From the NCBI GenBank assembly GCA_028223895.1, contig JAOIVE010000002.1, positions 1,463-65,462 on the forward strand: a stretch of 64,000 bases of DNA. Direction: 5' to 3'. How positions within the stretch are numbered: position 1 is the stretch's first letter; every line of letters begins with the position of its first letter. This document shows positions 1 through 64,000 of this stretch, piece after piece. Origin of the DNA: Rickettsiales bacterium. Its GTDB lineage: Bacteria > Pseudomonadota > Alphaproteobacteria > Rickettsiales > UBA6187. A program made the translations under genes and the position numbers. Below the pieces are notes generated by a model that ran no database searches, was not told the origin of the DNA, and worked only from the letters and a program-made list of their open reading frames with translations.

Positions 1-1
1 A

Positions 2-202
2 GGGGCTATATATTTATCAGCGATTTGTGTATTGCCGGAATTGTTAATATCGAATTATTCTGTGCCTTTTTACCTTGGTGGTACGAGTCTTTTGATTGTT
101 GTTAATGTTTTACTTGATACAATTACTCAGATTCAAACGCACCTTTTTGCTTATCAGTATGAAGGTTTAATTAAAAAATCTAAACTAAAAGGGCGACGTT
201 AA
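2..202 (+). CDS. secY: Preprotein translocase SecY, C-terminal fragment (5' end lies outside the window)
   Basis: Frame open from the window edge. It translates to ...[44 protein letters not shown], a typical SecY C-terminus. Stop overlaps the adk ATG (TAATG). secY-adk-rpsM synteny. Confidence 0.85.
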
Positions 203-855
203 TGAGGTTGATTCTTTTGGGTCCTCCTGGAGCAGGTAAGGGAACTCAGGCTTCTTATATAGAGAATAAATATTCAATAATTCAGCTCTCTACAGGAGAC
301 ATGTTGCGTAGCGAAGTTGCCAATTTAACTGATTTGGGTAAGCAGGCTAAGAAAATTATGGATGCTGGTGAGTTGGTATCGGATGATATTATGATATCTA
401 TGATACGCAACAGAATAGTGGCTGAAGATTGTAAAAACGGTTTTATTCTTGATGGCTTCCCAAGGACTACAGCTCAGGCAGAGGCTCTTGATGTGATGTT
501 AAGGGAAGAGTCCATGGGGCTTGATTGTGTGATCGAAATTAAAGTTGATGATGAAGCTTTAATAGAGCGTATAGTTGGAAGGTTTACTTGTGCAGCTTGC
601 GGAGAAGGTTACAATAATAAGTTTAAGAAGCCTGCAAAAGAAGGTGTTTGTGATAAATGTGGATCAACAGAATTTAAGTCTAGAGATGATGATAATGAAA
701 AAACAGTGCGTTCGAGGTTAGAGTCATATCATAGGCAGACAGCTCCATTAATACCTTATTATAAGGAAAAAGGGGTGTTAAAGACTGTTGATGGCATGCT
801 TTTAATAGATGAAGTAACAAAAAATATAGATTATTTATTAAAAAGATTGACTTGA
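202..855 (+). CDS. adk: Adenylate kinase (zinc-lid type)
   Basis: P-loop GPPGAGKGTQ at the N-terminus. Lid has CAAC...CDKC cysteine pairs. Position between secY and rpsM. Confidence 0.97.
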   Translation: MRLILLGPPGAGKGTQASYIENKYSIIQLSTGDMLRSEVANLTDLGKQAKKIMDAGELVSDDIMISMIRNRIVAEDCKNGFILDGFPRTTAQAEALDVMLREESMGLDCVIEIKVDDEALIERIVGRFTCAACGEGYNNKFKKPAKEGVCDKCGSTEFKSRDDDNEKTVRSRLESYHRQTAPLIPYYKEKGVLKTVDGMLLIDEVTKNIDYLLKRLT

Positions 856-920
856 TAGAAAATGTTTTTATCATTGCCGATCTTGTTTAATAGTGATGTT
901 TGTTTTCAAGGAGTTAGATA

Positions 921-1289
921 GTGGCGAGAATTGCCGGGGTAAATATACCGACACAAAAAAGAATTGATATTGCTTTAACTTATATATATGGGATTGGTCG
1001 CAGTTCTGCGCGTAAGATTCTTGATAAGGTTAAGGTTGATGCTTCAAGGAGAGTTCATCAGTTGAGCGATCAGGATCTTATGCTTATCCGTGAGCTTATT
1101 GATGCTGAAATCACTGTTGAGGGTGATTTGCGCAGAGAAGTTTCTATGAATATAAAAACTATGATGGATTTGGGTTCTTACAGAGGCCTTAGACATCGTC
1201 GTAGACTTCCTGTTCGTGGTCAAAGAACTCATACTAATGCAAGAACAAGAAAAGGCAAGTCTAAGCCGATTACTGGTAAGAAGAAATAG
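921..1289 (+). CDS. rpsM: 30S ribosomal protein S13
   Basis: GTG start. [11 protein letters not shown]-terminus and basic C-tail typical of S13. Synteny. Confidence 0.97.
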
Positions 1290-1300
1290 ATAGGGAAGAT

Positions 1301-1696
1301 ATGGCTGTTAAAGAGACCGTTATAAAAAAGAAGCGTAAAGATAGAAAGAATATTGCTGTGGGTGTTGTTCACGTATCAGCTACTTTTAATAATACAATAA
1401 TTACGATTACAGATCTTCAGGGCAATGTTGTGTCCTGGTCGTCTTCTGGAGCTCATGGATTTAAAGGTTCTAGAAAATCTACTCCATATGCTGCTCAGGT
1501 TACAGCAGAACATGCTGGTAAACTGGCTAAAGAGCACGGCATGAAGACAGTTTCAGTTGAAGTTAAAGGTCCTGGGTCAGGCAGAGAGTCTGCTTTGCGT
1601 GCTTTGCAAGCGGTTGGCTTTACTGTTACATCTATAAAAGATGTAACTCCGGTTCCTCATAATGGATGTCGTCGTCGTAAGCGTCGTCGTGTGTAA
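1301..1696 (+). CDS. rpsK: 30S ribosomal protein S11
   Basis: [18 protein letters not shown] core and basic RRRKRRRV end. Follows rpsM. Confidence 0.97.
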
Positions 1697-1756
1697 TAAT
1701 TTTTTATATACTGCTAATTTTATGTATGTAATTAACCCTAATTTAAGGATAGCGTT

Positions 1757-2770
1757 GTGATTTCTAAAAACTGGGATAACTTAATTAAACCTTCGAAAGT
1801 TCAAGTTGAGCCTGGAAGTGCTAGTAATTCTAGGGCTAAGATTGTTGTTGAGCCTTTAGAAGGTGGATTTGGTTTGACTCTTGGTAATGCCTTGCGCAGA
1901 GTGTTATTGTCTTCTTTGCAAGGTGCTGCTGTGACTGCTGTTAAGATAGACGGCGTTGTTCATGAGTTTGATACTATTGAAGGTGTTCTTGAGGACATAA
2001 CTGATGTAGTTCTTAATATTAAATCTATAGTTTTTGCGATGCCAACAAATGATCGCAGACGCTTATCTGTTAATGCAAAAGGTCCTTGTGTGGTTACCGC
2101 AGGCATGATTGAGTCTACAGGCGGCATCGAGGTTGTTAACAAAGATCAGGTTATTTGTCATCTTAATGAAGGTGGTGAGTTTAATGCAGAATTTACAGTT
2201 GAAAGTGGTAAAGGTTATGTTCCTGCAAGCCAGAACAGGCCTACAGATGCTCCAATAGGCTTGATACCTGTTGATTCTTTGTTTAGTCCGGTTAAGCTTG
2301 TATCTTATAAGGTTGAAAATAGTCGTGTTGGTCAGATTACTGACTATGATAAGCTTTATCTTGATGTGACTACCGATGGAACTATTGATCCTGAAATGGC
2401 AGTTTCTTTAGCAGCCAGAATATTGCAGGATCAATTGAAGCCATTTATTTCTTTTGAAGAAGTTGAAGAAGATAAAGAAGAAGAAGAAGAAGAGCTTCCA
2501 TTTGATAAGAATTTACTTCGCAAGGTTGATGAGTTAGAGCTGTCTGTTCGTTCTCAAAATTGCCTGAAAAACGATAATATTGTTTATATTGGTGATTTGG
2601 TTCGTAAAACAGAAGGTGAGATGCTTAAAACTCCTAACTTTGGTCGTAAGTCGTTGAATGAGATTAAAGAAGTTCTTGCTAATATGGGGCTGAGATTTGG
2701 TATGGAAGTTGAAGCTTGGCCACCAGAAAATATAGAAGATCTTGCTAAGAGATATGAGGATCCATACTAG
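1757..2770 (+). CDS. rpoA: DNA-directed RNA polymerase subunit alpha
   Basis: GTG start. N-terminal and C-terminal domains joined by a poly-Glu linker ([13 protein letters not shown]). Lies between rpsK and rplQ. Confidence 0.97.
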
Positions 2771-2821
2771 GATTTTTGATTATAATTTAAATTTTTTAGA
2801 GTTAATTACGGGTAGAAGAAA

Positions 2822-3244
2822 ATGCGTCACGGTATAAAAGGACGGAAGTTAAATAGAACTAAAGCACATAGAAGAGCTTTATTTGCTAATGTAGCAGCTG
2901 CTTTGTTGAAGCATGAGCAAATTAAAACTACACTTCCAAAAGCTAAAGAGATACGTCCAATAGTTGAGAAGCTTATAACATTAGGTAAGCGTGGTGATTT
3001 GCATGCCAGGCGTCAAGCTTTAGCTTTTATTTATGATGAAGCGCAAGTTAATAAATTGTTTGATTCTTTGGCAAAACGCTATAAAGATAGAAATGGCGGA
3101 TATACTCGTATTATTAAAGCTGGTTTCAGATATGGAGATGCGTCTCCTATGGCGATCATAGAGTTGGTTGACAGAGATGAGTCTGAAAAAGGTAAAGATT
3201 CAGGACCTGTTCTTGTTGATGAGTCGCAAGAGGAAGCTGCTTAG
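2822..3244 (+). CDS. rplQ: 50S ribosomal protein L17
   Basis: [21 protein letters not shown]-terminus. Acidic C-terminal extension ending ...SQEEAA. Confidence 0.97.
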
Positions 3245-3273
3245 ATAATTTTAAATTGTTTGGGGGAATTTTA

Positions 3274-3828
3274 ATGCGATTATTTGCTGTTATAAAGTTT
3301 TTTATAATTTTTATATTAATATCATTTGGTGCTATGGCTGAAGTTGATTTAGAGAATACTTTAATATTAAAGCTTAAGGATGGTGACGTTCTTATAGAGA
3401 TGAGACCTGACCTTGCTCCAAAGCATGTTGCTCGCATTAAAGAATTGGCCAGAGAAAAATTTTATGATGGTGTTCCTTTTCATAGGGTTATAGAAGGTTT
3501 TATGGCTCAGACTGGTGATCCTACTGGCACTGGTATGGGTGGTTCTGATAAGCCCGATCTTCCTGCAGAGTTTAACGATAGTGAATCTCATGTTCGCGGC
3601 TCTGTTTCTATGGCTCGTTCTCAAAATCCAAATAGTGCAAATAGTCAGTTTTTTATAGTATATGAAGAATCTTCGTTTCTTGATGGGAAATATACTATAT
3701 GGGGAAAAGTTGCAAGGGGCATGGAGTTAATAGATAATATCAAGAAAGGTGATCCTGCTGAAAATGGTACTGTAGTTGATCCTGATAAAATAATTAGTGT
3801 TCGTGTGGCTGCAGATACTAAAAATTAG
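3274..3828 (+). CDS. Cyclophilin-type peptidyl-prolyl cis-trans isomerase with N-terminal signal-like helix
   Basis: The ORF-track start at 3256 is TTG. The ATG at 3274 follows a GGGGGA Shine-Dalgarno. FHRVIEGFMAQTGDP and NSANSQFFI cyclophilin motifs. Confidence 0.9.
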   Translation: MRLFAVIKFFIIFILISFGAMAEVDLENTLILKLKDGDVLIEMRPDLAPKHVARIKELAREKFYDGVPFHRVIEGFMAQTGDPTGTGMGGSDKPDLPAEFNDSESHVRGSVSMARSQNPNSANSQFFIVYEESSFLDGKYTIWGKVARGMELIDNIKKGDPAENGTVVDPDKIISVRVAADTKN

Positions 3829-3850
3829 TTTTGTGAATATTTTTATCTTA

Positions 3851-3881
3851 AAACCGGGGCTTTCTGCACCCGGTTTTTTTA
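3851..3881 (+). terminator. Rho-independent terminator after the PPIase gene
   Basis: AAAACCGGG / CCCGGTTTTTTT hairpin followed by a T-run, 23 nt after the stop codon. Confidence 0.75.
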
Positions 3882-3902
3882 TGTTAGAAGCGGTTTTATT
3901 TA

Positions 3903-4931
3903 ATGTTAGTTAGTGACTTTCAGTTTGATTTACCTAATGATTTGATAGCTCAAGACCCGGCATCTAAAAGGGATGAAGCCAGGATGCTGCATATCTCTTC
4001 CTCAAATATTGAAGATAAGATGATAAAAGATTTATCAGATTTAGTTGTTCCTGGAGATTTATTTATTTTTAATGATACGAAAGTTATTCCAGCCAGAATG
4101 ACAGGAAATACTACCAGCGGTGCAAAAGTTGAGATAACCCTCCATAAAAAGGAATCTTCAAATAGATGGAAGGCGTTTGCCAAGCCGGCTAAAAAATTGA
4201 AAGTTGGTGATAAGCTTATAATTTCAGATGATTTTTATGCTACTGTTAAGAGTAAGGATGAAGGCGATATTTTATTTGAATTTTCTGTTGCTGATGAGGA
4301 TTTATGGAAAAATATTGATAAATACGGCTCTCTTCCTTTGCCGCCTTATATTGATAGAAAAAAAGGTTTGAAGGAAAATGACGAAGATCGCTACCAAACT
4401 ATTTATGCTAAAAATCCAGGAGCGGTTGCAGCTCCAACTGCTGGCCTTCATTTTACAAATGAAATGATCGATGAGCTAAAGCAAAAAGGTGCAAATGTTG
4501 CTTATGTGACTTTGCATGTTGGCGCAGGAACATTTTTGCCGGTTAAGGTTAATGATACTAAAGACCATGTAATGCATTCTGAATATGGAATTATATCTGA
4601 ATCTGTTGCAGATTTAATAAATCAAACTAAAAAAAATGGGAAAAGAGTAATTGCAGTTGGAACTACATCATTGCGTTTGCTGGAAAGTGCTGCAACTGAT
4701 TTTGGGAAAATTGCTCCGTTTAATTGCGAAACTGATATTTTTATTACTCCTGGTTATAAGTTTAAAATAATTGATGCTTTGGTTACAAATTTTCATTTGC
4801 CCGGATCAACTTTATTTATGTTGGTTAGTGCTTTGGCCGGACTGGAGAAAATGAAAAAAGCTTATAATTATGCAATAGAGAAAAAATATCGCTTTTATTC
4901 ATATGGCGATGCATCATTTATAGAAGGTTGA
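3903..4931 (+). CDS. queA: S-adenosylmethionine:tRNA ribosyltransferase-isomerase
   Basis: N-terminus [26 protein letters not shown] and C-terminal [10 protein letters not shown] motif typical of QueA. Adjacent to tgt. Confidence 0.95.
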
Positions 4932-4935
4932 GTTT

Positions 4936-6048
4936 ATGAATAAATTCTCATTTGAAATTAAGGCAGTTGACGGCAAATCAAGAATGGGGGTTGTAAAAAC
5001 TGCTCATGGTGAGATACAAACTCCGGCTTTTATGCCCGTTGGAACTGCAGCTACTGTAAAAGCAATGTTTCCAGAGTCGGTCAAGCAGACAGGTGCTGAT
5101 ATAATTTTAGGCAATACATATCATTTGATGCTCAGACCCGGCGCTGAGAGAGTTAACCGCTTGGGCGGATTGCATAAATTTATGAATTGGGATGGTCCAA
5201 TTTTGACAGATTCCGGTGGTTTTCAGGTTATGTCGCTATCGAAAATCCGTAAATTATCTGAAAAAGGTGTTGAATTCAGGTCTCATATAGATGGTAGCAG
5301 ACAAATGTTAACGCCAGAAAGGTCTATGGAAATACAGCATCTTCTGGGTTCTGATATTACCATGATTTTCGATGAGTGTACTCAATATCCTGCAACAAAT
5401 ATTGAGGCTGCAAAATCTATGAGATTATCTTTGCGTTGGGCGCAGCGCTCTAAAAATTCATTCATTGAGCGTAAAGGATATGGGCTTTTTGGAATTGTTC
5501 AGGGCGGAATATATGAAGATCTTCGTGCAGAGTCGGCAGAAGGTTTAAAAGAAATAGGCTTTGATGGGTATGCGATCGGAGGCTTAGCAGTAGGTGAGGG
5601 GCAGGAATTAATGTTTTCTACGCTTGATTTTACAACGCCAAATCTTCCTGAAGATAAGCCAAGATATTTGATGGGAGTAGGAAAGCCAGATGATATTGTT
5701 GGTGCTGTTTTAAGAGGTGTCGATATGTTTGACTGTGTTTTGCCTACAAGGTCAGGGCGTAACGGTCAGGCATTTACTCGCAATGGCACGATAAATATTC
5801 GCAACTCTAAATATGCTGAAGACGATTCTCCACTGGATAATTTATGTTCTTGTCCGGCCTGTAGCTCATATAGCCGAGCTTATTTGCATCATCTTGTTAA
5901 GGCTAAAGAAATATTGGGATCTATGCTTATGAGCTGGCATAATATCCATTATTATCAGGACTTAATGAGAGATATTAGAAGTTCTATATTAAGTAATTCT
6001 TTAGAAGATTTTGCCGTTAAGTTTTTTTCTGTTTATAATGCAAAATAA
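4936..6048 (+). CDS. tgt: Queuine tRNA-ribosyltransferase
   Basis: [24 protein letters not shown] and the zinc motif CSCPAC...H. Follows queA. Confidence 0.96.
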
Positions 6049-6151
6049 CTCCAAAAATTCTTTTTTACTTTGCATAAAAGATTATAATGTGCATACTCGT
6101 GGGCGTACAAACATACAATCCTATGTTTAATTATAGAAAGGATAAGCTCAA

Positions 6152-6637
6152 TTGTTAAACGCATTGATTCTCTTTTTGATGTTGCTTGTTACATGGCTTC
6201 TTCTGTCTGGTTTTTTTACTCCTTTTTTTATTATTTTGGGAGTTGTAAGCTGCGCAATTACTGTTTTTGTAAGTATAAGGATGTATGCAGGCTTTCCTAA
6301 AATAAATGGTTTGTTGATTAAAATAATAAAGATGCCAATTTATCTTATATGGCTTATTAAAGAGATAGTAGTGTCTTCGATTTCTGTTTCTCTTAAGGTC
6401 TGGCAGGTTAAACCTGATATTTCTCCTAAGACTGCGTGGGTTTCAAACCGTCAGATTGATGATTTGGGAATGGCAGCTTTGGCTAATTCTATTACTTTAA
6501 CTCCGGGTACTGTCGCTATATCTGTACGCAAAGGCCTTGTTCAGGTGCATGCTTTGGAGGAAAAATCTATTGATGAGCTTCGTCAGGGTGGTATGGATAG
6601 CAAGGTTGGCTGGTATATTAATGGGTGGAGAGATTAA
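6152..6637 (+). CDS. mrpE: Mrp/Mnh cation:proton antiporter subunit E
   Basis: TTG start after an AAGGA SD. Two N-terminal TM helices plus the ITLTPGT motif typical of MnhE. First gene of the Mrp cluster. Confidence 0.8.
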   Translation: MLNALILFLMLLVTWLLLSGFFTPFFIILGVVSCAITVFVSIRMYAGFPKINGLLIKIIKMPIYLIWLIKEIVVSSISVSLKVWQVKPDISPKTAWVSNRQIDDLGMAALANSITLTPGTVAISVRKGLVQVHALEEKSIDELRQGGMDSKVGWYINGWRD

Positions 6638-6891
6638 TGCTTGAAGGTGCTATTATTGCAGTTTTAATTAGCATGGGGATGATAATATTGAGGTCTATAT
6701 TTGGCCCGACAATATTTGATAGAATTCTGGCTGTTAATAGCTTTGGAACGAATGTTGTTGTTTTAATTGCAATGATTGGGCATTTTATAGGAACGGCATT
6801 TTTTCTTGATGTTGCAATTACATATGCGTTGATAAATTTCATAACCACTATTGCTTTATTGCGTTATTTTAAATTTGCTGATGAGGTTTAA
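6625..6891 (+). CDS. mrpF: Mrp/Mnh antiporter subunit F
   Basis: 88-aa three-TM protein with GPTIFDRILA motif. Overlaps the mrpE end. Confidence 0.8.
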   Translation: MERLMLEGAIIAVLISMGMIILRSIFGPTIFDRILAVNSFGTNVVVLIAMIGHFIGTAFFLDVAITYALINFITTIALLRYFKFADEV

Positions 6892-6895
6892 TTTA

Positions 6896-7213
6896 ATGGA
6901 TCAGTTACTAGAGATTGCAAGTTGGTTTTTTATGATAGCAGGGGCATTTTTTGTTCTGACTGGATCTTTGGGGCTTCTTAGAATGCCTGATTTTTATACC
7001 AGATTACATCCGGCTGGGGTGACTGATTCATTTGGAGCGCCTTTGATATTGGTTGGTATTGCTCTGCAATCAAGCGATTCTGTATTTATTGGTAAGATAG
7101 TTCTTCTTATTATATTCCTTTTTCTCACAGGTCCAACATCTACTCATGCAGTTGCAAAGTCGGCTATGTTAAGTGGCGTTAGACCTATTGGTAAGGGGGA
7201 TGATAAGTTATAA
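6896..7213 (+). CDS. mrpG: Mrp/Mnh antiporter subunit G
   Basis: The ATG at 6896 follows a GAGG SD (ORF-track start 6851 is probably too long). LGLLRMPDFYTRLH motif typical of MnhG. Confidence 0.8.
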   Translation: MDQLLEIASWFFMIAGAFFVLTGSLGLLRMPDFYTRLHPAGVTDSFGAPLILVGIALQSSDSVFIGKIVLLIIFLFLTGPTSTHAVAKSAMLSGVRPIGKGDDKL

Positions 7214-7758
7214 TGACTCTGGAGTTGATACTAAATTTCGTAGTTCTTTTTCTTTTGCTTATAACTGCAATCGCAGTTGTTCGCACCAGAAATCTTCTTC
7301 CTGCAACTATATTGCTAAGTGCTTTTAGTTTGCTTATGGCGACGCAATATTTGATTCTTGGCGCTCCTGATGTTGCTATAACTGAGGCTGCTGTGGGTGC
7401 TGGAATTAGTACTATATTACTATTGCTGGCATTATTCATGGTTGGCGATAAGGAAGAAAAATCTAAAGAAAAAAGCATTATTCCGGCTATAGTAGTTTGT
7501 TTTGTGGCGGTTTCTTTGATCTATGTTGTTATTGACATGCCTGCTGTTGGTGATCCTAATTCTCCTGCAAGTTTATATCTTTCTCCATACTATATAGAAA
7601 AATCTGCGAGCGAAATTGGTATTCCTAATATAGTTACCTCTATTTTAGCAAGTTATCGTGGCTATGATACTTTTGGCGAGACAATTGTGATTTTTACTGC
7701 GGCAGTAGCAATATTAATGCTGCTTGGTAAGTCTGGTAATAAGGGGCGTAAATCATGA
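7213..7758 (+). CDS. MrpA-C-terminal/MbhD-like (DUF4040) fused to MnhB-type segment
   Basis: ATGA overlap with mrpG. Polytopic. SYRGYDTFGETIV motif characteristic of the MnhB family. The N-terminal half resembles DUF4040/MbhD. Confidence 0.65.
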   Translation: MTLELILNFVVLFLLLITAIAVVRTRNLLPATILLSAFSLLMATQYLILGAPDVAITEAAVGAGISTILLLLALFMVGDKEEKSKEKSIIPAIVVCFVAVSLIYVVIDMPAVGDPNSPASLYLSPYYIEKSASEIGIPNIVTSILASYRGYDTFGETIVIFTAAVAILMLLGKSGNKGRKS

Positions 7759-8171
7759 ATGATCATGTGGTTCTAAGAGTAATCAGCAGAATTTTGATAC
7801 CATTTATTTTTATGTATGGTCTTTATATTCAGCTTCATGGTGAATATAGCCCTGGGGGTGGTTTTCAGGCTGGTGTGATATGTGCTTCTGCGTTTATTTT
7901 ATATGGAATTATAAATGGCCTTGAAGAAGTAATGAAAGTTGCACCTTTGCCTGCAATTAAATTTCTTAGTAGCTTCGGAGTTTTACTTTATGCCGCTGTT
8001 GGATTTTTTGCGATGTTTAAGGGTGGTAATTTTCTTAATTACTCGGCTATTTTGTCAGACCCGGTTGCTGGTCAAAAACTTGGAATAATAGTTATTGAAC
8101 TTGGTGTTGGGATAACTGTATTTTCGGTTATTATGTTAATTTTTTATATATTTGGTGCAAGGTCTAGCTAG
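7755..8171 (+). CDS. mrpB: Mrp/Mnh antiporter subunit B-like membrane protein
   Basis: 138-aa four-TM protein with GGGFQAGV motif. Overlaps the previous gene. Precedes mrpC. Confidence 0.7.
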   Translation: MNDHVVLRVISRILIPFIFMYGLYIQLHGEYSPGGGFQAGVICASAFILYGIINGLEEVMKVAPLPAIKFLSSFGVLLYAAVGFFAMFKGGNFLNYSAILSDPVAGQKLGIIVIELGVGITVFSVIMLIFYIFGARSS

Positions 8172-8546
8172 GTGGAAATTTTACAGTCATATAACTATTT
8201 AGTAAGTGTTTTGCTGATGATGATCGGTTTCTACGGTGTTATAACCCGAGGAAATCTGGTTAAAAAGCTTATGGGTTTGTCTATATTTCAGGTTTCTGTT
8301 CTGCTTCTTTATGTATCGGAAGGTAAGATTGATGGCGGTTCTGCTCCTATAATTATAGAAAGAGTAGTCAAGTATGTTAACCCTATACCACATGTTTTAA
8401 TGCTTACAGCTATTGTGGTTGGTGTTGCTGTTATGGCTGTGGGTTTAGCTATTGTTGTTCGTATAAAAGAAGAATATGGCACTATAGAAGAAGATGAAAT
8501 TGTCGCAATAGATGCAGAATTTAATCAACAAGAAAAGAAAAAATGA
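8172..8546 (+). CDS. mrpC: Mrp/Mnh antiporter subunit C (NuoK-like)
   Basis: GTG start. Three-TM NuoK-like protein of about 120 aa (LTAIVVG motif). Position before the D subunits. Confidence 0.8.
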   Translation: MEILQSYNYLVSVLLMMIGFYGVITRGNLVKKLMGLSIFQVSVLLLYVSEGKIDGGSAPIIIERVVKYVNPIPHVLMLTAIVVGVAVMAVGLAIVVRIKEEYGTIEEDEIVAIDAEFNQQEKKK

Positions 8547-10036
8547 TTGAAAATAATTTACCAGCTTTGCAGGTTGTTATAACATTGGTGGCGGCTCCTA
8601 TTTGCGCTATGTTACCTCGTGCAAATATTGCATGGCTTTTCACTTCTATTGCAACTGCTTTGGCCTTTGCCGTCTCTATTATGTTGACTATATCGGTTTA
8701 TGGTGGGGAGGTTATTTCCTATGAGATGGGTAATTGGAAGGCTCCTTTTGGAATAGTTTATCAGGTTGATATGCTTTCGGCCTTGATGTTAGTTTTAATT
8801 TCCGGCATGGGTTTTATTGTTGCTTTGTATGGATACTCAAGTGTTAAAGCTGAAATAGAAAAAGAAAAGCGTCCTTTATTTTACTCTACATATCTTTTGT
8901 GCTTATCGGGTCTTTTGGGAATAGTTATAACTAATGATGCATTTAATGTTTATGTATTTTTAGAAATTTCATCTCTTGCCACATATGCTCTTATTGCTAT
9001 GGGTAAGGACAGGCGCGCTTTACTGTCATCTTTTGAATATTTAATTTTGGGAACTATTGGTGCTACCTTTATTCTTATAGGGATTGGCCTGATATATTCG
9101 ATGCTGGGAACTTTAAATATAAATGATATGGCTTCAAAAATATCTTTAGCAGAAGATTCTCTTCCAATAAAAGCTGCGCTGGTATTTTTTGTAATTGGTG
9201 TTGCTTTAAAGATCGCAATGTTTCCTTTGCATTTATGGTTGGTTAACTCCTATACAAATGCGCCGTCTATGGCGAGTTCTTTTCTGTCGGCAACTGCTAC
9301 TAAGGTTGGCATATATGTTTTGATACGTGTGATATACTCAATATTCGGAGCTGAGTATGTTTTTGCAGCTTTCCCATTGGGTAAAATACTTGTGACATTT
9401 GGTGTTCTTGCAATATTAGCAGGATCTATGGTTGCTATGTTTCAGGATAATGTTAAGCGCATGCTTGCATATTCTTCAGTTGCCCAAATTGGGTATATAA
9501 TTTTAGCTATAGGTTTGAAGTCAGAGTTGGCCTTGGCTGCTGCTTTAATTCATATTTGCGCGCATGCAATTTCAAAAGGTGCTTTATTCATGTCGGTAGG
9601 TTGCGTTTCGTTGCAAAAAGAAGGATCAAGATTTAGCGACTTTAAGGGCGTAGGAAAAGAAATGCCTATGACTATGATGGTATTTGTCATTGCCGGTTTA
9701 AGCCTTGTTGGAGTTCCTTTCACTGCCGGATTTATTAGCAAGTGGTATTTATTGCAGGCATCTTTAGGCGTAGATTTATGGCTGGTGTTTATATTGCTTA
9801 TTTTTAGCTCTCTTTTGGCTTTAATATATATTTGGAGAGTAGTTGAATATGCTTTCTTTATGGAGCCTGATAAAGGAAGCGTAGTTGCTAAAGAATCAGG
9901 GTTTTCTCTTTTGATTCCTATGTGGGCTTTGATAGTTGCGATAGTATTTTTTGGAGTATATTCATCACCAATTACTAAGATTGCTATGAGTATTGCTCAA
10001 TCTTTAATTGGCATAAACATATCAAATCAAGGATAA
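8543..10036 (+). CDS. mrpD: Mrp antiporter subunit D (NuoM/N-like proton-conducting subunit)
   Basis: 497-aa polytopic protein. PLHLWL...AP...S..LSA...K.G motif and the AYSSVAQIGY signature of complex-I antiporter-like subunits. Confidence 0.85.
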   Translation: MIENNLPALQVVITLVAAPICAMLPRANIAWLFTSIATALAFAVSIMLTISVYGGEVISYEMGNWKAPFGIVYQVDMLSALMLVLISGMGFIVALYGYSSVKAEIEKEKRPLFYSTYLLCLSGLLGIVITNDAFNVYVFLEISSLATYALIAMGKDRRALLSSFEYLILGTIGATFILIGIGLIYSMLGTLNINDMASKISLAEDSLPIKAALVFFVIGVALKIAMFPLHLWLVNSYTNAPSMASSFLSATATKVGIYVLIRVIYSIFGAEYVFAAFPLGKILVTFGVLAILAGSMVAMFQDNVKRMLAYSSVAQIGYIILAIGLKSELALAAALIHICAHAISKGALFMSVGCVSLQKEGSRFSDFKGVGKEMPMTMMVFVIAGLSLVGVPFTAGFISKWYLLQASLGVDLWLVFILLIFSSLLALIYIWRVVEYAFFMEPDKGSVVAKESGFSLLIPMWALIVAIVFFGVYSSPITKIAMSIAQSLIGINISNQG

Positions 10037-10051
10037 GGGACGAAAAGGACT

Positions 10052-11536
10052 ATGGAAGAAAATATAGTTCAGTTAGGTTGGGTTTTTGCATTTCCTTTGG
10101 TTGCATTTCTTGTTGCATCAATCATAAGGAACGCCAATCTTCGTGATGCATCTATAATATTAATTGCAGTTGGTATGTTTGCCTATGTGGTTAATATATT
10201 ACTGGCATTTAACAGTGGTAGCTTATCCGAATTTATTTTGTGGGATATGCTGGGCGGCATACAGATAGCATTTTCTGTTGAACCTCTGGGGATGATCTTT
10301 GCGCTTGTTTTGTCATTTTTATGGGGCGTCACTAGTCTTTATTCTATAGGATATATGCGCGGTAATAAGGAAAAAAGTCAGGGGCGTTTTTCTGCATTTT
10401 TTGCGTTATCTATATTTGCAGCTCTTGGTATAGCTTTTGCAAAAAACATGTTCACATTATTTATATTTTATGAATTGCTGACTTTATGTACATATCCGCT
10501 TGTAACTCATCATGGTAACGATGAAGCAAAGCGAGGAGGGCGGGTATATCTTGGTATATTAATATTTACTTCTGTTGTACTTTTATTACCGGCGATAATA
10601 ATTACATATAATGTTTCTGGAACGTTAGACTTTGCAGAAGGTGGTATTTTAGCAGATAAAATTACACCAATAATGACGGGTATATTGCTGGCGTTATATA
10701 TGTTTGGAATAGGCAAGGCTGCTCTTATGCCTATTCATCGCTGGCTGCCTGCTGCTATGGTTGCCCCAACTCCGGTTAGTGCGCTTCTTCATGCGGTGGC
10801 GGTTGTTAAAGCGGGTGTATTTACAATTTTAAAGGTGATAATTTATATATTTGGTTATGATAATTTATATAAATTAATTCAGCAGGAATTCTGGAGCGCG
10901 GGGTGGCTGATTTATATATCAGGTTTTACCATAATTGCTGCCTCTGTAATTGCATTAAATCAGGATAATTTAAAAAGGCGTCTGGCATATTCGACTGTTA
11001 GCCAGCTATCTTATGTTATTATGGCCGCTGCTATATTGGTGCCAAAATCGATAGTTGCCGCAGCATTTCATATAGCTGCACATGCATTTGGTAAAATTAC
11101 ATTATTCTTTGCTGCTGGTGCTATATATACTGCTTCAAAGAAAAAGAAGGTTAGTCAGTTATCGGGAATAGGAAAGCGCATGCCAATTACTATGACTGCA
11201 TTTGCTATTGCATCTTTTTCGATGATAGGAATACCGCCAACAGTTGGTTTTTTATCTAAATGGTATATGTTAGGCGGCGCATTGGAGCAGGAGCAGTTTT
11301 TTGTTTTGATAGTCATTGCGGCAAGTACGATTTTAAATGCTGGTTATTTTCTTCCGATTGTTTACAAGGCATTTTTTGAGAATGAAAAGCAAAGTAGCGG
11401 TGTTGCTAACTATAAAAATCATGGTGAGGCGCCGATTGCTATATTGATAGCAATTTCTATAACCGCTTTTGCAGTGTTAGCGTTATTCTTTGTTCCGGGA
11501 TATTTCCTTGATTTGGCAGGTGATTTAGCAAAATAA
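10052..11536 (+). CDS. mrpD: Second MrpD/NuoM/N-like proton-conducting subunit
   Basis: HRWLPAAMVAPTPVSALLHAVAVVKAG and AYSTVSQLSY motifs. 494 aa, polytopic. Confidence 0.85.
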   Translation: MEENIVQLGWVFAFPLVAFLVASIIRNANLRDASIILIAVGMFAYVVNILLAFNSGSLSEFILWDMLGGIQIAFSVEPLGMIFALVLSFLWGVTSLYSIGYMRGNKEKSQGRFSAFFALSIFAALGIAFAKNMFTLFIFYELLTLCTYPLVTHHGNDEAKRGGRVYLGILIFTSVVLLLPAIIITYNVSGTLDFAEGGILADKITPIMTGILLALYMFGIGKAALMPIHRWLPAAMVAPTPVSALLHAVAVVKAGVFTILKVIIYIFGYDNLYKLIQQEFWSAGWLIYISGFTIIAASVIALNQDNLKRRLAYSTVSQLSYVIMAAAILVPKSIVAAAFHIAAHAFGKITLFFAAGAIYTASKKKKVSQLSGIGKRMPITMTAFAIASFSMIGIPPTVGFLSKWYMLGGALEQEQFFVLIVIAASTILNAGYFLPIVYKAFFENEKQSSGVANYKNHGEAPIAILIAISITAFAVLALFFVPGYFLDLAGDLAK

Positions 11537-11551
11537 TATTGGCAGAGTTTT

Positions 11552-11809
11552 ATGGGTAAAAAAACTAAAAATAGTAATTCAAAGATCAGGCCGATAATTC
11601 TGGCCTGGGTTTTATTTATTGTTATTTTGCTTTTAAGTCTTGTAGCTGAGCATGCTACTCATCCGCATGTTGTTTTTGGAATTGAAGATATTCCGTATTT
11701 TAATGCAATATTTGGCTTTTTATCGTGTGTGGCAATAGTTTTAGTATCGAAAATATTAGGTGTATTCTTGAAAAAACCGGAAAATTATTATGGAGGTGAT
11801 GATGCCTGA
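11552..11809 (+). CDS. Small two-TM membrane protein of unknown function embedded in the Mrp cluster
   Basis: 85-aa ORF with two hydrophobic helices flanking a His-rich loop (EHATHPH). Tightly packed between two antiporter-like subunit genes. No family recognised. Confidence 0.5.
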   Translation: MGKKTKNSNSKIRPIILAWVLFIVILLLSLVAEHATHPHVVFGIEDIPYFNAIFGFLSCVAIVLVSKILGVFLKKPENYYGGDDA

Positions 11810-13556
11810 TTTGTTTTCTTCTGTTCCTCCAGGGTTGATATTGATAATAGGTAGTCTTTTTTTGCCTTTATTTAAGGGTAATTTACGCCATATTTTAGTT
11901 ATAATTCTCCCTATCTTAACTTTAGCGCAAGTTTGGAATGTTCAGTTTGATCCTGAGGATTTATACAGTGTTCCGGTAGCAGGGTTTAATTTATATCCTT
12001 TATATATGCATTCATATACACTGGTTTTTGCAACGGTGTTTTCAATAGCTGCTTTTGCCGGTGGCCTTTATGCTTTAAAGCAGGCTAAAGTTACGGAACT
12101 TGTGGCGGCATATATTTATGCGGGAAGCGCTATCGGAGTTACTTTTTCAGGTGATTTTCTGAGTTTGTTTTTCTTTTGGGAGCTTATGGCTATTGGCTCT
12201 ACGATCGTTATATTTGTATCTAGCAGTAAAGAATCAAATAAGGCTGGCTTGCGCTATGCAATGATGCATTTCTTTGGCGGTGTCCTGCTTATGGGCGGCA
12301 TTGTAGTTCATATTATAATAAGTGGCGGTGATGTTATGATTAGGCATCTTGATGCTGATTTAACATTCTTGCTGCCATTAAGTCACCTTGATATGAACGG
12401 AATATCTCTTTGGCTAATGCTTATTGGAGTTTTGATTAATGCTGCTGCTCCGCCATTTTCTGCATGGCTTGCGGATGCCTATCCGGAGGGCTCTCCTTCA
12501 GGCTCAGTGTTTTTATCTGCTTTTACTACTAAAACGGCAGTTTTTGTTTTATTAACAGTTTTTGCCGGAGCTAAGTTGCTTATAATAGTTGGCTTATTCA
12601 TGGTTTTCTATGGCATTATAATGGCGATATTAGAAAATGATATGCGTCGTATATTGTCTTATAGTATTGTCAATCAGGTTGGTTTTATGGTGACGGGCAT
12701 AGGTATTGGAACAACCCTTGCTCTAAATGGTGTGGCAATGCATGCTTTTTGTCATATTATTTATAAGGCGCTATTATTTATGTCGGCAGGTTCAGTTTTA
12801 TATATGACTGGCAAAAGCCGTTGTACTGAGCTTGGTGGTTTATATAGAACTATGAAATTAACGGCGATTTGTGGAATCATTGGTGCGCTTGCGATTTCGG
12901 CTTTTCCTTTAACTTCTGGCTTTGTTAGTAAGTCGTTAATTGCCTCTGCTGCGCAAAATGAAAAATTAGGTTTAGTTTGGTTGTTGTTATTAATGGCTTC
13001 TGCTGGTGTGTTTTTACATGCCGGAGTTAAGTTTCCGTGGTTTGTATTTTTTCAAAAAGATTCAGGAATGCGTCCGAAAGATCCCCCTTGGAACATGAAG
13101 CTGGCGATGATTTTATTTTCAGCTTTATGTATAATCCCGGCGATTCCTGGTGTTGCTGAGCAAACAATTTATAAGCTTCTTCCAAATGAAGTAACTTATC
13201 AATCTTATACTCCTGAACATGTTGTTGGGCAGTTACAGCTGTTGCTATTCTCTGGCTTTGCATTTTTCCTGATGTTACCTTTATTGAAACGCACAAAAAC
13301 AATAAGCCTTGATTTTGACTGGTTTTATAGAGGTTTAGCCTATTATTTTTATGCTATGTTTAAAGTTCTTTCAAAAAGACCTGTGCAATATTTGAGGATT
13401 TTAGGAAGAAAGGCGTTAAGGAAATCTTACTTTATAATTTGCCATGTTAATGGCCCGGGTGGTGTTTTGGCAAGAAGTTGGTCTGTTGGGGTAACTATTT
13501 TATGGGCATTGGTGTTATTTGGAATATATATGAGCCTATATTATATAAAGTTCTAA
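11802..13556 (+). CDS. Third antiporter-like subunit (MrpA/NuoL/MrpD family) with extra C-terminal TM helices
   Basis: The ORF track starts at 11790. The ATG at 11802 is better spaced from the GGAGG and gives an ATGCCTGA overlap with the upstream stop. PPFSAWLADAYPEGSPSGSVFLSAFTTKTA and SYSIVNQVGFM motifs. Confidence 0.8.
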   Translation: MPDLFSSVPPGLILIIGSLFLPLFKGNLRHILVIILPILTLAQVWNVQFDPEDLYSVPVAGFNLYPLYMHSYTLVFATVFSIAAFAGGLYALKQAKVTELVAAYIYAGSAIGVTFSGDFLSLFFFWELMAIGSTIVIFVSSSKESNKAGLRYAMMHFFGGVLLMGGIVVHIIISGGDVMIRHLDADLTFLLPLSHLDMNGISLWLMLIGVLINAAAPPFSAWLADAYPEGSPSGSVFLSAFTTKTAVFVLLTVFAGAKLLIIVGLFMVFYGIIMAILENDMRRILSYSIVNQVGFMVTGIGIGTTLALNGVAMHAFCHIIYKALLFMSAGSVLYMTGKSRCTELGGLYRTMKLTAICGIIGALAISAFPLTSGFVSKSLIASAAQNEKLGLVWLLLLMASAGVFLHAGVKFPWFVFFQKDSGMRPKDPPWNMKLAMILFSALCIIPAIPGVAEQTIYKLLPNEVTYQSYTPEHVVGQLQLLLFSGFAFFLMLPLLKRTKTISLDFDWFYRGLAYYFYAMFKVLSKRPVQYLRILGRKALRKSYFIICHVNGPGGVLARSWSVGVTILWALVLFGIYMSLYYIKF

Positions 13557-13651
13557 GTTCTGTTGGTTAATTTTAATAAATTAATAGCAAACTTGCTTTT
13601 TCTCATTAATTGCCTATATTGCAGGCGAAAAACTAATAAAGAGCGCGTGCT

Positions 13652-14959
13652 ATGATTCCTCGTTATTCTAGAGAAGAGATGGTTTCTATATGGGAGCCAA
13701 AGAATAAATTTCGTATTTGGTTTGAGATAGAAGCTTATGCTTGCGATGCGCAGGCAAATTTAGGTGTTGTACCAAAAGAAGATGCGGAAAATATCTGGAA
13801 AAATGCGCCAAAAGAGTGGACTGATGAGGATATAGAAAAAATTGATGCTATTGAAAGAGTAACTAAGCACGATGTGATAGCATTCTTAACTCATCTGGCA
13901 AGTTATATTGGCGATAGTAGCCGCTTTGTTCATCAGGGAATGACAAGTTCAGATGTTCTGGATACTTGCCTTTCAGTGCAGTTAAAGCAGGCGGCAGATT
14001 TGTTGCTTGAAGATATGGATAAGCTACTTGTAGCGTTGGAAAGGCGTGCTAAAGAAACTAAAGATATGGTTTGTATAGGTCGCAGCCATGGCATTCATGC
14101 TGAGCCTGTAACTATGGGGCTAAAATTTGCAAGATTTTATGCTGAAATGAAACGCAATAAAAAGCGTTTGGAAGATGCTCGTGCTGAAATATCTGTATGT
14201 GCGATATCTGGCGCGGTTGGAACTTTTGCTAATATTGATCCATCAGTTCAGGATTATGTAGCGCAGAAGTTGGGTTTATCTTCAGAAACTGTTTCGACGC
14301 AAGTTATCCCGCGCGACAGACATGCTATGTTTTTTGCTGTTTTGGGTGTTATAGCAAGTTCAATCGAGAATGTTGCTGTAGAAATTCGTCATATGCAGCG
14401 TACGGAAGTTTTGGAGGCAGAGGAGTTTTTCTCTAAGGGGCAAAAAGGAAGTTCTGCTATGCCTCATAAGCGTAATCCTGTTTTGACTGAGAATTTGACA
14501 GGTTTGGCAAGGCTTGTTCGCAGTGCTGTAACTCCTGCTTTAGAAAATGTTGCGCTTTGGCATGAGCGTGATATTTCACATTCTTCTGTTGAACGTATGA
14601 TTGGCCCTGATGCTACTGTAACTTTAGATTTTGCATTGGCTCGCTTGACCAATGTTATAGATAATCTGGTTTTATACCCAGAGAATATGAAAAGAAATAT
14701 GGATTCTATGCGTGGTTTGGTTTTCTCGCAAAGAGTATTGCTAGAGCTTACACAAAAAGGTGTGAGCCGTGAGGATTCTTATAAGCTGGTACAAAGAAAT
14801 GCAATGAAGGTTTGGGAAGAGGGTAAGGATTTCTTAACAGAGCTAAAAAGTGATATAGATGTTACTAAATATTTATCTTCTGAAGAATTAACATCGCTCT
14901 TTGATCTTAATTTTCATACAAAAAATGTGGATAATATATTTAATAAGGTTTTCGCATAG
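13652..14959 (+). CDS. purB: Adenylosuccinate lyase
   Basis: MIPRYSREEM...IW N-terminus and the GSSAMPHKRNP signature loop of the fumarase/ASL superfamily. Confidence 0.96.
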   Translation: MIPRYSREEMVSIWEPKNKFRIWFEIEAYACDAQANLGVVPKEDAENIWKNAPKEWTDEDIEKIDAIERVTKHDVIAFLTHLASYIGDSSRFVHQGMTSSDVLDTCLSVQLKQAADLLLEDMDKLLVALERRAKETKDMVCIGRSHGIHAEPVTMGLKFARFYAEMKRNKKRLEDARAEISVCAISGAVGTFANIDPSVQDYVAQKLGLSSETVSTQVIPRDRHAMFFAVLGVIASSIENVAVEIRHMQRTEVLEAEEFFSKGQKGSSAMPHKRNPVLTENLTGLARLVRSAVTPALENVALWHERDISHSSVERMIGPDATVTLDFALARLTNVIDNLVLYPENMKRNMDSMRGLVFSQRVLLELTQKGVSREDSYKLVQRNAMKVWEEGKDFLTELKSDIDVTKYLSSEELTSLFDLNFHTKNVDNIFNKVFA

Positions 14960-14965
14960 TTAGCC

Positions 14966-14995
14966 TTGACAGGTTGGGGTATTTTAAGGTATATC
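14966..14995 (+). promoter_or_regulatory. Sigma70-type promoter candidate for the tRNA gene
   Basis: TTGACA (14966-14971), then an 18-nt spacer, then TATATC. Lies about 20 nt upstream of the mature tRNA 5' end. Confidence 0.5.
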
Positions 14996-15017
14996 CTGCT
15001 CATTAAATTCACCCTGT

Positions 15018-15094
15018 GGCGGGGTAGCTCAGCTGGTTAGAGCGGAGGAATCATAATCCTTAGGTCCGGGGTTCAAGTCCCTGTCCCGCTACCA
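15018..15094 (+). tRNA. tRNA with CAU anticodon (tRNA-Met; a lysidine-modified tRNA-Ile2 cannot be excluded)
   Basis: A hand-folded 77-nt cloverleaf. Acceptor GGCGGGG/TCCCGCT, D arm GCTC-AGCTGGTTA-GAGC, anticodon arm GAGGA-ATCATAA-TCCTT, T arm CGGGG-TTCAAGT-CCCTG, encoded CCA. Confidence 0.9.
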
Positions 15095-15121
15095 TTTCTT
15101 GTAATGGCTATATTGATATAT

Positions 15122-15193
15122 CTAGATAAATGGCACAAAGGGTATGCATGCTGAGATTGCCAGAGCGCAAGCTATTAAAATAATAATTCTCAT
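15122..15193 (-). CDS. Candidate 23-aa lipoprotein-type micro-ORF (MRIIILIACALAISACIPFVPFI)
   Basis: Not in the ORF track (too short). AAGGA SD 7 nt upstream of the ATG. Signal-peptide-like sequence with lipobox ISAC. Same strand as, and just downstream of, the MNIO/DUF2063 pair. Confidence 0.25.
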   Translation of the reverse strand: MRIIILIACALAISACIPFVPFI

Positions 15194-15247
15194 AATTTAT
15201 CCTTAATTTTTTGAAAAAATAAACCCATTCTTTTTAGAATAATGGAT

Positions 15248-16033
15248 TTATTTTTTATTTATATCAAGACTGAAGTCAACTAAGACTCCCATTTGTATAT
15301 ATTTATTTATATTTGTAACCAAATCAAAATTTTCATTTATATCAGTTGCTGAATCAAATGCTTGATATAAGTTATTGTTATTAGATAATTTATCTAAGAA
15401 GTTATATTCGCAATCTTTTAATATTATAACATTTACCTGCATATCAGGGCGGGTGAGCATAAGTTTGATATTATCATCTTTTTTAAAATTATTATCTAAT
15501 TCTCCACTCATATCTTTTCTTGAAACATGCCATTTATGAAAAACTTTATAATCGCAAGAAAAAAACCTGGTAGATGGATTTAGTGTAAATTTGAGTTCAG
15601 AGTAGTCATCGGGTAATATTTTTGAGAATTTATCTACATCAAATGAAGGTGATTTATCGCAAAATATACTTTCTTGATAGAGACATTCAAGCCTTGCTAA
15701 GTTTGCAATATATTCTAAATCTCCCACCGGTTCAAAATTATCTAAAAAATCAGGAAAGTCACTCCCATATTCATACATATTAGGCTTTCTAGGAGGGTTT
15801 TTTTTAATATATTCTCTGCATGTAAAGTCAAAAAATTCTTTTCCGAGAGTTTTTTCTACCGCCGGAAAAGTCATTTTCATGGGAGATAATATATTACCAA
15901 TGCAGCTATCTTGATATATTCCAATTAAACTTTTAGCGCTAATATATTTGCTATTAAAATAATCTTTTGTAGATAATTTTTCATCTAATATATCATTTAT
16001 AAAATTTTGCTGAATTTTTTTTAGGCTTGTCAT
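15248..16033 (-). CDS. DUF2063-family protein (BufC-like partner of MNIO enzymes)
   Basis: Motifs IYQDS, FPAVEKTLGKEFFDF, YEYGSDFPDFL and ANLARLECLY match the DUF2063 pattern. Sits immediately downstream of a DUF692 gene, as in known MNIO operons. Confidence 0.8.
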   Translation of the reverse strand: MTSLKKIQQNFINDILDEKLSTKDYFNSKYISAKSLIGIYQDSCIGNILSPMKMTFPAVEKTLGKEFFDFTCREYIKKNPPRKPNMYEYGSDFPDFLDNFEPVGDLEYIANLARLECLYQESIFCDKSPSFDVDKFSKILPDDYSELKFTLNPSTRFFSCDYKVFHKWHVSRKDMSGELDNNFKKDDNIKLMLTRPDMQVNVIILKDCEYNFLDKLSNNNNLYQAFDSATDINENFDLVTNINKYIQMGVLVDFSLDINKK

Positions 16034-16036
16034 TTT

Positions 16037-16915
16037 TTACGCCGCCTTATTTTTATTTATAATATTTATTATTTTTTCAGCTTTATTTTTTTCTTCTAGT
16101 AAAATATCTAAGTCTGGTATGTCATTATCCCACTCAATCAATGTGGGGGTGTTAGCAAATTTTTTGGCAGCCTTTTTATATAAATCCCAAACTGGCTCAT
16201 ATACAGGACGGCTGTGGGTGTCAATTAACACATCCTGTCCTTCGACTTTTTTTGCTTCAAAGCCGGCAAGGTGCATTTCCTTGACTATATTTACAGGAAT
16301 TTGTTCAAGGTAATTTTCTGCATCAAAATCATGATTATAAGAGCTGACAAAAATATTATTTATATCCAGTAATATTCCACAGCCAGTTTTTTTAGCCAGG
16401 CTAGATAAAAACTCCCACTCATTTATATTAGAGTTTTTATATGAAATATAGGCAGAAGGATTTTCGATCAATATTTGCCGATTTAAAAAATTCTGAACAT
16501 AGTTGATATTTTCTGCAAATATATCAAAGGCTTCCTGTGTGTAAGGTATGGGCAGCAAATCAGGTAAATAGATTTTTTCTTCTGACGTACTCCACGATAA
16601 ATGATCTGAAACTAAAGATGGTTCAAAATAATCGATCGTAGCCTTAATTTTCTTTAAATGCTCTTTGCGAATTGAACAATTGGTTGATGCTGATCCTAAA
16701 GACATACCTATAGAATGGGCTGATATAGGGTAATCTCTTCTGATTTTTTCAAGATGTTTAGAAGGAGGGCTTCCTAAAGCAAAATAGTTTTCTGTGTGAA
16801 TTTCAAGCCATGGGACATTTGGCTTATCTTCTATGAAATTTTTAAAATGCTGATGACGCAGCCCAAGGCCAACACCTGAGATATTATTTTTACAAAAAAT
16901 GGCTTCGTCAATCAT
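16037..16915 (-). CDS. DUF692 / MNIO-family (MbnB/BufB-like multinuclear non-heme iron oxidative) enzyme
   Basis: GVGLGLRHQHF, WLEIHTENYF, SAHSIGMSLGS, VSDHLSW, LIENPSAYI, GCGILLDINNIFVSSYNH and HLAG motifs typical of UPF0276/DUF692. Confidence 0.88.
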   Translation of the reverse strand: MIDEAIFCKNNISGVGLGLRHQHFKNFIEDKPNVPWLEIHTENYFALGSPPSKHLEKIRRDYPISAHSIGMSLGSASTNCSIRKEHLKKIKATIDYFEPSLVSDHLSWSTSEEKIYLPDLLPIPYTQEAFDIFAENINYVQNFLNRQILIENPSAYISYKNSNINEWEFLSSLAKKTGCGILLDINNIFVSSYNHDFDAENYLEQIPVNIVKEMHLAGFEAKKVEGQDVLIDTHSRPVYEPVWDLYKKAAKKFANTPTLIEWDNDIPDLDILLEEKNKAEKIINIINKNKAA

Positions 16916-17060
16916 GAAAATCTCTTTTTTATAAGTAAGTTAGGTATAACTTATAAATCTATCAATTAACAAGTTTTATATAATTTATTTTCTTCAAAGA
17001 TACTTAATTTATAATGTTTAGCTATTGTTGAAATGCTTAAAGATAAGTGATAGTTAATAT

Positions 17061-18395
17061 ATGTTCAAAAAAATTTGTTATTGGTCAGTGAAAAACTTAT
17101 TTGAAGATAATATAGTTGAAAATGATAATTTGGCTCGCCCTTTAGCCGATTGTGTGCGTCCATCTTCTTTGGATGAAATATTTGGTCAGGATCATTTATT
17201 GGCAAAAGATGGTTCATTATCCAGATTGTTAGATAAGGGCTATTTGCCTAGCATAATATTATGGGGAACTCCAGGCTGCGGAAAAACAACTTTAGCAAGG
17301 CTTTTAGCTGATAAATGCGGATATAAATTTGATAGTGTATCTGCTGTTGCAAATGGTGCTGCTGATTTGCGTAAAATATTTCAGAAAGCTCAGGACTATA
17401 AAAAAATAGGTGAGCAGACCTTATTAATGGTAGATGAGATTCACCGTTTTAATCGTGCGCAGCAAGACTTATTTCTGCCATATGTTGAAGATGGAACAAT
17501 AATATTAGTTGGGGCGACAACGGAAAACCCATCATTTGAATTAAATGCGGCATTATTATCAAGATGTAAAGTTCTTGTTTTAAATGCTTTGGATGTTGAT
17601 TCTTTAAAAAAATTAATAAGCCGTGCAGAAGAATTTAAGGGTAGGGAGCTGCCTTTGGATGAAGATGCGCGACAAATTTTGTGTGAAATGGCCGATGGCG
17701 ATGGCCGTTATCTTCTGGGTATGTGTGAAGAATTATTTTATATAAAGAATGATAAATTAATTTCTCCTGAAGAACTGCCTGGCATTATTCAAAAGCGCTT
17801 TCCTATATATGATAAGAATCATGATGGGCATTATAATTTAATCAGCGCGTTACATAAATCATTGCGAGGGTCAGACCCTGATGCTGCGTTATATTGGTTT
17901 GCAAGAATGGCAGATGCCGGTGAAGATATGTTATATATAGCAAGGCGTCTTGTGCGGTTCGCTGTTGAAGATATAGGGCTTGCTGATCCACAAAGCCTGG
18001 TTCAGGCAAATGCAGCTAAAGATGCTTATCAGTTTTTAGGATCGCCTGAAGGTGATTTGGCAATATCTCAGGCTGTAGTTTATTTGGCAACTGCTCCAAA
18101 ATCTAATGCTGTATATAAGGCGCATAATGAAGTTATGCGTGATGCAAAACGTTATAGTTCAATTATGCCACCAAAACATATTTTAAATGCTCCAACTAAA
18201 TTAATGAAAGAGCAGGGATATAAAGATGGTTATATATATGATCATGATACGCCAGAATGTTTTTCCGGTCAGGATTATTTTCCAGAAGATATGGGGAGGC
18301 GTGAATATTATCTGCCAGTAGAGCGCGGTTATGAGCGCGAGATAAAAAAGCGTGTGGATTATTGGAACAAATTGAGGCAAAAAAAATCATGTTAA
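17061..18395 (+). CDS. rarA: Replication-associated recombination protein A (AAA+ ATPase)
   Basis: Walker A GTPGCGKTTLA, Walker B LLMVDEIHRFN, and the C-terminal MgsA motif SALHKSLRGSDPDAALYW. Confidence 0.93.
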   Translation: MFKKICYWSVKNLFEDNIVENDNLARPLADCVRPSSLDEIFGQDHLLAKDGSLSRLLDKGYLPSIILWGTPGCGKTTLARLLADKCGYKFDSVSAVANGAADLRKIFQKAQDYKKIGEQTLLMVDEIHRFNRAQQDLFLPYVEDGTIILVGATTENPSFELNAALLSRCKVLVLNALDVDSLKKLISRAEEFKGRELPLDEDARQILCEMADGDGRYLLGMCEELFYIKNDKLISPEELPGIIQKRFPIYDKNHDGHYNLISALHKSLRGSDPDAALYWFARMADAGEDMLYIARRLVRFAVEDIGLADPQSLVQANAAKDAYQFLGSPEGDLAISQAVVYLATAPKSNAVYKAHNEVMRDAKRYSSIMPPKHILNAPTKLMKEQGYKDGYIYDHDTPECFSGQDYFPEDMGRREYYLPVERGYEREIKKRVDYWNKLRQKKSC

Positions 18396-18769
18396 CTTTT
18401 CTTTTGGTTGGTTTAGGCGGAGCAATAGGTGCTATGGGGCGATATTTTACTGTAAGTAAAATAAGTAATATTGCAGGACATGGTTTTCCTTATGGAACTT
18501 TATGTGTAAATGTTTTTGGGTCACTTTTTATGGGTATGCTGATCGCTTATCTTGTAAAAACACTACCTCACTCAAATGAGCTAAGAGCATTTTTGGCAGT
18601 GGGAATACTTGGCGGCTTTACAACATTTTCTGCTTTTTCGCTTGATGCTATATCTTTGTTTGAAAAAGGTCTTATATTACAGTCGGCTATATATGTTATA
18701 TCATCTGTAGCATTATCTATTTTTGCGGTATTTTTAGGTCTTTATATGGTTAGGTTTATTTCTATATGA
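18389..18769 (+). CDS. crcB: Fluoride ion channel CrcB/Fluc
   Basis: The ATG at 18389 (MLTFLLVGLGGAIGA) is more plausible than the track start 18362. GTLCVNVFGS and GGFTTFS motifs. Overlaps the rarA end. Confidence 0.9.
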   Translation: MLTFLLVGLGGAIGAMGRYFTVSKISNIAGHGFPYGTLCVNVFGSLFMGMLIAYLVKTLPHSNELRAFLAVGILGGFTTFSAFSLDAISLFEKGLILQSAIYVISSVALSIFAVFLGLYMVRFISI

Positions 18770-19707
18770 CAAAAGTTGAAATGGTAAAAGTATCAGATGA
18801 TGATGGTGATATCAGGGTTGATCGCTGGTTTAAGCGTAACTATCCGAATATATCTCATTCTGCTATAGAAAAAGCCTTAAGAAAAGGCCAGATAAGAGTT
18901 GATGGCAAGAAAACTAAATCAAATGAACGTGTACAAGCAGGGCAGGAAATAAGAGTTCCTCCATTTGATAGTAAGGTTAAGGCACATAATGAGTCAGAAA
19001 AGAAAATATTAAATTTATCTAAAAAGCAATTAGATGAATTTAATTCATGGGTGATATTTGAAGATAGTGACATTTTGGTTATAAATAAGCCTTCAGGTTT
19101 GTCCGTGCAAGGCGGAACAGGAGTAGGGAAGTCGGTAGATACTTTTTTATCTAACCTGTCAAAAGATGGTATTCAGTTGCGATTAGTTCATCGCCTTGAT
19201 AAAGATACGAGCGGGGTTTTAATAATTGCTAAAAATGCTAAAACAGCAACTTGGTTGACAGAATATTTTCGTACAAAAAAAATAAAGAAATATTATTTAG
19301 CTGTAACCAAGGGTATTCCTAAGCCTTTAAGGGGAGCGATTAATCAGCCTATTAAAAAAGACGATCAAGGCGCTCGCGAAAAAATGATATGTGCTGTAGA
19401 TGGAAAAAAATCTTTAACAAATTATATTACTATAGATAAGTCAAAAGATGTGGCTTTATTGCAACTTGAGCCTGAAACTGGCAGGAAGCATCAGATAAGG
19501 GTGCATTTATTATCAATAGGTTGTCCTATTTTAGGAGATGGAAAATATGGCGGGCGTGACGCTTTTATTGATAATTTAAGTAATAAGCTGCATTTGCACG
19601 CGCAAAAAATTGAATTTAAAAATCCGCATGGAAAAAAACTTTCTTTTACAGCTGGTTTGCCATATCATATTAAGGAGACCATAGGGAGGTTTGGCTTTAA
19701 AATATAA
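18766..19707 (+). CDS. RluA-family rRNA pseudouridine synthase (RluC/RluD-like) with S4 domain
   Basis: HRLDKDTSGVL catalytic motif, KxY and GRKHQIRVH motifs. N-terminal S4-like RVDRW segment. Confidence 0.9.
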   Translation: MTKVEMVKVSDDDGDIRVDRWFKRNYPNISHSAIEKALRKGQIRVDGKKTKSNERVQAGQEIRVPPFDSKVKAHNESEKKILNLSKKQLDEFNSWVIFEDSDILVINKPSGLSVQGGTGVGKSVDTFLSNLSKDGIQLRLVHRLDKDTSGVLIIAKNAKTATWLTEYFRTKKIKKYYLAVTKGIPKPLRGAINQPIKKDDQGAREKMICAVDGKKSLTNYITIDKSKDVALLQLEPETGRKHQIRVHLLSIGCPILGDGKYGGRDAFIDNLSNKLHLHAQKIEFKNPHGKKLSFTAGLPYHIKETIGRFGFKI

Positions 19708-19785
19708 TCTAATTTTAATTGGATTTTGTAAGAGATATGTGGCATTGTGTGCCTTCGGTTTTTGTTTAACAGTTTTTGGGTATTT

Positions 19786-20961
19786 ATGTTTTCATATAGA
19801 TTTTTACCTATATTATTTTTGTTAATATCGCTAATTGCAAATGATGCTCAGGCTAACCCAAAATATGCATCACTTGTTATTGATGCTGATACTGGTGTTG
19901 TTTTGCATCAGGAAAATGCTGGAAATTACCGATATCCTGCCTCTTTAACAAAGATGATGACTTTTTATTTAACTTTTCAGGCTCTGGAAAAAAACAAGCT
20001 AAGGATGAATCAGCGTTTAAGGATTTCATCAAGAGCTGCTGCTCAGCCGGCAAGTAAAATGGGCTTGAAAAGAGGAGGCAGGATTACTGTAAGAGATGCT
20101 CTGATAAGTACAATTGTTAAATCGGCGAATGATTCTGCGGTTGTTCTGGCTGAAGCTATTGCAGGAAGCGAATGGCAATTTGCACTGATGATGAACAGAA
20201 TGGCTCGCAGGTTGGGAATGAATCATACTCATTTCCGTAACGCAACAGGATTACATGATCGCAAGCAAAGAACCACTGCTTATGATATGGCGCGCCTTGC
20301 GGTTGCTCTGCGTCGTGATTATCAGAAATATTACTATTTATTTGATAGAACTAAATTTTTCTATAAGGGAAAAACATATTATAGCCATAATAATGTTGCT
20401 AAAAACTATAGAGGTGCTGATGGTTTAAAGACAGGGTATGTAAGAGCTTCTGGATTTAATTTGGTTACAAGCGCCAGAAGAAATGGAAGAAATATAGTTG
20501 GTGTTGTTATGGGTGGAAGATCAACTAAGCGCCGTGACAGACATATGGTTCAGCTATTAGATAGGGCATTTTATAAATTAGCCAGAGCTGAGCCGGTTAG
20601 AAGAAAGGTTTATGCAGGTTTTGTTCCTGTTCCCAAATTAAAGCCTAAAAAATATGATGAGGTTGCATCTTTAGCAGATGATAGTGCTGAAAAAGCTTTT
20701 AGAGAGCCTGATATTTCAAAAGTTCAAGAATCAGGCAGGGTTATTTCTTCTGCGCCAGAGGATGCTTTGTTTATGTCAAAAGAGGATGTGATGGGCTTGG
20801 AATTGATTTCTAAAGAGCCTCCATCTTCTGTAGCAAAGGAAAAAGATGAGGAATACCAAACGCGCTGGAAGCGGGATAAAAAGGGAGAAAAAGTTCCTAT
20901 GCCTTTTTTAAAGCCTGAAGTTTCTATTAGAAAGCCTTTCGGCAGAGTTGCCATAGGTTAG
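19786..20961 (+). CDS. D-alanyl-D-alanine carboxypeptidase (PBP5/6-type, peptidase S11) with long disordered C-terminal region
   Basis: Signal peptide from the ATG at 19786. SxxK (ASLTKMM), SxN (SAND) and KTG (LKTGY) motifs. The last ~120 aa are low-complexity. Confidence 0.88.
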   Translation: MFSYRFLPILFLLISLIANDAQANPKYASLVIDADTGVVLHQENAGNYRYPASLTKMMTFYLTFQALEKNKLRMNQRLRISSRAAAQPASKMGLKRGGRITVRDALISTIVKSANDSAVVLAEAIAGSEWQFALMMNRMARRLGMNHTHFRNATGLHDRKQRTTAYDMARLAVALRRDYQKYYYLFDRTKFFYKGKTYYSHNNVAKNYRGADGLKTGYVRASGFNLVTSARRNGRNIVGVVMGGRSTKRRDRHMVQLLDRAFYKLARAEPVRRKVYAGFVPVPKLKPKKYDEVASLADDSAEKAFREPDISKVQESGRVISSAPEDALFMSKEDVMGLELISKEPPSSVAKEKDEEYQTRWKRDKKGEKVPMPFLKPEVSIRKPFGRVAIG

Positions 20962-21012
20962 TTAAAATTATTTTAAAGTTAAAAAAAAGTCGCCTATCAT
21001 CTTAATAACAAA

Positions 21013-21036
21013 GCCCGAGATGTTTAATCGTCGGGC
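21013..21036. terminator. Hairpin between convergent genes (candidate bidirectional terminator)
   Basis: GCCCGA-N12-TCGGGC stem-loop between the PBP stop and the DAHP synthase stop. The flanking T/A runs are weak. Confidence 0.45.
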
Positions 21037-21075
21037 ATTTGTCGTTAATTTAAGTTTTAATACGCTATATTTAGG

Positions 21076-22449
21076 TTAACTTCCTCTTAGTTCTTCTGCT
21101 AGTAGGAATGCTAGCTCAATACTTTGTGAAGCATTTAATCTTGGATCGCAATGAGTGTGATAACGATCTTTTAAGTTAACTTCAGATATCGCCTGCGCTC
21201 CACCCACGCATTCAGTCACATTCTGGCCTGTCATTTCTATATGGATTCCGCCAGCATAGGTACCTTCAGATTTATGAATGTCAAATACACTCTTAACTTC
21301 TGCAAGTATCTTGTTAAATGGACGAGTCTTGTATCCATTTGGTGATTTTATGGTATTTCCGTGCATAGGATCACTTGACCATATGACATTGCGCCCTTCT
21401 GATTTTACTTTGCGAAGCAATGGAGGTAAAATTTTTCCAACATTGTCAGCGCCCATCCTTGAAATTAAGGTTAGTTTTCCTGCTTCATTTTCTGGATTTA
21501 GAACATCAATGATGCGAATCAGATCATCTGGATTCATAGTTGGGCCAACTTTCATACCCACAGGGTTTATAATTCCGCGCATGAATTCTACATGAGCTTC
21601 GTCAATTGCACGAGTTCTGTCGCCAATCCATAGCATATGGGCGGAGCCACAGAAATATTCATTAGTATGGCGGTTTTTGCGAGTTAATGCCTGCTCATAA
21701 TTTAATAGCAAGCCTTCATGTGAAGTATAAAAATCAGCCTGATTTATCTGGTCAACATTTTCAGGATTCAGGCCAAAAGCTTCCATGAAAGCCAGGCTTT
21801 CTTCAATGCGACCTGCAAGATCCTGAAATAGCTTTTTCTGTGGAGATTCAGTAATAAACTCATTATTCCACTGCGTTACATTTTGTAAAGATGCATATCC
21901 GCCATTAGTCAGCGCTCTTAAATAGTTAAGAGTTGAAGCCGATTGGTTATATGCTTTTATTAATCGTTTTGGGTCAGGAACACGAGATTCATCATCGAAA
22001 TCGATTCCATTAACCATATCTCCGCGATAGCTTGCTCTTTCTTGTCCATCGATAACTTCAGTATCTGCAGAACGAGGTTTGGCAAATTGCCCGGCAATTC
22101 TTCCAACTTTAACAACAGGTTTGCCAGCGCCATACATTAATGCAACAGTCATTTGTAGCATAACACGCAGATATTTGCGTAAATTCGCATCGCTATGCTC
22201 AGCAAAGCTTTCTGCGCAATCTCCGCCTTGCAATAAAAATGCTTTGCCATTTGCAACATCAGCCAGCTTTTTCTTTAGGGAATTTATCTCATGATAATGA
22301 ACCAGCGGAACTTTACCAGCCAGCTCTTCTTCAACTTTCTGTAAAGCTTCTTTGTCAGGATAGTTTGGCTGTTGCTTAATTGGAAGCTTCTTCCAGGAGT
22401 CAATTTGCCATTCTTTATCTTGTTTTTTAGTTTTTGCTTTACTACTCAT
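21076..22449 (-). CDS. 3-deoxy-7-phosphoheptulonate (DAHP) synthase, class II
   Basis: 457 aa. W..KP..QQP.YPD N-terminus, GDCAE, KPRS and DPMHGN motifs typical of plant-like class II DAHP synthases. Confidence 0.93.
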   Translation of the reverse strand: MSSKAKTKKQDKEWQIDSWKKLPIKQQPNYPDKEALQKVEEELAGKVPLVHYHEINSLKKKLADVANGKAFLLQGGDCAESFAEHSDANLRKYLRVMLQMTVALMYGAGKPVVKVGRIAGQFAKPRSADTEVIDGQERASYRGDMVNGIDFDDESRVPDPKRLIKAYNQSASTLNYLRALTNGGYASLQNVTQWNNEFITESPQKKLFQDLAGRIEESLAFMEAFGLNPENVDQINQADFYTSHEGLLLNYEQALTRKNRHTNEYFCGSAHMLWIGDRTRAIDEAHVEFMRGIINPVGMKVGPTMNPDDLIRIIDVLNPENEAGKLTLISRMGADNVGKILPPLLRKVKSEGRNVIWSSDPMHGNTIKSPNGYKTRPFNKILAEVKSVFDIHKSEGTYAGGIHIEMTGQNVTECVGGAQAISEVNLKDRYHTHCDPRLNASQSIELAFLLAEELRGS

Positions 22450-22527
22450 TATTCCTCGCTAATCTACTTATTCCTTTTATAGGCGGTGAGAATCTACTAC
22501 TTTTATTTTAGTTTTGGAAGGTTTTTA

Positions 22528-23376
22528 ATGATAAAAAAGACAAATAAGATTGTATTTCAGGGTGTTCACGGTGCTCATTCGGACTTGGCTTGCCGAAAAG
22601 CATTCCCTTATATGGAGACAATAGCGGTTAATTCTTTTGATAAAGCAATGAAAATGGTTGAGGATGCAGAGGCAGATTTATGCATGATTCCTATTGAAAA
22701 TTCTCAAGCCGGCAGGGTTGCTGAAATACATAATCTTTTGCCAGAGACTAATTTGCATATAGTTGGAGAATATTTTCAGCGTATTGAGCATCATTTAATG
22801 GCGCCAAAAGGTGCAGATATAAAAAAAATTAATAAAGTTTTTTCTCACCCGCAAGCTCTTATGCAATGTCGTAAAAATATTAATCAATTAGGTTATGAAA
22901 CTGAGGCTTTTTATAATACGGCAGGAGCAGCTGAACATGTTGCAAAGTTAAATGATCCAAGTAATGCCGCTTTGGCATCAGAACTTGCGGCAGAATTATA
23001 TGGCCTTGAGATACTTAAAAAAGATATGCAAGATGCCGATGATAATATAACAGTTTTTGTTGCAATGTCAGCAGAGCCTGCCGATGTGGATTATAATCCA
23101 AAATCTAAGGAAAAAATAATTACCAGTATTTTATTTACGGCAAGAAACATTCCCGCAGCTCTTTATAAATCTTTAGGTGGTTTTGCAACAAATCATGTTA
23201 ACCTATTGAAAATAGAAAGTTATATTCCTGCAGGGTCGTCGAAGACTGCGCAGTTTTTTATAAATTTTGAAGGGCATCCGCAAAAGAAATCTGTTCAGTT
23301 GGCGCTTGAAGAGTTGGGATTTTTCAGTAAGAAAATTAAAGTATTAGGTGTTTTTCCAGCATCAGAAGACAGGTGA
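22528..23376 (+). CDS. pheA: Prephenate dehydratase
   Basis: ATG at 22528 (the track start 22486 adds an unlikely leader). GVHGAHSDLA, IPIENSQAGRV, and a C-terminal ACT-like TSILFTARNIPAALYKSLGGFA. Confidence 0.9.
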   Translation: MIKKTNKIVFQGVHGAHSDLACRKAFPYMETIAVNSFDKAMKMVEDAEADLCMIPIENSQAGRVAEIHNLLPETNLHIVGEYFQRIEHHLMAPKGADIKKINKVFSHPQALMQCRKNINQLGYETEAFYNTAGAAEHVAKLNDPSNAALASELAAELYGLEILKKDMQDADDNITVFVAMSAEPADVDYNPKSKEKIITSILFTARNIPAALYKSLGGFATNHVNLLKIESYIPAGSSKTAQFFINFEGHPQKKSVQLALEELGFFSKKIKVLGVFPASEDR

Positions 23377-23379
23377 ATA

Positions 23380-24540
23380 TTAAAGTGATTTAATTATATT
23401 GCTATATGATTCCCGGCATTTTTTTAGCTCGGAAATTAGCTTTGTCCTGTCATTTTCTATTATAGTTTTCTGGATGGTTTTTACCTCTTGCATGATTAAT
23501 TGCCGGAATGTTTCAACCTGATTCCAATCTATGTTGGAATAGTCGTATAATAATGTTGATGTGGAGTCTTTATATCCACTGCCTGCAAATAGATTTATAT
23601 ATTCAGGTTTGCTGCCAAGATATGCCATTGCAACGCTCGATGCTATGCAAATTAATGTGGCTTTGGAAGGTGATGATATAGTTTGAGGTAAAAATTCATT
23701 CCCCTCCATTGTTCTTCGTGGTTTTGTGCTATAACCTATTAGCTCATTTGTTGATATATCAAGAAGATTTGTTATTTGCTCATTCAGGTTGTTTTTATTG
23801 TATAATAAAATGTCAGCCCACATATCAGGCGAAGATCCTGCTATTCTGAGTGATCTTTTTATAAGCTCTTTCTCCTGATCGCCAATTTCTTTAGGGACAA
23901 GCTTTTTCTCATATATTATTTTTGCTGCACAATATGTGAAAAACTGTGGCAGGTGAGAATAGGTCATATATAGATGGTCATGGGTTTGCGCGCCAATAAA
24001 ATATGTGGTGCAGGATTTTCCAGCCTTTTCCCATAAATTAACTATTTTTTTTACAGATTTGTTTTTTTCATCTGCCTCATCAACGGTTATAAAGACTTTT
24101 TTATCGTCGAAAAGTTCGGCATATCCAGCTTCAACTCCAGTTTTTTCAGATCCTGCTATTGGATGGGCTGGAACAAAATTTTCAAATTGCTGGTGAGTTA
24201 AATTTTCCTTAGCGTCATTTATTGTACATTGTTTTACTGATCCGACATCGCTGATAATTGTGCCTTTTTTTAAATGTGGACTAATTTCTTTGAAGATTTG
24301 TCTGTAGGTGCTAAGTGGAGTACATATTATAACTATGTCTGACTTATTAACTGCTTCTTGTAAATCAGTGGTACCTTTGTCAATAATACCCAATTCCAAT
24401 GCTTTTGTAATAGCCTGATCCTGGTGGTTATAGCCAATAACTTTCCTGGCAATTTTTTGCCTTTTTATCGCGCGTGCCAAAGAGCTTCCTATTAAGCCAA
24501 GTCCGATTATTGATATATTGCCAAATGGTCTGCCAAACAA
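23380..24540 (-). CDS. tyrA: Prephenate/arogenate dehydrogenase
   Basis: Rossmann GLGLIGSSLARA at the N-terminus, HPIAGSE catalytic motif, SSPDMWADILLYN. Longer than typical TyrA at the C-terminus. Confidence 0.85.
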   Translation of the reverse strand: MFGRPFGNISIIGLGLIGSSLARAIKRQKIARKVIGYNHQDQAITKALELGIIDKGTTDLQEAVNKSDIVIICTPLSTYRQIFKEISPHLKKGTIISDVGSVKQCTINDAKENLTHQQFENFVPAHPIAGSEKTGVEAGYAELFDDKKVFITVDEADEKNKSVKKIVNLWEKAGKSCTTYFIGAQTHDHLYMTYSHLPQFFTYCAAKIIYEKKLVPKEIGDQEKELIKRSLRIAGSSPDMWADILLYNKNNLNEQITNLLDISTNELIGYSTKPRRTMEGNEFLPQTISSPSKATLICIASSVAMAYLGSKPEYINLFAGSGYKDSTSTLLYDYSNIDWNQVETFRQLIMQEVKTIQKTIIENDRTKLISELKKCRESYSNIIKSL

Positions 24541-24659
24541 AATAAAACCTCAAAATTATATGAGCATTACATGCTAACATATCTTAAAAAAGATTAGGAG
24601 AAAAAAAACGTGAGTAAAAATTACTAAGATGTTACAATAGGTTATGTTTAGGGGGAGAT

Positions 24660-25418
24660 ATGAAAAAATATAATGATTTTTCCAAAGGTTTTTCGCTATT
24701 AGAGTTATCTATCGTTTTGGTTGTTATCGGGCTTTTATTTGGTGGTATATTGGCAGGTAAGTCACTTGCAAGAAATGCTGCTATTAAGTCCATGATATCT
24801 GAGGTGAATAACTTAAAGTCAGCAATTGGCCAGTTTAAATTGATTTATAAGGGGCTGCCTGGTGATATTACAAATGCTACGGGTGTTAATGGCTATTGGT
24901 CATCTGGAACGATGAATGGCGATGGTGATGGCCAAATAGATATAGAAACCAGTAATGAGCCTTTTGCAGCTTTAGATCAGCTGAATCTTGCTAATTTATT
25001 ATCTTCTGTATATGCAGGAACCTGGGGCAGTGGTTTTGTTCTTGGCGCAGCTTCTGGCGATAATGTGATTAGCTCAAAATTGCCGCAGGCTGGAATATAT
25101 GCAAGATGTTGCAGCACAACCGATTATTCAAGAAGTTTAGATTTTAAAAATCATGTAAATGTTTTTGCTGTATATACTGGTGATGCTACAAGAAGGATGG
25201 GTGTTGTAAGTCCGGTTGAGGCATATTCTATTGATGTAAAAATGGATGATGGAAATCCGGATTTGGGTTTTGTAGGAGGAAGTGGTTCATGGACAGGCGC
25301 TGCATATGCGGCAACTGATTGCTATACAAATACCGGTTCAAGTGCTACATATGATACAGCAGTTGCAAATAAGAAAAATCTTTTAGGGTGTCAGATGCAT
25401 TTTGCCTATGATTGGTAG
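24660..25418 (+). CDS. Type IV pilin / pseudopilin-like protein (prepilin-type N-terminal methylation domain)
   Basis: A GGGGGAG SD precedes the ATG. Leader MKKYNDFSKG|FSLLELSIVLVVIGLL with Glu at +5. C-terminal Cys pair (DCYTN...LLGC). Confidence 0.85.
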   Translation: MKKYNDFSKGFSLLELSIVLVVIGLLFGGILAGKSLARNAAIKSMISEVNNLKSAIGQFKLIYKGLPGDITNATGVNGYWSSGTMNGDGDGQIDIETSNEPFAALDQLNLANLLSSVYAGTWGSGFVLGAASGDNVISSKLPQAGIYARCCSTTDYSRSLDFKNHVNVFAVYTGDATRRMGVVSPVEAYSIDVKMDDGNPDLGFVGGSGSWTGAAYAATDCYTNTGSSATYDTAVANKKNLLGCQMHFAYDW

Positions 25419-25471
25419 ACTATTAATAGCTTTTCTGCTATTTGTCTTTCGATTATTTAGAAAAGAGAGCT

Positions 25472-26065
25472 ATGTTTACTGGTATAATCACAGATATAGG
25501 TACAATTATTTCCGTTGATGGCGATGGAGATATTTCCTTAAAAATTAAAACTAAATATGATGTTGATAATATAGATATTGGGGCATCTATAGCATGTTCT
25601 GGTGTTTGTCTTACGGTTGTGGATAAGTCTGAGGATAATTTTGTGGTTAATGTTTCAGCAGAAACTTTGTCATGCACTAATGTTGGTCAGTGGGAAAAAG
25701 GTAGTAAGATAAATTTGGAGCGTGCATTATCGGTGGGTGATGAGCTTGGCGGCCATATAGTTTCCGGGCATGTTGATGCTTTGGCAGAAGTTATATTAAT
25801 AGAAGAAATAGGTGATTCTCATAAAATTGGCTTTAAAGTTCCGGATAATTTAAAGCAATATATAGCAGCAAAGGGTTCTATTACTTTAGATGGGGTTTCT
25901 TTAACAGTTAATGCTGTGGATGATAATGTTTTTTATGTGAATATTATTCCGCATACATTTAAGGAAACAACTTTCAGCCTTTTGGCTATTGGTTCAAAAG
26001 TAAATCTGGAAATTGATGTTTTAGCGCGCTATGTTGCTCGCATGAGAGAAGTTGCAGGAAATTAA
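25472..26065 (+). CDS. ribE: Riboflavin synthase (alpha chain)
   Basis: ATG at 25472 gives the canonical MFTGII.DIG start. Duplicated lumazine-binding halves (GASIACSGVCLTV / GSITLDGVSLTV). Confidence 0.94.
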   Translation: MFTGIITDIGTIISVDGDGDISLKIKTKYDVDNIDIGASIACSGVCLTVVDKSEDNFVVNVSAETLSCTNVGQWEKGSKINLERALSVGDELGGHIVSGHVDALAEVILIEEIGDSHKIGFKVPDNLKQYIAAKGSITLDGVSLTVNAVDDNVFYVNIIPHTFKETTFSLLAIGSKVNLEIDVLARYVARMREVAGN

Positions 26066-27171
26066 TGACTTATAAAAAATATTTATCAAAGATCGAAGAT
26101 ATTATTGATGATGCATTTCATGGCAGGATGTTTATTCTTGTTGATGATGAAAGTCGTGAAAATGAAGGCGATTTGGTAATTCCTGCAGAAATGGCCGACG
26201 CAAAGGCCATAAATTTCATGGCAAAATATGGTCGAGGGTTGATTTGTCTGCCTCTTACATCAGATCGTATACGCCAGTTGGGTCTTCCGCCAATGGCGCA
26301 ACATAATAGCTGTCGTCATCAAACTGCTTTTACTGTGTCTATTGAAGCAAGGGAAGGCGTGACTACCGGAATATCAGCAGCGGACAGGGCAACAACCATT
26401 GCTGTTGCAATAAATGAGCAGAAATCTGCTCAAAATATAGTTTCTCCCGGTCATGTATTTCCTTTGGAGGCAAGAGATGGTGGTGTTTTGGTAAGGGCAG
26501 GGCATACGGAAGCTGCAGTTGATATATCGCGTATGGCAGGATTAAAGCCAGCGGGAGTTATTTGTGAAATCATGAATGATGATGGAACGATGGCACGCTT
26601 GCCTGATTTGGTTAAGTTTGCTAAGGAGCATGATTTAAAAATAGCAACAATTGCCGATTTAATTGCATATCGCCGTAAACATGAGAAATTAGTTGAGAGA
26701 ACTCTGACAACCAAGCTTTCGAGCCGTTATGGTGGAGAGTTTGATATGCATGTATATATAAATAAAATTGAATATGCCGAGCATGTTGCCCTGGTTAAGG
26801 GTGATATAGGTGGAAAATCTCCAACTATGGTAAGAATGCATGTATTGGATGTTATGTCTGATGTTTTAGGCGATAATAATAAATATCAAGACAGCGTTTT
26901 GCAGCGTTCTATGCAGATGATTTCAGAAAATGGCAGTGGAGTTGTGGTATTGCTGCGTGAGCCTAACCGCCATAGTCTTTCTGAAATAGTTAAATTACAT
27001 CTTGGCGATAATTCAGGATCTTCCAATAGGTTGCGTGATTACGGAATCGGCGCGCAAATACTACTTGATTTAGGCGTTAGGGACATGAATTTACTGACAA
27101 ACTCTCCTCGTCCTGTCGTTGGTCTTGATGGCTATGGACTATCTATAAAAAGCACAATTTCCGTTAAATAG
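26065..27171 (+). CDS. ribBA: 3,4-dihydroxy-2-butanone-4-phosphate synthase fused to a GTP-cyclohydrolase-II-like domain that lacks the zinc cysteines (RibBX-type)
   Basis: The RibB half is intact (DDESRENEGDLV, GHTEAAVD). The C-terminal half keeps RDYGIGAQILLDLGV. Where GCH-II carries its Cys zinc ligands it reads MVRMHVLDVMSDVLGDNNKYQDS. Confidence 0.88.
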   Translation: MTYKKYLSKIEDIIDDAFHGRMFILVDDESRENEGDLVIPAEMADAKAINFMAKYGRGLICLPLTSDRIRQLGLPPMAQHNSCRHQTAFTVSIEAREGVTTGISAADRATTIAVAINEQKSAQNIVSPGHVFPLEARDGGVLVRAGHTEAAVDISRMAGLKPAGVICEIMNDDGTMARLPDLVKFAKEHDLKIATIADLIAYRRKHEKLVERTLTTKLSSRYGGEFDMHVYINKIEYAEHVALVKGDIGGKSPTMVRMHVLDVMSDVLGDNNKYQDSVLQRSMQMISENGSGVVVLLREPNRHSLSEIVKLHLGDNSGSSNRLRDYGIGAQILLDLGVRDMNLLTNSPRPVVGLDGYGLSIKSTISVK

Positions 27172-27179
27172 TTAATTTT

Positions 27180-27208
27180 TTAACCTTTTGTAATAAAATG
27201 GTAATAAT
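27180..27208 (+). promoter_or_regulatory. Promoter candidate upstream of the 940-aa ORF
   Basis: TTAACC-N17-AATAAT. Shares ACCTTTTGTA...GTACATA blocks with the promoter region at 30113. Confidence 0.4.
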
Positions 27209-27261
27209 TATAGTACATAATTATCCTTGGATTATATAGAATTTATTTTTAAGGAAGTATT

Positions 27262-30084
27262 ATGAGTGGTGGTAAAGAGTTTGGTTCTGAAGATGTGCGT
27301 GAAGAGGGAGCTGGTGTCGGCGGTGGTGTTAATTCTGAAGCTAGGCAGATAGCAGTAGAAATTCCTGATGAACAAGACCAACCAGATGTAGATCTTGAAC
27401 AAGTTGTAGCTCAGGAACGGGAAACTGGTGGCCATGTTGCGATTGAAGTTGATCATTCTGCTGCAACCTTAGAAGAGTTATTAAAAAGGCCAAAAGGTGA
27501 CCATGGTGCATTTATTAATAAACTAAGATCTTACTCAAAAGATGATGGTGAAGAGCTTGTTGCGGCTGCAAAGAAGATTTTAGAAGCATCAAAAAGCTTT
27601 GCTGTAGCGTCATATGGTTATGCTAGTAAGAAAATTTCAGAATACAAATCGGGTGTTAAGCCTGTAGGTGATCTGAGTGAGCCTTTAATTGATGATGATT
27701 ATGATTATGATGAAGTTGAGTTGGAAGAAATTGTTTCTAGTTATCCAGAGTATAGTGAAGAAACAAAGGTAAAAACTGAAGATTATGTTGTTGGAGTAAT
27801 AAACCCTGATAAGCAGCAAGAATTGCTTGAATTATTAAAAGAAGCAAAAGAGATTAATAAGGAAGGTGGCGGCAGAGGTAAGCGCATAGCGCGAGAAGTG
27901 CTTAAAAGCTTTGGGCCTTCATTTTATTTTGGGCGTGCAGGTGTGTTTGCAGGTTTTTCGTCTGCTGGTGTTATAGGTAGTATGATGGGTGGTATTGCTG
28001 CGACGACAGCGGGTTTAGAGGCTTACGAATATTGTAAATATAAATTTACTGTAGAAGAAAATGAAGAAAATTTCAAAAGAATGAAAGGTCTTATCAATAA
28101 AGGATATTTAACTCGTGATACATTAGAGTTCCTTACGCAGGCTGAAATATATAAGAAGCCATTATATCCATATTCTTTTGACGCTAAAACAAGAGTAGAT
28201 ATGGTTAAAAATGCATTGTCAGTATTTTTTACGGCAGTAGGTGGCCCTTCTGCTTTTCTAAAAGCAGGAGCGCTTGCTAACATTGGAAGGTTTTTTAAAG
28301 ACAAGGAAATAGGCAAGCGTGTAGATGAAATGACATTGGATATGGGATCTATATTGGGAGAATATTGTACAGATCTTGTTTTATCTGAATCTGGTGTGGA
28401 TGAAGATGAAATTGAAAATAAAAAAGTTCCAATAGAAAGATTAGGGTTATTTTCACAAATCATGCAGCTTATGCGTACTGCGGAAATCGTTCAGGCTCTT
28501 AAAAAAGGGGATGAAGAAGAAAAAGATGTTAAGCCTTCAGGTGATGAGTTAGATGTTGAAGAAGACGCTAAACTTTCAGATGCTAAACTTAAGCTCAGAC
28601 CTGGTTTCTCCGGACATCTTGATCAAAAAGATAATCCTAAGAATGCGCTTTCATCTATTTTAGATGATACTTTAGCTAAGGTAGGTGACGAAGGGTCTTA
28701 TTTTGCAAAAGTCATTAATTCATCTACTAGATCTTTACGCACGTGGGGTAATATTTCACTTGTGTTATCACAATTATTAAAAACGACAATTTCTTATGCA
28801 GAGGAGAGCACTCTTTTAAAAGTTTCTCCTTTGCTTGCGTCTATAGGAGCAACTTTAGTTGGAGCTTTAGTTAATTATAACAAAGATGAGAAGCAATATA
28901 GTAAAGAAATAACTGCGGTGATGGAAAAAGTACACAAAGAAGGAGGTGGTGCTGTAACTCTTAAAGATTTATCTACTTTATCTAGATTGGATGAATATAT
29001 AGACCTCGAAGAATCAGGTGTTCAGGCCGCAGGTGACTTTACTCTTGCTGCTGCTATTTATAGTTTGGATAATTTTCTCTCTAGCAGTCCTTCAAAGCTT
29101 GGTTTTCTAGGAGAATTGGGTGCCACAGTAGCATCTGTTCCTTCTTATTCAGAAAAATCACATTTTGATGAAGCACTTTCCAGATTAAATACTCAATTGG
29201 CAACAGTTGCCGCCACTGATGATAGTGTTTTTGATAGCTTAGCTGAAGAAAAGGAAACAATAGAAAAAGATTTTGTTCAGCAGTTAAGGAATAATCCGCA
29301 AGTTGTTGAGAAGATCAAAAAAAGCATGCAAAATTCAAAATATCGTACCAGCTCTTCTATGGTTGCAGGAATTGTTGGTGAGATAGTTAGCAATGGAATT
29401 TTAGGAGAGGATTCTGCGTTGCCGCCTATAATAGGTGGTGCGTCAACGGCAGGTGTATTTGCTCTGTTTGTGGTAGGAAAAGTCTTAAAAAATTCACTTT
29501 ATAAAGAGGACTCAGATTCAGAGCTTCACTTTGATAATGAAGTAGATCGAGTTCTTTCTTCTAAAGATTCTATTAAGGAGTTTTTAAAGGAAATTGATAT
29601 TGCTAAACTACATAAGCAAGAAGTTATAAATCCTAACCTTAGCAGAAGTGAAAAGGCGGCTGATCCATTAACGCTTAAGGGTCTAGCCTTGCTTGCTGGG
29701 TTTGTTGCGGTCGGGTTTACCGGAACTTCAGTTGCATTGGAGGCTTCTGGTGTTTCTGATAATTCTTTTGATCCAAGTTATTCAATTTCAATGATTAACG
29801 CCTTACCATTTTATCATGGAAGTTTGCCTCTAATGCAAGATAGGGTTGATCCTTCGCTTAGAAGAATGGAGCATCTTGCAAATTCAGTTGTTCGTGGGTT
29901 AGAAAAATCTAAATTATCTGAAGCTGACATCACTCCGGCTCCAAGTGAAGCGAGTCTTTCTGATGTTGATGTTTCTAGTGATATTGGCGAAGAAGGTGAA
30001 GAACTAGGTGCTGGTGTTGGTTTCGCTGCTGTTGAAGAAGAAAAGCGAGCGGGAAGGTCGGATTCTAGCCAAATAATGCCGTAA
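27262..30084 (+). CDS. 940-aa protein of unknown function; acidic termini and several Gly/Ala-rich hydrophobic (possibly bilobed TM) segments; effector/membrane-protein candidate
   Basis: A strong AAGGAAG SD. Long uninterrupted ORF with no family recognised and no N-terminal signal peptide. Hydrophobic blocks include GRAGVFAGFSSAGVIGSMMGGIAATTAGL and SSMVAGIVGEIVSNGILGEDSALPPIIGGASTAGVFALFVVG. Confidence 0.7.
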   Translation: MSGGKEFGSEDVREEGAGVGGGVNSEARQIAVEIPDEQDQPDVDLEQVVAQERETGGHVAIEVDHSAATLEELLKRPKGDHGAFINKLRSYSKDDGEELVAAAKKILEASKSFAVASYGYASKKISEYKSGVKPVGDLSEPLIDDDYDYDEVELEEIVSSYPEYSEETKVKTEDYVVGVINPDKQQELLELLKEAKEINKEGGGRGKRIAREVLKSFGPSFYFGRAGVFAGFSSAGVIGSMMGGIAATTAGLEAYEYCKYKFTVEENEENFKRMKGLINKGYLTRDTLEFLTQAEIYKKPLYPYSFDAKTRVDMVKNALSVFFTAVGGPSAFLKAGALANIGRFFKDKEIGKRVDEMTLDMGSILGEYCTDLVLSESGVDEDEIENKKVPIERLGLFSQIMQLMRTAEIVQALKKGDEEEKDVKPSGDELDVEEDAKLSDAKLKLRPGFSGHLDQKDNPKNALSSILDDTLAKVGDEGSYFAKVINSSTRSLRTWGNISLVLSQLLKTTISYAEESTLLKVSPLLASIGATLVGALVNYNKDEKQYSKEITAVMEKVHKEGGGAVTLKDLSTLSRLDEYIDLEESGVQAAGDFTLAAAIYSLDNFLSSSPSKLGFLGELGATVASVPSYSEKSHFDEALSRLNTQLATVAATDDSVFDSLAEEKETIEKDFVQQLRNNPQVVEKIKKSMQNSKYRTSSSMVAGIVGEIVSNGILGEDSALPPIIGGASTAGVFALFVVGKVLKNSLYKEDSDSELHFDNEVDRVLSSKDSIKEFLKEIDIAKLHKQEVINPNLSRSEKAADPLTLKGLALLAGFVAVGFTGTSVALEASGVSDNSFDPSYSISMINALPFYHGSLPLMQDRVDPSLRRMEHLANSVVRGLEKSKLSEADITPAPSEASLSDVDVSSDIGEEGEELGAGVGFAAVEEEKRAGRSDSSQIMP

Positions 30085-30112
30085 TATTAATGAAATATTA
30101 ATAAATTAACTA

Positions 30113-30141
30113 TTGACCTTTTGTACCAAAAATTGTACCAT
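30113..30141 (+). promoter_or_regulatory. Promoter candidate for the 35-aa peptide gene
   Basis: TTGACC-N17-TACCAT. Followed by the perfect inverted repeat TACAGTA-CA-TACTGTA (30147-30162) and an AAGGA SD. Confidence 0.45.
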
Positions 30142-30184
30142 AATGATACAGTACATACTGTAAAATATATAAGGATGTATCATT

Positions 30185-30292
30185 ATGAAAAATAAAATAT
30201 TTTTGGCACTTTCTTTGGCCGTATTGGTAGCTGTAATAGCTGAACCTTCATTAGCTAAAGATGGTTGCGGATTTTTAGGCTGCGGTTGGTAG
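30185..30292 (+). CDS. 35-aa secreted Cys-containing peptide precursor candidate (MKNKIFLALSLAVLVAVIAEPSLAKDGCGFLGCGW)
   Basis: Below the ORF-track length cut-off. AAGGA SD 9 nt upstream. Textbook Sec signal (n-region MKNK, h-region, c-region SLA|K). Own promoter-like element and a strong terminator directly downstream. Confidence 0.6.
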   Translation: MKNKIFLALSLAVLVAVIAEPSLAKDGCGFLGCGW

Positions 30293-30316
30293 TCCTATAA
30301 ATTTGAAAAATAAAAG

Positions 30317-30348
30317 AGCCTGGCTATTTATTTAGCCGGGCTTTTTTA
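30317..30348 (+). terminator. Rho-independent terminator after the 35-aa peptide ORF
   Basis: AGCCTGGCTA-N6-TAGCCGGGCT stem (one G-U pair) followed by TTTTTT. Confidence 0.8.
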
Positions 30349-30491
30349 CATCTGTAACAATCTAAATATTATTCTGATATTTACTAAGCATTTTCCTGTG
30401 GAAAACTAAAATTATAAGGTTGTCGTCAGGCTATATTAATTATAGTCTGTTTGATACTGCCTTGTTTTTTAAGTTACATGTGAGTTACATA

Positions 30492-31217
30492 ATGCAAGAT
30501 CTTGTGAAGATTGAAGAGGTTAGTAGGTCATTTGGGGATATTCTGGCCGTAAATAATATATCTTTATCGGTTAAAAAAGGTGAAGTTCTGGGTTTTTTAG
30601 GGCCAAATGGAGCTGGTAAATCTACAACTATGCGCATGATTACAGGTTATATCTCACCAACCAGTGGAAAAATATCGGTTTGTGATCGTGACATTTGTGA
30701 AGATCGTATAAATGCCCAAAAACATATAGGCTATCTTCCTGAGGGCGGCCCTCTATATGAAGATATGACGCCTGCTTCGTTTTTATCTTTTGTGGCAGAT
30801 GTGCGTAAACTGGATAATCAGTTAAAAAAGGCACGTATTGAGTATGTTGTAGAAAACCTGCATCTGTCAAAAGTCTGGTATCAGAATATTGATACTTTAT
30901 CTAAGGGTTATAAAAGGCGGGTTGCTTTGGCGCAGGCAATTTTGCACGACCCTGATGTGTTAATACTTGATGAGCCAACTGATGGGCTGGATCCAAACCA
31001 GAAATATGAAGTTCAGAATCTTATTTCTTCAATGTCTGCAAATAAATCAATAATAATATCAACTCATATTTTAGATGAGGTTGAGGCATTATGCTCAAGG
31101 GCAATTATTATTGATAATGGTAAAATTGTAGCTTCTGGGACTCCTAAGCAGCTGGTTGGAAAATCAAAAAATCTGACTGAATCATTTAGAAAAATAACAA
31201 GTAAAAAAGTGGCATGA
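30492..31217 (+). CDS. ABC transporter ATP-binding protein (ABC-2/GldA-like)
   Basis: ATG at 30492 (the track start 30420 is too long). Walker A GPNGAGKST, signature LSKGYKRR, Walker B LILDEPTDGLD. Confidence 0.92.
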   Translation: MQDLVKIEEVSRSFGDILAVNNISLSVKKGEVLGFLGPNGAGKSTTMRMITGYISPTSGKISVCDRDICEDRINAQKHIGYLPEGGPLYEDMTPASFLSFVADVRKLDNQLKKARIEYVVENLHLSKVWYQNIDTLSKGYKRRVALAQAILHDPDVLILDEPTDGLDPNQKYEVQNLISSMSANKSIIISTHILDEVEALCSRAIIIDNGKIVASGTPKQLVGKSKNLTESFRKITSKKVA

Positions 31218-31951
31218 TTAAAGATATAAAAGTTATATTTAACAGGGAGTTAAGGGGGTATTTTGATACTCCGGTTGCATATGTGTTTGTTGCAATATTT
31301 ATTTTGCTATCAGGCATTTTTACATTTTATCTGGGAGGGTTTTATGAGTCAGGGCAGGCGGATTTAGCTCCGTTTTTCATGTGGCATTTATGGCTTTATC
31401 TATTTTTAGTGCCGGCAATTTCAATGAGATTATGGGCAGAGGAAAGACGTTCGGGCACTATAGAATTTTTAAATACTTTACCAATTTCGACTTTGGACTG
31501 TGTTATTGGTAAATTTTTTGCCGCCTGGGCGTTTTGCGCGATTGCATTATTTTTAACATTGCCGATCTGGATAACAGTTAATTATTTGGGTGATCCTGAC
31601 AATGGCGTGATTATTGCCGGATATATCGGCAGTCTTCTTTCAGCCGGTGGCTTTCTGGCGGTTGGCTCTTGTATGTCGGCAACTACACGCAATCAGGTGG
31701 TAGCATTTGTTATTAGTATTACAGTTTGCTTCTTATTTATAGTTAGTGGTTTTCCTATGGTTCTTGACTTTTTTACAGGCTCCGGGATGCCGCAATTAAT
31801 CATAGATATGGTAAGTTATTTTAGTTTTTCCGTACATTTTGACGATATATCAAAAGGTATTATATCGATCAGTTCAATTATATATTTTGCATCTTTCATG
31901 GCGTTCTGGCTTTTTGTAACAGCCGTAATAATAGATAGTAAAAAGGCGTAA
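31214..31951 (+). CDS. ABC-2 family permease (GldF-like)
   Basis: ATGA overlap with the ATPase gene. Six-TM protein of 245 aa. The RE.RSGT.E motif (EERRSGTIEFL) is typical of ABC-2 permeases. Confidence 0.85.
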   Translation: MIKDIKVIFNRELRGYFDTPVAYVFVAIFILLSGIFTFYLGGFYESGQADLAPFFMWHLWLYLFLVPAISMRLWAEERRSGTIEFLNTLPISTLDCVIGKFFAAWAFCAIALFLTLPIWITVNYLGDPDNGVIIAGYIGSLLSAGGFLAVGSCMSATTRNQVVAFVISITVCFLFIVSGFPMVLDFFTGSGMPQLIIDMVSYFSFSVHFDDISKGIISISSIIYFASFMAFWLFVTAVIIDSKKA

Positions 31952-31958
31952 TATCAAT

Positions 31959-33818
31959 ATGTTAAAAGAATATTTTAAATCAAAACATTCAAGCTATATA
32001 ATTTTGGCAGCGTTCATATTATTTTTTTCTATAAATATAATAGGGCGTTATGGTCTTGATAAATATGACTTTGACTTTACAGAAGAGGGGATATTTACTC
32101 TTTCAGATGGAACAAAAAATATATTAGCTAAAGTTGAAGAACCAATTAAATTCAGATTGTTTTTTTCAAATAAGCTGGCAAATGGAATTCCTAACTTAAA
32201 GAGCTATGCTTTGAGGGTCAGGGGTATTTTAGAAAAATATGCCAGCTATTCTAATGATAATATAACGCTAGAAGTTATAGATCCTGAGCCATTCTCAGAT
32301 GAGGAAGATCTGGCTGTTTCCTATGGTTTGAATGGGGTGAAAATTGATCAGATTGGAACTAAATTATATTTTGGATTAGTTGCAACAAATTCAGTTGATG
32401 ATGTTCAATCTATACCTTTTTTTCATTTTAACAGAGAAAAATTTATTGAATATGATTTAAGCAGGTTGGTCTATGAGCTTGCAAATCCTAAAAATATAAA
32501 AATAGGAATATTATCAACAATTCCAATGCAGGGCAGCCCTATGATGGGAATTCCTGGTATGGGGGGTAAGGATTGGGGGATTTTAAGTCAGTTAAGAAAA
32601 ATGTTTTTGGTAGAAAATATAGCCCAAAATACAGAAGAAATTTCTAAAGATATAGATGTTTTAATGCTGGTTCAGCCGCAAAATTTATCTGAAGAAACAC
32701 TATATGCAATTGATCAATATGTTTTGAGCGGTGGCAAGGCAATGATTTTTGCTGACCCTAATGTTGAATTAACATCTATTGAGCCTGATAAAAGGGGTTT
32801 CTCTAAAAATATCAATAGGTTATTTTCTTCCTGGGGTGTGGCTATAAGTCCAGAGACAGTTGTTGGTGATCGCTTATTGGTGCGTGATGTTAAATTTGAC
32901 TCTGTTGCTAAAGGAGTGGTTGGCAATATAACTAATATTGCACTTACTCAAGATAATATAGACAGAGAAGATATTACAACAAGCATGCTCAAAACCATAA
33001 TAATGTCTTCTGCAGGAGCCATAAGGGAAACTAAAAATCACGAAACTAAAATAACTCCGCTTTTATATAGCAGTAATGAGGCGATGGAGGTGTCTGTAGA
33101 TAAGGTTGTTGGCGCTTCTGACTCTAACTTGCTTTTAAGAGAATTTGCTGCGCAAAATGAGTCATATGTTATGGCTGCAAGGATTACTGGGCCGGCATCT
33201 ACCGCTTTTCCTCATCATAATGTGAAGGCAAATCATATTTCTAAATCGAAAACACCTATAAATGTTGTTTTGATAACTGATGTGGATATGTTGCGCGATG
33301 ATTTGTGGGTTGAATATCAACGTTTCTCTGATTTTACTATTGCAAGGCCGATTTCTGATAATGGTGCTTTTGTGGTTAATTTGGCAGATCATTTATCAGG
33401 TAGTAGTGATTTGATAGGGCTGCGCGGAAGAGCTGTAACAACAAGACCATTTGATGTTGTTGACGATTTAAAGCGTAAAGCAGAAAAGAAATTTTTAGCA
33501 AAAGAAGATGAGCTGAAAATAAAGCTGGCGCGCACTGAAAGGCGTTTGGCGCAAATACAAAAAGATGCTCAGAATTCTTCCGGAGGAATTTCTGTATATA
33601 AAGCCAAGCAGCAAGATGCCATAAAGCAATTTACCGATCAGATGACAGATATTCGCAAAGAGTTACGAGGAGTGCGTGGAGAATTGCGCAAAGATATAGA
33701 GTCTCTTGGAGATTGGCTAAAATTTATAAATATTATATTAGTTCCTCTTTTAATTTTAATTGGCGCTATGTCTTTTGGTATTTATCGTCAAAAAAAGAGA
33801 AAACAGCAATCATTATAG
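31959..33818 (+). CDS. GldG-like ABC transporter auxiliary component
   Basis: 619 aa with N- and C-terminal TM anchors and a large periplasmic region. Gene order ATPase-permease-GldG-DUF4340 as in GldA/F/G-type clusters. Confidence 0.7.
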   Translation: MLKEYFKSKHSSYIILAAFILFFSINIIGRYGLDKYDFDFTEEGIFTLSDGTKNILAKVEEPIKFRLFFSNKLANGIPNLKSYALRVRGILEKYASYSNDNITLEVIDPEPFSDEEDLAVSYGLNGVKIDQIGTKLYFGLVATNSVDDVQSIPFFHFNREKFIEYDLSRLVYELANPKNIKIGILSTIPMQGSPMMGIPGMGGKDWGILSQLRKMFLVENIAQNTEEISKDIDVLMLVQPQNLSEETLYAIDQYVLSGGKAMIFADPNVELTSIEPDKRGFSKNINRLFSSWGVAISPETVVGDRLLVRDVKFDSVAKGVVGNITNIALTQDNIDREDITTSMLKTIIMSSAGAIRETKNHETKITPLLYSSNEAMEVSVDKVVGASDSNLLLREFAAQNESYVMAARITGPASTAFPHHNVKANHISKSKTPINVVLITDVDMLRDDLWVEYQRFSDFTIARPISDNGAFVVNLADHLSGSSDLIGLRGRAVTTRPFDVVDDLKRKAEKKFLAKEDELKIKLARTERRLAQIQKDAQNSSGGISVYKAKQQDAIKQFTDQMTDIRKELRGVRGELRKDIESLGDWLKFINIILVPLLILIGAMSFGIYRQKKRKQQSL

Positions 33819-33826
33819 GGATTTAA

Positions 33827-34855
33827 ATGAATCAGAAATACCAGCTTCGTTTATTTATAATAGCTATAATTTTTGGATTATTATCGCTTGTAATAGTTAG
33901 CAACTATAACTATTTGGCAAAAGAAGAAGATTCAGGAAAAATTTTTAACGAGCGCCTTGCAAAAAATATAAAAGATGCAAGCGGCATTAAAATAAGTCAT
34001 AAGGGTAAGGGCTTCAGCATCAAGATTGAAAATGGAGTTTGGGTTTTACCCGCTAAATATAACTATCCTGTTAAGGCCGACAAAGTTCATAACTTGATAT
34101 TAAGGGCTTCGCAATTAGTAATTCTTGAGAAAAAAACTGCTGATCCATCAAGATTTGAAGATCTTGATTTGGGAGATTCTAATAGCGACAAGTCAGAATC
34201 TATAACTGTTCATATCACAGCTGAAGATGGAAAAATAACTCTAGCTGATTTTATTGTTGGTAAATTAAGAAAAGGAGCTGGTGGTAATAAAATAGATTCA
34301 TCATTTTATGCAAGACATTCTGGCAAAAATCAAACATGGCTTGTAAAAGGTAATTTGGATGTTGATTTAGATGCCGATGCTCTTCTTGACACTAAATTTA
34401 TAAGGATTGCAAATCACAGAGTTAAAAGTGCTGATATAAATATAGTCAGCGGTAGAAAGGCGGTCAAAATATCACGCCAGGAAGCATCGGAAAATGACTT
34501 TAAGCTTAATAATATAGGCAAAAACGAGATAAATTCGCAAACTGCTATAAATAATATAGCCTATATTCCTGCGCGTTTAAGCTTTAAAGATATTATTCCT
34601 GAGGAGGATTTTAAGGCAAAAAAAATCTCTGTTGCAACATATAAGACATTTGATGGTTTGCGGCTGGAAATTTCTAATTATAAGAAAAAAGATAAATATT
34701 GGGTGAAGATAAAAGCCTATGCTGATAAAGAATCTTCTAATGAAGTTAAGGAAGAGGTTGTAAAAATAAATAAACTTGTTAATAAATGGGTATATCAAAT
34801 TGATGATAATATTGGTAAGGAGTTAGCTCCTGAGAGAAAATATTTAATAAAATAA
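33827..34855 (+). CDS. DUF4340-like anchored periplasmic protein
   Basis: Single N-terminal TM, 342 aa. Conserved position after the GldG-like gene. The family call is by context only. Confidence 0.5.
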   Translation: MNQKYQLRLFIIAIIFGLLSLVIVSNYNYLAKEEDSGKIFNERLAKNIKDASGIKISHKGKGFSIKIENGVWVLPAKYNYPVKADKVHNLILRASQLVILEKKTADPSRFEDLDLGDSNSDKSESITVHITAEDGKITLADFIVGKLRKGAGGNKIDSSFYARHSGKNQTWLVKGNLDVDLDADALLDTKFIRIANHRVKSADINIVSGRKAVKISRQEASENDFKLNNIGKNEINSQTAINNIAYIPARLSFKDIIPEEDFKAKKISVATYKTFDGLRLEISNYKKKDKYWVKIKAYADKESSNEVKEEVVKINKLVNKWVYQIDDNIGKELAPERKYLIK

Positions 34856-34868
34856 GAAGTAGTTTGTT

Positions 34869-35558
34869 ATGGCAGGTAAAGGCGGCGTACCACAAAATAT
34901 TTGGGATAATATAGATTTGAAAGTTCCTGGCGGCAGAAGGAAGATACTTCTTCACACTTGTTGCGCTCCTTGTTCAGGTTTTCTGGTCGAACTTATGCTC
35001 AAGAAGGATCTTGATATAACGGTTTTATTTTATAATCCCAATATCCATCCTAAAAAAGAATATGAAATTCGTAAGCAGGAAAATATACGTTTTGCTGAAA
35101 AATTTGGCCTTCCATTTGTTGATGGCGATTATGACGTTGATAATTGGTTTGATAATACTGAAGGTATGGGAAATGATCCTGAAAGAGGTCGCCGCTGCGG
35201 TGTGTGCTTTGATATGCGTTTTTTATATACCGCAAAATATGCAGAAGCTAATGGCTTTGAAATATTTACAACATCTCTTGCTATTTCACGTCATAAGGAC
35301 AAAAATCAGGTTGATGCGTCCGGGCATTTAGCTGCATCTATGGTTAAAGGTGTTGAATATTGGGATTATAATTGGCGTAAAAAAGGTGGTAGTAACCGCA
35401 ATCAGGAAATTTCAAAAGAGCAGGGTTTCTACAGGCAACAATATTGTGGTTGCGTATATTCTTTAAGAGATGCAAATAACTGGCGTAAAGAAAAAGGGCT
35501 GGAACCTTTAGCTATCGGTACAAATGCGCAAATTATAGCTGAAAGCAAGACTGTATAA
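34869..35558 (+). CDS. queH: Epoxyqueuosine reductase QueH (DUF208)
   Basis: LLHTCCAPC, NPNIHP..EY, RCGVCF and YCGCVYS cysteine motifs characteristic of QueH. Confidence 0.88.
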   Translation: MAGKGGVPQNIWDNIDLKVPGGRRKILLHTCCAPCSGFLVELMLKKDLDITVLFYNPNIHPKKEYEIRKQENIRFAEKFGLPFVDGDYDVDNWFDNTEGMGNDPERGRRCGVCFDMRFLYTAKYAEANGFEIFTTSLAISRHKDKNQVDASGHLAASMVKGVEYWDYNWRKKGGSNRNQEISKEQGFYRQQYCGCVYSLRDANNWRKEKGLEPLAIGTNAQIIAESKTV

Positions 35559-35636
35559 CGAAATACAGCAATTTTGATTTATATTTGCTTTGCCGTGTGT
35601 TACAATAAAGTTATATAGATTTTTATTGGGGTTTTT

Positions 35637-36005
35637 ATGGCAGAAGGTTGTCTTATAGTTGAGGATAATGATCTGATTCGCGAGATATTGGAAGAATATA
35701 TCGAGCGTTTGGATTTGCCATACAGATCGGTTCGCAATGGCATAGAAGCTATGGATGCTTGTAATGATTATATACCAAGCTGTATCATTCTTGATTGGCA
35801 TATGCCAAATATGGATGGTGTTGAGTTTCTCACAAGATTAAGAAAAATGGAAGGCGGAAACCGTCCGCATATCATATTTTGTTCGTGTGATGATTTAAGT
35901 GGTCATAGGTCAATGTTAAAAGAGTTCGGTATTAGCGCCTATATTATAAAACCCGTTAAATTTAACGATATTGAAGATGTTATGAAAAGGTTGAATGTTT
36001 TATAA
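35637..36005 (+). CDS. Single-domain CheY-like response regulator
   Basis: Acidic pocket (VEDND), phospho-acceptor in ILDWHMPNMDG, and conserved KP near the C-terminus. 122 aa with no output domain and no adjacent kinase. Confidence 0.88.
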   Translation: MAEGCLIVEDNDLIREILEEYIERLDLPYRSVRNGIEAMDACNDYIPSCIILDWHMPNMDGVEFLTRLRKMEGGNRPHIIFCSCDDLSGHRSMLKEFGISAYIIKPVKFNDIEDVMKRLNVL

Positions 36006-36113
36006 TTATGATGCTTATGTAAAAAACTCTTGTACCAAAAAACATTTAGTCTAGAGTGCATCTTATTTTTTAATGTTATTTTTATATTGCTGTGTGTTTA
36101 GAAGGATAAAAAT

Positions 36114-36473
36114 ATGAAATTGGAAAAAGCATCAAAGATGCTATCTGCTTTGGCTCAAGAGACTAGAATTCAAATTTATAAGTTATTGGTGCAAGAAAGT
36201 GATGATGGTCTTTCTGCCGGTTCTATAGCAGAAATATTGCAGATTCCTTCGGCGACATTATCTTTTCATTTATCTCAATTAACAAATGCCGGATTGTTAA
36301 AAGCTCGTAAAGACGGGCGCACAATATATTATGCGGCAAAATATAAGGCAGTTAAAAAACTAATGAAGTTCTTAAATGAAAACTCATTTAAGAAAAGGGA
36401 AGTTGCAGCTGCTATGAATTCTCAGCTATCTTCATCATATTCTCAAGATGAAGAAAATGACGAAGATCTTTAA
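36114..36473 (+). CDS. ArsR/SmtB-family transcriptional regulator with acidic tail
   Basis: LSALAQETRIQIYKLL...SAGSIAEILQIPSATLSFHLSQLTNAGLL winged-helix pattern. Confidence 0.88.
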   Translation: MKLEKASKMLSALAQETRIQIYKLLVQESDDGLSAGSIAEILQIPSATLSFHLSQLTNAGLLKARKDGRTIYYAAKYKAVKKLMKFLNENSFKKREVAAAMNSQLSSSYSQDEENDEDL

Positions 36474-36482
36474 GTATTTTTT

Positions 36483-37277
36483 CTAAGAAACTCTGGCTCT
36501 TACCCATACAGGTGCATGGTCTGAAGGTTTTTCAAGGCCGCGTATTTCCTGATTTACTCCTGACGTTGTAACCATATCAGCAGCTTCTGGTGATAATAAT
36601 ATGTGGTCGATACGCATACCTTTATTTTGCTGCCAACTGCCTCCTCGGTAATCCCACCAGCTATATTGCTGAGTATGTGGGTTTGACAGGCGAAAAGCAT
36701 CTATCATGCCTAGACCGGTAAGTTTGCGAAATTTTTCACGTTCTTGTCGATGGCAGCAAATAGTTCCTTCTAGCGATTTTGGTGCATAAACATCAAGCTC
36801 TGGATATGGAGCAACATTATAATCGCCTCCAATCAAAAAAGGCTCTTCATATGAAAGACATTTTTTCGCATATTCATAAAGACGATCAAAAAAGCGCATT
36901 TTATATTGAAATTTTTCAGAGTCAGGGCTCTGTCCGTTTGGAACATAAACATTTGCAACCCTTATTGCTTTTTGTCCGGCGCAAATAACGGCCTCTATAA
37001 AACGTGCCTGTTCATCCTCTGGCTCTCCTGCAAGTTCAGTATTTACATCTTCTATTGGATATTTTGATAAAATTGCTACGCCATTATAGGTTTTTTGCCC
37101 GTGAACAGCAATATTGTAACCGCAATCTTCCACTTCCATAGAAGGAAAGGCTTCGGTTATGCATTTTATTTCTTGCAGAAGTAAAATATCCGGCGCTTCA
37201 TCGCTGCGAAGGTAATCAAGAAGATGTTGTATGCGTGATTTTACAGAATTAACATTCCATGTGGCTATGGTAATCAT
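36483..37277 (-). CDS. xthA: Exodeoxyribonuclease III
   Basis: The start at 37277 (MITIATWNVNS) forms an ATGA overlap with the upstream SBP stop. LLQEIK, GDYNVAP and SDHAPV motifs. Confidence 0.93.
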   Translation of the reverse strand: MITIATWNVNSVKSRIQHLLDYLRSDEAPDILLLQEIKCITEAFPSMEVEDCGYNIAVHGQKTYNGVAILSKYPIEDVNTELAGEPEDEQARFIEAVICAGQKAIRVANVYVPNGQSPDSEKFQYKMRFFDRLYEYAKKCLSYEEPFLIGGDYNVAPYPELDVYAPKSLEGTICCHRQEREKFRKLTGLGMIDAFRLSNPHTQQYSWWDYRGGSWQQNKGMRIDHILLSPEAADMVTTSGVNQEIRGLEKPSDHAPVWVRARVS

Positions 37278-39088
37278 TTTATCTCCTTTAACTTTTCTTC
37301 TTTTTTGGGATCTATCCACCAGCTATCTATGAAACCAAGGGAGTAGGGGGCGACAACTTCTGGTCGGCCAAATTTATTCCAGTAAATAACTCTATGGCTG
37401 CGTGAATACCATTGCGGTATAACATAAAAATTCCATAATAAGATTCTGTCTAATGCCCTTGTTGCTGTAATTAGTTCATCTTTGTTTTTTGCATTTATAA
37501 TTTTATTAACCATAAAATCAACAGCAGGATTTTTTATACCAATCAAATTGCGACTGCCTTTTTTATCTGCCCTTGATGAATGCCAGTAGTCAAGCTGTTC
37601 ATTGCCTGGAGACGGGCCTTGCGTGAACCAGTTTACAATGATATCAAAATCAAACTCCTCGCGGCGCTTTATATATTGAGAAGAGTCAACTGACCTTATA
37701 GTTCCTTCAATGCCTAGCTTTTTTAAATTACGTATAAATGGCGCAATAACTCTTTCAAATGCCGGAGAGGCAATAAGAAATTCTATTTTTACCTGCTCAC
37801 CAGTTTCTGGATTAATCCTTTTCATATTAACAAGAGGCCATCCTGCTTCATCAAGAAGTTGCTGGGCTTTTATAAGATTTGGACGAGAATTTCCATCTCC
37901 TTCTGTGGTTGGAGGTGTGTATATTTTATTAAACAGCCTATCGGGCAATTTATCCTTAAACTGATTTAATAATTTTAATTCCGCAGCAGATGGAAGCCCT
38001 GTGGCGCCAAACTCAGAATTGCCAAAGAAGCTGCTATTGCGAGCATATGCGCTAAAAAATAACTGCTTATTTGCCCATTCAAAATCATAAGCATAGCTTA
38101 AAGCTTCGCGTATTTTAGGATTCTTAAAATTAGAGCGCCTCGTATTAAAAGCAAAGCATTGCATTCCAGTTGGAGTGCCGTCAACCAGCTCTTCCTTTAT
38201 CATGCGTCCATCTTTTATCTGCTCGATATTGTAGGCATTTGCCCATGTTTTTGAGATATTTTCGCGGCGGAAGTCATATTCTCCTGCTTTTAGAGCTTCA
38301 ACTGCGACGGTTGCATCTCTGTAATAATCAATATTTATTTGGTCAAAATTATAACGACCCTTATTTACAGGGAGGTCTTTTGCCCAATAATCCTCATATC
38401 TTTGATAAGAAATTGAACGCCCGGCCTCAACTTTTAAAACTTTATAAGGACCGCTGGTGATGGGCGGGTTTAATGTTGTTTTAGTGAAATCATTATTTTG
38501 ATAATATGCTTTAGATATAATCGGTAACTGCCCAATAATTAAGGGTAATTCTCTGTTTCCGCTATTTTTAAATGTAAATTTAACACGCTGATCGTTAATC
38601 TCTTCAGCTTTGGATATTTCAGCATAATATGACTTGTAATATGGATGACCTTTTTCTTTTATCGTATTAAACGAGAAGACAACATCAGAGGATGTAATTG
38701 CAGATCCATCATGCCATTTAGCCTCTTTACGTAAGTTGAATATTACGCTTCCTCTATCTTCTGCAACCTCAATTGACTCTGCAATTAGCCCATATTCTGA
38801 AAATGTCTCGTCAGCCGAATTAGTTAAAAGAGTATCATATGTAAGTTCCAACCCTTCAGCGGCCACCCCTTTTAATATATAGGGGTTTAAATTATCGAAA
38901 GTGCCAATTGCAGCAATTGTTACTTCTCCTCCTTTTGGAGCATCGGGATTTACATAATCAAAATGAGCAAAATCTTTATCATATTTTAAGTCACCAAACA
39001 TTGAAATTCCATGCATGGGAGCAGCATTTGAAGCTGATGTAAGGAAAAATATCAGATATAAAAAACTTGTAAGGCGACTTATTTTCAT
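37274..39088 (-). CDS. ABC transporter substrate-binding protein, family 5 (YejA-like peptide-binding protein)
   Basis: Signal peptide ...TSASNA|AP. HGISMFGDLKYDKDFAHFDYVNPDAPKGGEV N-terminal block typical of YejA-type SBPs. 604 aa. Confidence 0.85.
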   Translation of the reverse strand: MKISRLTSFLYLIFFLTSASNAAPMHGISMFGDLKYDKDFAHFDYVNPDAPKGGEVTIAAIGTFDNLNPYILKGVAAEGLELTYDTLLTNSADETFSEYGLIAESIEVAEDRGSVIFNLRKEAKWHDGSAITSSDVVFSFNTIKEKGHPYYKSYYAEISKAEEINDQRVKFTFKNSGNRELPLIIGQLPIISKAYYQNNDFTKTTLNPPITSGPYKVLKVEAGRSISYQRYEDYWAKDLPVNKGRYNFDQINIDYYRDATVAVEALKAGEYDFRRENISKTWANAYNIEQIKDGRMIKEELVDGTPTGMQCFAFNTRRSNFKNPKIREALSYAYDFEWANKQLFFSAYARNSSFFGNSEFGATGLPSAAELKLLNQFKDKLPDRLFNKIYTPPTTEGDGNSRPNLIKAQQLLDEAGWPLVNMKRINPETGEQVKIEFLIASPAFERVIAPFIRNLKKLGIEGTIRSVDSSQYIKRREEFDFDIIVNWFTQGPSPGNEQLDYWHSSRADKKGSRNLIGIKNPAVDFMVNKIINAKNKDELITATRALDRILLWNFYVIPQWYSRSHRVIYWNKFGRPEVVAPYSLGFIDSWWIDPKKEEKLKEIK

Positions 39089-39094
39089 AGTCTC

Positions 39095-40105
39095 CTAGTC
39101 CTCTTCCCACGGGCTTGGGCTTATTTCAATATCTCTTTTTTCCTTAGATGATTCCTTTTTATATTCATCCTTTTTTATATTTTTTAATGCAGAAGCTTTA
39201 TTATAAATTGTCATAGCCTGCGCTACCATAGAGCCTATATCATTGCTATTTGCAGGAAGTAAAATTGTAGTACCTTCTTTGGCTAACTGCTTAAATGCTT
39301 CAACATATTGCTCTGCTATTTTAAATGAAACAGCTTCGTTTCCGCCTTCTGTGGTAATAGATTTTGAAATCTTACTAATTCCCTCTGCAGTTGCTGTTGC
39401 AACAGATAAAATAGCTTCAGCTTCACCTTTTGCTAAATTAACCTGTTCGGTCATATTGGCTTCTGATGCTAAAACTATGGCTTTTTTATCGCCTTGAGCG
39501 CGATTAATCTCAGCATCACGTTTACCTTCAGATTCTAATATCTCAGCGCGTTTTTGTCTTTCTGCGGCAACTTCAAGCTCCATTGCTTCGAGAACTGAAG
39601 CCGGAGGAGTTATATCCTTTATTTCATAGCGCATGCACTGAATACCCCATGCGTTGGCCGCTTCATTTATAGCTCTTACTATGTTCACATTTAAGGCTTC
39701 TCTTTCTTCAAAAGTTTTATCAAGAGTTATCTTACCTATCTCTGAACGCATAGTTGTTTGGGCAAGTTGAGATATAGCATAATATGGATCGCTAACACCA
39801 TAAGATGCATTAATAGGATCAACTATCTTTAAATATAAAACACCATCAATACTAAGAGTAACGTTATCTTTGGTAATAGCTGTCTGTTGCTGGACGTCAA
39901 TGGCATCTTCTTTTAAAGAATGTTTGTAAGAAACCCTTTGTACATATGGTATTATAATATTTAATCCAGGGCTTAACACGCTGGTGAATTTTCCTAAAGT
40001 TTCTATAACCCATGCCTGTTGTTGAGGAACAATTTTTATTCCTTTAAAAACTGTCAGAACGCAAATAAATGCTATTACTGCACCAAAAATCGTAGAATCA
40101 TTCAT
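39095..40105 (-). CDS. SPFH/band-7 (stomatin-like) membrane protein
   Basis: N-terminal TM, then GIKIVPQQQAWVIETLGKF and the SPFH core. Ala/Glu-rich coiled-coil tail. Downstream of an NfeD gene. Confidence 0.9.
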   Translation of the reverse strand: MNDSTIFGAVIAFICVLTVFKGIKIVPQQQAWVIETLGKFTSVLSPGLNIIIPYVQRVSYKHSLKEDAIDVQQQTAITKDNVTLSIDGVLYLKIVDPINASYGVSDPYYAISQLAQTTMRSEIGKITLDKTFEEREALNVNIVRAINEAANAWGIQCMRYEIKDITPPASVLEAMELEVAAERQKRAEILESEGKRDAEINRAQGDKKAIVLASEANMTEQVNLAKGEAEAILSVATATAEGISKISKSITTEGGNEAVSFKIAEQYVEAFKQLAKEGTTILLPANSNDIGSMVAQAMTIYNKASALKNIKKDEYKKESSKEKRDIEISPSPWEED

Positions 40106-40127
40106 TTGCAGCTCCTTAATGCTGAAG

Positions 40128-40601
40128 TTATTTGTTTTTTGAACTCACAATTAAAGTATTGCCATCAACTTTTATTATTTTCACCTCTTGTCCAACTTCA
40201 ACTTCTTCTTTTTGAACTTTGGGCTCTAGCCTTGCATTCATTATAGTTCCAGACCATTTAACCTGACCTTCTTTGTCGCATGTTAGGGCAGAATCTACAA
40301 CAATAGCTGTGCCTCCTTCAACATCTTTATAGTTAATGTCAGAAGAAGAGTTTAAAAGTTTCTTCAGAGGCTTCCATAAAAACGATGCCCAAACGGAAGT
40401 TAATATAAGAAAAAATAAAATCTGCTGCCAATAGTTACTACTATCAGATATTTGCATTATTATTAGTCCGCCTACACTTACAGCTCCTAATCCTGCAAAT
40501 AAAAAACCTATACCTGGGGTAAAGAATACTTCGATAATAATAAAAATCGCCCCTAAGGTGAGCCATATTATTGATATATGTTCAGTTAGGAGCGATTGCA
40601 T
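40128..40601 (-). CDS. NfeD-family membrane protein
   Basis: Three or four TM helices plus a C-terminal OB-like GQVKWSGTIMNARL...VKIIKVDGNTLIV. Classical NfeD-SPFH operon. Confidence 0.85.
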   Translation of the reverse strand: MQSLLTEHISIIWLTLGAIFIIIEVFFTPGIGFLFAGLGAVSVGGLIIMQISDSSNYWQQILFFLILTSVWASFLWKPLKKLLNSSSDINYKDVEGGTAIVVDSALTCDKEGQVKWSGTIMNARLEPKVQKEEVEVGQEVKIIKVDGNTLIVSSKNK

Positions 40602-40624
40602 CTGTTAAATTCCTCGAGCTTTTA

Positions 40625-41164
40625 TTATGGCAACTCTATCGGATTGTCACTATTTTGACGTAAAAATGCTATCAGATTAGCTACGTCTTCGGGTTTTCTA
40701 AGGCCTGCGAAGCTCATTTTAGTTCCTGGAGCAAACTCTTTAGGCTTTTTCAGGAATGCAAATAGAGAGTCATAATCCCACTTTCCACCTTTTTCACTTA
40801 AAGCTGATGAATATTGATATCCATCTTTCTTAGCTTTTTCAGCGCCAACTATGTCATACAAGTTTGGGCCAACTCTGTTTTTATCGCCTTTATCAATAGT
40901 GTGGCAAGTTGCGCATTTTTTGAATATTTTCTTACCGGTTTCAGCATTTGCTAAAGACATTAATTTAGATATATCTATAACTTCGGGAGCAGAATTTGCC
41001 TCTCCACCTGGTTTTTCAGATGATTGAACGCTGGCCATTTCCTCTTCAGAATGTTCAAACTTTTCTGTTTTATATAATATATCAGCTGCTTTTCCTGCAA
41101 CAGTTGCCAATAATCCCGCAACTAAGATTGATGCTGCTATCTTATTAAATTCTAAGTCTTTCAT
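40625..41164 (-). CDS. Membrane-anchored class I cytochrome c
   Basis: N-terminal TM anchor. CATCH heme-binding motif followed by GPNLYDIVG, and the distal Met in GTKMSFAGL. Confidence 0.9.
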   Translation of the reverse strand: MKDLEFNKIAASILVAGLLATVAGKAADILYKTEKFEHSEEEMASVQSSEKPGGEANSAPEVIDISKLMSLANAETGKKIFKKCATCHTIDKGDKNRVGPNLYDIVGAEKAKKDGYQYSSALSEKGGKWDYDSLFAFLKKPKEFAPGTKMSFAGLRKPEDVANLIAFLRQNSDNPIELP

Positions 41165-41338
41165 AATAACTCTCGATAAAATAATTTTGGTTATACCTTA
41201 TAGTACTAATTATATGTTAGACGCAATATAATTTTCATGATTTTTTGCATAATAGAAATATGAGTTATTTACAGTTATTGTTAAAAAAGATTATAATAGA
41301 CAGCGTTTTATAAAAAGTTTTTTGAAAGGTTCTTTAGA

Positions 41339-42688
41339 ATGTCGCACGTCTTTCCTCGCAATAACAAGGCTTCTTATCCTGTAGCAGTTAAAGGAGATGG
41401 CCCTTATATAATAGATAGTAATGGAAAAAAATATTTTGATGGATGCTGTGGGGCGGCGGTTTCTTGTTTGGGGCATAATAATAAATCTGTTGTAGATGCC
41501 ATAACTAGTCAGATAAATAAAATAGCGTATGCGCATACAGGTTTCTTCACAAATGAACCGGCAGAAGAATTAGCTGATTGGCTTATTCAAAGAGCCCCTG
41601 AGGGTCTTGATCGTGTATATTTTGTTTCTGGTGGATCAGAGGCGGTTGAAGCTGCTATAAAATTATCAAGACAATATTTTCTTGAAAAAGGTAAAAGCAA
41701 TAAGCGCTATGTTATTGCTCGCTGGCAGAGTTATCATGGAAATACTATAGGCGCTTTATCTGCTGGTGGCAATTTGTGGAGAAGAGAAAAATTTAAACCT
41801 TTATTGGTGGAAATGAGTCATATTTCAGCCTGCTATGAATATAGAGGAAAAAAAGATGGTGAAAGCTCATTTGAATATGGTCAAAGGGTTGCTAATGAGT
41901 TAGAAGACAGAATTCTTGAGCTTGGCGCGGATAATGTAATGTCATTTATTGCAGAACCAGTAGTTGGCGCAACAATGGGGTGTGTTCCTGCGGTTGAGGG
42001 TTATTTTAAAAGGATAAGGGAAATTTGTGATAAATATGAAGTTTTGCTTATTTTAGATGAGGTTATGTGTGGAATGGGTCGTACCGGAACTTTGTTCGCG
42101 TGTGAGCAAGATGGTATTACTGCAGATATAATGACAATAGCAAAAGGTCTTGGTGGAGGATATCAGGCCATTGGAGCTACTTTGGTTTCTAAAGAGATTT
42201 ATGAAACTATAACTCAAGGCAGCGGTTTCTTTCAGCATGGGCACACTTATATAGGTCATGCGACAGCTTGTGCTGCATCTTTGGCAGTTCAAAAGGAAAT
42301 TGAGAAAGAGGGTCTTCTTCAAAATGTTGTTGAAAAAGGCGATTTGCTTAGATCTGCTTTGCAGGATCGCTTTTCAAATCATAAAAATGTTGGCGATATA
42401 AGAGGTAGGGGGTTGTTTTTAGGTGTAGAATTTGTTAAAAATAAAGATACTAAAGAGCCATTTTCTGCTGATGAAAAAATAAATGCTAAACTTAAAGCTG
42501 CTGCTATGGAAGAAGGCTTAATGTGTTATGCTATGGGAGGCACTATAGATGGTAAATCTGGCGACCATGTCATGTTTGCTCCTCCTTTTATAATTACTGA
42601 AAGCAATATTAATGAACTAGTTAATAAATTTGATATTGCTTTTGCTAAAATATTTGGTTCTAGGCGTGGTAGTGAGGAGGCTGCTTAG
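41339..42688 (+). CDS. Class III PLP-dependent aminotransferase (omega-aminotransferase family)
   Basis: SGGSEAVEAAIKL, ILDEVMCGMGRTG and the PLP lysine in DIMTIAKGLGGGY. Ends ...GSEEAA. Confidence 0.9.
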   Translation: MSHVFPRNNKASYPVAVKGDGPYIIDSNGKKYFDGCCGAAVSCLGHNNKSVVDAITSQINKIAYAHTGFFTNEPAEELADWLIQRAPEGLDRVYFVSGGSEAVEAAIKLSRQYFLEKGKSNKRYVIARWQSYHGNTIGALSAGGNLWRREKFKPLLVEMSHISACYEYRGKKDGESSFEYGQRVANELEDRILELGADNVMSFIAEPVVGATMGCVPAVEGYFKRIREICDKYEVLLILDEVMCGMGRTGTLFACEQDGITADIMTIAKGLGGGYQAIGATLVSKEIYETITQGSGFFQHGHTYIGHATACAASLAVQKEIEKEGLLQNVVEKGDLLRSALQDRFSNHKNVGDIRGRGLFLGVEFVKNKDTKEPFSADEKINAKLKAAAMEEGLMCYAMGGTIDGKSGDHVMFAPPFIITESNINELVNKFDIAFAKIFGSRRGSEEAA

Positions 42689-42867
42689 TTTTCTGTAGAT
42701 TGCAACAGGTTGTTATATAAGAATATTTTTATTTTAATTATATCTATGGTTTAAAATATTACAAAATATTCTTGTAGGTATATTAAATCTGTGTTACCAA
42801 CTTTCTTCTGCGATTTGCAGTAGTTAGATTATTGACGAATATTAAAGACTAAAAGAGGTAAGTTTTC

Positions 42868-43851
42868 ATGAGTTCATTAAAGATATTTTCCGTCATTGCT
42901 ATGGTGGCTTCGGTATTTTTTGCTTATAATTCAAATCAGGCTGAGGCTTCTGATAAATTTGTTACTATAGGTACTGGCGGTGTTACGGGTGTTTACTACC
43001 CAACAGGTGGCGCTATTTGTCGCTTAGTAAATCGTGGGCGTAAAGATCATGGTATTCGTTGCTCTGTTGAGTCTACGGGTGGTTCTGTATATAACCTTAA
43101 TGCATTGCGTGAAGGCGGTATGGATCTGGCTGTTGCTCAGTCTGACTGGCAGTATCATGCATATAACGGATCAACAATTTTTGCAGCACAAGGGCCTTTT
43201 AAGGATTTGCGCTCAGTTTTCTCTCTTCATACTGAGGCTTTCACTTTAGTTGTAAGGGATGATTCTGGAATTAACAAGCTTACTGATTTGGTTAATAAGC
43301 GTGTTAATATAGGAAATCCAGGTTCTGGTAACCGTGCTACTATGGAAGTTGTGATGTCTGCGATGGGATGGACAAAAAAATCTTTTAAAATTGCCTCTGA
43401 GTTAAAAGGTTCTGAGCAGCCTCAAGCTCTTTGTGATAATAAAATAGACGCTATGGTTTATAATGCTGGTCATCCAAATGGAGCTGTTCAGGAAGTTGCT
43501 ACTTCTTGTGAGGTTAAAATAATTCCAGTTTCTGGAGAAGCTATAGATAAGTTGGTTGATAGCAATCCTTATTATGCTTACACTACTATACCTGGCGGTA
43601 TGTATGCTGGTAATCCTGAAGATGTTAAGACTTTTGGTGTTAAGGCAACTTTCGTTTCTACCAGTAAAGTAGATGAAAATGTTATTTATCAGGTTGTTAA
43701 AGCTGTTTTTGATAATTTTGATAACTTTAAGACTTTGCATCCTGTATTTGTAAATCTTGATCCAAAGCGTTTGGTTAGAGAAGGAAATGCAGCTCCATTG
43801 CATAGGGGTGCTGCTCGTTATTTCAAAGAGCGTGGTCTTCTTGAGGAATAA
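42868..43851 (+). CDS. TAXI-family TRAP transporter solute-binding protein
   Basis: Signal peptide. TIGTGGVTGVYYPTGGAIC and HRGAARYFKE motifs typical of TAXI (Imp-like) SBPs. Followed by a fused TRAP permease. Confidence 0.9.
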   Translation: MSSLKIFSVIAMVASVFFAYNSNQAEASDKFVTIGTGGVTGVYYPTGGAICRLVNRGRKDHGIRCSVESTGGSVYNLNALREGGMDLAVAQSDWQYHAYNGSTIFAAQGPFKDLRSVFSLHTEAFTLVVRDDSGINKLTDLVNKRVNIGNPGSGNRATMEVVMSAMGWTKKSFKIASELKGSEQPQALCDNKIDAMVYNAGHPNGAVQEVATSCEVKIIPVSGEAIDKLVDSNPYYAYTTIPGGMYAGNPEDVKTFGVKATFVSTSKVDENVIYQVVKAVFDNFDNFKTLHPVFVNLDPKRLVREGNAAPLHRGAARYFKERGLLEE

Positions 43852-43877
43852 AGAGTTTTATAGTTAATTTCTTAAAA

Positions 43878-43906
43878 AAGGGAGCTTTTTAAGTTCCCTT
43901 TTTTTG
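43878..43906 (+). terminator. Rho-independent terminator after the TAXI SBP gene
   Basis: AAGGGAGCTT-TTT-AAGTTCCCTT hairpin (one G-U pair) followed by TTTTTT. Confidence 0.75.
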
Positions 43907-44095
43907 TATCCAAAGTAAGCCTTCATGTCAGGTGGATGTCTTTGCTGTTGTAATTTTGCGCAAGCGTTGTTTGGTTAATGTTACATATGTGTGTAAATAC
44001 CTGAAGTTTGTTTTTGTATTATATAAATATTACTTTTCGTTTGCTTTTTTTTTGATATAGTCTCTGGACTTTTTGTTAATTACAAGAGAGGTTGT

Positions 44096-46717
44096 ATGAG
44101 CGCTAATGTTAAAAATGGTAAGGCAGCTTCAGCAGAAGAATTAGAAGATCTTGTTATAGAAAGTGATAGTGGCGCAAGGAAGCCTGGCGGTAATGTTGGT
44201 AAGTTACTTTTATTCTCGGCATTATTCTGGTCGATTTTTCAAATTTGGGTTTCTTCACCTTTGCCATATACTAGTATAGCTAGTTTTCTTCATATCCCTA
44301 TATTTAACAGTACTGAGTCAAGATTTATACATTTGGCGTTTGCTTTGTTTATTGCTTTTTTAGCTTACCCTGCGACAAAAAACTCACCTCGCGACTATGT
44401 TCCCTTGCAAGACTGGTTGTTTGCTCTTATTGGAACCGCTTGCGTTTTATATTTATATTTTTTCAGGGATGACTTGGCTGTTCGTACAGGTTTGCCGAAT
44501 AACTTTGATATATTAATTTCTGCTGTAGGAATATTATTGTTGTTAGAGGCTGCAAGGCGTGCCTTAGGTCCTCCGCTTGTTATAATTGCTTCTATATTTT
44601 TGTTTTATACTTTTGCCGGCAGTATGTCTTTTATGCCTGATGTAATTGCTCATAAGGGGCAGTCAGTGGCAAAAGTTGCTTCGCATCAATGGTTAACAAC
44701 AGAAGGCGTTTTTGGTATAGCTATTGGCGTATCTACAGATTTTGTCTTCTTGTTCGTTTTATTCGGCGCTTTGCTTGAAAGGGCAGGTGCGGGTAACTAT
44801 TTTATTAAATTAGCATTTTCTATGTTAGGTCATTTTAGAGGTGGACCAGCTAAGGCAGCTGTTTTATCTTCTGCGATGACTGGTTTGATATCTGGTTCTT
44901 CAATTGCAAATGTTGTTACAACTGGCACATTTACAATTCCTTTGATGAGAAGGGTTGGTTTTAGCCGTGAAAAGGCGGGAGCTGTGGAGGTTGCATCTTC
45001 AGTTAATGGTCAGATAATGCCTCCGGTTATGGGAGCGGCAGCATTTTTAATGGTTGAGTATGTTGGAATTAGTTATGTAGAGGTAGTAAAAGCTGCTTTT
45101 ATTCCGGCTGTTATTTCTTATATAGCCTTGTTATATTTAGTGCATTTGGAAGCTCTTAAAGCTGACATGAGGGCTATTCCAAAATCTGTTAATGGTACTT
45201 TGGTTCAATCTTTGATTTCCGTAGGCCTTACGGTTTCCAGTATTATTATACTTGCAGGTGTAGTGTATTTTGGAGTTGGCTGGGTAAAGGATCTTTTCCC
45301 TAAATATGCCTCTTATATTTTGGCTTTATTAGTTACTCTGGTATATGTTTTGTTACTTTGGTATGCTTCAAAAGTTCCGGATCTTGAGATGGATGATCCA
45401 AATGCACGTATAGTTAAACTTCCTGAGACTGGACCAACTGCCAAGACTGGATTTCATTATATCTTACCAATAGTTGTTTTGGTTTGGTGTTTGATGGTGG
45501 AGCGTTTATCTCCTGGTTTATCAGCTTTCTGGGCCACTATATTTATGGCCTTTATAGTCATAACTCAAAAGCCAATAAAGATGTTATTTAGAAAAGCTGG
45601 GAATATTAAAGAGGGATTTGTTGATGGATCTTATGACTTACTAGACGGTCTTGTAACTGGCGCACGCAACATGGTTGGTATTGGTATAGCTACTGCTGCT
45701 GCCGGTATAATAGTTGGATCTGTTTCATTGACTGGTGTTGGTCAGGTTATGACTGAATTGGTTGAGATAATATCTGGCGGTTCTTTTGTATTAGTTTTGA
45801 TATTTACTGCTATGATATGCCTTGTTTTGGGAATGGGTCTTCCAACTACAGCAAATTATATCGTTGTGGCTAGTTTAATGGCTTCTGTTATAAGAGACTT
45901 GGCTGCGCAAAATGGAATGGATATTCCGTTGATTGCAATACATCTTTTTGTATTTTACTTTGGTATAATGGCTGATGTGACTCCTCCTGTGGGATTGGCT
46001 TCTTTTGCGGCGGCGGCTGTTTCTGGTGGGGACCCCATAAGAACTGGTGTGCAGGCCTTTTTATATAGTATCAGAACGGTTATTTTGCCTTTCATATTTA
46101 TATATAATACGGAGCTGCTGCTTTATGGTGTTGATAGCTGGATTGTAGGAATGTGGGTATTTATTAAGGCAACTGTAGCGATATTAATATTTGCAGCTGC
46201 AACTCAGGGATGGTTGATTATTCGCAGCAAGTTGCATGAGTCTTTAATATTGCTTGTAGTGGCATTTGCTTTGTTTAGGCCAGGTTTCTTTGTCGATTTA
46301 TTCACTCCTCCTTATGTAACTGTTGGAGCTACTGAAACTGAGAAAGTAGTTGGTAAGATGAAAGAGGGCGAAGTTCTTAAATTAAGTGTTCTTGGTGAGA
46401 ATCGTTATGGTGATCCTAAATCATTTGTAGTACACATGCCAATTACTAAGGGTGGAAGTGGTTCTGAGCGTTTGGAGCGTTTCGGTATAGTGCTTTCTAA
46501 AGAAAGTGGAAAAATGGTTGTTAGCGATGTTTTGTTCAATAGTGAAGCTGAAAAATCAGGACTTGATTTTGATTTTGTTATTACATCAATTGATGTTCCG
46601 CAGCCTCAATTTGACAAAAATTGGATATATGTGATTGCTTTAATAGGGTTTTTTGGTGTAGTAATTGCTCAGCGCTCAAGAAAGTCTATGTTTGTATCTG
46701 TACAGCAAGCAGCATAA
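44096..46717 (+). CDS. TRAP transporter fused permease (TAXI type) with C-terminal soluble extension
   Basis: 873-aa polytopic protein. Position after the TAXI SBP. The C-terminal ~130 aa are non-membrane, like the DUF3394 extension of TAXI permeases. Confidence 0.85.
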   Translation: MSANVKNGKAASAEELEDLVIESDSGARKPGGNVGKLLLFSALFWSIFQIWVSSPLPYTSIASFLHIPIFNSTESRFIHLAFALFIAFLAYPATKNSPRDYVPLQDWLFALIGTACVLYLYFFRDDLAVRTGLPNNFDILISAVGILLLLEAARRALGPPLVIIASIFLFYTFAGSMSFMPDVIAHKGQSVAKVASHQWLTTEGVFGIAIGVSTDFVFLFVLFGALLERAGAGNYFIKLAFSMLGHFRGGPAKAAVLSSAMTGLISGSSIANVVTTGTFTIPLMRRVGFSREKAGAVEVASSVNGQIMPPVMGAAAFLMVEYVGISYVEVVKAAFIPAVISYIALLYLVHLEALKADMRAIPKSVNGTLVQSLISVGLTVSSIIILAGVVYFGVGWVKDLFPKYASYILALLVTLVYVLLLWYASKVPDLEMDDPNARIVKLPETGPTAKTGFHYILPIVVLVWCLMVERLSPGLSAFWATIFMAFIVITQKPIKMLFRKAGNIKEGFVDGSYDLLDGLVTGARNMVGIGIATAAAGIIVGSVSLTGVGQVMTELVEIISGGSFVLVLIFTAMICLVLGMGLPTTANYIVVASLMASVIRDLAAQNGMDIPLIAIHLFVFYFGIMADVTPPVGLASFAAAAVSGGDPIRTGVQAFLYSIRTVILPFIFIYNTELLLYGVDSWIVGMWVFIKATVAILIFAAATQGWLIIRSKLHESLILLVVAFALFRPGFFVDLFTPPYVTVGATETEKVVGKMKEGEVLKLSVLGENRYGDPKSFVVHMPITKGGSGSERLERFGIVLSKESGKMVVSDVLFNSEAEKSGLDFDFVITSIDVPQPQFDKNWIYVIALIGFFGVVIAQRSRKSMFVSVQQAA

Positions 46718-46748
46718 TAATGGTTTTATATTAAATAGGATTTTTTAT

Positions 46749-47189
46749 ATGTATAAGGATATTTTGTTTCCAGTTGATATAACAGAGAATGGCTCTTGGA
46801 AAGAATCTTTGCCGGTTGCCTTGGAATATATAGAGGCTTTTGGTGCAAAGTTGCATGTTATGACGGTTATCTCTGATGGAAGTATGAGTCTTGTGCAGCA
46901 GTATTTGCCTCGTGGTTCTGTAGAAACTATGGTTGAACAAACAAGTAAAGGGTTGCATGAATTTGTTAAAAAGCATGTTCCTTCTTCTGTTCAGGTTCAG
47001 CATATAGTTGCAAAAGGTTCTGTTTATGAGTGTATAATAAAAACAGCCAATAAGGTTGATGCTGATCTTATAATAATGTCAGCGCACAGGCCGGAGCTGA
47101 AAGATTATCTGCTGGGGCCTAATGCGGCTAAAGTTGTTCGTCATTCTAACCGCTCTGTTTTGGTTGTACGCGGCGCGGGCAAAAACTAA
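46749..47189 (+). CDS. Universal stress protein (UspA family)
   Basis: ATG at 46749 (MYKDILFPVD). C-terminal LLGPNAAKVVRHSNRSVLVVR ATP-binding-type motif. Confidence 0.85.
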   Translation: MYKDILFPVDITENGSWKESLPVALEYIEAFGAKLHVMTVISDGSMSLVQQYLPRGSVETMVEQTSKGLHEFVKKHVPSSVQVQHIVAKGSVYECIIKTANKVDADLIIMSAHRPELKDYLLGPNAAKVVRHSNRSVLVVRGAGKN

Positions 47190-47224
47190 TATAAGAATAT
47201 AAAATCCAATAAGGGGGATAAGGC

Positions 47225-48100
47225 GTGGCATCAAACTTAGAAGCAGTACTTCAGGAAACTTCGGAGCTTCTTTATGAAAAGATGGATGATTTACTTCCTG
47301 CTGTTGATGCCTCAGGCGAGCACAGGCTTTTAGAGGCTATGAGATATGCAGCTCTTGCTCCGGGTAAGCGCTTGCGCCCGTTTATGACGGTTGCAACTGC
47401 TAACCTTTTTGGGGTTAGTAAGTCTTCTGCATTGCAGACTGCTGCTGCTATAGAATTTGTTCATACATATTCTCTTATTCATGATGATTTACCAGCAATG
47501 GATGATGATAATGTGAGGCGCGGTCAGCCCAGTACTCATGTGAAATATGACGAAGGTACGGCGATTTTAGCTGGAGATGGTCTTTTATCTTATGCTTTTG
47601 AGGTTTTGGCTGACAGGAGTACTCATAGTAGCAATGCTGTTCGTTGTGAACTTATAAAAGCAATAGCAAAAGCAGCTGGCCCTCGCGGTATGGTTGGCGG
47701 TCAAATGATGGATTTAGATTCTGAGCATGAAAATCTGAGTATAAATCAAATTATAAGATTACAAAGGATGAAAACAGGCGACCTTTTTGCAGTTTCATGT
47801 GAAGCCGGAGCGATATTGGGAAATGCATCTGGCAATTTAAGAAGTCTTCTTAGAGGATATGCGCATGATATAGGGTTGGTTTTTCAAATAACTGATGATT
47901 TGTTGGATGCAAAGTCCGATGGTGACAGATCTGATAAGGCTGCTGGTAAGGCGACTTTCATAAGTTCTTTGGGAATTAGTAAAGCTAAAGAGCAAATAAA
48001 AATATTATCTGAGCAAGCTGTAAGGCATTTACATGTTTTTGGTAAAAAAGCTGATCTTTTAAGGGAGTTGGCTGATTATATTGTTTCGCGGAAGCAGTAA
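47225..48100 (+). CDS. ispA: Polyprenyl (farnesyl/geranylgeranyl) diphosphate synthase
   Basis: GTG start after an AAGGGGGA SD. First Asp-rich motif LIHDDLPAMDDD and second motif FQITDDLLD. Confidence 0.92.
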   Translation: MASNLEAVLQETSELLYEKMDDLLPAVDASGEHRLLEAMRYAALAPGKRLRPFMTVATANLFGVSKSSALQTAAAIEFVHTYSLIHDDLPAMDDDNVRRGQPSTHVKYDEGTAILAGDGLLSYAFEVLADRSTHSSNAVRCELIKAIAKAAGPRGMVGGQMMDLDSEHENLSINQIIRLQRMKTGDLFAVSCEAGAILGNASGNLRSLLRGYAHDIGLVFQITDDLLDAKSDGDRSDKAAGKATFISSLGISKAKEQIKILSEQAVRHLHVFGKKADLLRELADYIVSRKQ

Positions 48101-48102
48101 AA

Positions 48103-48525
48103 ATGGAGCTTTCTGAAGCATATAGTTATCTTTTTTTTGATAGTTTCATGTCTGCTATTATTTTACCTCTGCAGACAGAAATAGTTTTTCCAGCCATGAA
48201 GATTTTTGGAAATTATAATATGATATTTGCAGCTTTTCTTGCTGTAATAGCTGTTACTATTGGTTCTTTAGCTAATTATGGTATTGGCGAATTAATTAAT
48301 ATTGCCAGCAATAAATATCGTGAGGGTAAATTAGAGGAATCTACTGTAAAAATTTCTCAGTTTCTAAATGGGCGAGGGAAGTTTTTACTTTTATTTTCCT
48401 GGGTCCCTTTGATTGGCGCGATTTTATTAATGATTGCGGGATTTTGTAAGGTAAAAATAAAAACAGTATTTTTATTTATATTTGTAACTAATATATTTTA
48501 TTACCTGGCAAGAGTGTATTACTAA
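48103..48525 (+). CDS. YqaA/DedA-related small membrane protein
   Basis: 140 aa, four TM helices. SAIILPLQTEIVFPAM resembles the YqaA (COG1238) N-terminal motif. Moderate certainty only. Confidence 0.5.
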   Translation: MELSEAYSYLFFDSFMSAIILPLQTEIVFPAMKIFGNYNMIFAAFLAVIAVTIGSLANYGIGELINIASNKYREGKLEESTVKISQFLNGRGKFLLLFSWVPLIGAILLMIAGFCKVKIKTVFLFIFVTNIFYYLARVYY

Positions 48526-48539
48526 AAAATAGTTTCTGA

Positions 48540-49613
48540 TTAACCGCACTGAGCACGATGCAGTAACATGTGATCTGCAAGGACGCAAGCAACCATAGCT
48601 TCACCAACTGGTACAGCCCTTATTCCAACGCATGGGTCGTGACGGCCTTTTGTTATGATATCGGTTTCGTTGCCAAATTTATCTATAGTTTTTCTGGGAG
48701 TTAATATAGAGCTGGTTGGTTTAACGGAAAATCTGGAGATTATAGTTTCTCCTGTTGATATACCGCCTAATATTCCTCCTGCATGATTTGACAAAAATTT
48801 AGGATTTCCATTTTCATCATTGCGCATTTCATCGGCGTTTTCTTCTCCTCTTAGGGAAGCAGCATCAAATCCTTCACCAATTTCAACGGACTTAACCGCA
48901 TTTATAGACATTAATCCATTTGCAATATCAGAGCTTAATTTATTATAAATCGGTGCTCCCCAACCTGCGGGAACGCCATCAGCCTGAATCTCAATTATGG
49001 CGCCTATGGAAGAGCCTGATTTGCGTATTTTATCTAAATATGATTCCCAGTTTTTTGCTTCTTTTTTGTCAGGACAAAAGAATGGATTGTTTTCAATTTC
49101 ATCCCAGTCCCATTCATTGCGATCAATGGACTCAGTTCCTATTTGAATTAAAGCGCCTCTTATGGAAATAGAGTCTCCAAGTATTTTGCGAGCTACAGCG
49201 CCGGCAGCAACTCGCATTGCAGTTTCTCTGGCACTGGATCTTCCTCCGCCTCTATAGTCGCGAATCCCATATTTCTTTTCATATGTATAGTCAGCATGCC
49301 CTGGGCGAAATTTGTCTTTAATATCGCCATAATCACGGGAGCGCATATCCTGATTATAGATTATAAGGCTAATAGGTGTTCCCGTCGTTTTGCCTTCAAA
49401 AACTCCTGATAAAATTTCAACTTTATCAGGTTCTTTTCTTTGAGTTGTATGTCTGGATTGGCCAGGCTTCCTCTTGTCAAGATATGGCTGTATATCCGAC
49501 TCTGACAAAGATATACAAGGGGGAACTCCATCGATCACACAACCTATGGCCGGACCATGACTTTCACCCCATGTAGTAAAACGAAAAATTTTTCCAAAGC
49601 TATTAAAGCTCAT
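48540..49613 (-). CDS. aroC: Chorismate synthase
   Basis: True start at 49613 ([24 protein letters not shown]) after a GGAG SD. The track start 49730 runs into the upstream gene. [10 protein letters not shown] and RHDPCVG motifs. Confidence 0.95.
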
Positions 49614-49632
49614 AAAAGTCTCCAAAAAGGAC

Positions 49633-49995
49633 TTATGCAGCCTCTTGGTCGCCTTTTTTCTCACCAGCAACATTCTCATTGCTAGCAAGATCGCTTGCAC
49701 TAATAGGCTCAATAGATAAGCGATACCCAAGACCTTTTAATATAACTGCTAATGAACGTAATTTTGGATTTCCGTCATTTGCAAATGTACGATAAAGATT
49801 TTGACGATTTATACCAACTTTTTTAGACAAGCGAGACATCCCACCTTGAGCTTTTGTCAGAAGACTAAGTTGATTTAAAAAAGTCTCAGCATCAGAATCT
49901 TTAGCTAATTGAGCAATAGACTCTTTAAGTTTTTTTGTAGCTTCATCCTGGTTGCGAAATAGCTCAATTTCTTGAAATTTGTTGATATCAGTCAT
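49633..49995 (-). CDS. HigA-family (COG3636-type) addiction-module antidote-like HTH protein, no adjacent toxin
   Basis: [46 protein letters not shown] matches the COG3636 antidote pattern. The 40-bp gap to fabI leaves no room for a toxin ORF. Confidence 0.7.
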
Positions 49996-50035
49996 AATTA
50001 GTCAGTCCTTATATTATTAAATTATTACCTATTTT

Positions 50036-50869
50036 TTAAGAAGCTGCAGCAATATCAGGCGCGTCAACAGCTTTCATACCCACAACATGATAGCCGGAAT
50101 CAACATGAAGAACCTCTCCTGTTGTTCCGCTTCCAAGGTCGCTAAGCAAGTATACACCAGCGCCCCCAACATCTTCGATAGTGGTATTTCTGCGCAATGG
50201 AGAGTTGTACTCATTCCATTTTAATATATATCGGAAGTCTCCAATACCAGAAGCAGCCAGAGTCTTTACCGGGCCTGCAGAGATTGCGTTAACTCTGATA
50301 TTGCTTTCCCCAAGGTCTTCAGCAAGATAGCGAACACTAGCTTCTAAAGCGGCTTTTGCAACGCCCATTACATTATAATGTGGAACTACTCTTTCAGATC
50401 CAGCATATGTAAGGGTTATCATGCTGCCGCCATTTTTCATCAAAGGTGCAGCCCTTTTAGCTATGGCAGTAAATGAATAGCAGGAAATATTCATAGTCAT
50501 GGCGAAATTTTCCATACTAGTATCTATATATCTTCCTGTAAGTTCAGTTTTATCTGAATAAGCTATGGCGTGAACAATAAAGTCAATTTCTCCCCATTCT
50601 TTTTCTATAACATCAAATGTGGAATCTATGCTCGCCTGATTTGTAACATCGCATGGTAATATTATTGAAGAACCAACAGATTCAGCCAAAGGCGTAACCC
50701 TCTTTTTTAGGGCATCACCCTGATATGTGAATGCCAGCTCTGCACCTTGGTCAGCAACTGCTTTAGTTATTCCCCAAGCTAGAGATTTGTTATTAGCTAC
50801 TCCCATTATAAGGCCGCGCTTGCCTTTCATAAAAGTACCTTTTTGTGTATAAGCAGAGCTCTCACCCAT
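50036..50869 (-). CDS. fabI: Enoyl-[acyl-carrier-protein] reductase (NADH)
   Basis: GKRGLIMGVANNKSLAWG, catalytic Y...K (YNVMGVAKAALE), and ISAGPVKTLAASGI. An alternative start at 50830 is possible. Confidence 0.94.
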   Translation of the reverse strand: MGESSAYTQKGTFMKGKRGLIMGVANNKSLAWGITKAVADQGAELAFTYQGDALKKRVTPLAESVGSSIILPCDVTNQASIDSTFDVIEKEWGEIDFIVHAIAYSDKTELTGRYIDTSMENFAMTMNISCYSFTAIAKRAAPLMKNGGSMITLTYAGSERVVPHYNVMGVAKAALEASVRYLAEDLGESNIRVNAISAGPVKTLAASGIGDFRYILKWNEYNSPLRRNTTIEDVGGAGVYLLSDLGSGTTGEVLHVDSGYHVVGMKAVDAPDIAAAS

Positions 50870-50895
50870 ATATAATTATCCCTTAGGTTATTGAT

Positions 50896-51378
50896 TTATT
50901 GTGTTATTTGCCATGTTCCATCTGGCATGCGGCAGGCATTACCATATGCTTGCTCTGTTTTTCCGTCAACATTTATTGTCTGAGTATATTCACGGCAATG
51001 AGAGCCAGAACTTGTTTGATATGTGCGTGTAGGAGTCACGCTACCAGAATGACCAGTATCAGGATTTTTCCAACTCATAGAAGTTCCCGTACGATTATTT
51101 TCAAGCGCCTGTTGAGAAGTTCTCTGGTGATAAGCCATATCCGCTTTATCTAATGATGATCCTATAGAGCGCCCAACTGCAGCCCCTGCAAGTGTGCCAA
51201 GTGCAGTTCCAACTAGTTGGCCTTTGCCTTTTCCAAACTGAGAACCAACCACAGCACCGCCAATAGCACCAAGAAATGTGCCCATATCTTCTTTTCTAAG
51301 CGCACCATCTTCTCTGGTTTGGCATGATGAAATTAAAAAAATAGTTGATGTCATTATAATAAATTTCTTCAAAAACAT
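50896..51378 (-). CDS. 17-kDa-surface-antigen-like outer-membrane lipoprotein (glycine-zipper)
   Basis: Lipobox LISSC. Glycine-zipper GAIGGAVVGSQFGKGKGQLVGTALGTLAGAAVG. C-terminal Cys-containing antigen-like domain. Confidence 0.8.
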   Translation of the reverse strand: MFLKKFIIMTSTIFLISSCQTREDGALRKEDMGTFLGAIGGAVVGSQFGKGKGQLVGTALGTLAGAAVGRSIGSSLDKADMAYHQRTSQQALENNRTGTSMSWKNPDTGHSGSVTPTRTYQTSSGSHCREYTQTINVDGKTEQAYGNACRMPDGTWQITQ

Positions 51379-51514
51379 CTCAAAAACCTATAAAAATATT
51401 TAACCACAGTTAAGACATGGTACACCAAGTCCTAACAAAAAAGCAATATGACAAAATGGTATAACAAAAAAAAAATCTAATTCCAGCATAAAATCATGAA
51501 AAAGGAAGAAAATA

Positions 51515-52441
51515 TTGTCTGATTTAAAACTAGAAAGCACTTTGATGAGGCGTGTAACGTTGCTATCTGTGACTATTGCTATAATTATTGTAACTGTAAA
51601 AATAATAGCATGGTTTTTCACTGACTCGCTTAGCCTGCTTTCTTCTTTGGTTGATTCTGTTTTTGATATACTCGCTTCTTGCGTTGGATTCTTTGCTGTT
51701 AGGGTGGCTTTGGAGCCTGCTGATGAAGACCATAGATTCGGACATGGTAAGGCCGAAGATATAGCAGCTTTTTCTCAAAGTGCTTTTATAGCCGGATCTG
51801 GAATATTCATTCTGGGGGAGTCAATCAGGAGGATATTTATTCCTCATAAAATTGATAATACAGATATTGGCATATTAGTAATGCTTATATCGACGTTTTT
51901 AACCTTGATATTAATAACTTATCAGCAATATGTAATAAAAAAAACTAACTCATCGGTTATAAAGGCTGATAACTTACATTATAAGGGTGATCTTCTGGTT
52001 AATTTATTAGTTATTTTTTCATTCTTTTCAGTAAAATTTTTTGATATGCATATTGCCGATCCTTTGTTGGCATTTGTCATAGCGTTATATATTTTTAAAT
52101 GTGCATGGAAGATTGCCATTGAAGCTCTTGATAACCTTATGGACAAAGAGATGGAAGATGTTGAAAAAAAGAAAATTATAGATATTATTTTAGACCATGC
52201 GGGTGTTCTTGGTATGCATGATTTGAAAACCAGGCGTTCAGGAAGGCATCCATTTATACAGTTTCATCTTGAGATCAAAGGAGAGGTGAGCCTAAAAAAA
52301 GCGCATGAAATTAGTGAAAAAGTAGAAAAAAGTTTATTAAAATCTTTTCCAAAGGCCGAGATTTTAATTCATCAGGATCCAAAGGCGGATAAGCCATTAT
52401 CTCTTAATTACAGACAAGTGGTTCCTGTTAAGAGGAGATAA
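51515..52441 (+). CDS. Cation diffusion facilitator family efflux transporter
   Basis: TTG start after AAGGAAG. SLLSSLVDSVFD and HRFGHGKAE motifs, six TM helices plus a cytoplasmic C-terminal domain. Confidence 0.88.
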   Translation: MSDLKLESTLMRRVTLLSVTIAIIIVTVKIIAWFFTDSLSLLSSLVDSVFDILASCVGFFAVRVALEPADEDHRFGHGKAEDIAAFSQSAFIAGSGIFILGESIRRIFIPHKIDNTDIGILVMLISTFLTLILITYQQYVIKKTNSSVIKADNLHYKGDLLVNLLVIFSFFSVKFFDMHIADPLLAFVIALYIFKCAWKIAIEALDNLMDKEMEDVEKKKIIDIILDHAGVLGMHDLKTRRSGRHPFIQFHLEIKGEVSLKKAHEISEKVEKSLLKSFPKAEILIHQDPKADKPLSLNYRQVVPVKRR

Positions 52442-52473
52442 AATTTAACATCTTAAGTTATAAGAGGTCGGTT

Positions 52474-52848
52474 ATGACAAATATTTTATGGGAAGCAAAT
52501 AATTTTACAAATCAAACAGATTCTGAAGATGGTGAAATATCTAATGAAGATATTGAGTCAATAAAAGAGAATGCGCATTCAGGTGATGCTGAATCTCAGT
52601 ATTTTTTAGGTCTTATGCTTGATATGGGAAAGGGGCTGGATCGTGATCCTCAGCAGGCTGTAATATGGTATACAAAAGCAGCAGAGCAAGATCATCCAAG
52701 CGCTCAGTATTTTCTTGGAAAAATGTATGATAGTCAGGAAAGTGGAATTCCAAAAGACAAAGAAAAAGCCATTTATTGGTATGAGCGTGCAAGTGCAAAT
52801 CATAATTTTTATGCAAAAGCAAAGCTTAAGGCTCTGATTGAAGGGTAG
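52474..52848 (+). CDS. Sel1-repeat (SLR/TPR-like) protein
   Basis: Two to three repeats of the A..QY.LG.MY..G.G...D...A..WY.KAA pattern. 124 aa, no signal peptide. Confidence 0.85.
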   Translation: MTNILWEANNFTNQTDSEDGEISNEDIESIKENAHSGDAESQYFLGLMLDMGKGLDRDPQQAVIWYTKAAEQDHPSAQYFLGKMYDSQESGIPKDKEKAIYWYERASANHNFYAKAKLKALIEG

Positions 52849-52965
52849 GTTCTGCAAAATAGCTTATTAGTTTAAGTTTTCTTGCATGGATTAAAAAACA
52901 ATTTTATTGAAAAATGTCTGCAAAATGTCTAAAACTCTCTGTTCTATAAGATTTTAGAGAGAGAT

Positions 52966-55900
52966 ATGAAGCCCTTACCGCAAAAATATGATACGCATGA
53001 AGTTGAAAGCAAATGGCAAAAATTCTGGGAAGAGAATAAAATCTATGCTTGGGATGAGTCTGAAGTAAGAGAAAATACATTTGTTATAGATACGCCGCCG
53101 CCGACAGTATCTGGTTTGTTGCATATGGGGCATGTATTTTCATATACGCAAGCAGATTTTATCGCTCGTTATCAGCGCATGTCGGGAAAAACTGTTTTTT
53201 ATCCTATGGGCTTTGATGATAACGGCCTGCCAACAGAGCGTCTGGTAGAAAAAACAAAAAAAGTTCGCGCATCTAATATGAGTCGTGAAGATTTTATTGA
53301 GCTGTGTAATGGAGTTTCTGAAGAGGCGCGTAAGGAATATAGAGATCTTTTTCAGTCCATAGCTTTGAGTGTTGACTGGCAGCAGGAATATCACACAGTA
53401 AGTGCGGAAAGTCGTAAAATATCGCAAATGTCTTTTCTAGACTTATATAATAAGGGCAGGGCTTATCGTAAATTGCAGCCAATGTTGTGGGATCCGGTAG
53501 ATCAAACAGCCATAGCACAAGCTGAGATTGAAGATAAGGAGATGCCAAGTCAGAAGAATTACTTGCATTTTGGTTTAGTTGATAATGACTCTGATTCCCT
53601 CTCCCGTTTACGGGGGAGGGCTAGGGAGGGGGGTTGGAGAAATTCTGACGAACTCATCAAAAATGCTAGAGAATTAAGACAGAGTCAAACTGATGTTGAA
53701 AAATTACTTTGGTCTATATTGCGTAGGAAGCAAATAAAGGGTTTTAAATTTAGACGACAACATCCAATTGAAAAATATATATCAGATTTTGCGTGTATTG
53801 AGGCCAAGCTAATAATAGAGTTGGATGGTGGGCAGCATGCGGAGCAACAGGAATACGATAAAGCCAGAACTGAATTTTTTCAAAAGGAAGGGTATCAGGT
53901 TTTGCGTTTCTGGAATAATGATTTGCTTAATAATTTAGACGGAGTTTTGGAAACGATTTGGAATGCTTTGCCTGGTGATAGTGACCCCCTCCCTAACCCT
54001 CCCCCGCAAACGGGAGAGGGGAATTCTATCAAAATTATGACTACAAGGCCTGAATTGTTAGGCGCTTGCGTTGCTGTAATATGTCATACTGATGATGCTG
54101 ATAAATATAAAGGAAAGATGGCAGTAACTCCGGTTTTTGGGGTTAAAGTTCCTATTATTGCAGATGATAAGGTTGATAAAGAAAAGGGTACTGGTCTTGT
54201 TATGTGCTGTACCTTTGGTGATGAAACGGATATTGAATGGTGGCGTGAGCATGACTTAAATACGCGCCTGATATTAAATAAATATGGAAAAATTGAAGTT
54301 AATATTTCTCAGTCTTCAATAATATTTAATGATGAGAAAAGCGCTATTAACTCTGAAAATACTATTGATATTGCAAAAACAATTTCTGCATTTGAACAAA
54401 TTCAAAATTTAAAGTCTCGCACGACTGCGCGCGCAAAAATGCTTGAATTATTAGCAGAAGATGGGGCTATATTTAAAGATCCTGAAACTGGTGTTCATGC
54501 TGAGCCATGTGCTGAGCGTTCCGGGTCTCCATTGGAAATACTTCCTACAAATCAATGGTTTGTAAAAATACTTGATCAAAAAGAAGAGCTTAAAGAAAAA
54601 GCTAAAGAATGTAACTGGTATCCAGATTATATGCGCATAAGGGTGGATCAGTGGATTGACGGTTTAAACTGGGATTGGTGTATTTCTCGTCAGAGATATT
54701 ATGGTGTGCCATTTCCGGTTTGGTTCTCAAAAAGAGCTGGCGAGGAGGGGAGGATTATTGTTGCTGATATAGACCAGCTTCCTGTAAATCCTCTTGTTGA
54801 TTTGCCAAAAGGTTATAAGGCTGATGAGGTAATAGCAGAAGCTGATGTTATGGATACCTGGGCAACAAGTTCTGTATCGCCGCAATTGAGCTCTAAAGGA
54901 ATTTCTTATTCCTCCTCCCGCTTGCGGGGGGAGGTTAGGAGGGGGGATTATTCTAATTCTTCCTCTGATGAAAATGCCCCCTCCCTAGCCCTCCCCCGTG
55001 AACGGGAGAGGGAACAAGAAGAGGAAGGATATATGATTGACGAAAATCGTCATGCAAAATTATTTCCGGCCGATTTGCGCCCTCAGGCACATGAAATTAT
55101 TCGTACATGGGCGTTTTATACAATAGTAAAAGCGCATTTACATGAAGATAAAATTCCGTGGAAAAATTTAATGATTTCCGGCTGGTGTCTGGCCTCAGAT
55201 AAGACAAAAATGAGTAAATCTAAGGGAAATGTGATAACTCCTGTTGATTTGGTTGAGTCAAAAGGTTCTGATGTTGTGCGTTTCTGGGCTTCAACGTCGC
55301 GTTTGGGAGCTGATTCTGCGTATTCTGAAGATGTTCTTAAAATTGGAAAAAAACTGGTAAATAAATTATGGAATGCAACCAAGTTTGCTGCCATACATTT
55401 GGATAAAATTGAAGAAAAGCCTGGCACTGCAATAGAAGATATTGAGTCTGGAATAATATCTGAAGAGTTGGATCTGTGGATATTAACAAAGTTAAATAAG
55501 ACTATTAAGAAAGCAACGCAAGAGTTTGATAAATATGAATATTGCAATGCTCGTGCTGCTGTTGAGGATTTCTTCTGGAATGACTTATGTGATAATTATC
55601 TGGAGCTTGTTAAAGTCAGAGTTTATGGCGAGGCTGAGGGTACTAGTAAGGCTGGTCAGAAGAGTGCGGTCTACACAATATATCATTGTTTAGATGGAAT
55701 TTTACGTTTATTTGCGCCGATTGTTCCTCATGTGACTGATGAGCTTTATACTCATATTTTTGAAGAGGAGTCAGAAGCTTTGGGTGGGTCGATAAATTGT
55801 CGTGGAACCTGGCCTATAGCTGATAATTATCCGCAAAATATAGAAGCTGAGCAAGCTGGAATAGCATGTGTAAATATATTAAATGTTATTCGTAAAATGA

Positions 55901-56145
55901 AGGCAGAGCGCAATGTTTCAATAAAATGGCCACTTAATTTTATTGCAATAGAAGGTGATAATAAATTATCTGACTCGGTGCTTAATGAGCTTAAAAATGT
56001 AACAAATGCATTAGAGGTTGTTTTTGCAAATAAAAAAGGGCAATCTGAATTTGAGCAAATAGATAAAACTGATGATGGTAAATTTACTGTAAAGGTTGAA
56101 TTTGCCAGCCAAAGCGAAGATAAAAAATTGGAAGCTGCCGTATAA
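52966..56145 (+). CDS. valS: Valine--tRNA ligase (rickettsial/archaeal type) carrying two in-frame repeat-element insertions
   Basis: DTPPPTVSGLLHMGH (HIGH), FYPMGFDDNGLPTERLVEK, TTRPE, and KMSKSKGN. The N-terminal block resembles the Rickettsia-type ValRS. The ORF stays open through both insertions. Confidence 0.95.
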   Translation: MKPLPQKYDTHEVESKWQKFWEENKIYAWDESEVRENTFVIDTPPPTVSGLLHMGHVFSYTQADFIARYQRMSGKTVFYPMGFDDNGLPTERLVEKTKKVRASNMSREDFIELCNGVSEEARKEYRDLFQSIALSVDWQQEYHTVSAESRKISQMSFLDLYNKGRAYRKLQPMLWDPVDQTAIAQAEIEDKEMPSQKNYLHFGLVDNDSDSLSRLRGRAREGGWRNSDELIKNARELRQSQTDVEKLLWSILRRKQIKGFKFRRQHPIEKYISDFACIEAKLIIELDGGQHAEQQEYDKARTEFFQKEGYQVLRFWNNDLLNNLDGVLETIWNALPGDSDPLPNPPPQTGEGNSIKIMTTRPELLGACVAVICHTDDADKYKGKMAVTPVFGVKVPIIADDKVDKEKGTGLVMCCTFGDETDIEWWREHDLNTRLILNKYGKIEVNISQSSIIFNDEKSAINSENTIDIAKTISAFEQIQNLKSRTTARAKMLELLAEDGAIFKDPETGVHAEPCAERSGSPLEILPTNQWFVKILDQKEELKEKAKECNWYPDYMRIRVDQWIDGLNWDWCISRQRYYGVPFPVWFSKRAGEEGRIIVADIDQLPVNPLVDLPKGYKADEVIAEADVMDTWATSSVSPQLSSKGISYSSSRLRGEVRRGDYSNSSSDENAPSLALPREREREQEEEGYMIDENRHAKLFPADLRPQAHEIIRTWAFYTIVKAHLHEDKIPWKNLMISGWCLASDKTKMSKSKGNVITPVDLVESKGSDVVRFWASTSRLGADSAYSEDVLKIGKKLVNKLWNATKFAAIHLDKIEEKPGTAIEDIESGIISEELDLWILTKLNKTIKKATQEFDKYEYCNARAAVEDFFWNDLCDNYLELVKVRVYGEAEGTSKAGQKSAVYTIYHCLDGILRLFAPIVPHVTDELYTHIFEEESEALGGSINCRGTWPIADNYPQNIEAEQAGIACVNILNVIRKMKAERNVSIKWPLNFIAIEGDNKLSDSVLNELKNVTNALEVVFANKKGQSEFEQIDKTDDGKFTVKVEFASQSEDKKLEAAV
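53596..54022 (+). mobile_element. About 427-bp element: 39-nt GC-rich terminal inverted repeats flanking a DUF559 (Vsr-like PD-(D/E)XK endonuclease) domain, in-frame within valS
   Basis: TIR-L is 53596-53634 (TCCCTCTCCCGTTTACGGGGGAGGGCTAGGGAGGGGGGT). TIR-R is 53984-54022 and is its reverse complement apart from 2 substitutions and 2 one-nt run-length differences. Bases 53665-53970 encode ARELRQSQTDVEKLLW...KFRRQHPI..YI.DFAC...LIIELDGGQH...VLRFWN, the DUF559 pattern. Confidence 0.8.
54910..55013. mobile_element. About 104-bp cargo-less (MITE-like) copy of the same inverted-repeat element, in-frame within valS
   Basis: TIR-like arms at 54910-54947 and 54977-55013 are separated by about 28 bp. 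The right arm's reverse complement is near-identical to TIR-L of the DUF559 element. Confidence 0.75.
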
Positions 56146-56175
56146 ATATAGCTGTATAAATATAAAGGAGCCGAG

Positions 56176-57063
56176 ATGCGTCTTGTTGTGCTTTGTTTAC
56201 TAACTTTGATGCTTTTTTCATGCGTTGCTGATGAGGAAGTGGAAAAGAAAGTTAAGCATAATGGCGTTATAATAACCGGCTGGAATAAAGTAAAAACTCC
56301 TACTCTTAAAAATCCACAAGTTTATGGATCTTACAGTGCTGGATGTTTTGATGGCGCAGAAGCTTTGCCTTCTTCGGGATATGGATATCAGCTGGTGCGT
56401 AAAGGCAGAAATCGTTTTTATGCTCATGAATCAATGATTAATTATTTAGAAAAATTTGCCAAAAAGGTTAAAGATGATAATAATGCCACATTGCTTATTA
56501 GCGATTTATCTCAGGCTCGTGGCGGCCCTCCTGATATTAATAAATCTAAGCATTTAAGTCATCAGACAGGTCTTGATGTTGATATATGGTTCAGATTTTT
56601 AGAAGATGATGAAAAATTAGAAAAAAGCGAAGGTTCTCCATCTGTTGTTAACTGGAATAAAACAAAAATAGATCCTGTCTGGTGGAAAAAAGAGCATCGG
56701 GATATATTAAAATATGCAGCATCATTTCCTGAAGTTGAGAGGATTTTTGTCAATGCTGCAATTAAAAAAAGATTATGTAAATATCATGCGAATGAGGAGT
56801 GGATGGCAAAGATTCGCCCATGGTGGGGGCATTCAAGTCATTTTCATGTGCGTATAGCCTGCCCCGATGATAGTAGTCATTGTAAGGATCAGGCTCCTGT
56901 ACCAAAAGGCGATGGCTGTGATGAAAGCCTTGATTGGTGGTTTTCTCAAGAGGCAAAAAATAAGTTAAAAGAAAGCGCGACTAAAAAACCTAGATATCCT
57001 GTTTTGCCTTATCAATGCAGGAATGTTTATGACTGGGAATCTGAATCTTTGGCAAAAAAATAA
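56176..57063 (+). CDS. mepA: Penicillin-insensitive murein endopeptidase (MepA, peptidase M74)
   Basis: Signal/lipoprotein-like leader (LMLFSC). HLSHQTGLDVDIW and WWGHSSHFHVRIACP metal-binding motifs. Confidence 0.88.
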   Translation: MRLVVLCLLTLMLFSCVADEEVEKKVKHNGVIITGWNKVKTPTLKNPQVYGSYSAGCFDGAEALPSSGYGYQLVRKGRNRFYAHESMINYLEKFAKKVKDDNNATLLISDLSQARGGPPDINKSKHLSHQTGLDVDIWFRFLEDDEKLEKSEGSPSVVNWNKTKIDPVWWKKEHRDILKYAASFPEVERIFVNAAIKKRLCKYHANEEWMAKIRPWWGHSSHFHVRIACPDDSSHCKDQAPVPKGDGCDESLDWWFSQEAKNKLKESATKKPRYPVLPYQCRNVYDWESESLAKK

Positions 57064-57151
57064 GTTTCTGTAATATTTGTTATTGTTGCAAATAAGCTAT
57101 CTTGCTATTGTCTCTTGAGATTTTTATTTTTTCTTAAGGGAGTTTTTGATT

Positions 57152-57457
57152 ATGACATTTTATGGTGGTTTATCTTCTGAGCATTTACTGCAATTTATAG
57201 AGCGTATAGAGCGCTTGGAAGAAGAGAAGAAAAATATAGCAGAGGATATAAAGGAAGTATATGCCGAAGCAAAGTCTACAGGATTTGATGCAAAAGCAAT
57301 GCGCCAGATTATTAAATTAAGAAAAATGGATTCAAGTGAACTTGAAGAGCAGGAATATGTATTGGATACCTATAAAAGAGCTTTAGGAATGTTGCCACAA
57401 CTTGATGAGGATACTAACGATAATACTCCTCAGGAAAAGGCTGTTGAAGTTGCCTAA
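57152..57457 (+). CDS. gapR: GapR/DUF2312-family nucleoid-associated protein
   Basis: ATG at 57152 after [56 protein letters not shown] matches UPF0335/DUF2312. Confidence 0.8.
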
Positions 57458-57494
57458 GGTCAGAATTAAATTATAATTTCTTGATATTTATGCA

Positions 57495-57533
57495 TAAAAA
57501 AAGGGATAGCTTTTTTCAGTTATCCCTTTTTTG
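57495..57533. terminator. Bidirectional rho-independent terminator between convergent gapR and DUF465 genes
   Basis: A-run, then an AAGGGATA-N12-TATCCCTT hairpin, then a T-run. Confidence 0.75.
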
Positions 57534-57551
57534 TTTAGCCTTTGTAATTTC

Positions 57552-57722
57552 CTAAGCGGCTTCTTTTGCCAGCCTCGTCAATTTGTCTTTTATTTTCAGT
57601 TTTTCTTTCTTAATTCTATAAATATCAGATTGTGGCCGGTGATGCGAGTAGGCATCATTCAGCTCTTGTTCAAGTTTTAAGTGTTTTGCATTTAAAAATT
57701 TAACGTGATTATCTAAAGACAT
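57552..57722 (-). CDS. DUF465 (YdcH-like) small protein, 56 aa
   Basis: Not in the ORF track. A GGGGGA SD lies 7 nt upstream. MSLDNHVKFLNAKHLKLEQELNDAYSHHRPQSDIYRIKKEKLKIKDKLTRLAKEAA fits the DUF465 pattern (H..L...I......D...I..LKK.KL.LKD). Confidence 0.7.
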   Translation of the reverse strand: MSLDNHVKFLNAKHLKLEQELNDAYSHHRPQSDIYRIKKEKLKIKDKLTRLAKEAA

Positions 57723-57884
57723 AATTCGATCCCCCGTAGATACGATTTAAGTTAATTAAGATAAAGTTAATTGTACCACTTACTTGCTTCAGGTCAAAAC
57801 AAAAATTATTAAAATTTTGATAAAAAATAATGTAATTATGTCAACATTCTGATATTAAAGGTTTTTTAAAAAGATTGGGATTTT

Positions 57885-58463
57885 ATGTCTTTCGCTAATA
57901 AAATTATAGTCGCAATTAGTGGTGCCTCTGGCGCAATATATGCAATTTCATTGTTAAAAGCCTTAAAAAAATTGAAAGTCGAAACTCATTTAGTGGTTAG
58001 TAAGGCTGGCGGTTTGACTATATCTGAGGAGACTGATTACACCATAAAAGAAGTCAAATCTTTGGCAGATTATAATTATAATGTTGATGATATAGGAGCT
58101 GCAATATCAAGTGGTTCCTTTAAAACAATGGGCATGGTTGTGGTTCCTTGTTCTGTAAAAACTATGTCGGAAATAGCTTGTGGTGTTACTTCAAACTTAG
58201 TTAGCCGTGCCGCCGATGTTCAGCTAAAAGAAAGAAGAAAACTTGTTCTTATGGTAAGAGAAACTCCTTTTCATTTAGGACATTTGCGTAATATGGTGCA
58301 ACTAACTGAAATGGGGGCAATAATTTCTCCTCCTTTGCCGGCTTTTTATCCTCGTCCTGAAAATATAGATGATCTGATAAATCATAGTGTGGGAAGATTA
58401 TTAGATCTGTTTGATTTAGACTCTGACCTTGTTAAGAGGTGGAAAGGCTTAGGAGGGTGTTAA
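57885..58463 (+). CDS. ubiX: Flavin prenyltransferase UbiX
   Basis: IIVAISGASGAIYA, VVPCSVKTMSEIA and RAADVQLKERRKLVL motifs. Confidence 0.93.
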   Translation: MSFANKIIVAISGASGAIYAISLLKALKKLKVETHLVVSKAGGLTISEETDYTIKEVKSLADYNYNVDDIGAAISSGSFKTMGMVVVPCSVKTMSEIACGVTSNLVSRAADVQLKERRKLVLMVRETPFHLGHLRNMVQLTEMGAIISPPLPAFYPRPENIDDLINHSVGRLLDLFDLDSDLVKRWKGLGGC

Positions 58464-58742
58464 TCCTGAACATCTTTTTGTATTTTTAGTTGTTTTTGTT
58501 GACATGAAATACAATTTTGTTAATAAACATGTCGGTTTTATTTTAAACTAACTAATTTTTATGTTATATTAAGGACTAGCCCTCTGGTTTTTTGGTTAGG
58601 GGATTGTTTTGTTTAAGTAAAAAGGATTATTTAACATATAGTTGTTCTGTGCGGGAATATACACATATATTGGTAAATTTGTAACCTTGTGCTTTTGTGC
58701 ATCAGATGGTTACTTTCTTTTAATTTAGGGGATGGAATTAGT

Positions 58743-58943
58743 ATGGGCGAGGAAGAAAAAGTCCAAACAAAGCTTTTAGAGCTTGATAAAGAACATAAAG
58801 ATCTGGATAAAAAGATAACTGAATTAACCAAACAGGGTGTTTTTGACCAGCTTCTAGTGCAGCGTTTGAAAAGACGTAAGCTTACCCTGAAAGACTTAAT
58901 GGCTGACTTAAGACAGTCTCTTTGCGATGATATCATTGCGTAG
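58743..58943 (+). CDS. DUF465-like small protein, 66 aa
   Basis: ATG at 58743 (the track start 58689 is TTG inside a hairpin). LDKEHKDLDKKI...DQLLVQRLKRRKLTLKDLMADL resembles the DUF465 pattern. Confidence 0.6.
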   Translation: MGEEEKVQTKLLELDKEHKDLDKKITELTKQGVFDQLLVQRLKRRKLTLKDLMADLRQSLCDDIIA

Positions 58944-59022
58944 TAAATTTTTATAAACCCCTTGCATTATAGCTATTTAGCTGGATAATATCTCCTTTTT
59001 AAAATTTTACAGAGAAAGTAAT

Positions 59023-59499
59023 ATGCCTGACGTTGGTATAATAATGGGCAGTCAGTCTGACTGGAAAACAATGGAAAATACCAAGGAGTTACTGGATGAT
59101 CTTGGTGTATCAAATGAGGTAAAAATTGTTTCTGCTCATCGCACTCCGGATCGTTTATATGAATATGCAAAAAATGCTGAAGATAGGGGTGTTAAGGTTA
59201 TTATAGCCGGGGCAGGGGGTGCAGCTCATTTGCCTGGTATGGTGGCATCTCTTACATCTTTGCCGGTTTTTGGTGTTCCTATAAAAAGTAAGGCTTTAAA
59301 AGGTCAGGATAGTTTGCTGTCGATAGTTCAAATGCCGGCGGGAATTCCTGTTGGAACATTGGCAATAGGTGATGCTGGAGCAAAAAACGCTGCATTATTG
59401 GCCGCGTCCGTACTTGCTTTAAATAGTGATGATATAAAAAATAATCTAAAGAAATTTAGAGAAAATCAAACTAATTCAGTTGCACAAGAGCCAAAATGA
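59023..59499 (+). CDS. purE: N5-carboxyaminoimidazole ribonucleotide mutase
   Basis: [18 protein letters not shown] and [11 protein letters not shown] motifs. Confidence 0.96.
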
Positions 59500-60599
59500 C
59501 TATCATAAAGCCGCAATCTACAATTGGAATTATTGGTGGTGGCCAGCTTGGACGGATGAGTGCCCTTGCCGCTGCTGCTCTTGGTTTGCGCGTTCATATT
59601 TACTCCGATCATGAAGATAGCCCTGCAGCGCATGTTTCTAATAGTGTTACGGTTGCCGCATTTGATGATATAGAGGCTTTGAAGAGATTTGCTTCATCAG
59701 TTGATGTAGTTACATTTGAGTTTGAGAATATCCCTGATGAAAGCATAAAAGCCATAGAGTCAGTTGCTGAAGTTCGCCCCGGGTCTAATGTTCTTAAAGC
59801 ATCAAGAAACCGGGTCAGAGAAAAAGATTTCCTAAATAACATAGGCGTTAAAACCGCGCCTTATAAAAAGATAGAATCCTTTGCTGATTTACAAAATGGG
59901 GTAAGTGAAATAGGGCCAAAATGCATTCTTAAAACCGCAGAATTGGGCTATGACGGTAAAGGGCAGTATAGAATTAACCCAGAGACACAATTGGATGAAA
60001 TCTGGAGTCAGGTTCAAGGTCAGGATACTGTTCTTGAGGGCATGGTTGATTTTGAAAAAGAAATTTCAGTTATAATTGCTCGTGGAAAAGATGGTGTCGA
60101 TTTGCCGTTTTATCCTTCTGAAAATATACATAAAAACGGCATTTTAGATGTTACTATAGCTCCTGCGCGTATAGAAGATGAGATTGTTGATAAGGCCTGG
60201 AATATAGCAAGAAGCGTTGTGAGTTCTTTGGACTTGGTGGGTATTTTAGCGGTTGAGATGTTCTTGATGAAAAATGGAGATTTGCTTGTAAATGAAATTG
60301 CACCTCGTCCTCATAATTCTGGGCATTGGACAATGGATGCTTGCATTACGAGTCAATTTGAGCAGTTTATCAGGGCAGTATGTGGTATGCCTCTTGGATC
60401 TGCGGAGCATCAATGTAGATCTGTTATGAAAAATCTTATTGGCAGTGATATAGATTTATGGGATAAATATGTTGCTCAGCCAAGTACAAAAATACATCTA
60501 TATGGCAAGAAAGTTGTCAAAGAGGGAAGGAAAATGGGGCATGTTACTCATTTGCTTTTGTCAGATGATGATATTTTAGAAGATATTATTGATCAATAA
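59496..60599 (+). CDS. purK: N5-carboxyaminoimidazole ribonucleotide synthase
   Basis: ATGA overlap with pur[12 protein letters not shown] and the ATP-grasp core with [14 protein letters not shown]. Confidence 0.95.
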
Positions 60600-60714
60600 T
60601 ATCTGTTTTATGTGGCTAATAGCCGATTCCAGGTGTTTTTATACTTGCATTTTTTACAAAAAAATGTTAGAAAGCTCGTCCATGAAAATCATTTTAATGG
60701 ATTGATGGATAATT

Positions 60715-61800
60715 ATGACACACGCAGTTTTAGTAGAGTATATTTGGTTAGATGGAACTCCCAGAGAGCGCAAGTTGCGTTCAAAGGCTAGGGTTATGAA
60801 GCTTTCTGCTTCTCCGAAGATAAAGGATTTTCCGGAGTGGAGTTTTGATGGTTCTTCTACTATGCAGGCAGAGGGTGATGATTCAGATTGCCTTTTAAAG
60901 CCGGTTAATTTTGTGAAGGATCCAATTCGCAATGATGGTGGATATCTGGTTATCTGTGAAGTTTATAGCCCCGATGGAAATCCTCACTGGTCAAATTCTC
61001 GTGCTCAGTTAAGAGAAGTTCTTGATGCAGGAGCTAAAGATCAGGATCCTTACATAGGTTTGGAGCAGGAATATACATTGTTTAAACGTAATATTCCTTT
61101 AGGGTGGCCTGAGCATGGTTTCCCTGGACCTCAAGGCCCTTATTATTGCGGTGTTGGTTCTGAACAGATTTTCGGTCGTGAAATAGCTGAAGAACATGCA
61201 AAAGCTTGTATTGATGCTGGCCTTATAATATACGGAATTAATGCAGAAGTTATGCCTGGTCAATGGGAATACCAAATTGGCTATAGAGGCATAGAAGGCG
61301 AAGATGCTGGTGTTTTGAATATATCTGATCATGCGTGGATAGCTCGTTGGTTATTACACCGTGTAGCTGAAAAATATGGCGTTCATGTTTCTTTTGCTAA
61401 CAAGCCTATTAAAGGTGACTGGAATGGCGCTGGTATGCACTCGAATTTCTCTACAAAGGATATTCGTGACAAGAACAAAGGTCGTAAAGCAATAGATGAA
61501 GCTATTGAAAGACTTAGTAAGAAGCATGAAGATCATATTATTCTTTATGGCGATGGTCTAGGTGAGCGTTTAACTGGGCTTCATGAAACTTCAAGCATGA
61601 ATAAGTTTAGTGCGGGTGCTGCTGATCGTGGAAGCTCTATCCGTATTCCTCAGCCTGTTGAAATCAGAGGTTATGGTTATTTAGAAGATCGTAGACCTGG
61701 TGCTAATGCTGATCCTTATATTGTTTCTGCAAGATTATGCGCAACGATTTGTGGCGTTGAAAATGTTGTGATTGGAGATGGTAGGAAGGAAGCTGCTTAG
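60715..61800 (+). CDS. glnII: Glutamine synthetase type II (eukaryote-like GSII)
   Basis: EYIWLDG, FDGSSTMQAEG..SDC.LKPV, GPYYCGVG, NAEVMPGQWEYQI, WNGAGMHSNFST and GYLEDRRP motifs. Ends ...GRKEAA. Confidence 0.93.
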   Translation: MTHAVLVEYIWLDGTPRERKLRSKARVMKLSASPKIKDFPEWSFDGSSTMQAEGDDSDCLLKPVNFVKDPIRNDGGYLVICEVYSPDGNPHWSNSRAQLREVLDAGAKDQDPYIGLEQEYTLFKRNIPLGWPEHGFPGPQGPYYCGVGSEQIFGREIAEEHAKACIDAGLIIYGINAEVMPGQWEYQIGYRGIEGEDAGVLNISDHAWIARWLLHRVAEKYGVHVSFANKPIKGDWNGAGMHSNFSTKDIRDKNKGRKAIDEAIERLSKKHEDHIILYGDGLGERLTGLHETSSMNKFSAGAADRGSSIRIPQPVEIRGYGYLEDRRPGANADPYIVSARLCATICGVENVVIGDGRKEAA

Positions 61801-61826
61801 TCTTTAAAAAATATTTAAATAAAAAA

Positions 61827-61859
61827 CGCTCTGTAAATCTTTGCAGGGCGTTTTTTTTT
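61827..61859 (+). terminator. Rho-independent terminator after glnII
   Basis: CGCTCTG-N10-CAGGGCG hairpin (one G-U pair) followed by a 9-nt T-run. An A-run upstream makes it potentially bidirectional. Confidence 0.75.
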
Positions 61860-62041
61860 GTGTCTGGTAATGAAAAGTTAAGATAAGGCTGGGCGTTTTA
61901 AGTTCTGGTATAAAATATTGCAGTTTTATCCATATGATATAATTAGTTAAATATATAACAAAATATTTTAGCTGCTGTTGGTAAATGAAAGGTTGTAGGG
62001 TGTTGAGTTTTTATGTTTTGTTGATTGAAAGCAATCTCAAA

Positions 62042-63151
62042 CTAATAAGCTTTGCCTCTGCTGGAAGAGTGAGTTGCGTCTTTAAATGATTCGCCACTTT
62101 TTTTGCTTGCAATAAGTGCCTCTGATATGTAGTGCTCCTTTTTTTCTTCCTTGGTAGCTTTTGTGATATCTGCTGAAATCAATCCAATTTTTTCTGCTTC
62201 TGTAATTGATTCGCTGCGTTCTGGTTCGCGCTTGCTATCTTTTGATACATCAAATTGTTTTAAGCATATTTCTTTTGATAGCTCTTCTAAGAAGCGCTCT
62301 TTTTCTTCTTCTGTAGCGTCTTTTGGTAATCTGTCAAATTCAATTTTTCCATTTTTATAAGAAATTCCAAATTCAGGATCTATTTTTGATATTAGTTCCT
62401 GTTCATTAATTCCTATATCGGCATCGGCTGTATCTTCTTTTTTATTGGCGAACGACGCTTTGTAATATTCGTGAAGCGATTGCGTGCGCTCCTCACTTTT
62501 AGACTCTCCGGGATATAGCAAATCTCTTACTAATTCCATTAGCAAATCTGTAAAGGATTTATTTATATAGCATCCTGCTTTGGTTTTTATGATTTTAGGG
62601 AATTTCTTGTGAATACCTTTTAATATATCAACCTGATTATCGCTTGCGCCTTTTTTGACATCAACGCCTATGTTTTTTAGCACGTCCTGTATTTTAATGC
62701 CGGCATTATGCTGCCTGACTATTTCTGAACATAAAGGGCCGCAGCTTTTTGCATCGTGATTTTCTACTCCAACTTCGGGCCTTGTTCCGTCTCTTTGAAA
62801 CATTGCAAGAGGAACTGGGTTATCATTATATTCCTTAGCAGAAATTTTTTGCCTGTTTTCATCAAGGTAAAATATCTGCTCGTTAGTAATTCCTAATTTA
62901 TTTTGTATGGTTCGTATTTCTTTTTCTTTAAATGGTTCCCCATAAGGATCAATTAAGGTTACAGTTCCATCTGTTTCGGGAATTATGGTTACGAAGTGAT
63001 TATATCCAGGATATCCATTTCTAAAATATACAAAAGCTTCTTTTTTTCCACTGGCAAGCATTCCGCCTAATTGACTTAGGCTGGTAGGAGGCTTTGCTCC
63101 TGTAGCTTCACGTACGTCGCCAGTACTATAGCAGTTTGTATAGTCAACCAT
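62042..63151 (-). CDS. Hypothetical protein with N-terminal CE-clan (Ulp1/SENP/ChlaDub-like) cysteine-protease-like motifs and Lys/Glu-rich C-terminal half; effector candidate
   Basis: His-Asp-Cys order and spacing. NHFVTIIPETDGTVTLIDPYG resembles HW..v.i......y.DS.g. ENHDAKSCGPLCSEI resembles QQ.N..DCG.f.C. No signal peptide. AT-rich flanks. Motif-level call only. Confidence 0.45.
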   Translation of the reverse strand: MVDYTNCYSTGDVREATGAKPPTSLSQLGGMLASGKKEAFVYFRNGYPGYNHFVTIIPETDGTVTLIDPYGEPFKEKEIRTIQNKLGITNEQIFYLDENRQKISAKEYNDNPVPLAMFQRDGTRPEVGVENHDAKSCGPLCSEIVRQHNAGIKIQDVLKNIGVDVKKGASDNQVDILKGIHKKFPKIIKTKAGCYINKSFTDLLMELVRDLLYPGESKSEERTQSLHEYYKASFANKKEDTADADIGINEQELISKIDPEFGISYKNGKIEFDRLPKDATEEEKERFLEELSKEICLKQFDVSKDSKREPERSESITEAEKIGLISADITKATKEEKKEHYISEALIASKKSGESFKDATHSSSRGKAY

Positions 63152-63322
63152 ATTGATACCAAAATTAAATCAATTTTATTATATAATACGATTATTACAA
63201 TTTGATTACAATGATCGCATTAAATAATATGTTATTTAGCCTATATCTTCTTGATAGTATAGCATAGTTTCATTATAGTGTATTTACCTTAAATAACCTT
63301 TATAAAAATGAATTGGTAATAT

Positions 63323-64000
63323 ATGGAACAGCAGCTAAATCAGCCAAAAGAATACGGTGCAGATTCAATTAAAGTCCTTAAAGGTCTGGAAGCTGTTCGT
63401 AAGCGTCCCGGTATGTATATTGGTGATACTGATGATGGTTCAGGCCTGCACCATATGGTGTATGAAGTTTTGGACAATGCTATTGACGAGGCTCTTGCCG
63501 GTCATTGTACGTTGATAGAGATTGTTATAAATGCAAATGGTTCTTGCTCTGTTTCTGATAACGGTAGAGGAATTCCGGTTGATATCCATGAAGAAGAGGG
63601 GGTTTCGGCTGCGGAAGTTATTATGACTCAGTTGCATGCCGGCGGTAAGTTTGACTCTAATTCATATAAGATATCCGGTGGCCTGCATGGGGTAGGGGTT
63701 TCTGTTGTAAACGCCCTTTCAGATTGGCTTGATCTGACTATATGGAGAAATGGCAAAGAATACGCAGCTCGCTTTGAAAATGGTGATACTGTTGAGCATC
63801 TTAAAGTTGTTGGTGATGCTGAAAATAAAAAAGGTACGAGAGTAACCTTTATGCCTTCATCGGAGATTTTCTCAGACATAGTTTTTGTTTTTGCAACTCT
63901 TGAACATCGCATCCGTGAAATGGCTTTCTTGAATTCTGGGGTTCATATAATTTTGCGCGATTTGCGTAATGAAGAGCCAAGCGAGGTTGAGTTTAAATAT
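63323..64000 (+). CDS. gyrB: DNA gyrase subunit B, N-terminal part (continues beyond the window)
   Basis: [42 protein letters not shown] and [15 protein letters not shown]. Open to the window end, so absent from the ORF track. Confidence 0.95.

Follow-up and report, generated by a model that had tools for sequence, protein, structure and literature searches.

The stretch of DNA analysed here, 64 kb out of a 74-kb contig of a Rickettsiales-labelled lineage (the window), carries a bufB gene for a multinuclear non-heme iron oxidase (MNIO) and a bufC gene for its DUF2063 partner, which lie on the same strand, bufC starting 3 nt after the stop of bufB (Table 1). Both open reading frames, originally predicted as a DUF692 and a DUF2063 gene, were found at the positions and on the strand given there. 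The pair is flanked by rarA, tRNA-Met, and purB, all on the plus strand, with rarA and purB intact, and the locus sequence is continuous and free of N runs. The divergent spacer toward rarA had been described as lacking a minus-strand ATG, and our recount of this strand agrees, finding three TTG codons only; no open reading frame longer than about 15 codons exists in the spacer in any minus-strand frame. The hairpin with a U-run at the end of bufC folds with −7.8 kcal/mol (z −1.3), so that the fold alone is not significant, and it is a possible weak terminator. The Rfam scan of the window for regulatory RNAs near bufBC yielded the tRNA as the only match.

Table 1. Coordinates of the features discussed in the text, given as positions in the window.
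Feature	Position	Strand	Description
tRNA-Met (CAT)	15018..15094	+	Locus boundary; ARAGORN, Rfam RF00005 at 62 bits
23-codon ORF MRIIILIACALAISACIPFVPFI	15122..15193	-	Lipobox-like ISAC; AAGGA 8 nt upstream of the ATG
Weak hairpin and U-run	15214..15256	-	Overlaps the bufC stop codon; inverted repeat I4, 19 nt, 89% complementary
bufC	15248..16033	-	DUF2063/PME-type 1 partner protein, 261 aa
bufB	16037..16915	-	MNIO/DUF692 multinuclear non-heme iron oxidase, bufferin-maturase subtype, 292 aa
Spacer bufB/rarA	16916..17060		Divergent, 145 bp, no precursor coding capacity
35-codon gene MKNKIFLALSLAVLVAVIAEPSLA followed by KDGCGFLGCGW	30185..30292	+	Sec-type signal peptide and 11-residue two-Cys core

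The nearest rarA relatives share the downstream gene order rarA-crcB-rluC-dacA-DAHP synthase-PDT and have degP or a hydrolase gene upstream in place of bufBC, which puts the pair at a synteny break beside the tRNA gene. Around bufBC, we found no integrase and no convincing att-like repeats of the tRNA end. Further genes of the window are for the biosynthesis of aromatic amino acids and riboflavin, for transporters of the TRAP and ABC types, and for an Mrp-type antiporter, a gene content that does not fit the reduced genome assumed in the original prediction.

The BufB protein (MDB2414271.1) matches the Pfam family MbnB_TglH_ChrH (PF05114) with 337.9 bits (gathering score 25) over profile positions 1 to 262 of 263, and the BufC protein matches DUF2063 (PF09836) with 66 bits (cutoff 27.2) at N-terminal residues 7 to 97, so the predicted membership in DUF692 and DUF2063 holds. 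Within the MNIOs, the NCBIfam model NF050167, “MNIO family bufferin maturase” (the MNIO_BufB equivalog), scores 362.2 bits with a cutoff of 310, and the models of rival subtypes all stay below their cutoffs (HvfB 225.7/360, ApyH 68.6/400, MbnB 62.4/325, and ChrH 46.2/600 bits). The protein matches 55 of 56 near-invariant columns, defined as at least 95% conserved among 132 precursor-linked (canonical) BufB sequences. These conserved columns include H67, H105, E151, D184, H215, D232, H234, and E261, all of which are kept and which are the putative iron ligands, on the model of the MbnB and TglH structures.

The AF2 model of BufB (pLDDT 81.3, pTM 0.83) has the MNIO fold, with the xylose-isomerase-like TIM barrel common to the solved MNIOs. 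The top Foldseek match in the PDB is 3BWW (TM 0.75/0.86), followed by TglH (8HI7) and MbnB (7DZ9/7TCR). Judged from sequence and model, BufB is best read as a putative functional iron-binding, O2-dependent peptide oxidase of the BufB subtype. Its nearest relative is only 67% identical, leaving the lineage of the window copy without a close relative.

BufC aligns over its full length with BufC proteins from canonical operons (tblastn E of about 1e-44 to 1e-47). All 10 columns that are invariant in an alignment of 21 BufC sequences are retained, as are 6 of the 7 columns with at least 95% conservation among 114 canonical BufC sequences. The C-terminal half, where an RRE-like domain would be expected in this type of partner, can also be aligned with canonical BufC and has conserved residues there, for example W168 and R195. 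The single-sequence AF2 model (pLDDT 32) is too poor for use, and the search of the BufC profile against the PDB matched no chain, including 3DEE, at E values up to 1.

No DUF2282/BufA1 precursor, not even a remnant, was found in the 64-kb window. The DUF2282 HMM search that had been suggested with the original prediction was run unfiltered on every stop-to-stop segment of the window, and gave a best E of 1.6 and no domain in any frame. The tblastn search with 13 BufA1 proteins gave a single match below E 0.4, which covers 25 residues of the signal peptide region (E 0.007). The window likewise contains no other Cys-rich secreted small protein of the Buf2-like 6-Cys type and no EGKCG-type or Lys-Cys repeat precursor. 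Also in agreement with the original prediction, no DoxX gene or remnant of one was found across the window when two DoxX proteins encoded in the closest operons served as tblastn queries (best E 1.8). The adjacent gene for a Cys-rich precursor with a Sec signal peptide, which serves as a criterion for a bufferin cluster, is absent at this locus.

In a set of 130 related loci, a DUF2282 precursor gene lies directly upstream (within 700 bp) of bufB in 119 and another Cys-rich precursor gene in 5, which bears out the earlier statement that the bufferin-type arrangement normally comes with a precursor. Because 119 of the 130 homologous loci have one there, its absence from the window locus is not a matter of chance. 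Relatives at 40 to 67% BufB identity nearly always have the DUF2282 precursor upstream. The neighborhood comparison proposed earlier recovered bare bufB-bufC pairs in only 6 of the 130 loci, representing 5 distinct sequences (L081, L085, L086, which is the same as L090, L087, and L088; L169 is a further case). Assemblies with such a pair include GCA_053999955.1, GCA_054034815.1, and GCA_054017655.1.

The gene neighborhoods of the bare pairs differ, and they share no further conserved neighbor gene. In the sequence flanking the other bare pairs, there are no GCG-type peptides and no common small open reading frames with a signal peptide and Cys. Their BufB proteins cluster together in a neighbor-joining tree, with a bootstrap of only 31% for an exclusive clade. 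Among these bare pairs, dN/dS is 0.06 to 0.08 for bufB and 0.10 to 0.15 for bufC at dS of 0.8 to 1.8, values that apply to the other bare pairs, the synonymous sites between the window bufBC and its nearest relatives being saturated. The other bare pairs are clearly under strong purifying selection, and a pair can therefore long stay functional without a linked precursor.

The reverse situation, a precursor gene on its own, was found three times (L168, L170, and L171), in two MAGs of Rickettsiales type and in one assembly of a read set; GCA_033762595.1 and GCA_964445765.1 carry such a gene. Here, a BufA1 gene is located beside fliO/fliP, with no bufB, bufC, or doxX within 8 to 10 kb. The signal peptide of these stand-alone BufA1 proteins is intact, they have 4 Cys, and their cores are 75 to 79% identical to the BufA1 of the L093 operon; the BufB proteins of the L093 and L098 operons group with the window BufB. 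The 120 best BufA1 homologues include a single Rickettsiales-named one, MDX1949913.1, which comes from a different assembly than MDB2414271.1. The bare pairs and the stand-alone BufA1 genes, seen in separate assemblies, suggest that the genes of a bufferin system can lie apart on the chromosome.

Two short open reading frames in the window had been proposed as substrate candidates. The 23-codon ORF downstream of bufC has no family matches (best E 0.3 to 0.4) and no comparative support. Its predicted mature part, CIPFVPFI, has the lipobox Cys at the lipidation site as its sole cysteine, and the product is probably not a substrate of BufBC. We also considered it as a precursor similar to the DAG-RiPPs (compare PMC13056109) and rejected this, since there is no Cys beyond the lipidation site and the mechanism is that of the ChrH subfamily.

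The 35-codon candidate looks like a real gene. It is preceded by a promoter-like TTGACC-17-TACCAT (30113 to 30141) and by the Shine-Dalgarno motif AAGGA upstream of its ATG, and a strong terminator hairpin follows at about 30311 to 30348 (−24.2 kcal/mol, z −5.45). Among the intergenic ORFs of the window, it alone combines a signal peptide with two or more Cys further downstream, and signal peptide precursors are the ones that go with DUF2063 partners (PMC12452194). In xKCG repeats, the related MNIO FonB modifies Cys that precede a small residue (PMC13097082), and the N-terminus of the peptide, MKNK-IFLA, loosely resembles the M..K.KF(L)AA start conserved in nearby BufA1 proteins. As the BufBC substrate, it would represent a minimal, unlinked, and undescribed precursor type, with two Cys-Gly sites converted to thiooxazoles.

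Several results speak against this proposal. The gene is 13 kb away from bufBC, and an exhaustive HMMER search of 1.84 billion representative proteins found no relatives of the peptide, only one spurious match to a repeat protein, although very short ORFs often remain uncalled. Nothing similar occurs in any of the approximately 170 related loci, and in L173 no homologue precedes the orthologous ABC-2 transporter operon. With the BufA1 HMM, the peptide reaches 2.1 bits (E 22), and its core has no Lys beside the Cys, unlike known repeat precursors. The window BufB, moreover, belongs to the DUF2282-associated subtype. We regard it as improbable that the 35-aa peptide is the substrate. The idea of a minimal secreted metallophore with two thiooxazoles and no DUF2282 scaffold, and the broader one that bare bufBC lineages have substrates outside the known families, is just as much a long shot.

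Our preferred explanation, held with modest confidence, is that bufBC encodes a functional bufferin-type maturase pair whose precursor is unlinked and modified in trans. The gene for this substrate most likely lies in another part of the genome, beyond the 64-kb window, and with no precursor gene in cis the pair would therefore act in trans. We infer both the existence of the precursor in this genome and the chemistry of the pair. By analogy to Caulobacter Buf1, BufB, a multi-iron TIM-barrel oxidase, and BufC, the DUF2063 partner presenting the substrate, would form a complex that binds a Cys-containing precursor with a Sec signal peptide in the cytoplasm. Specific precursor cysteines would be oxidized to 5-thiooxazoles, with a loss of 4 Da each, and the modified product would be exported by Sec and chelate copper in the periplasm. 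The operon would be split in this genome, the precursor gene most likely being a DUF2282/BufA1 gene, and DoxX, dispensable in the model system, would simply be missing. BufB and BufC were described to be necessary and sufficient for the modification, whereas DoxX (BufD) is frequent but not needed (PMC11626156). There are also reports of precursor genes that are not linked to MNIO genes and of one MNIO-partner pair that serves several precursors (PMC12452194). The earlier suggestion that the substrate is encoded elsewhere is thus the one that gains, with an intact-looking pair in the window, purifying selection on other bare pairs, and unlinked BufA1 genes in related MAGs.

Alternatively, bufBC could be a leftover, with a precursor that was lost or never co-transferred beside tRNA-Met, so that the genes are still intact but have no substrate and would decay in time. 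The location beside a tRNA gene where synteny breaks off, the 64 kb without a precursor, and the depletion of MNIO-partner clusters in Rickettsiales (PMC13097082) are consistent with this. However, neither bufB nor bufC has a frameshift or truncation, the retention of near-invariant columns in both proteins lies in the canonical range (mean 0.65 mismatches), the other bare pairs are under evident purifying selection, and integrase genes or att-like repeats do not flank the pair. We consider the leftover explanation unlikely, even if it deserves more credit than the remaining alternatives.

The original prediction had also offered a role outside RiPP biosynthesis, in which bufBC would act on a Cys motif of a larger exported protein or on a non-peptide substrate. 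MNIOs reportedly act on large proteins in addition to peptides (PMC12452194, PMC13056109), and a dedicated cis precursor is seen neither here nor at the other bare pairs. No finding here points to such a role, though: the equivalog-level match places BufB with enzymes that are found beside DUF2282 in the great majority of the sampled loci, and no other conserved neighbor is common to the bare-pair loci; the absence of DUF2282-like domains from all frames of the window was also weighed against it. This role appears improbable, to about the same degree as the 35-aa peptide being the substrate. That a conventional adjacent precursor was missed in annotation or mis-assembled is conceivable for a MAG contig, but the unbroken sequence with intact rarA, tRNA-Met, and purB around the pair, a spacer unable to encode a peptide in any frame, and the recurrence of the bare layout in independent assemblies largely refute an artefact, which we rate as very improbable.

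The closest known system is the Buf1 cluster of Caulobacter vibrioides (bufA1-bufB1-bufC1-bufD1; PMC11626156), which has the same MNIO_BufB equivalog subtype with the DUF2063 partner directly downstream. The window differs in having neither a bufA1 in cis nor a doxX (bufD), its precursor being presumed unlinked. Caulobacter Buf2 (bufA2B2C2) also has no DoxX and is a functional bufferin cluster, making DoxX optional, but it has an adjacent 6-Cys precursor of a kind that the window does not contain.

MNIO and DUF2063-RRE partner genes are also shared with the oxazolin, fontiphorin, and gonophorin systems (HvfABC and FonABC; “captophorins”), in which the pair acts on Sec-exported Cys-containing precursors (PMC11252979, PMC13097082). 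The solved structure closest to the window BufB, 3BWW, is of the HvfB type, whereas the score on the HvfB model is far below the cutoff and the repeat precursors of these systems are missing from the window. Genes for precursor and MNIO/partner at separate loci, as proposed here, are found in Legionella pneumophila subsp. fraseri, and modification in trans was proposed for such genomes with unlinked bufferin precursors (PMC12452194). Those genomes keep complete clusters too, whereas in the window and at the bare pairs the only copy seen has no precursor in cis. The methanobactin enzymes MbnB/MbnC share the MNIO fold and a cysteine-directed oxidative heterocyclization, the latter being presumed for the window; they differ in subtype, as the MbnB model score indicates, and in the partner, MbnC instead of DUF2063, and the window has no MbnA-like leader peptide.

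No other MNIO-modified RiPP family is as large as the bufferins (captophorins), which form a widespread copper defence system and whose genome mining relies on a precursor gene adjoining the enzyme gene. With the substrate most likely encoded elsewhere, the window locus shows a known system in an unusual arrangement and not a new system. The known chemistry and biology stay unchanged, so the value of the locus is incremental, unless its substrate proves to be non-canonical. If bufferin genes can be separated in this way, mining based on neighborhoods will under-count or mis-assign such systems, and the BufB/BufC complex would have to recognize its substrate without co-transcription. The locus furthermore places a bufferin-type maturase in a lineage labelled as Rickettsiales, an order with a reported depletion of these clusters.

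The original prediction is confirmed on every point of observation: its two-gene minus-strand unit is found at the given coordinates, with only 3 nt between the bufB stop and the bufC ATG, and profile searches support its assignment to the DUF692 and DUF2063 families. The bufB product scores 337.9 bits against Pfam PF05114 (MbnB_TglH_ChrH) and 362.2 bits against the NCBIfam model NF050167, "MNIO family bufferin maturase", which has an equivalog cutoff of 310, while against the HvfB, ApyH, MbnB, and ChrH models it stays well below each cutoff. The bufC product matches PF09836 (DUF2063) with 66 bits. These profiles place the pair in the BufB/BufC maturase family at the equivalog level. An identical BufB protein is deposited at NCBI under "Rickettsiales bacterium" (accession no. 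MDB2414271.1).

Both proteins appear intact. Of the 56 columns with at least 95% conservation across 132 precursor-linked BufB sequences, the window BufB matches 55, the lone change being G254A, and canonical BufB proteins have a mean of 0.65 mismatches over the same near-invariant columns. The conserved set includes H67, H105, E151, D184/N187, H215, D232/H234, and E261, which we take, from the MbnB and TglH structures, to be metal-ligand positions. The best PDB match of the AF2 model (24 sequences; pLDDT 81, pTM 0.83) is the DUF692 protein 3BWW (TM 0.75/0.86), followed by TglH and MbnB. BufC can be aligned end to end with its canonical counterparts, retaining all 10 columns that are invariant among 21 aligned sequences and 6/7 columns conserved in 114 canonical sequences.

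As predicted originally, the 145 bp separating bufB from rarA have no ATG on the minus strand. They contain three TTG, and none of their ORFs exceeds about 15 codons; a homology search of the 64-kb window likewise found no DoxX. DUF2282/BufA1 is missing beside the pair and throughout the window, both by tblastn with 13 BufA1 queries from the nearest relatives, where the single match below E 0.4 is a 25-residue signal-peptide stretch (E 0.007), and by an unfiltered search of all stop-to-stop segments with an HMM of 133 BufA1 sequences (best E 1.6). The locus does not qualify as a "bufferin BGC", since it lacks the adjacent precursor that defines one; it is maturase-like in its working and incomplete as a cluster.

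Features of the window and stand-alone BufA1 genes on related contigs (L168, L170, L171)
Feature	Position	Strand	Description
bufC, 261 aa	15248-16033	-	PF09836 (DUF2063) match
bufB, 292 aa	16037-16915	-	PF05114 and NF050167 matches
purB		+	flanks the pair
tRNA-Met	15018-15094	+	flanks the pair
rarA		+	flanks the pair, across the spacer from bufB
23-codon ORF (MRIIILIACALAISACIPFVPFI)	15122-15193	-	strong Shine-Dalgarno motif, lipobox-like ISAC (LAISAC)
35-codon ORF (MKNKIFLALSLAVLVAVIAEPSLA, then KDGCGFLGCGW)	30185-30292	+	Sec signal peptide, 11-residue core
252-aa protein (KGFSLLELSIVLVVIG)	24660-25418	+	type IV pilin/pseudopilin-like N-terminus; no Pfam match at E 1e-5
940-aa ORF	27262-30084	+	no Pfam match at E 1e-5
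ArsR-family regulator	36114-36473	+	
17-kDa surface-antigen lipoprotein	50896-51378	-	Rickettsia type
Cation-diffusion-facilitator metal exporter	51515-52441	+	
Intergenic region, 427 bp	57458-57884		no Rfam match
56-codon ORF	57552-57722	-	DUF465-like, inside the 427-bp region
369-aa ORF	62042-63151	-	no Pfam match at E 1e-5
Intergenic region, 476 bp	63152-63627		no Rfam match
BufA1, L168	4739-5050		103 aa, 4 Cys, signal peptide
BufA1, L170	10001-10312		103 aa, 4 Cys, signal peptide
BufA1, L171	2178-2489		103 aa, 4 Cys, signal peptide

The premise of a reduced genome is not supported by the window, which carries genes for DAHP synthase, prephenate dehydratase and dehydrogenase, chorismate synthase, and riboflavin synthesis, together with transporters of the TRAP and ABC types and an Mrp-type antiporter. 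Metal-related genes noticed in the window are limited to the 17-kDa lipoprotein, the metal exporter, and the ArsR-family regulator, none of which adjoins bufBC. A 931-aa protein on contig L170 with a faint AsmA match might be a relative of the 940-aa ORF.

Related loci were sampled from species-representative genomes (80) and metagenomes (80), with several added through closest-protein look-ups, and 130 of them have at least 700 bp of sequence upstream of bufB. A DUF2282 gene lies within this distance in 119, and other Cys-rich Lys-Cys-type precursors are found in 5, all distant (33-41% identity). Six loci, representing five distinct sequences (L081, L085, L086 = L090, L087, and L088), have no precursor, and a further bare pair (P0003) is found on the short contig L169. 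Their BufB proteins are 64-67% identical to that of the window, and their neighbors vary, including a HemN-like radical-SAM gene, a U32 peptidase, a T1SS, an M3 peptidase, and glycosyltransferases, with intergenic gaps of 15-257 bp that are too small for a precursor. The layout seen in the window is thus a rare one, at about 5% of the loci sampled, without being unique. A gene for a CopA-like P-type ATPase with YHS/HMBD domains lies 2.3 kb upstream of the pair in L087.

In neighbor-joining (NJ) trees, the window BufB groups with L093, L098, and P0006 (63% bootstrap), low-GC contigs on which the bufA1-bufB-bufC-doxX operon is complete, and 95% of replicates place it outside the smallest clade holding the known bare pairs. 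The window therefore probably lost the linkage independently of the other bare-pair group, in a soft phylogeny where exclusive bare-pair monophyly is present in the point-estimate tree but in only 31% of bootstraps. The best RarA relative reaches at most 71% identity, and two distant "Rickettsiales bacterium" MAGs, L172 and L173 (RarA 67-71% identical), are among the closest rarA loci. They share the rarA-crcB-rluC-dacA order of window positions 17061-23376, and L172 also has DAHP synthase and PDT. The synteny stops exactly on the bufBC side of rarA, where the relatives have degP or a hydrolase upstream of rarA, and thus the pair sits at a synteny break adjoining a tRNA gene. No integrase or att-like repeats were found around it.

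Two peptides in the window had been proposed as substrates. The 23-codon ORF was rejected as a BufB substrate, since the predicted mature part, the 8-residue lipopeptide CIPFVPFI, has its lipidation site as its only Cys and the ORF has no family match; it may encode a tiny lipoprotein or be spurious. The 35-codon ORF looks like a real gene from its sequence signals, with a promoter-like TTGACC-17-TACCAT, AAGGA ahead of the start codon, and a strong terminator (-24.2 kcal/mol, z -5.45), forming a self-contained unit (30113-30348) immediately upstream of the ABC-2 transporter operon at 30420-34855. It is the sole intergenic ORF of the window with a Sec-type signal peptide and at least two downstream Cys, both preceding Gly, a feature shared with xKCG sites in related systems (PMC13097082). 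However, the peptide has zero relatives among 1.84 billion representative proteins and no significant match to the BufA1 HMM, its gene is missing upstream of the orthologous transporter operon in L173, and no related locus encodes a similar peptide. This evidence is the heavier, making it very unlikely that the peptide is the substrate.

A relic without a substrate is an unlikely explanation of the pair. The other bare pairs are under strong purifying selection, with dN/dS values of 0.056-0.083 (bufB) and 0.096-0.153 (bufC) at dS 0.8-1.85, and such selection can therefore keep a bare pair for long; these figures describe those pairs only, the window lineage having nearest relatives at 64-67% identity and saturated synonymous sites. 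Action on a noncanonical or larger protein substrate seems improbable, and an assembly artefact hardly credible.

We modestly favor maturation of an unlinked BufA1-type protein. BufB and BufC would assemble into their usual cytoplasmic complex, bind a BufA1-type protein that bears a signal peptide and is encoded at another locus, and turn specific cysteines into 5-thiooxazoles, and the product would leave via Sec to act as a periplasmic copper buffer. The idea of a substrate encoded elsewhere, stripped of its rejected and its improbable candidate peptide, draws on relatives and the literature. A profile of the nearest BufA1 retrieved DUF2282 proteins of 102-103 aa with cores 75-79% identical to the L093 BufA1, among them MDX1949913.1 from a Rickettsiales MAG (L168, an assembly other than that of the window) and P0211, found on the 532-kb contig L170 and in the read-set assembly L171. 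All three genes adjoin fliO/fliP in low-GC Rickettsiales-type MAGs, and the 8-10 kb around them contain no bufB, bufC, or doxX. Relatives thus provide evidence for unlinked precursors.

Work on Caulobacter shows that thiooxazole formation needs BufB and BufC, that these two suffice for it, and that DoxX is dispensable (PMC11626156). Signal-peptide-bearing precursors accompany DUF2063 partners, few DUF2282 genes (21 of 4,072) are carried by genomes devoid of both MNIO and partner genes, and both unlinked precursors and one maturase pair serving several precursors are on record (PMC12452194). The split arrangement is already noted from the precursor side; new here are the organism itself, the few bare pairs that are under selection, and a stand-alone BufA1 conserved beside fliO/fliP.

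What the first reader, a model, noticed from the sequence alone, without database searches (positions are those of the whole stretch)
30185..30292. Stand-alone gene for a 35-aa secreted peptide with a GCG-x3-GCGW core
Seen: ATG at 30185, AAGGA SD, and its own promoter-like element (TTGACC-N17-TACCAT). A strong terminator follows at 30317-30348. The product is MKNKIFLALSLAVLVAVIAEPSLA|KDGCGFLGCGW. That is a textbook Sec signal followed by an 11-residue core with two Cys in GCG contexts and a C-terminal Trp. It is too short for the ORF track. Inference: this may be a disulfide-cyclised or enzymatically modified peptide, such as a signal, a metal-binding peptide or a bacteriocin-like molecule. 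A signal-peptide-bearing Cys peptide is the kind of substrate used by bufferin-type MNIO systems. The window contains an MNIO pair lacking a precursor 14 kb away, so a split RiPP system is a testable hypothesis.
Basis: partly seen in the sequence, partly recalled or inferred. Interest (0 to 1): 0.62.

Follow-up and report, generated by a model that had tools for sequence, protein, structure and literature searches.

The report
Unannotated orphan secreted two-cysteine mini-peptide gene
A 35-codon gene that the public annotation missed probably encodes an exported 11-residue peptide with two cysteines, but it has no detectable relatives and nothing ties it to the peptide-modifying enzyme pair 13 kb away.

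Summary
The ORF at 30185-30292 is real sequence and looks like a gene. It has an AAGGA ribosome-binding site 9 nt upstream and a signal-peptide-like N-terminus. Its codon statistics match real genes (rank 1 of 53 small ORFs), its GC is 0.38 against 0.21 and 0.29 in the flanks, and a strong hairpin terminator follows (-24 kcal/mol). Chance gives about 0.02 ORFs with a signal peptide and a ribosome-binding site per window. NCBI did not annotate it.

It is an orphan. No homologue turned up among 1.84 billion representative proteins, 5.8 billion clustered proteins, plasmids, phages or metagenome contigs. The organism, a 'Rickettsiales bacterium' MAG, has no close sequenced relative. The ORF sits in a variable slot between ribBA and an ABC-transporter operon, and distant relatives carry other genes there.

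The MNIO/DUF2063 pair is real and has no adjacent precursor. It scores as a BufB bufferin maturase, and the two relatives that have an adjacent precursor use BufA1 (DUF2282) proteins. The peptide and the pair share no upstream motif. About 11 unrelated genes lie between them, and they are on opposite strands.

One resemblance remains. The core has the CG-x3-CG spacing of the copper-binding oxazolin repeat, so the split-RiPP idea stays open at about 12%.

Verdict: probably a real orphan secreted-peptide gene, function unknown, modest interest.

The parts
30113..30141 (+). Sigma-70-like promoter candidate TTGACC-N17-TACCAT (9 of 12 positions)
   Evidence: Weak evidence: the region has about twice as many promoter-like sites as shuffles.
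30121..30143 (+). Tandem direct repeat TTGTACCA(A/T)AA, two copies 12 nt apart, overlapping the -35/-10 spacer. Possible operator.
   Evidence: Another intergenic exact copy lies at 36030, upstream of an ArsR-type regulator gene.
30139..30187 (+). Perfect 12-nt inverted repeat CATAATGATACA / TGTATCATTATG. The 3' arm contains the ATG; the SD and a 7-bp palindrome (30147-30162) lie in the loop. It could mask the start codon in read-through transcripts.
   Evidence: -13.4 kcal/mol, z = -2.95; P about 0.009 for this region; about 1 expected across the whole window.
30171..30175 (+). Shine-Dalgarno sequence AAGGA, 9 nt before the ATG
30185..30256 (+). Codons 1-24: Sec-type signal peptide. n-region MKNK, h-region IFLALSLAVLVAVIA, c-region EPSLA. 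Predicted signal peptidase I cut SLA|KD, with VIA|EP as an alternative.
   Evidence: Sequence features. Weak HMM hits to the signal-peptide parts of Sar8_2, LPAM_1, Myticin-prepro and GAS_sig_Nterm, all within residues 1-25. SignalP was not run.
30257..30292 (+). Codons 25-35 plus the stop: predicted mature peptide KDGCGFLGCGW, with two Cys-Gly pairs, C-x4-C spacing and a C-terminal Trp
   Evidence: coding statistics for the whole ORF
30311..30348 (+). Intrinsic terminator: a 16-bp hairpin running into a T-tract, with an A-tract upstream (bidirectional type). It probably also ends the 940-aa gene's transcript.
   Evidence: -24.2 kcal/mol, z = -5.7. (flagged on the minus strand).
27262..30084 (+). 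Upstream 940-aa orphan ORF (NCBI MDB2414282.1, hypothetical). No terminator lies between it and the peptide ORF, so the two may be co-transcribed. Together they fill a variable slot between ribBA and the ABC operon.
16037..16915 (-). MNIO enzyme, BufB-type bufferin maturase. Context only; no link to the peptide was shown.
   Evidence: PF05114, 338 bits. (NF050167 MNIO_BufB, 362 bits against a cut-off of 310).
15248..16033 (-). DUF2063/HvfC_N partner protein of the MNIO. Context only.
   Evidence: PF09836, 66 bits

Best explanation
This is a genuine but unannotated, lineage-restricted small gene. It encodes a 35-residue pre-peptide that the general Sec pathway exports.

**Proposed mechanism**
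1. The gene is transcribed from its own weak sigma-70-like promoter, or by read-through from the 940-aa gene. Transcription ends at the strong hairpin at 30311-30348.
2. Translation starts at the AAGGA/ATG. In read-through RNA the ATG may be masked by the 12-bp stem.
3. The product is too short for co-translational targeting, so it is exported post-translationally.
4. Signal peptidase I cuts after Ala24 (SLA|KD).
5. This releases the 11-mer KDGCGFLGCGW into the periplasm. There the two cysteines (C-x4-C) either form a six-residue disulfide ring or act as a dithiol ligand for a soft metal such as Cu(I).

The peptide acts without MNIO modification. Its biological role (signal, metal buffer or toxin) is unknown.

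**Shown:** ORF, SD, terminator, coding-like statistics, signal-peptide-like pattern, no homologues found, not annotated.

**Inferred:** transcription, translation, export, cleavage site, disulfide or metal chemistry.
For: - The ORF, SD spacing and upstream in-frame stop are as described.
- The codon log-likelihood is 10.8 bits. It ranks 1 of 53 small ORFs, matches real genes, and the frame is the best of six. GC by codon position is 0.46/0.43/0.26 against 0.48/0.37/0.27 in genes. ORF GC is 0.38 against 0.21 and 0.29 in the flanks.
- Chance expectation per window is 0.023 for a signal peptide plus SD, and 0.0017 when two Cys are also required.
- Weak HMM hits fall only on the signal-peptide portions of unrelated secreted families.
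- The terminator is strong.
- A separate promoter-like site (TTTACA-16-TATTAT, 10 of 12) lies downstream of the terminator and would serve the ABC operon. The ORF is therefore not simply that operon's leader.
- A crude filter for a signal peptide plus Cys recovers the known BufA1 genes in L002/L003. In the window it picks only this ORF and one 23-aa ORF in intergenic DNA.
Against: - No homologue was found anywhere, so purifying selection cannot be shown.
- Signal-peptide-like ORFs alone are common in this AT-rich DNA (0.27 per window). Across a whole genome, about 0.4 chance ORFs with a signal peptide and SD are expected.
- The RNA of the ORF body is moderately structured (z = -2.6), and the start codon sits in a 12-bp stem. 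Both fit a non-coding RNA.
- NCBI's pipeline did not call the ORF.
- A 35-aa Sec substrate is unusually short for a Gram-negative bacterium.
- The terminator may simply belong to the upstream 940-aa gene.
Confidence: 0.5

Rival explanations
1. It is not a protein-coding gene. The ORF is a chance reading frame in the 3' region of the 940-aa gene's transcript, or in a small structured RNA. The hairpin is simply that gene's terminator.
For: - No homologue exists and the ORF is not annotated.
- No terminator lies between the 940-aa stop and the ORF.
- The RNA is structured: z = -2.6 for the ORF body and -4.7 for 30148-30352.
- The ATG is paired in a 12-bp stem.
- Signal-peptide-like ORFs arise at 0.27 per window by chance.
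Against: - Codon statistics and position-specific GC match real genes and rank 1 of 53.
- GC rises to 0.38 exactly over the ORF.
- Adding the SD at ideal spacing lowers the chance expectation to about 0.02.
- No Rfam family reaches its threshold.
Confidence: 0.28
2. This is a split RiPP system. The peptide is a minimal, stand-alone bufferin/oxazolin-like precursor. In the cytoplasm the BufB-type MNIO and its DUF2063 partner, encoded 13 kb away, convert its two Cys-Gly sites to 5-thiooxazoles. Sec then exports the product as a one-site Cu(I) chelator.
For: - The MNIO pair is intact and lacks an adjacent precursor and DoxX.
- The core has the same CG-x3-CG spacing as the oxazolin unit AEGKCGEGKCG. 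In that unit each pair of modified Cys binds one Cu(I), and a single-repeat truncation is still modified (PMC11252979).
- Buf_EGKCG precursors can be as short as 31 aa. A 'CxxxxC' Sec-signal precursor family exists. Many precursor genes are not adjacent to an MNIO (PMC12452194).
- In 64 kb it is the only intergenic ORF of at least 30 aa with a signal peptide and Cys.
Against: - The MNIO is a BufB equivalog and not HvfB (362 bits against 310, versus 226 against 360).
- MNIOs 58-63% identical that do have an adjacent precursor use BufA1. Areas of the MNIO similarity network map to precursor families (PMC12452194).
- BufA1 recognition needs its folded core (PMC11626156).
- The peptide hits no precursor HMM.
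- The gene order bufABC is reported as strictly conserved. Here the peptide is 13.3 kb away, on the opposite strand, with about 11 unrelated genes between.
- The two upstream regions share no motif.
- Four related precursor-less MNIO loci have no such peptide within 10 kb on either side.
- A canonical BufA1 could lie in the unseen rest of the genome.
Confidence: 0.12
3. It is a small single-pass membrane protein with an uncleaved signal-anchor (N-in, C-out). It might be a type I toxin-like peptide whose translation is held in check by the stem over the start codon and by antisense transcription.
For: - It is 35 aa with one hydrophobic helix of 15-19 residues after MKNK.
- The ATG is sequestered in a 12-bp stem.
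- Promoter-like sites lie on the minus strand at 30209-30182 and 30191-30164, facing the 5' region.
- The transcript is structured.
Against: - There is a good -3/-1 cleavage motif (S-L-A) with Pro at -4.
- Promoter-like hits are abundant in this AT-rich stretch.
- No antitoxin RNA family or terminator for an antisense RNA was found.
- The inverted repeat is only marginally significant across the whole window.
Confidence: 0.07
4. It is a regulatory leader peptide (upstream ORF) that controls the downstream ABC-2/GldG transporter operon by attenuation at the hairpin.
For: A short ORF is followed 19-25 nt later by a terminator, 140 nt upstream of the ABC ATPase start.
Against: - No alternative anti-terminator pairing was found.
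- A ribosome at the stop codon would not reach the GC stem.
- A separate promoter-like site follows the terminator.
- Orthologous ABC operons in L004 and L005 have no such ORF.
- The Rfam leader hits are far below threshold and cover only the hairpin.
Confidence: 0.03

Closest known systems
Buf_EGKCG/oxazolin precursors (HvfA of Haemophilus influenzae; PMC11252979, PMC12452194)
   Same: - Both have a Sec signal peptide followed by Cys-Gly sites.
- The spacing is identical: two Cys-Gly pairs as C-G-x-x-x-C-G.
- The shortest reported family members are 31 aa, the same signal-plus-one-unit size as this peptide.
- Stand-alone precursor genes are known.
   Different: - There is no E-G-K before the Cys (DG-C-G and LG-C-G instead), no repeats, and no HMM match.
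- Oxazolin genes normally sit beside HvfB/HvfC/DoxX.
- The MNIO here scores as BufB, not HvfB.
Bufferin 1 precursors (BufA1, DUF2282/PF10048)
   Same: - Both have a Sec signal peptide.
- In BufA1 the modified Cys sit in small-residue contexts (NDCG, SCAG in L002).
- BufA1 is the expected substrate class of the BufB-type MNIO in this window.
   Different: - BufA1 has a folded core of about 60-70 aa with four conserved Cys, and the central pair is spaced C-x8-C.
- This peptide has an 11-aa core, two Cys, and no PF10048 similarity.
'CxxxxC' family of MNIO-associated Sec or lipoprotein-signal precursors (PMC12452194; cluster X in PMC13056109)
   Same: A signal peptide plus a conserved C-x4-C motif, proposed as the MNIO modification site.
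   Different: - Those genes lie directly beside MNIO/DUF2063/DoxX, often with a Lactamase_B_2 gene.
- Their sequences could not be retrieved, so similarity beyond the motif was not tested.
Methanobactin precursors (MbnA)
   Same: A very short core with two Cys that become one Cu(I) site after MNIO action.
   Different: - MbnA has a leader and not a Sec signal.
- It is encoded next to MbnB/MbnC.
- The MNIO here scores only 62 bits against the MbnB model, whose cut-off is 325.
Sec-exported signalling pro-peptides of Gram-positive bacteria (Phr/CSF type). This comparison comes from general knowledge.
   Same: Pre-peptides of about 38-44 aa that are little more than a Sec signal plus a short active C-terminal peptide, each encoded by its own small gene.
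   Different: - Phr genes sit next to their Rap receptor genes.
- They lack Cys pairs.
- They occur in Bacillota. No receptor gene is evident here.

Membership tests
Bufferin/oxazolin-type MNIO precursor (any subfamily) | N-terminal Sec (or lipoprotein) signal peptide | tested here: met
   The n/h/c regions and the -3/-1 rule are satisfied. Weak HMM hits fall on signal-peptide segments only. This is heuristic; SignalP was not available.
Bufferin/oxazolin-type MNIO precursor (any subfamily) | Match to a precursor profile (PF10048 BufA1, or NCBIfam precursor models) | tested here: not met
   There is no hit even at E <= 10. tblastn of the L002 BufA1 proteins against the window finds nothing. [quoted passage not shown]
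Bufferin/oxazolin-type MNIO precursor (any subfamily) | Gene immediately upstream of the MNIO gene (bufABC order) | tested here: not met
   The peptide is 13.3 kb away on the opposite strand, with about 11 unrelated genes between. Non-adjacent precursors are documented but are the minority (PMC12452194).
Bufferin/oxazolin-type MNIO precursor (any subfamily) | MNIO and DUF2063 (PME-type 1) genes present in the same genome | tested here: met
   Both ORFs are intact.
Bufferin/oxazolin-type MNIO precursor (any subfamily) | Cys converted to 5-thiooxazole (-4 Da per Cys, absorbance near 305 nm) when co-expressed with the MNIO and its partner | not testable with these tools
   Needs heterologous co-expression and mass spectrometry.
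Buf_EGKCG/oxazolin | Repeated E-G-K-C-G motifs | tested here: not met
   The core is KDG-C-G-FLG-C-G-W. The CG-x3-CG spacing is shared, but the EGK residues and the repeats are absent (PMC11252979).
Buf_EGKCG/oxazolin | Associated MNIO of the HvfB type | tested here: not met
   The HvfB model gives 226 bits against a cut-off of 360. The BufB model gives 362 bits against 310.
Attenuator leader peptide | Alternative terminator/anti-terminator pairing coupled to ribosome position, conserved upstream of the regulated operon | tested here: not met
   A single dominant hairpin forms and no competing structure appears. The ORF is absent upstream of the orthologous operons in L004 and L005.
Type I toxin small membrane peptide | Overlapping or adjacent antisense RNA gene, and toxicity on expression | tested here: inconclusive
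   Only generic minus-strand promoter-like sites were found. No Rfam antitoxin reaches threshold. Toxicity cannot be tested here.

The most novel reading that the evidence does not exclude
The peptide is the smallest kind of Sec-exported MNIO product. It would be an 11-residue, single-site copper-binding 'mini-oxazolin/bufferin', encoded as a stand-alone gene and matured in trans by a BufB/BufC pair that has lost its adjacent BufA1. That would show that BufB-type enzymes accept a bare CG-x3-CG unit. It would also suggest that the many precursor-less MNIO pairs have tiny unannotated substrates elsewhere in the genome.
Probability: 0.12. Interest if true: 0.6.

Novelty: new variant of a known kind. 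Interest (0 to 1): 0.3.

Why it matters
If the gene is real, it is an example of the very short secreted-peptide genes that annotation pipelines skip. It comes from an uncultured Rickettsiales-like bacterium, where such peptides could mediate host or metal interactions.

If it also proved to be an MNIO substrate, it would define a minimal Sec-exported copper-binding RiPP. It would also suggest where to look for substrates of the thousands of MNIO enzymes that have no recognised neighbouring precursor.

As things stand it is a single orphan ORF with no conservation data, so its value is as a candidate for a cheap heterologous-expression test.

Tried and rejected
**Searches for homologues**
- An exact-sequence look-up of the peptide in gene-position and cluster indexes found nothing.
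- The word-indexed search of 5.8 billion proteins required padding the query with five X. No candidate was found.
- Exhaustive phmmer against 1.84 billion representatives gave one hit, E = 3.7e-5. It is an 825-aa protein with 8 stretches matching only the hydrophobic region, and I rejected it as low complexity.
- The search for related loci refuses a 35-aa query.
- The genome-contig scan for GCGxxGCGW-stop was too loose. It saturated at 120 rows, all from genomes of 45-76% GC and none ending a short ORF with a signal peptide.
- The metagenome scan for GCGFLGCGW-stop gave three copies of one sequence lying antisense inside a 288-aa ORF. That is a chance match.
- tblastn against plasmids and phages found nothing.

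**Tests of other readings**
- Remnant of a larger gene: rejected. There is an in-frame stop 12 nt upstream, stops in all frames downstream, and only about 200 nt to the next gene.
- BufA1 or DoxX elsewhere in the window: none found.
- Hidden precursors near related precursor-less MNIO pairs: none found.
- Shared operator between the peptide and MNIO upstream regions: none. The longest common word is 9 nt, equal to chance.
- Fur-box or SigF-promoter readings of the upstream repeats: considered from memory and dropped as over-interpretation.
- Rfam: only sub-threshold hits driven by the hairpin.

Full report
**1. The observation**

The window carries the ORF exactly as reported. It runs from ATG 30185 to TAG 30290-30292 and encodes MKNKIFLALSLAVLVAVIAEPSLAKDGCGFLGCGW. 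An in-frame TAA at 30170-30172 makes this the first possible start. AAGGA lies at 30171-30175, 9 nt before the ATG.

The promoter-like TTGACC-N17-TACCAT is present and matches 9 of 12 positions. It carries little weight, because this AT-rich stretch has 10 promoter-like sites against 4.8 +/- 1.9 in shuffles.

A 16-bp stem at 30311-30348 runs into a T-tract, with -24.2 kcal/mol, z = -5.7, and no shuffle folding as well.

One correction applies to the motif. The core is GCG-x2-GCGW, equivalently CG-x3-CG or C-x4-C, not GCG-x3-GCGW.

The MNIO pair is real. PF05114 is at 16037-16915(-) and DUF2063 at 15248-16033(-). The 145-nt gap upstream of it has no room for a precursor. The window has no BufA1 or DoxX homologue.

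**2. Is it more than chance, and is it coding?**

I trained codon tables on the window's long ORFs.
- The mini-ORF scores 10.8 bits, or 0.31 per codon. It ranks first of 53 small ORFs outside long genes.
- That score sits at the 46th percentile of 35-codon chunks of real genes (mean 11.2, sd 5.8). It beats the other five frames of the same DNA.
- GC by codon position is 0.46/0.43/0.26, against 0.48/0.37/0.27 in genes.
- GC jumps from 0.21 and 0.29 in the flanks to 0.38 in the ORF.

I also simulated intergenic DNA with a second-order Markov model.
- A signal-peptide-like ATG ORF of 30-80 aa appears 0.27 times per window, so that feature alone is cheap in AT-rich DNA.
- Requiring an SD motif lowers the rate to 0.023. 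Requiring two Cys in the tail lowers it to 0.0017.
- The Cys criterion was chosen after seeing the ORF, so the fair figure is about 0.02 per window, or a few tenths per genome.

Together with the independent codon and GC evidence, I put the probability of a real coding gene at roughly 0.65-0.7.

Pfam and NCBIfam give only weak hits. All are confined to residues 1-25, and all fall on the signal-peptide parts of unrelated secreted families. That supports the signal-peptide reading and rules out membership of any known family.

NCBI did not annotate the ORF. The flanking proteins are MDB2414282.1 and MDB2414283.1, which are consecutive accessions.

**3. Where it sits**

The window comes from an NCBI 'Rickettsiales bacterium' MAG contig of 74,096 bp. 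Its nearest relatives are distant: the GldG-like protein downstream finds nothing above 51% identity.

Those relatives show a conserved order of ribE, ribBA, a variable gene, then ABC ATPase, permease, GldG, DUF4340 and QueH. The variable slot holds different genes in different genomes:
- a 433-aa orphan on the other strand in L004;
- a DUF1236 protein in two JGI contigs;
- the 940-aa orphan plus the mini-ORF in this window.

Neither L004 nor L005 has a comparable small ORF upstream of the ABC operon. The peptide therefore belongs to a lineage-specific insertion and not to the transporter operon.

No terminator separates the peptide ORF from the 940-aa gene, so 'stand-alone' is not established. 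It may be the second cistron of that transcript and may also have its own promoter.

A perfect 12-nt inverted repeat (30139-30150 and 30176-30187) would pair the ATG in any transcript that starts upstream of 30139. Its chance probability is about 0.009 for this region, but about one such repeat is expected somewhere in the window.

**4. Homologues**

None was found.
- The exact look-ups were empty.
- The word-index search was empty.
- Exhaustive phmmer over 1.84 billion representatives gave one low-complexity hit.
- Plasmid and phage six-frame searches were empty.
- The strict core pattern in JGI metagenomes matched only an antisense stretch inside a larger gene.
- My loose pattern in genome contigs saturated on GC-rich chance matches and is only a weak negative.

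Because no close relative of this organism is available, the absence of homologues does not show that the ORF is spurious. It does mean that selection on the ORF cannot be demonstrated.

**5. The MNIO hypothesis**

*Points in its favour*
- MNIO substrates of the bufferin mega-cluster nearly all carry Sec signal peptides.
- Buf_EGKCG/oxazolin precursors can be as short as 31 aa.
- A 'CxxxxC' precursor family exists.
- A sizeable share of precursor genes are not next to an MNIO.
- About 4,000 MNIOs have no recognised adjacent precursor. All five points come from PMC12452194.
- The oxazolin unit AEGK-C-G-EGK-C-G has the same CG-x3-CG spacing as DG-C-G-FLG-C-G-W. In oxazolin each pair of modified Cys binds one Cu(I), and a single-repeat truncation is still modified (PMC11252979).

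*Points against it*
- The MNIO here passes NCBIfam's curated cut-off as a BufB bufferin maturase (362 bits against 310) and fails as HvfB (226 bits against 360).
- The two relatives that have an adjacent precursor both use BufA1/DUF2282. One is an alphaproteobacterial MAG 63% identical, with two BufA1 genes and DoxX. The other is Colwellia piezophila, 58-60% identical.
- The landscape paper reports that areas of the MNIO similarity network map to precursor families.
- For BufA1 the signal peptide is dispensable, and recognition involves the folded core (PMC11626156).
- The peptide shares no upstream motif with the MNIO operon. It lies 13.3 kb away on the opposite strand, behind about 11 unrelated genes.
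- Four related MAG loci (L001, L129, L130, L131) also have precursor-less MNIO/DUF2063 pairs, and none has a similar peptide within 10 kb on either side. Those four form their own clade, and the window's enzyme is a separate lineage.

The simplest reading is that the pair's BufA1 gene lies in the unseen part of the genome. I give the split system about 0.12.

**6. Other readings**

- *Non-coding RNA or chance ORF (0.28).* This fits the lack of homologues, the moderately structured RNA and the paired start codon. The codon and GC evidence contradicts it.
- *Uncleaved small membrane or type I toxin-like peptide (0.07).* This fits the size, the single helix and the masked ATG. There is no evidence for an antitoxin.
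- *Attenuator leader for the ABC operon (0.03).* This is unlikely. I found no competing structure, a separate promoter-like site follows the terminator, and the orthologous operons have no such ORF.

**7. Verdict**

The gene-like reading is supported but unproven. The MNIO link is an open, low-probability hypothesis that one co-expression experiment could settle.

The best classification is an orphan, unannotated small secreted-peptide gene. It resembles minimal oxazolin-type precursors in architecture only. Membership of that family fails on the profile match, the gene order, the EGKCG motif and the enzyme subtype.

Interest is modest, at 0.3.

Noticed in passing
window 15122-15193 (-): There is a second mini-ORF of 23 aa, MRIIILIACALAISACIPFVPFI. 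It has an AAGGA SD 6 nt upstream and a lipobox-like ISAC. It lies 54 nt downstream of the DUF2063 gene, after a hairpin with a T-run, and just before the convergent tRNA-Met at 15018-15094(+). It would be a mini-lipoprotein with an 8-residue mature part. Nothing comparable lies downstream of DUF2063 in L001 or L129-L131.
   Followed up: partly
window 30492-31217 (+): The ABC ATPase of the GldG-type transporter operon is 241 aa (NCBI MDB2414283.1). Its orthologues in L004, L005 and two JGI contigs are 313-319 aa. The window protein lacks the C-terminal domain of about 75 aa.
   Followed up: partly
window 30121-30143, 36030-36040, 13767-13777: Exact copies of TTGTACCAAAA occur in tandem in the peptide's promoter region. 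Another copy lies about 75 nt upstream of an ArsR/SmtB-family regulator gene (36114-36473), and one lies inside purB. With one mismatch allowed there are 11 matches against 3.8 +/- 2.2 expected. This could be a shared operator or promoter element.
   Followed up: partly
window 27262-30084 (+): This is a 940-aa acidic orphan protein with four Gly/Ala-rich hydrophobic segments. It has no Pfam, NCBIfam or PDB match and forms a singleton cluster. It fills a variable slot between ribBA and the ABC operon that holds different genes in relatives. It may be a lineage-specific membrane or effector protein.
   Followed up: partly
L001, L129, L130, L131 (MNIO at 10001-10870 in each): A clade of MAGs carries BufB-like MNIO + DUF2063 pairs with no adjacent precursor and no DoxX, each in a different neighbourhood. 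Their MNIOs are 75-89% identical to each other. In L130 a copper P-type ATPase gene lies nearby, separated from the pair by a peptidase M3 gene. Where their substrates are encoded is unknown.
   Followed up: partly
window 30139-30187 (+): A perfect 12-nt inverted repeat brackets the SD and includes the peptide's ATG. A 7-bp palindrome, TACAGTA-CA-TACTGTA, sits in its loop. It could be a translational mask in read-through transcripts or a protein-binding site.
   Followed up: partly

What the first reader, a model, noticed from the sequence alone, without database searches (positions are those of the whole stretch)
53596..54022. TIR-flanked DUF559 (Vsr-like nuclease) module inserted in-frame inside the essential valS gene
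Seen directly: two 39-nt, very GC-rich segments (53596-53634 and 53984-54022) are reverse complements of each other. They differ by only 2 substitutions and 2 one-nt run-length differences. Each is itself an imperfect hairpin (CCCTCTCCCG-TTTA-CGGGGGAGGG). Between them, 53665-53970 encodes a complete DUF559 domain with the acidic/His motif intact (DFAC...IIELDGGQH). The whole ~427-bp unit is read in the ValRS frame with no stop and no ATG of its own. It splits ...LHFGLVDNDSD from SIKIMTTRPE, just ahead of the TTRPE block of the CP1/editing region. The repeats are translated as SLSRLRGRAREGG and PLPNPPPQTGEG. Their GC-richness contrasts sharply with the AT-rich host gene. Established: Rickettsia palindromic elements are known to insert in-frame into protein genes, but they carry no enzyme. 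DUF559 belongs to the Vsr/PD-(D/E)XK nuclease fold. Inference: this may be an 'autonomous' form of an in-frame-inserting palindromic element whose mobilising or homing nuclease is expressed as a domain of an aminoacyl-tRNA synthetase. I am not aware of such an arrangement being described.
Basis: partly seen in the sequence, partly recalled or inferred. Interest (0 to 1): 0.85.

Follow-up and report, generated by a model that had tools for sequence, protein, structure and literature searches.

The report
Nuclease cassette translated inside valS gene
The valyl-tRNA synthetase gene of this Rickettsiales bacterium carries, in frame, a small nuclease gene bracketed by GC-rich hairpin repeats plus a nuclease-less miniature copy. 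The same cassette sits inside many other essential genes across bacteria, so it looks like a widespread and apparently undescribed kind of selfish DNA that survives by being translated as part of its host protein.

Summary
valS (52966-56145) is one intact 1059-aa ORF. It contains a full DUF559 domain (PF04480, E 2.5e-44) between two 36-37-nt GC-rich arms that are 94% complementary, and each arm is itself a hairpin.

A second, nuclease-less doublet of the same arms lies in frame at 54910-55012. These are the only copies in the 64 kb.

Fifteen of the 120 best ValRS homologues carry DUF559, always at one of these same two sites. The closest relatives are empty. One site shows full, miniature, remnant and empty states.

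The cassette is general:
- 66 of 85 DUF559 genes from very diverse bacteria have the same hairpin on both flanks.
- The two arms of an element co-vary.
- Arms without a nuclease far outnumber arms with one.
- The cassette is embedded in frame in PriA, ThiC, BioA, HsdM, HsdS, NadE and about 40 other families.

The fold is closest to 3HRL and to the homing endonuclease I-Bth0305I.

My reading is that this is a selfish hairpin-repeat/nuclease element translated through as a ValRS domain. Mobility and nuclease activity are inferred, not shown, and I found no recent copies. No description was found in the searchable literature.

The parts
52966..56145 (+). valS, the host gene: one uninterrupted 1059-aa ORF that reads through both inserts
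   Evidence: ORF list. Pfam tRNA-synt_1 plus Anticodon_1. NCBIfam NF009687 valine-tRNA ligase, 995 bits against a cut-off of 738. 100% identical to an NCBI protein from a Rickettsiales MAG.
53597..53633 (+). Left arm of the full-length element: a hairpin (CCCTCTCCCG-TTTA-CGGGGGAGGG) followed by a G-run tract (CTAGGGAGGGGG). Translated as SLSRLRGRAREGG.
   Evidence: Inverted repeat I1. DNA hairpin of -9.5 kcal/mol. Same architecture as the consensus arm found across phyla. AF2 pLDDT below 50 over ValRS residues 208-240.
53653..53970 (+). DUF559 (Vsr-like PD-(D/E)XK) nuclease domain, in the ValRS frame, with no start codon of its own
   Evidence: PF04480 E 2.5e-44, profile 3-108 of 109. PDB 3HRL E 8e-27 by sequence. 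AF2 model of the domain at pLDDT 86.8, with Foldseek hits 3HRL, 3R3P (I-Bth0305I) and 1VSR. D52, E63, D65, Q68 and H69 are invariant in 16 ValRS-embedded copies.
53985..54021 (+). Right arm of the full-length element: the reverse complement of the left arm (C-run tract, then hairpin). Translated as PLPNPPPQTGEG.
   Evidence: 94% complementary. (hairpin of -9.0 kcal/mol). AF2 pLDDT below 50 at residues 338-351.
54910..54946 (+). Left arm of the miniature, nuclease-less element at the second valS site
   Evidence: Sequence. DNA hairpin of -9.7 kcal/mol. 35 of 40 identical to the arm at the same site in the relative L084.
54947..54976 (+). 30-nt spacer of the miniature element, read in frame as part of ...GDYSNSSSDENA...
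   Evidence: The spacer length matches the 21-51 nt spacers of nuclease-less doublets in metagenomes.
54977..55012 (+). Right arm of the miniature element
   Evidence: 1 mismatch to the 24-nt core, and 92% identical to the right arm of the full-length element. Its reverse complement matches the full element's left arm at 36 of 39 positions.

Best explanation
The segment is a copy of a widespread selfish element. The element is a DUF559 (Vsr-like) endonuclease ORF bracketed by a pair of inverted GC-rich arms, each made of a hairpin plus a G-run tract. It has lodged in a permissive surface loop of ValRS at the Rossmann/CP1 junction.

How it persists
- The element has no promoter, start or stop codon of its own.
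- It is transcribed and translated straight through, so ValRS carries the nuclease as an extra domain.
- The domain is tethered by two flexible Pro/Gly/Arg-rich linkers that the arms happen to encode. This is what makes the insertion harmless to an essential gene.

The second copy
- The nuclease-less doublet at 54910-55012 is the non-autonomous form of the same element at a second hot spot in valS.
- It is either an empty doublet or a derivative that has lost its nuclease.

How it spreads
- The arms are cis-acting nucleic-acid sites. They are kept GC-rich and mutually complementary in an AT-rich genome.
- The nuclease most likely nicks or cuts at or next to such arms, or at unoccupied target loops.
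- The element is then copied in by recombinational repair. That is homing-like gene conversion, not cut-and-paste transposition.
- Over time the nuclease is lost, then the arms decay, and the site returns to empty.

Shown versus inferred
- Shown: the anatomy, translatability, the patchy four-state distribution, co-variation of the arms, the generality across bacteria and host genes, and the fold.
- Inferred: expression of the fusion protein, nuclease activity, the arms as its substrate, and the copying mechanism.

The confidence of 0.55 is for the whole statement, mechanism included. That this is a mobile-element-derived, hairpin-flanked DUF559 cassette read in frame I would put at about 0.9.
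For: Insertion rather than native domain
- 15 of the 120 best ValRS homologues have PF04480. The closest relatives (P0125, P0129, P0130) are empty at both sites.

Only two sites are used
- All full-length copies sit at site A, before TTRPE (8 proteins), or at site B, between SPQLSSKGI and FPADLRPQ (8 proteins). P0156 has both.
- Site B shows four states: full, miniature (window, L084, L003), single-hairpin remnant (L086) and empty (L002, L085).
- In the window, L001, L002 and L003 (about 122 kb in all), all 17 hairpins lie inside valS.

The arms are nucleic-acid elements
- They are read in at least two different frames in different hosts (SLSRLRG.. against LPSPLRGEG..; PLPNP.. against LTPALSQRERE) yet keep the consensus CCCTCTCCC-N4-GGGAGAGGG-YYR-GGGTGAGGG.
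- The left arm against the reverse complement of the right arm of the same element is 86% identical. Between elements it is 74% (p 6e-18). An element's own partner is the best match in 23 of 48 cases.
- The ORF between the arms has mostly drifted to host-like AT-richness while the arms have not.

Generality
- 66 of 85 DUF559 copies from Proteobacteria, Dehalococcoidia, Nitrospirota and others have the hairpin on both flanks, and 80 of 85 on at least one.
- Hairpin density is 3.1 per kb within 200 nt of a DUF559, 0.13 per kb at 1-4 kb, and 0.03 per kb in shuffled sequence.

In-frame embedding elsewhere
- Hosts confirmed by Pfam: PriA, HsdS, ThiC, an Eco57I-type methylase, BioA (two Thiobacillus species, same site), HsdM, YgiQ, the CCA-adding enzyme and an M14 peptidase.
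- 52 of the best 150 cluster representatives are at least 300 aa long with DUF559 embedded in or fused to a larger protein. They span 42 Pfam families, and 18 are HsdS.

Other points
- Arms outnumber nucleases. Only 5 of 83 arm matches in metagenomes adjoin a DUF559. 17 form about 105-bp doublets with 21-51-nt spacers like the valS miniature. E. coli genomes have a median of 15 arm matches.
- Fold: 3HRL (TM 0.86), then the homing endonuclease I-Bth0305I (probability 1.00, TM 0.74), then Vsr.
- A DUF559 protein acts as an endonuclease in vivo in Caulobacter (PMC12907096).
- It is neither intron nor intein. The only Rfam match above gathering score anywhere in the window is a tRNA, and there is no Hint domain.
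- AF2 gives a folded DUF559 domain with pLDDT below 50 in both arm-encoded linkers.
Against: - There is no sign of recent movement. No two DUF559 elements among 87 are near-identical, not even copies from the same genome.
- ValRS-embedded copies are only 42-73% identical and partly co-diverge with the host. Ancient insertion plus vertical descent and loss could explain much of the pattern.
- Classical homing needs no terminal repeats, so the arms are unexplained by pure homing.
- No strand-transfer chemistry is known for Vsr-like nucleases, which weakens a transposase role.
- No target-site duplication or exact boundary could be defined, because the empty alleles are too diverged.
- Finding embedded copies through called proteins and in-frame ORFs is biased towards in-frame cases.
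- Expression, retention in the protein and nuclease activity are all untested.
Confidence: 0.55

Rival explanations
1. REP/RAYT-like partnership. The hairpin arms, solo or as about 105-bp doublets, are the mobile unit. DUF559 is their associated nuclease, acting in trans on hairpins in single-stranded or cruciform DNA. The nuclease gene sits between two arms because it rides inside, or has been captured by, one doublet.
For: - The nuclease gene is flanked by inverted copies of the repeat in 66 of 85 cases.
- Arms without a nuclease vastly outnumber arms with one. E. coli has about 15 arm matches per genome, and the K-12 stretch examined holds one DUF559 gene, ycjD, next to an arm.
- Doublets of uniform architecture resemble REPINs (abstracts of PMC3116915 and PMC3337134 as listed).
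- Extra solo hairpins accumulate near DUF559 copies.
- No target duplication is seen, as with the hairpin-dependent IS200/IS605 and REP elements.
Against: - DUF559 is a PD-(D/E)XK nuclease, not an HUH/Y1 transposase, and no joining activity is known for this fold.
- In the window and its relatives the hairpins are confined to valS rather than dispersed.
- No near-identical recent copies were seen in the sample.
Confidence: 0.3
2. Pure site-specific homing endonuclease gene. DUF559 recognises the conserved valS sequence next to each loop, cuts empty alleles and is copied in. The arms are incidental linker-coding sequence.
For: - Only two sites are used across diverged hosts, each beside a highly conserved block (TTRPE; DTWATSS/FPADLRPQ).
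- The four-state cycle is seen at site B.
- The second-closest solved fold is a real homing endonuclease.
- An unspliced in-frame homing insert has a precedent in ShiLan (PMC11855218).
Against: - The arms are conserved as DNA across phyla, co-vary in pairs, and exist mostly without a nuclease. They are therefore not incidental.
- The same cassette sits in more than 40 unrelated host families and, most often, between genes.
- Occupancy of the two sites could reflect permissive loops plus common descent.
Confidence: 0.15
3. Inert relic or domesticated domain. An ancient insertion is tolerated, or exploited (for example as a repair nuclease expressed at housekeeping level), and is inherited vertically without any mobility today.
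For: - Deep divergence and partial congruence with the host tree.
- The ORF's base composition has largely drifted to that of the host.
- No recent copies.
- 27 invariant columns in the embedded domains indicate that the protein is still under selection.
Against: - An inert relic would not keep GC-rich, 94% complementary arms in a 37% GC genome, with G or C at 9 of 13 third codon positions of the left arm (read directly from the sequence).
- Right arms are more alike within a genome than between orthologous sites.
- The patchy presence among close relatives, and the miniature and remnant forms, point to turnover.
- A host-selected function would not be scattered over 40 unrelated host proteins.
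Confidence: 0.15
4. Artefact: an assembly chimera, or an intron or intein that is removed.
For: None found. The GC contrast alone could suggest foreign sequence.
Against: - The same architecture appears in at least 15 ValRS genes from independent NCBI, ENA, JGI and Logan assemblies.
- The frame is kept through every insert.
- The only Rfam match above gathering score in the window is a tRNA, so no intron family is detected, and there is no Hint domain.
- The antisense strand of the insert is full of stop codons, so an invertible cassette is also excluded here.
Confidence: 0.02

Closest known systems
REP/REPIN repeats and their RAYT transposases
   Same: - A nuclease gene is bracketed by inverted copies of a short GC-rich hairpin repeat.
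- The repeat also exists in far more copies without the gene.
- Doublets consist of two inverted repeats separated by a short spacer.
- No target duplication is seen.
(abstracts of PMC3116915 and PMC3337134 as listed)
   Different: - The enzyme is a Vsr-like PD-(D/E)XK nuclease, not an HUH/Y1 transposase.
- The unit is open to translation and is often inside genes, whereas REPs are extragenic by definition.
- Mobility is unproven.
Rickettsia palindromic elements (RPEs; Ogata et al. 2000, from memory) and other intragenic small repeats (Delihas 2008, PMC2229807, abstract)
   Same: Palindromic repeats are inserted in frame in protein-coding genes of a Rickettsiales bacterium, and are tolerated as extra peptide segments.
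   Different: - RPEs carry no enzyme.
- The arms here are GC-rich and belong to a family found across bacteria.
- Sequence kinship to RPE families was not tested.
Homing endonuclease I-Bth0305I (PDB 3R3P), and homing endonuclease genes and inteins in general
   Same: - The nuclease fold matches (Foldseek probability 1.00, TM 0.74). The same clade is listed in PMC3424549.
- The element occupies conserved essential genes, with empty alleles in relatives and a gain-decay-loss series.
   Different: - I-Bth0305I sits in a group I intron.
- Here there is no intron and no intein splicing domain, so the nuclease stays in the host protein.
- Terminal inverted repeats are present.
ShiLan insertion in a phage DNA methylase (PMC11855218)
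   Same: It is an unspliced insertion that is stop-free in the host frame, carries an endonuclease and behaves like a homing element.
   Different: - The ShiLan nuclease is an HNH enzyme encoded out of frame with its own GTG start.
- Here the nuclease is read in the host frame and has hairpin arms.
BoxC repeats of E. coli (56 bp, about 32 copies; PMC2267715)
   Same: - The arm consensus matches 5409 of 5426 E. coli genomes, with a median of 15 places per genome.
- One copy lies beside ycjD, a DUF559 gene of K-12, in the fabI region.
- One intergenic copy is a doublet.
   Different: - That these matches are what the literature calls BoxC rests on my memory plus the similar copy number. It was not verified.
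- In the searchable literature BoxC has no assigned function and no link to DUF559.
E. coli Vsr and Caulobacter VsrA (PMC12907096)
   Same: They share the fold family. A DUF559 protein behaves as an endonuclease in vivo.
   Different: Those are free-standing repair-type genes tied to cytosine methylation. No methylase partner, and no evidence of T:G repair, is seen here.

Membership tests
DUF559 / Vsr-like PD-(D/E)XK nucleases (PF04480) | Profile match above the curated threshold over the full domain | tested here: met
   150 bits against a cut-off of 20.6, profile positions 3-108 of 109.
DUF559 / Vsr-like PD-(D/E)XK nucleases (PF04480) | Vsr-type alpha/beta fold | tested here: met
   AF2 model at pLDDT 86.8. 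Foldseek hits: 3HRL (TM 0.86), 3R3P (0.74), 1VSR (probability 0.99).
DUF559 / Vsr-like PD-(D/E)XK nucleases (PF04480) | Conserved acidic/His motif (D..ExDxxQH) | tested here: met
   D52, E63, D65, Q68 and H69 are invariant in 16 ValRS-embedded copies.
DUF559 / Vsr-like PD-(D/E)XK nucleases (PF04480) | Endonuclease activity | not testable with these tools
   Only an in-vivo report for a Caulobacter DUF559 protein exists (PMC12907096).
Valine-tRNA ligase (host gene) | Equivalog-level profile match and class I signature motifs | tested here: met
   NF009687 scores 995 bits against a cut-off of 738. HMGH and KMSKS are in the translation.
Intein | Hint splicing domain and junction residues (Cys/Ser/Thr at the N-junction; His-Asn plus Cys/Ser/Thr at the C-junction) | tested here: not met
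   No Hint-family Pfam hit. The junctions read ..DSD|SLS.. and ..GEG|NSI...
Group I/II intron | Ribozyme structure | tested here: not met
   Rfam at gathering score finds only a tRNA in the whole window. The frame is kept in every host.
Homing endonuclease gene | Same site occupied in diverged hosts, with empty alleles in relatives | tested here: met
   Two sites, 15 occupied ValRS, and empty closest relatives.
Homing endonuclease gene | The nuclease cleaves the unoccupied target and is copied in | not testable with these tools
   Needs an in-vitro cleavage test and a genetic test.
REP/RAYT (REPIN) systems | Associated gene flanked by inverted copies of the repeat, and many copies of the repeat lacking the gene | tested here: met
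   66 of 85 copies are flanked on both sides. Only 5 of 83 arms adjoin a DUF559. E. coli has a median of 15 arm matches per genome.
REP/RAYT (REPIN) systems | HUH/Y1 tyrosine transposase | tested here: not met
   The only domain between the arms is DUF559.
Rickettsia palindromic elements | Palindromic repeat inserted in frame in coding genes | tested here: met
Rickettsia palindromic elements | Many dispersed copies in the genome, and sequence similarity to an RPE family | tested here: inconclusive
   Only two copies occur in the 64 kb, both in valS. The rest of the genome was not available, and similarity to RPE consensus sequences was not tested.
IS/MITE with DDE-type transposition | Transposase and target-site duplication | tested here: not met
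   No transposase domain. No direct repeat is seen at the junctions in the window, L001-L003 or L084. The boundaries are imprecise, however.
BoxC repeats (E. coli) | Sequence identity with the published BoxC consensus | tested here: inconclusive
   The arm consensus hits nearly all E. coli genomes at a BoxC-like copy number, but the published consensus was not available for comparison.

The most novel reading that the evidence does not exclude
GC-rich hairpin repeats of the BoxC type and DUF559 nucleases form a bacteria-wide repeat/nuclease partnership that has not been recognised. It is analogous to REP/RAYT but driven by a Vsr-like PD-(D/E)XK enzyme. Its units are built to be translated through: the arms double as flexible linkers. 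This lets the element colonise essential genes such as valS, priA, thiC, bioA and hsdS in frame, and express its nuclease as a domain of the host protein, which then catalyses further spread.
Probability: 0.4. Interest if true: 0.9.

Novelty: new variant of a known kind. Interest (0 to 1): 0.8.

Why it matters
If this reading is right:
- It gives a function and a partner to DUF559, one of the commonest uncharacterised bacterial domains, with 26,656 cluster representatives at E no worse than 1e-3.
- It gives the same to a long-known orphan repeat family.
- It adds a third way for selfish DNA to live inside essential genes without killing them. Beside RNA splicing (introns) and protein splicing (inteins), the element simply stays in the protein as a tethered domain.
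- It would explain odd annotations. DUF559 is enriched among predicted inversion targets (PMC9881135). Synthetases carry names such as 'valyl-tRNA synthetase/very-short-patch-repair endonuclease'. A 132-aa DUF559 protein is labelled lysyl-tRNA synthetase.
- It offers naturally validated permissive insertion sites and linkers for protein engineering.
- It makes testable the question of how RPE-like in-frame repeats move.

Tried and rejected
- Exact look-up of the window's ValRS in the contig index found nothing, although the protein is in the protein collection.
- The homologue search with the 142-aa insert returned only short free-standing proteins and missed the window's own ValRS. It could not be used to find host fusions. 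The exhaustive HMMER search and the genome scan did that job.
- Programmed inversion between the arms is rejected for this locus, because the antisense strand has many stops in all frames.
- Intron and intein readings are rejected.
- I looked for a target-site duplication and for a shared target motif at the two sites. Nothing convincing was found, and the few short resemblances (AATTCT; AAGGATT..GGTRAGCTTG) were not pursued.
- A T:G wobble in the hairpin stems and a CTAGG motif in the arms are tempting for a Vsr-like enzyme. They are specific to this genome and absent from arms elsewhere, so I dropped them.
- I looked for recent intragenomic copies and found none.
- Plasmids rarely carry the domain: 37 of 72,556 records, mostly megaplasmids or chromids. 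PHROGs gives only weak hits. No vector for spread was identified.
- The pattern built from this genome's arm variant turned out not to be lineage-specific. It could not be used to count copies in this organism.
- Literature searches on DUF559, COG2852/PF04480, ycjD, BoxC and in-frame homing found no description of the hairpin-DUF559 unit. One 2026 preprint on coevolving proteins and non-coding elements could not be opened.
Full report
**1. What is in the window**

valS is a single 1059-aa ORF at 52966-56145 on the + strand. It is a valine-tRNA ligase by NCBIfam NF009687: 995 bits against a cut-off of 738. It is 100% identical to a protein annotated in an NCBI 'Rickettsiales bacterium' assembly.

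- Two 36-nt arms at 53597-53632 and 53985-54020 are 94% complementary.
- The 24-nt core never occurs in 100 shuffles of the window.
- Each arm folds alone into a 10-bp hairpin.
- A complete DUF559 domain lies between the arms: PF04480, E 2.5e-44, profile 3-108 of 109, nt 53653-53970.
- The domain is in the ValRS frame and has no start codon of its own.
- GC jumps to 0.53-0.60 over the arms. Between them most 60-nt windows are at 0.25-0.37, and the window as a whole is 0.367.

Its 427-nt interval is not a multiple of three, so the ends are off by about one base.

**2.

At 54910-55012 the same two arms recur in the same inverted arrangement, separated by only 30 nt. This copy is also read in frame (..SSSRLRGEVRRGDYSNSSSDENAPSLALPRERE..). 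These four arms are the only ones in the 64 kb.

**3. It is an insertion, and two sites are used again and again**

Fifteen of the 120 best ValRS homologues carry PF04480. The other 105 do not, including the nearest relatives at 68-71% identity.

In the alignment every full-length copy sits at one of two places:
- Site A lies between NYxxFGLxx and xIMTTRPE. This is the window's full element, and 8 proteins have it.
- Site B lies between SPQLSSKGI and FPADLRPQAHEI. This is the window's miniature, and 8 proteins carry a full DUF559 there. One protein, P0156, has both.

At the DNA level site B shows every stage:
- full element (L001);
- miniature doublet (window, L084, L003);
- single-hairpin remnant (L086);
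- clean empty site (L002, L085).

In the window, L001, L002 and L003 (about 122 kb in all), all 17 hairpins lie inside valS. The independent sources (NCBI, ENA, JGI, Logan) rule out an assembly artefact.

**4. Age and dynamics**

The embedded nuclease domains are only 42-73% identical to one another.
- Some pairs follow the host tree (P0154/P0222; P0156_B/P0238_B).
- Others do not (P0122_A is far from P0121_A; P0163_B sits next to P0183_B). These neighbour-joining trees use about 124 residues and have low resolution.
- 27 columns are invariant, including the D..ExDxxQH motif, so the domain is under purifying selection.
- Most of the ORF's base composition has drifted to host level, while the arms stay GC-rich and complementary.
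- Right arms at sites A and B are more alike within a genome than orthologous arms are between genomes: 34/39 in the window and 39/42 in L084, against 32-35 of 41-42 between them.
- The left arm at site B, by contrast, is conserved between the two genomes at 35/40.

This suggests continuing homogenisation or replacement of arms on top of old vertical inheritance.

**5. The unit is general**

A scan of one genome per species found at least 596 related loci, and 80 were kept. They come from Alpha-, Beta-, Gamma- and Deltaproteobacteria, Dehalococcoidia, Nitrospirota, Binatia and Planctomycetes.

- Of 85 DUF559 copies, 66 have a C-rich hairpin on both flanks and 80 have at least one.
- The arm consensus is CCCTCTCCC-N4-GGGAGAGGG-YYR-GGG(G)TGAGGG upstream, with its reverse complement downstream.
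- The four-G-run motif is present upstream in 54 of 87 copies and the four-C-run motif downstream in 59 of 87. Control windows show 2.7-3.0%.
- The two arms of an element are 86% identical to each other, against 74% between elements (p 6e-18). An element's own partner is the best match in 23 of 48 cases.
- The arms are read in different frames in different hosts, so what is conserved is the nucleic acid, not the peptide.

**6. In-frame residence in other genes**

Stop-to-stop ORFs and Pfam show the cassette inside:
- PriA (Micavibrio);
- HsdS;
- ThiC (another Rickettsiales MAG);
- an Eco57I-type methylase that also carries about ten extra in-frame hairpins;
- BioA-type aminotransferase (two Thiobacillus species, same site);
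- HsdM (Mariprofundus);
- YgiQ;
- the CCA-adding enzyme;
- an M14 peptidase.

In an exhaustive HMMER search, 52 of the best 150 cluster representatives are at least 300 aa long, with the DUF559 embedded in or fused to a larger protein. Their other domains span 42 Pfam families: 18 are HsdS, and the rest include NadE, EarP, CobT, Pth, Sua5, ThiE, FolK, HolC, RecO and an IleRS-like protein.

**7. Arms without a nuclease**

An exact pattern built from this genome's arm variant hit at least 120 metagenome contigs, mostly from high-GC organisms.
- Only 5 of 83 matches adjoin a DUF559.
- 17 form doublets with the same hairpin-G tract / 21-51-nt spacer / C tract-hairpin layout as the valS miniature.
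- The arm consensus also matches 5409 of 5426 complete E. coli genomes, with a median of 15 places each.
- In K-12, the DUF559 gene ycjD next to fabI ends in a degenerate arm and has a canonical arm about 170 nt downstream.
- Another E. coli copy, between wzc and wcaA, is a doublet.

From memory these are the 'BoxC' repeats (56 bp, about 32 copies; PMC2267715), but I could not compare them with the published consensus. The uniform spacer length means the valS miniature may be a standard empty doublet rather than an ad hoc deletion product. I cannot decide between the two.

**8. The protein**

- By sequence, the only solved relative is 3HRL, an uncharacterised Neisseria protein (E 8e-27).
- The AF2 model of the domain (pLDDT 86.8) matches 3HRL, then the catalytic domain of the homing endonuclease I-Bth0305I (probability 1.00, TM 0.74), then E. 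coli Vsr.
- In the full ValRS model the DUF559 part is folded, with block means mostly 63-83. Both arm-encoded segments (residues 208-240 and 338-351) and the miniature region (633-712) fall below pLDDT 50, consistent with flexible tethers.
- A Caulobacter DUF559 protein causes an SOS response when a cytosine methylase is missing, which is evidence that the family can cut DNA in vivo (PMC12907096).

**9. What it is not**

- It is not an intein: there is no Hint domain and the junction residues are wrong.
- It is not an intron: Rfam at gathering score finds only a tRNA in the window, and the frame is always kept.
- It is not an invertible cassette at this locus: the antisense strand is full of stops. 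The arms probably do explain why DUF559 genes scored as enriched inversion targets in PMC9881135.
- It is not a DDE-type IS or MITE: there is no transposase and no visible target duplication.

As RNA, the two arms can pair with each other and loop out the nuclease ORF (z -7.1). I have no evidence that this is used.

**10. Mechanism I commit to**

The element is a selfish hairpin-repeat/nuclease unit that persists in essential genes because it can be translated through.
- The arms are its cis sites.
- The nuclease, made as a ValRS domain, most likely starts nick- or break-induced copying into arms or empty loops.
- Loss of the nuclease and decay of the arms then complete the cycle.

The main competing version is the REP/RAYT-like one, in which the hairpin doublet is the mobile unit and DUF559 acts on it in trans. 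Pure homing and inert-relic readings are less likely for the reasons given under the rival explanations.

Weaknesses:
- No recent copies were found.
- No biochemistry exists for this element.
- No joining chemistry is known for this fold.
- My search for embedded copies was biased towards in-frame cases.

**11. Novelty**

Searches of the available literature found no description of hairpin-flanked DUF559 units or of their in-frame residence in host genes. The library lacks most subscription journals, so this is absence of evidence only.

Each ingredient has a precedent: RPEs, REP/RAYT, homing endonucleases, and the ShiLan insert (PMC11855218). I therefore rate it a new variant of a known kind, with high interest.

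Noticed in passing
window 54910-55012: A nuclease-less doublet of the same arms (36-37-nt arms, 30-nt spacer) sits in frame at a second valS site. It lies outside the coordinates I was given.
   Followed up: yes
L001 10001-13732 (valS of GCA_964564675.1, 57% GC): One valS gene carries two full DUF559 cassettes, a miniature at a third variable loop, and nine hairpins in all. There are none in the 20 kb around it.
   Followed up: partly
P0170 (ValRS homologue), alignment A1 columns 240-325: About five tandem in-frame copies of a hairpin-encoded peptide (EKPSPSGRGLGEGTT) precede its DUF559. The arms can amplify locally.
   Followed up: no
L036 3077-7531: A 1485-aa Eco57I/MmeI-type methylase ORF carries one DUF559 cassette plus roughly ten further in-frame hairpin peptides (LPSPSGRGAGGEG and variants).
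   Followed up: partly
Alignment A3 (52 long DUF559-containing cluster representatives): 18 of the 52 are type I restriction specificity subunits (HsdS), by far the commonest host family. Why HsdS is favoured is unexplained.
   Followed up: no
L087 4240-4480 (E. coli K-12, ycjD-fabI spacer): The last roughly 50 nt of ycjD (GGAGACGGTGCTGGAGAATATTC..CTGAACCG) are duplicated just downstream of the gene, between a degenerate arm and a canonical arm. This is a sign of past rearrangement at the element's end.
   Followed up: no
L088 1450-1540 (E. coli, wzc-wcaA spacer): This E. coli arm doublet has the opposite topology to the valS miniature. The hairpins face inward and the C and G tracts face outward. 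19 of 83 metagenome arms also have such an outer partner.
   Followed up: partly
window 53611-53633 and the arms generally: Every arm contains four runs of at least three G on one strand. This fits a G-quadruplex-type motif, placed on the sense strand upstream and on the antisense strand downstream of DUF559 (48 of 87 elements against about 3% of control windows). No role is known.
   Followed up: partly
window 53597-53620, 53997-54020, 54912-54933, 54989-55012: All four hairpin stems in this genome share the same T:G wobble at the sixth stem pair. Arms in other genomes have perfect stems. It is a shared derived feature of this genome's arms.
   Followed up: partly
P0108 and L053 2034-3527: A 132-aa free-standing DUF559 protein is labelled 'lysyl-tRNA synthetase class 2' by JGI. 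In L053 a DUF559 lies in frame directly upstream of a sequence that I read, by eye only, as an EpmA/PoxA-like lysyl-tRNA synthetase paralogue; this host was not scanned against Pfam. That may be the source of the mislabel.
   Followed up: partly
Foldseek result: Several mitoribosomal large-subunit proteins of Toxoplasma and Tetrahymena match the DUF559 model (TM 0.53-0.64). Eukaryotic organelle ribosomes appear to have recruited this fold.
   Followed up: no
window 15018-15094: A single tRNA-Met (CAT) is the only RNA gene detected in the window. No Rfam family other than tRNA reaches gathering score.
   Followed up: no
window 50896-52848 compared with L003, L084, L085: The gene order 17-kDa antigen-like, cation efflux, (Sel1 repeat), valS is conserved among the relatives with filled and with empty valS sites. 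The comparison is therefore between true orthologous loci.
   Followed up: partly
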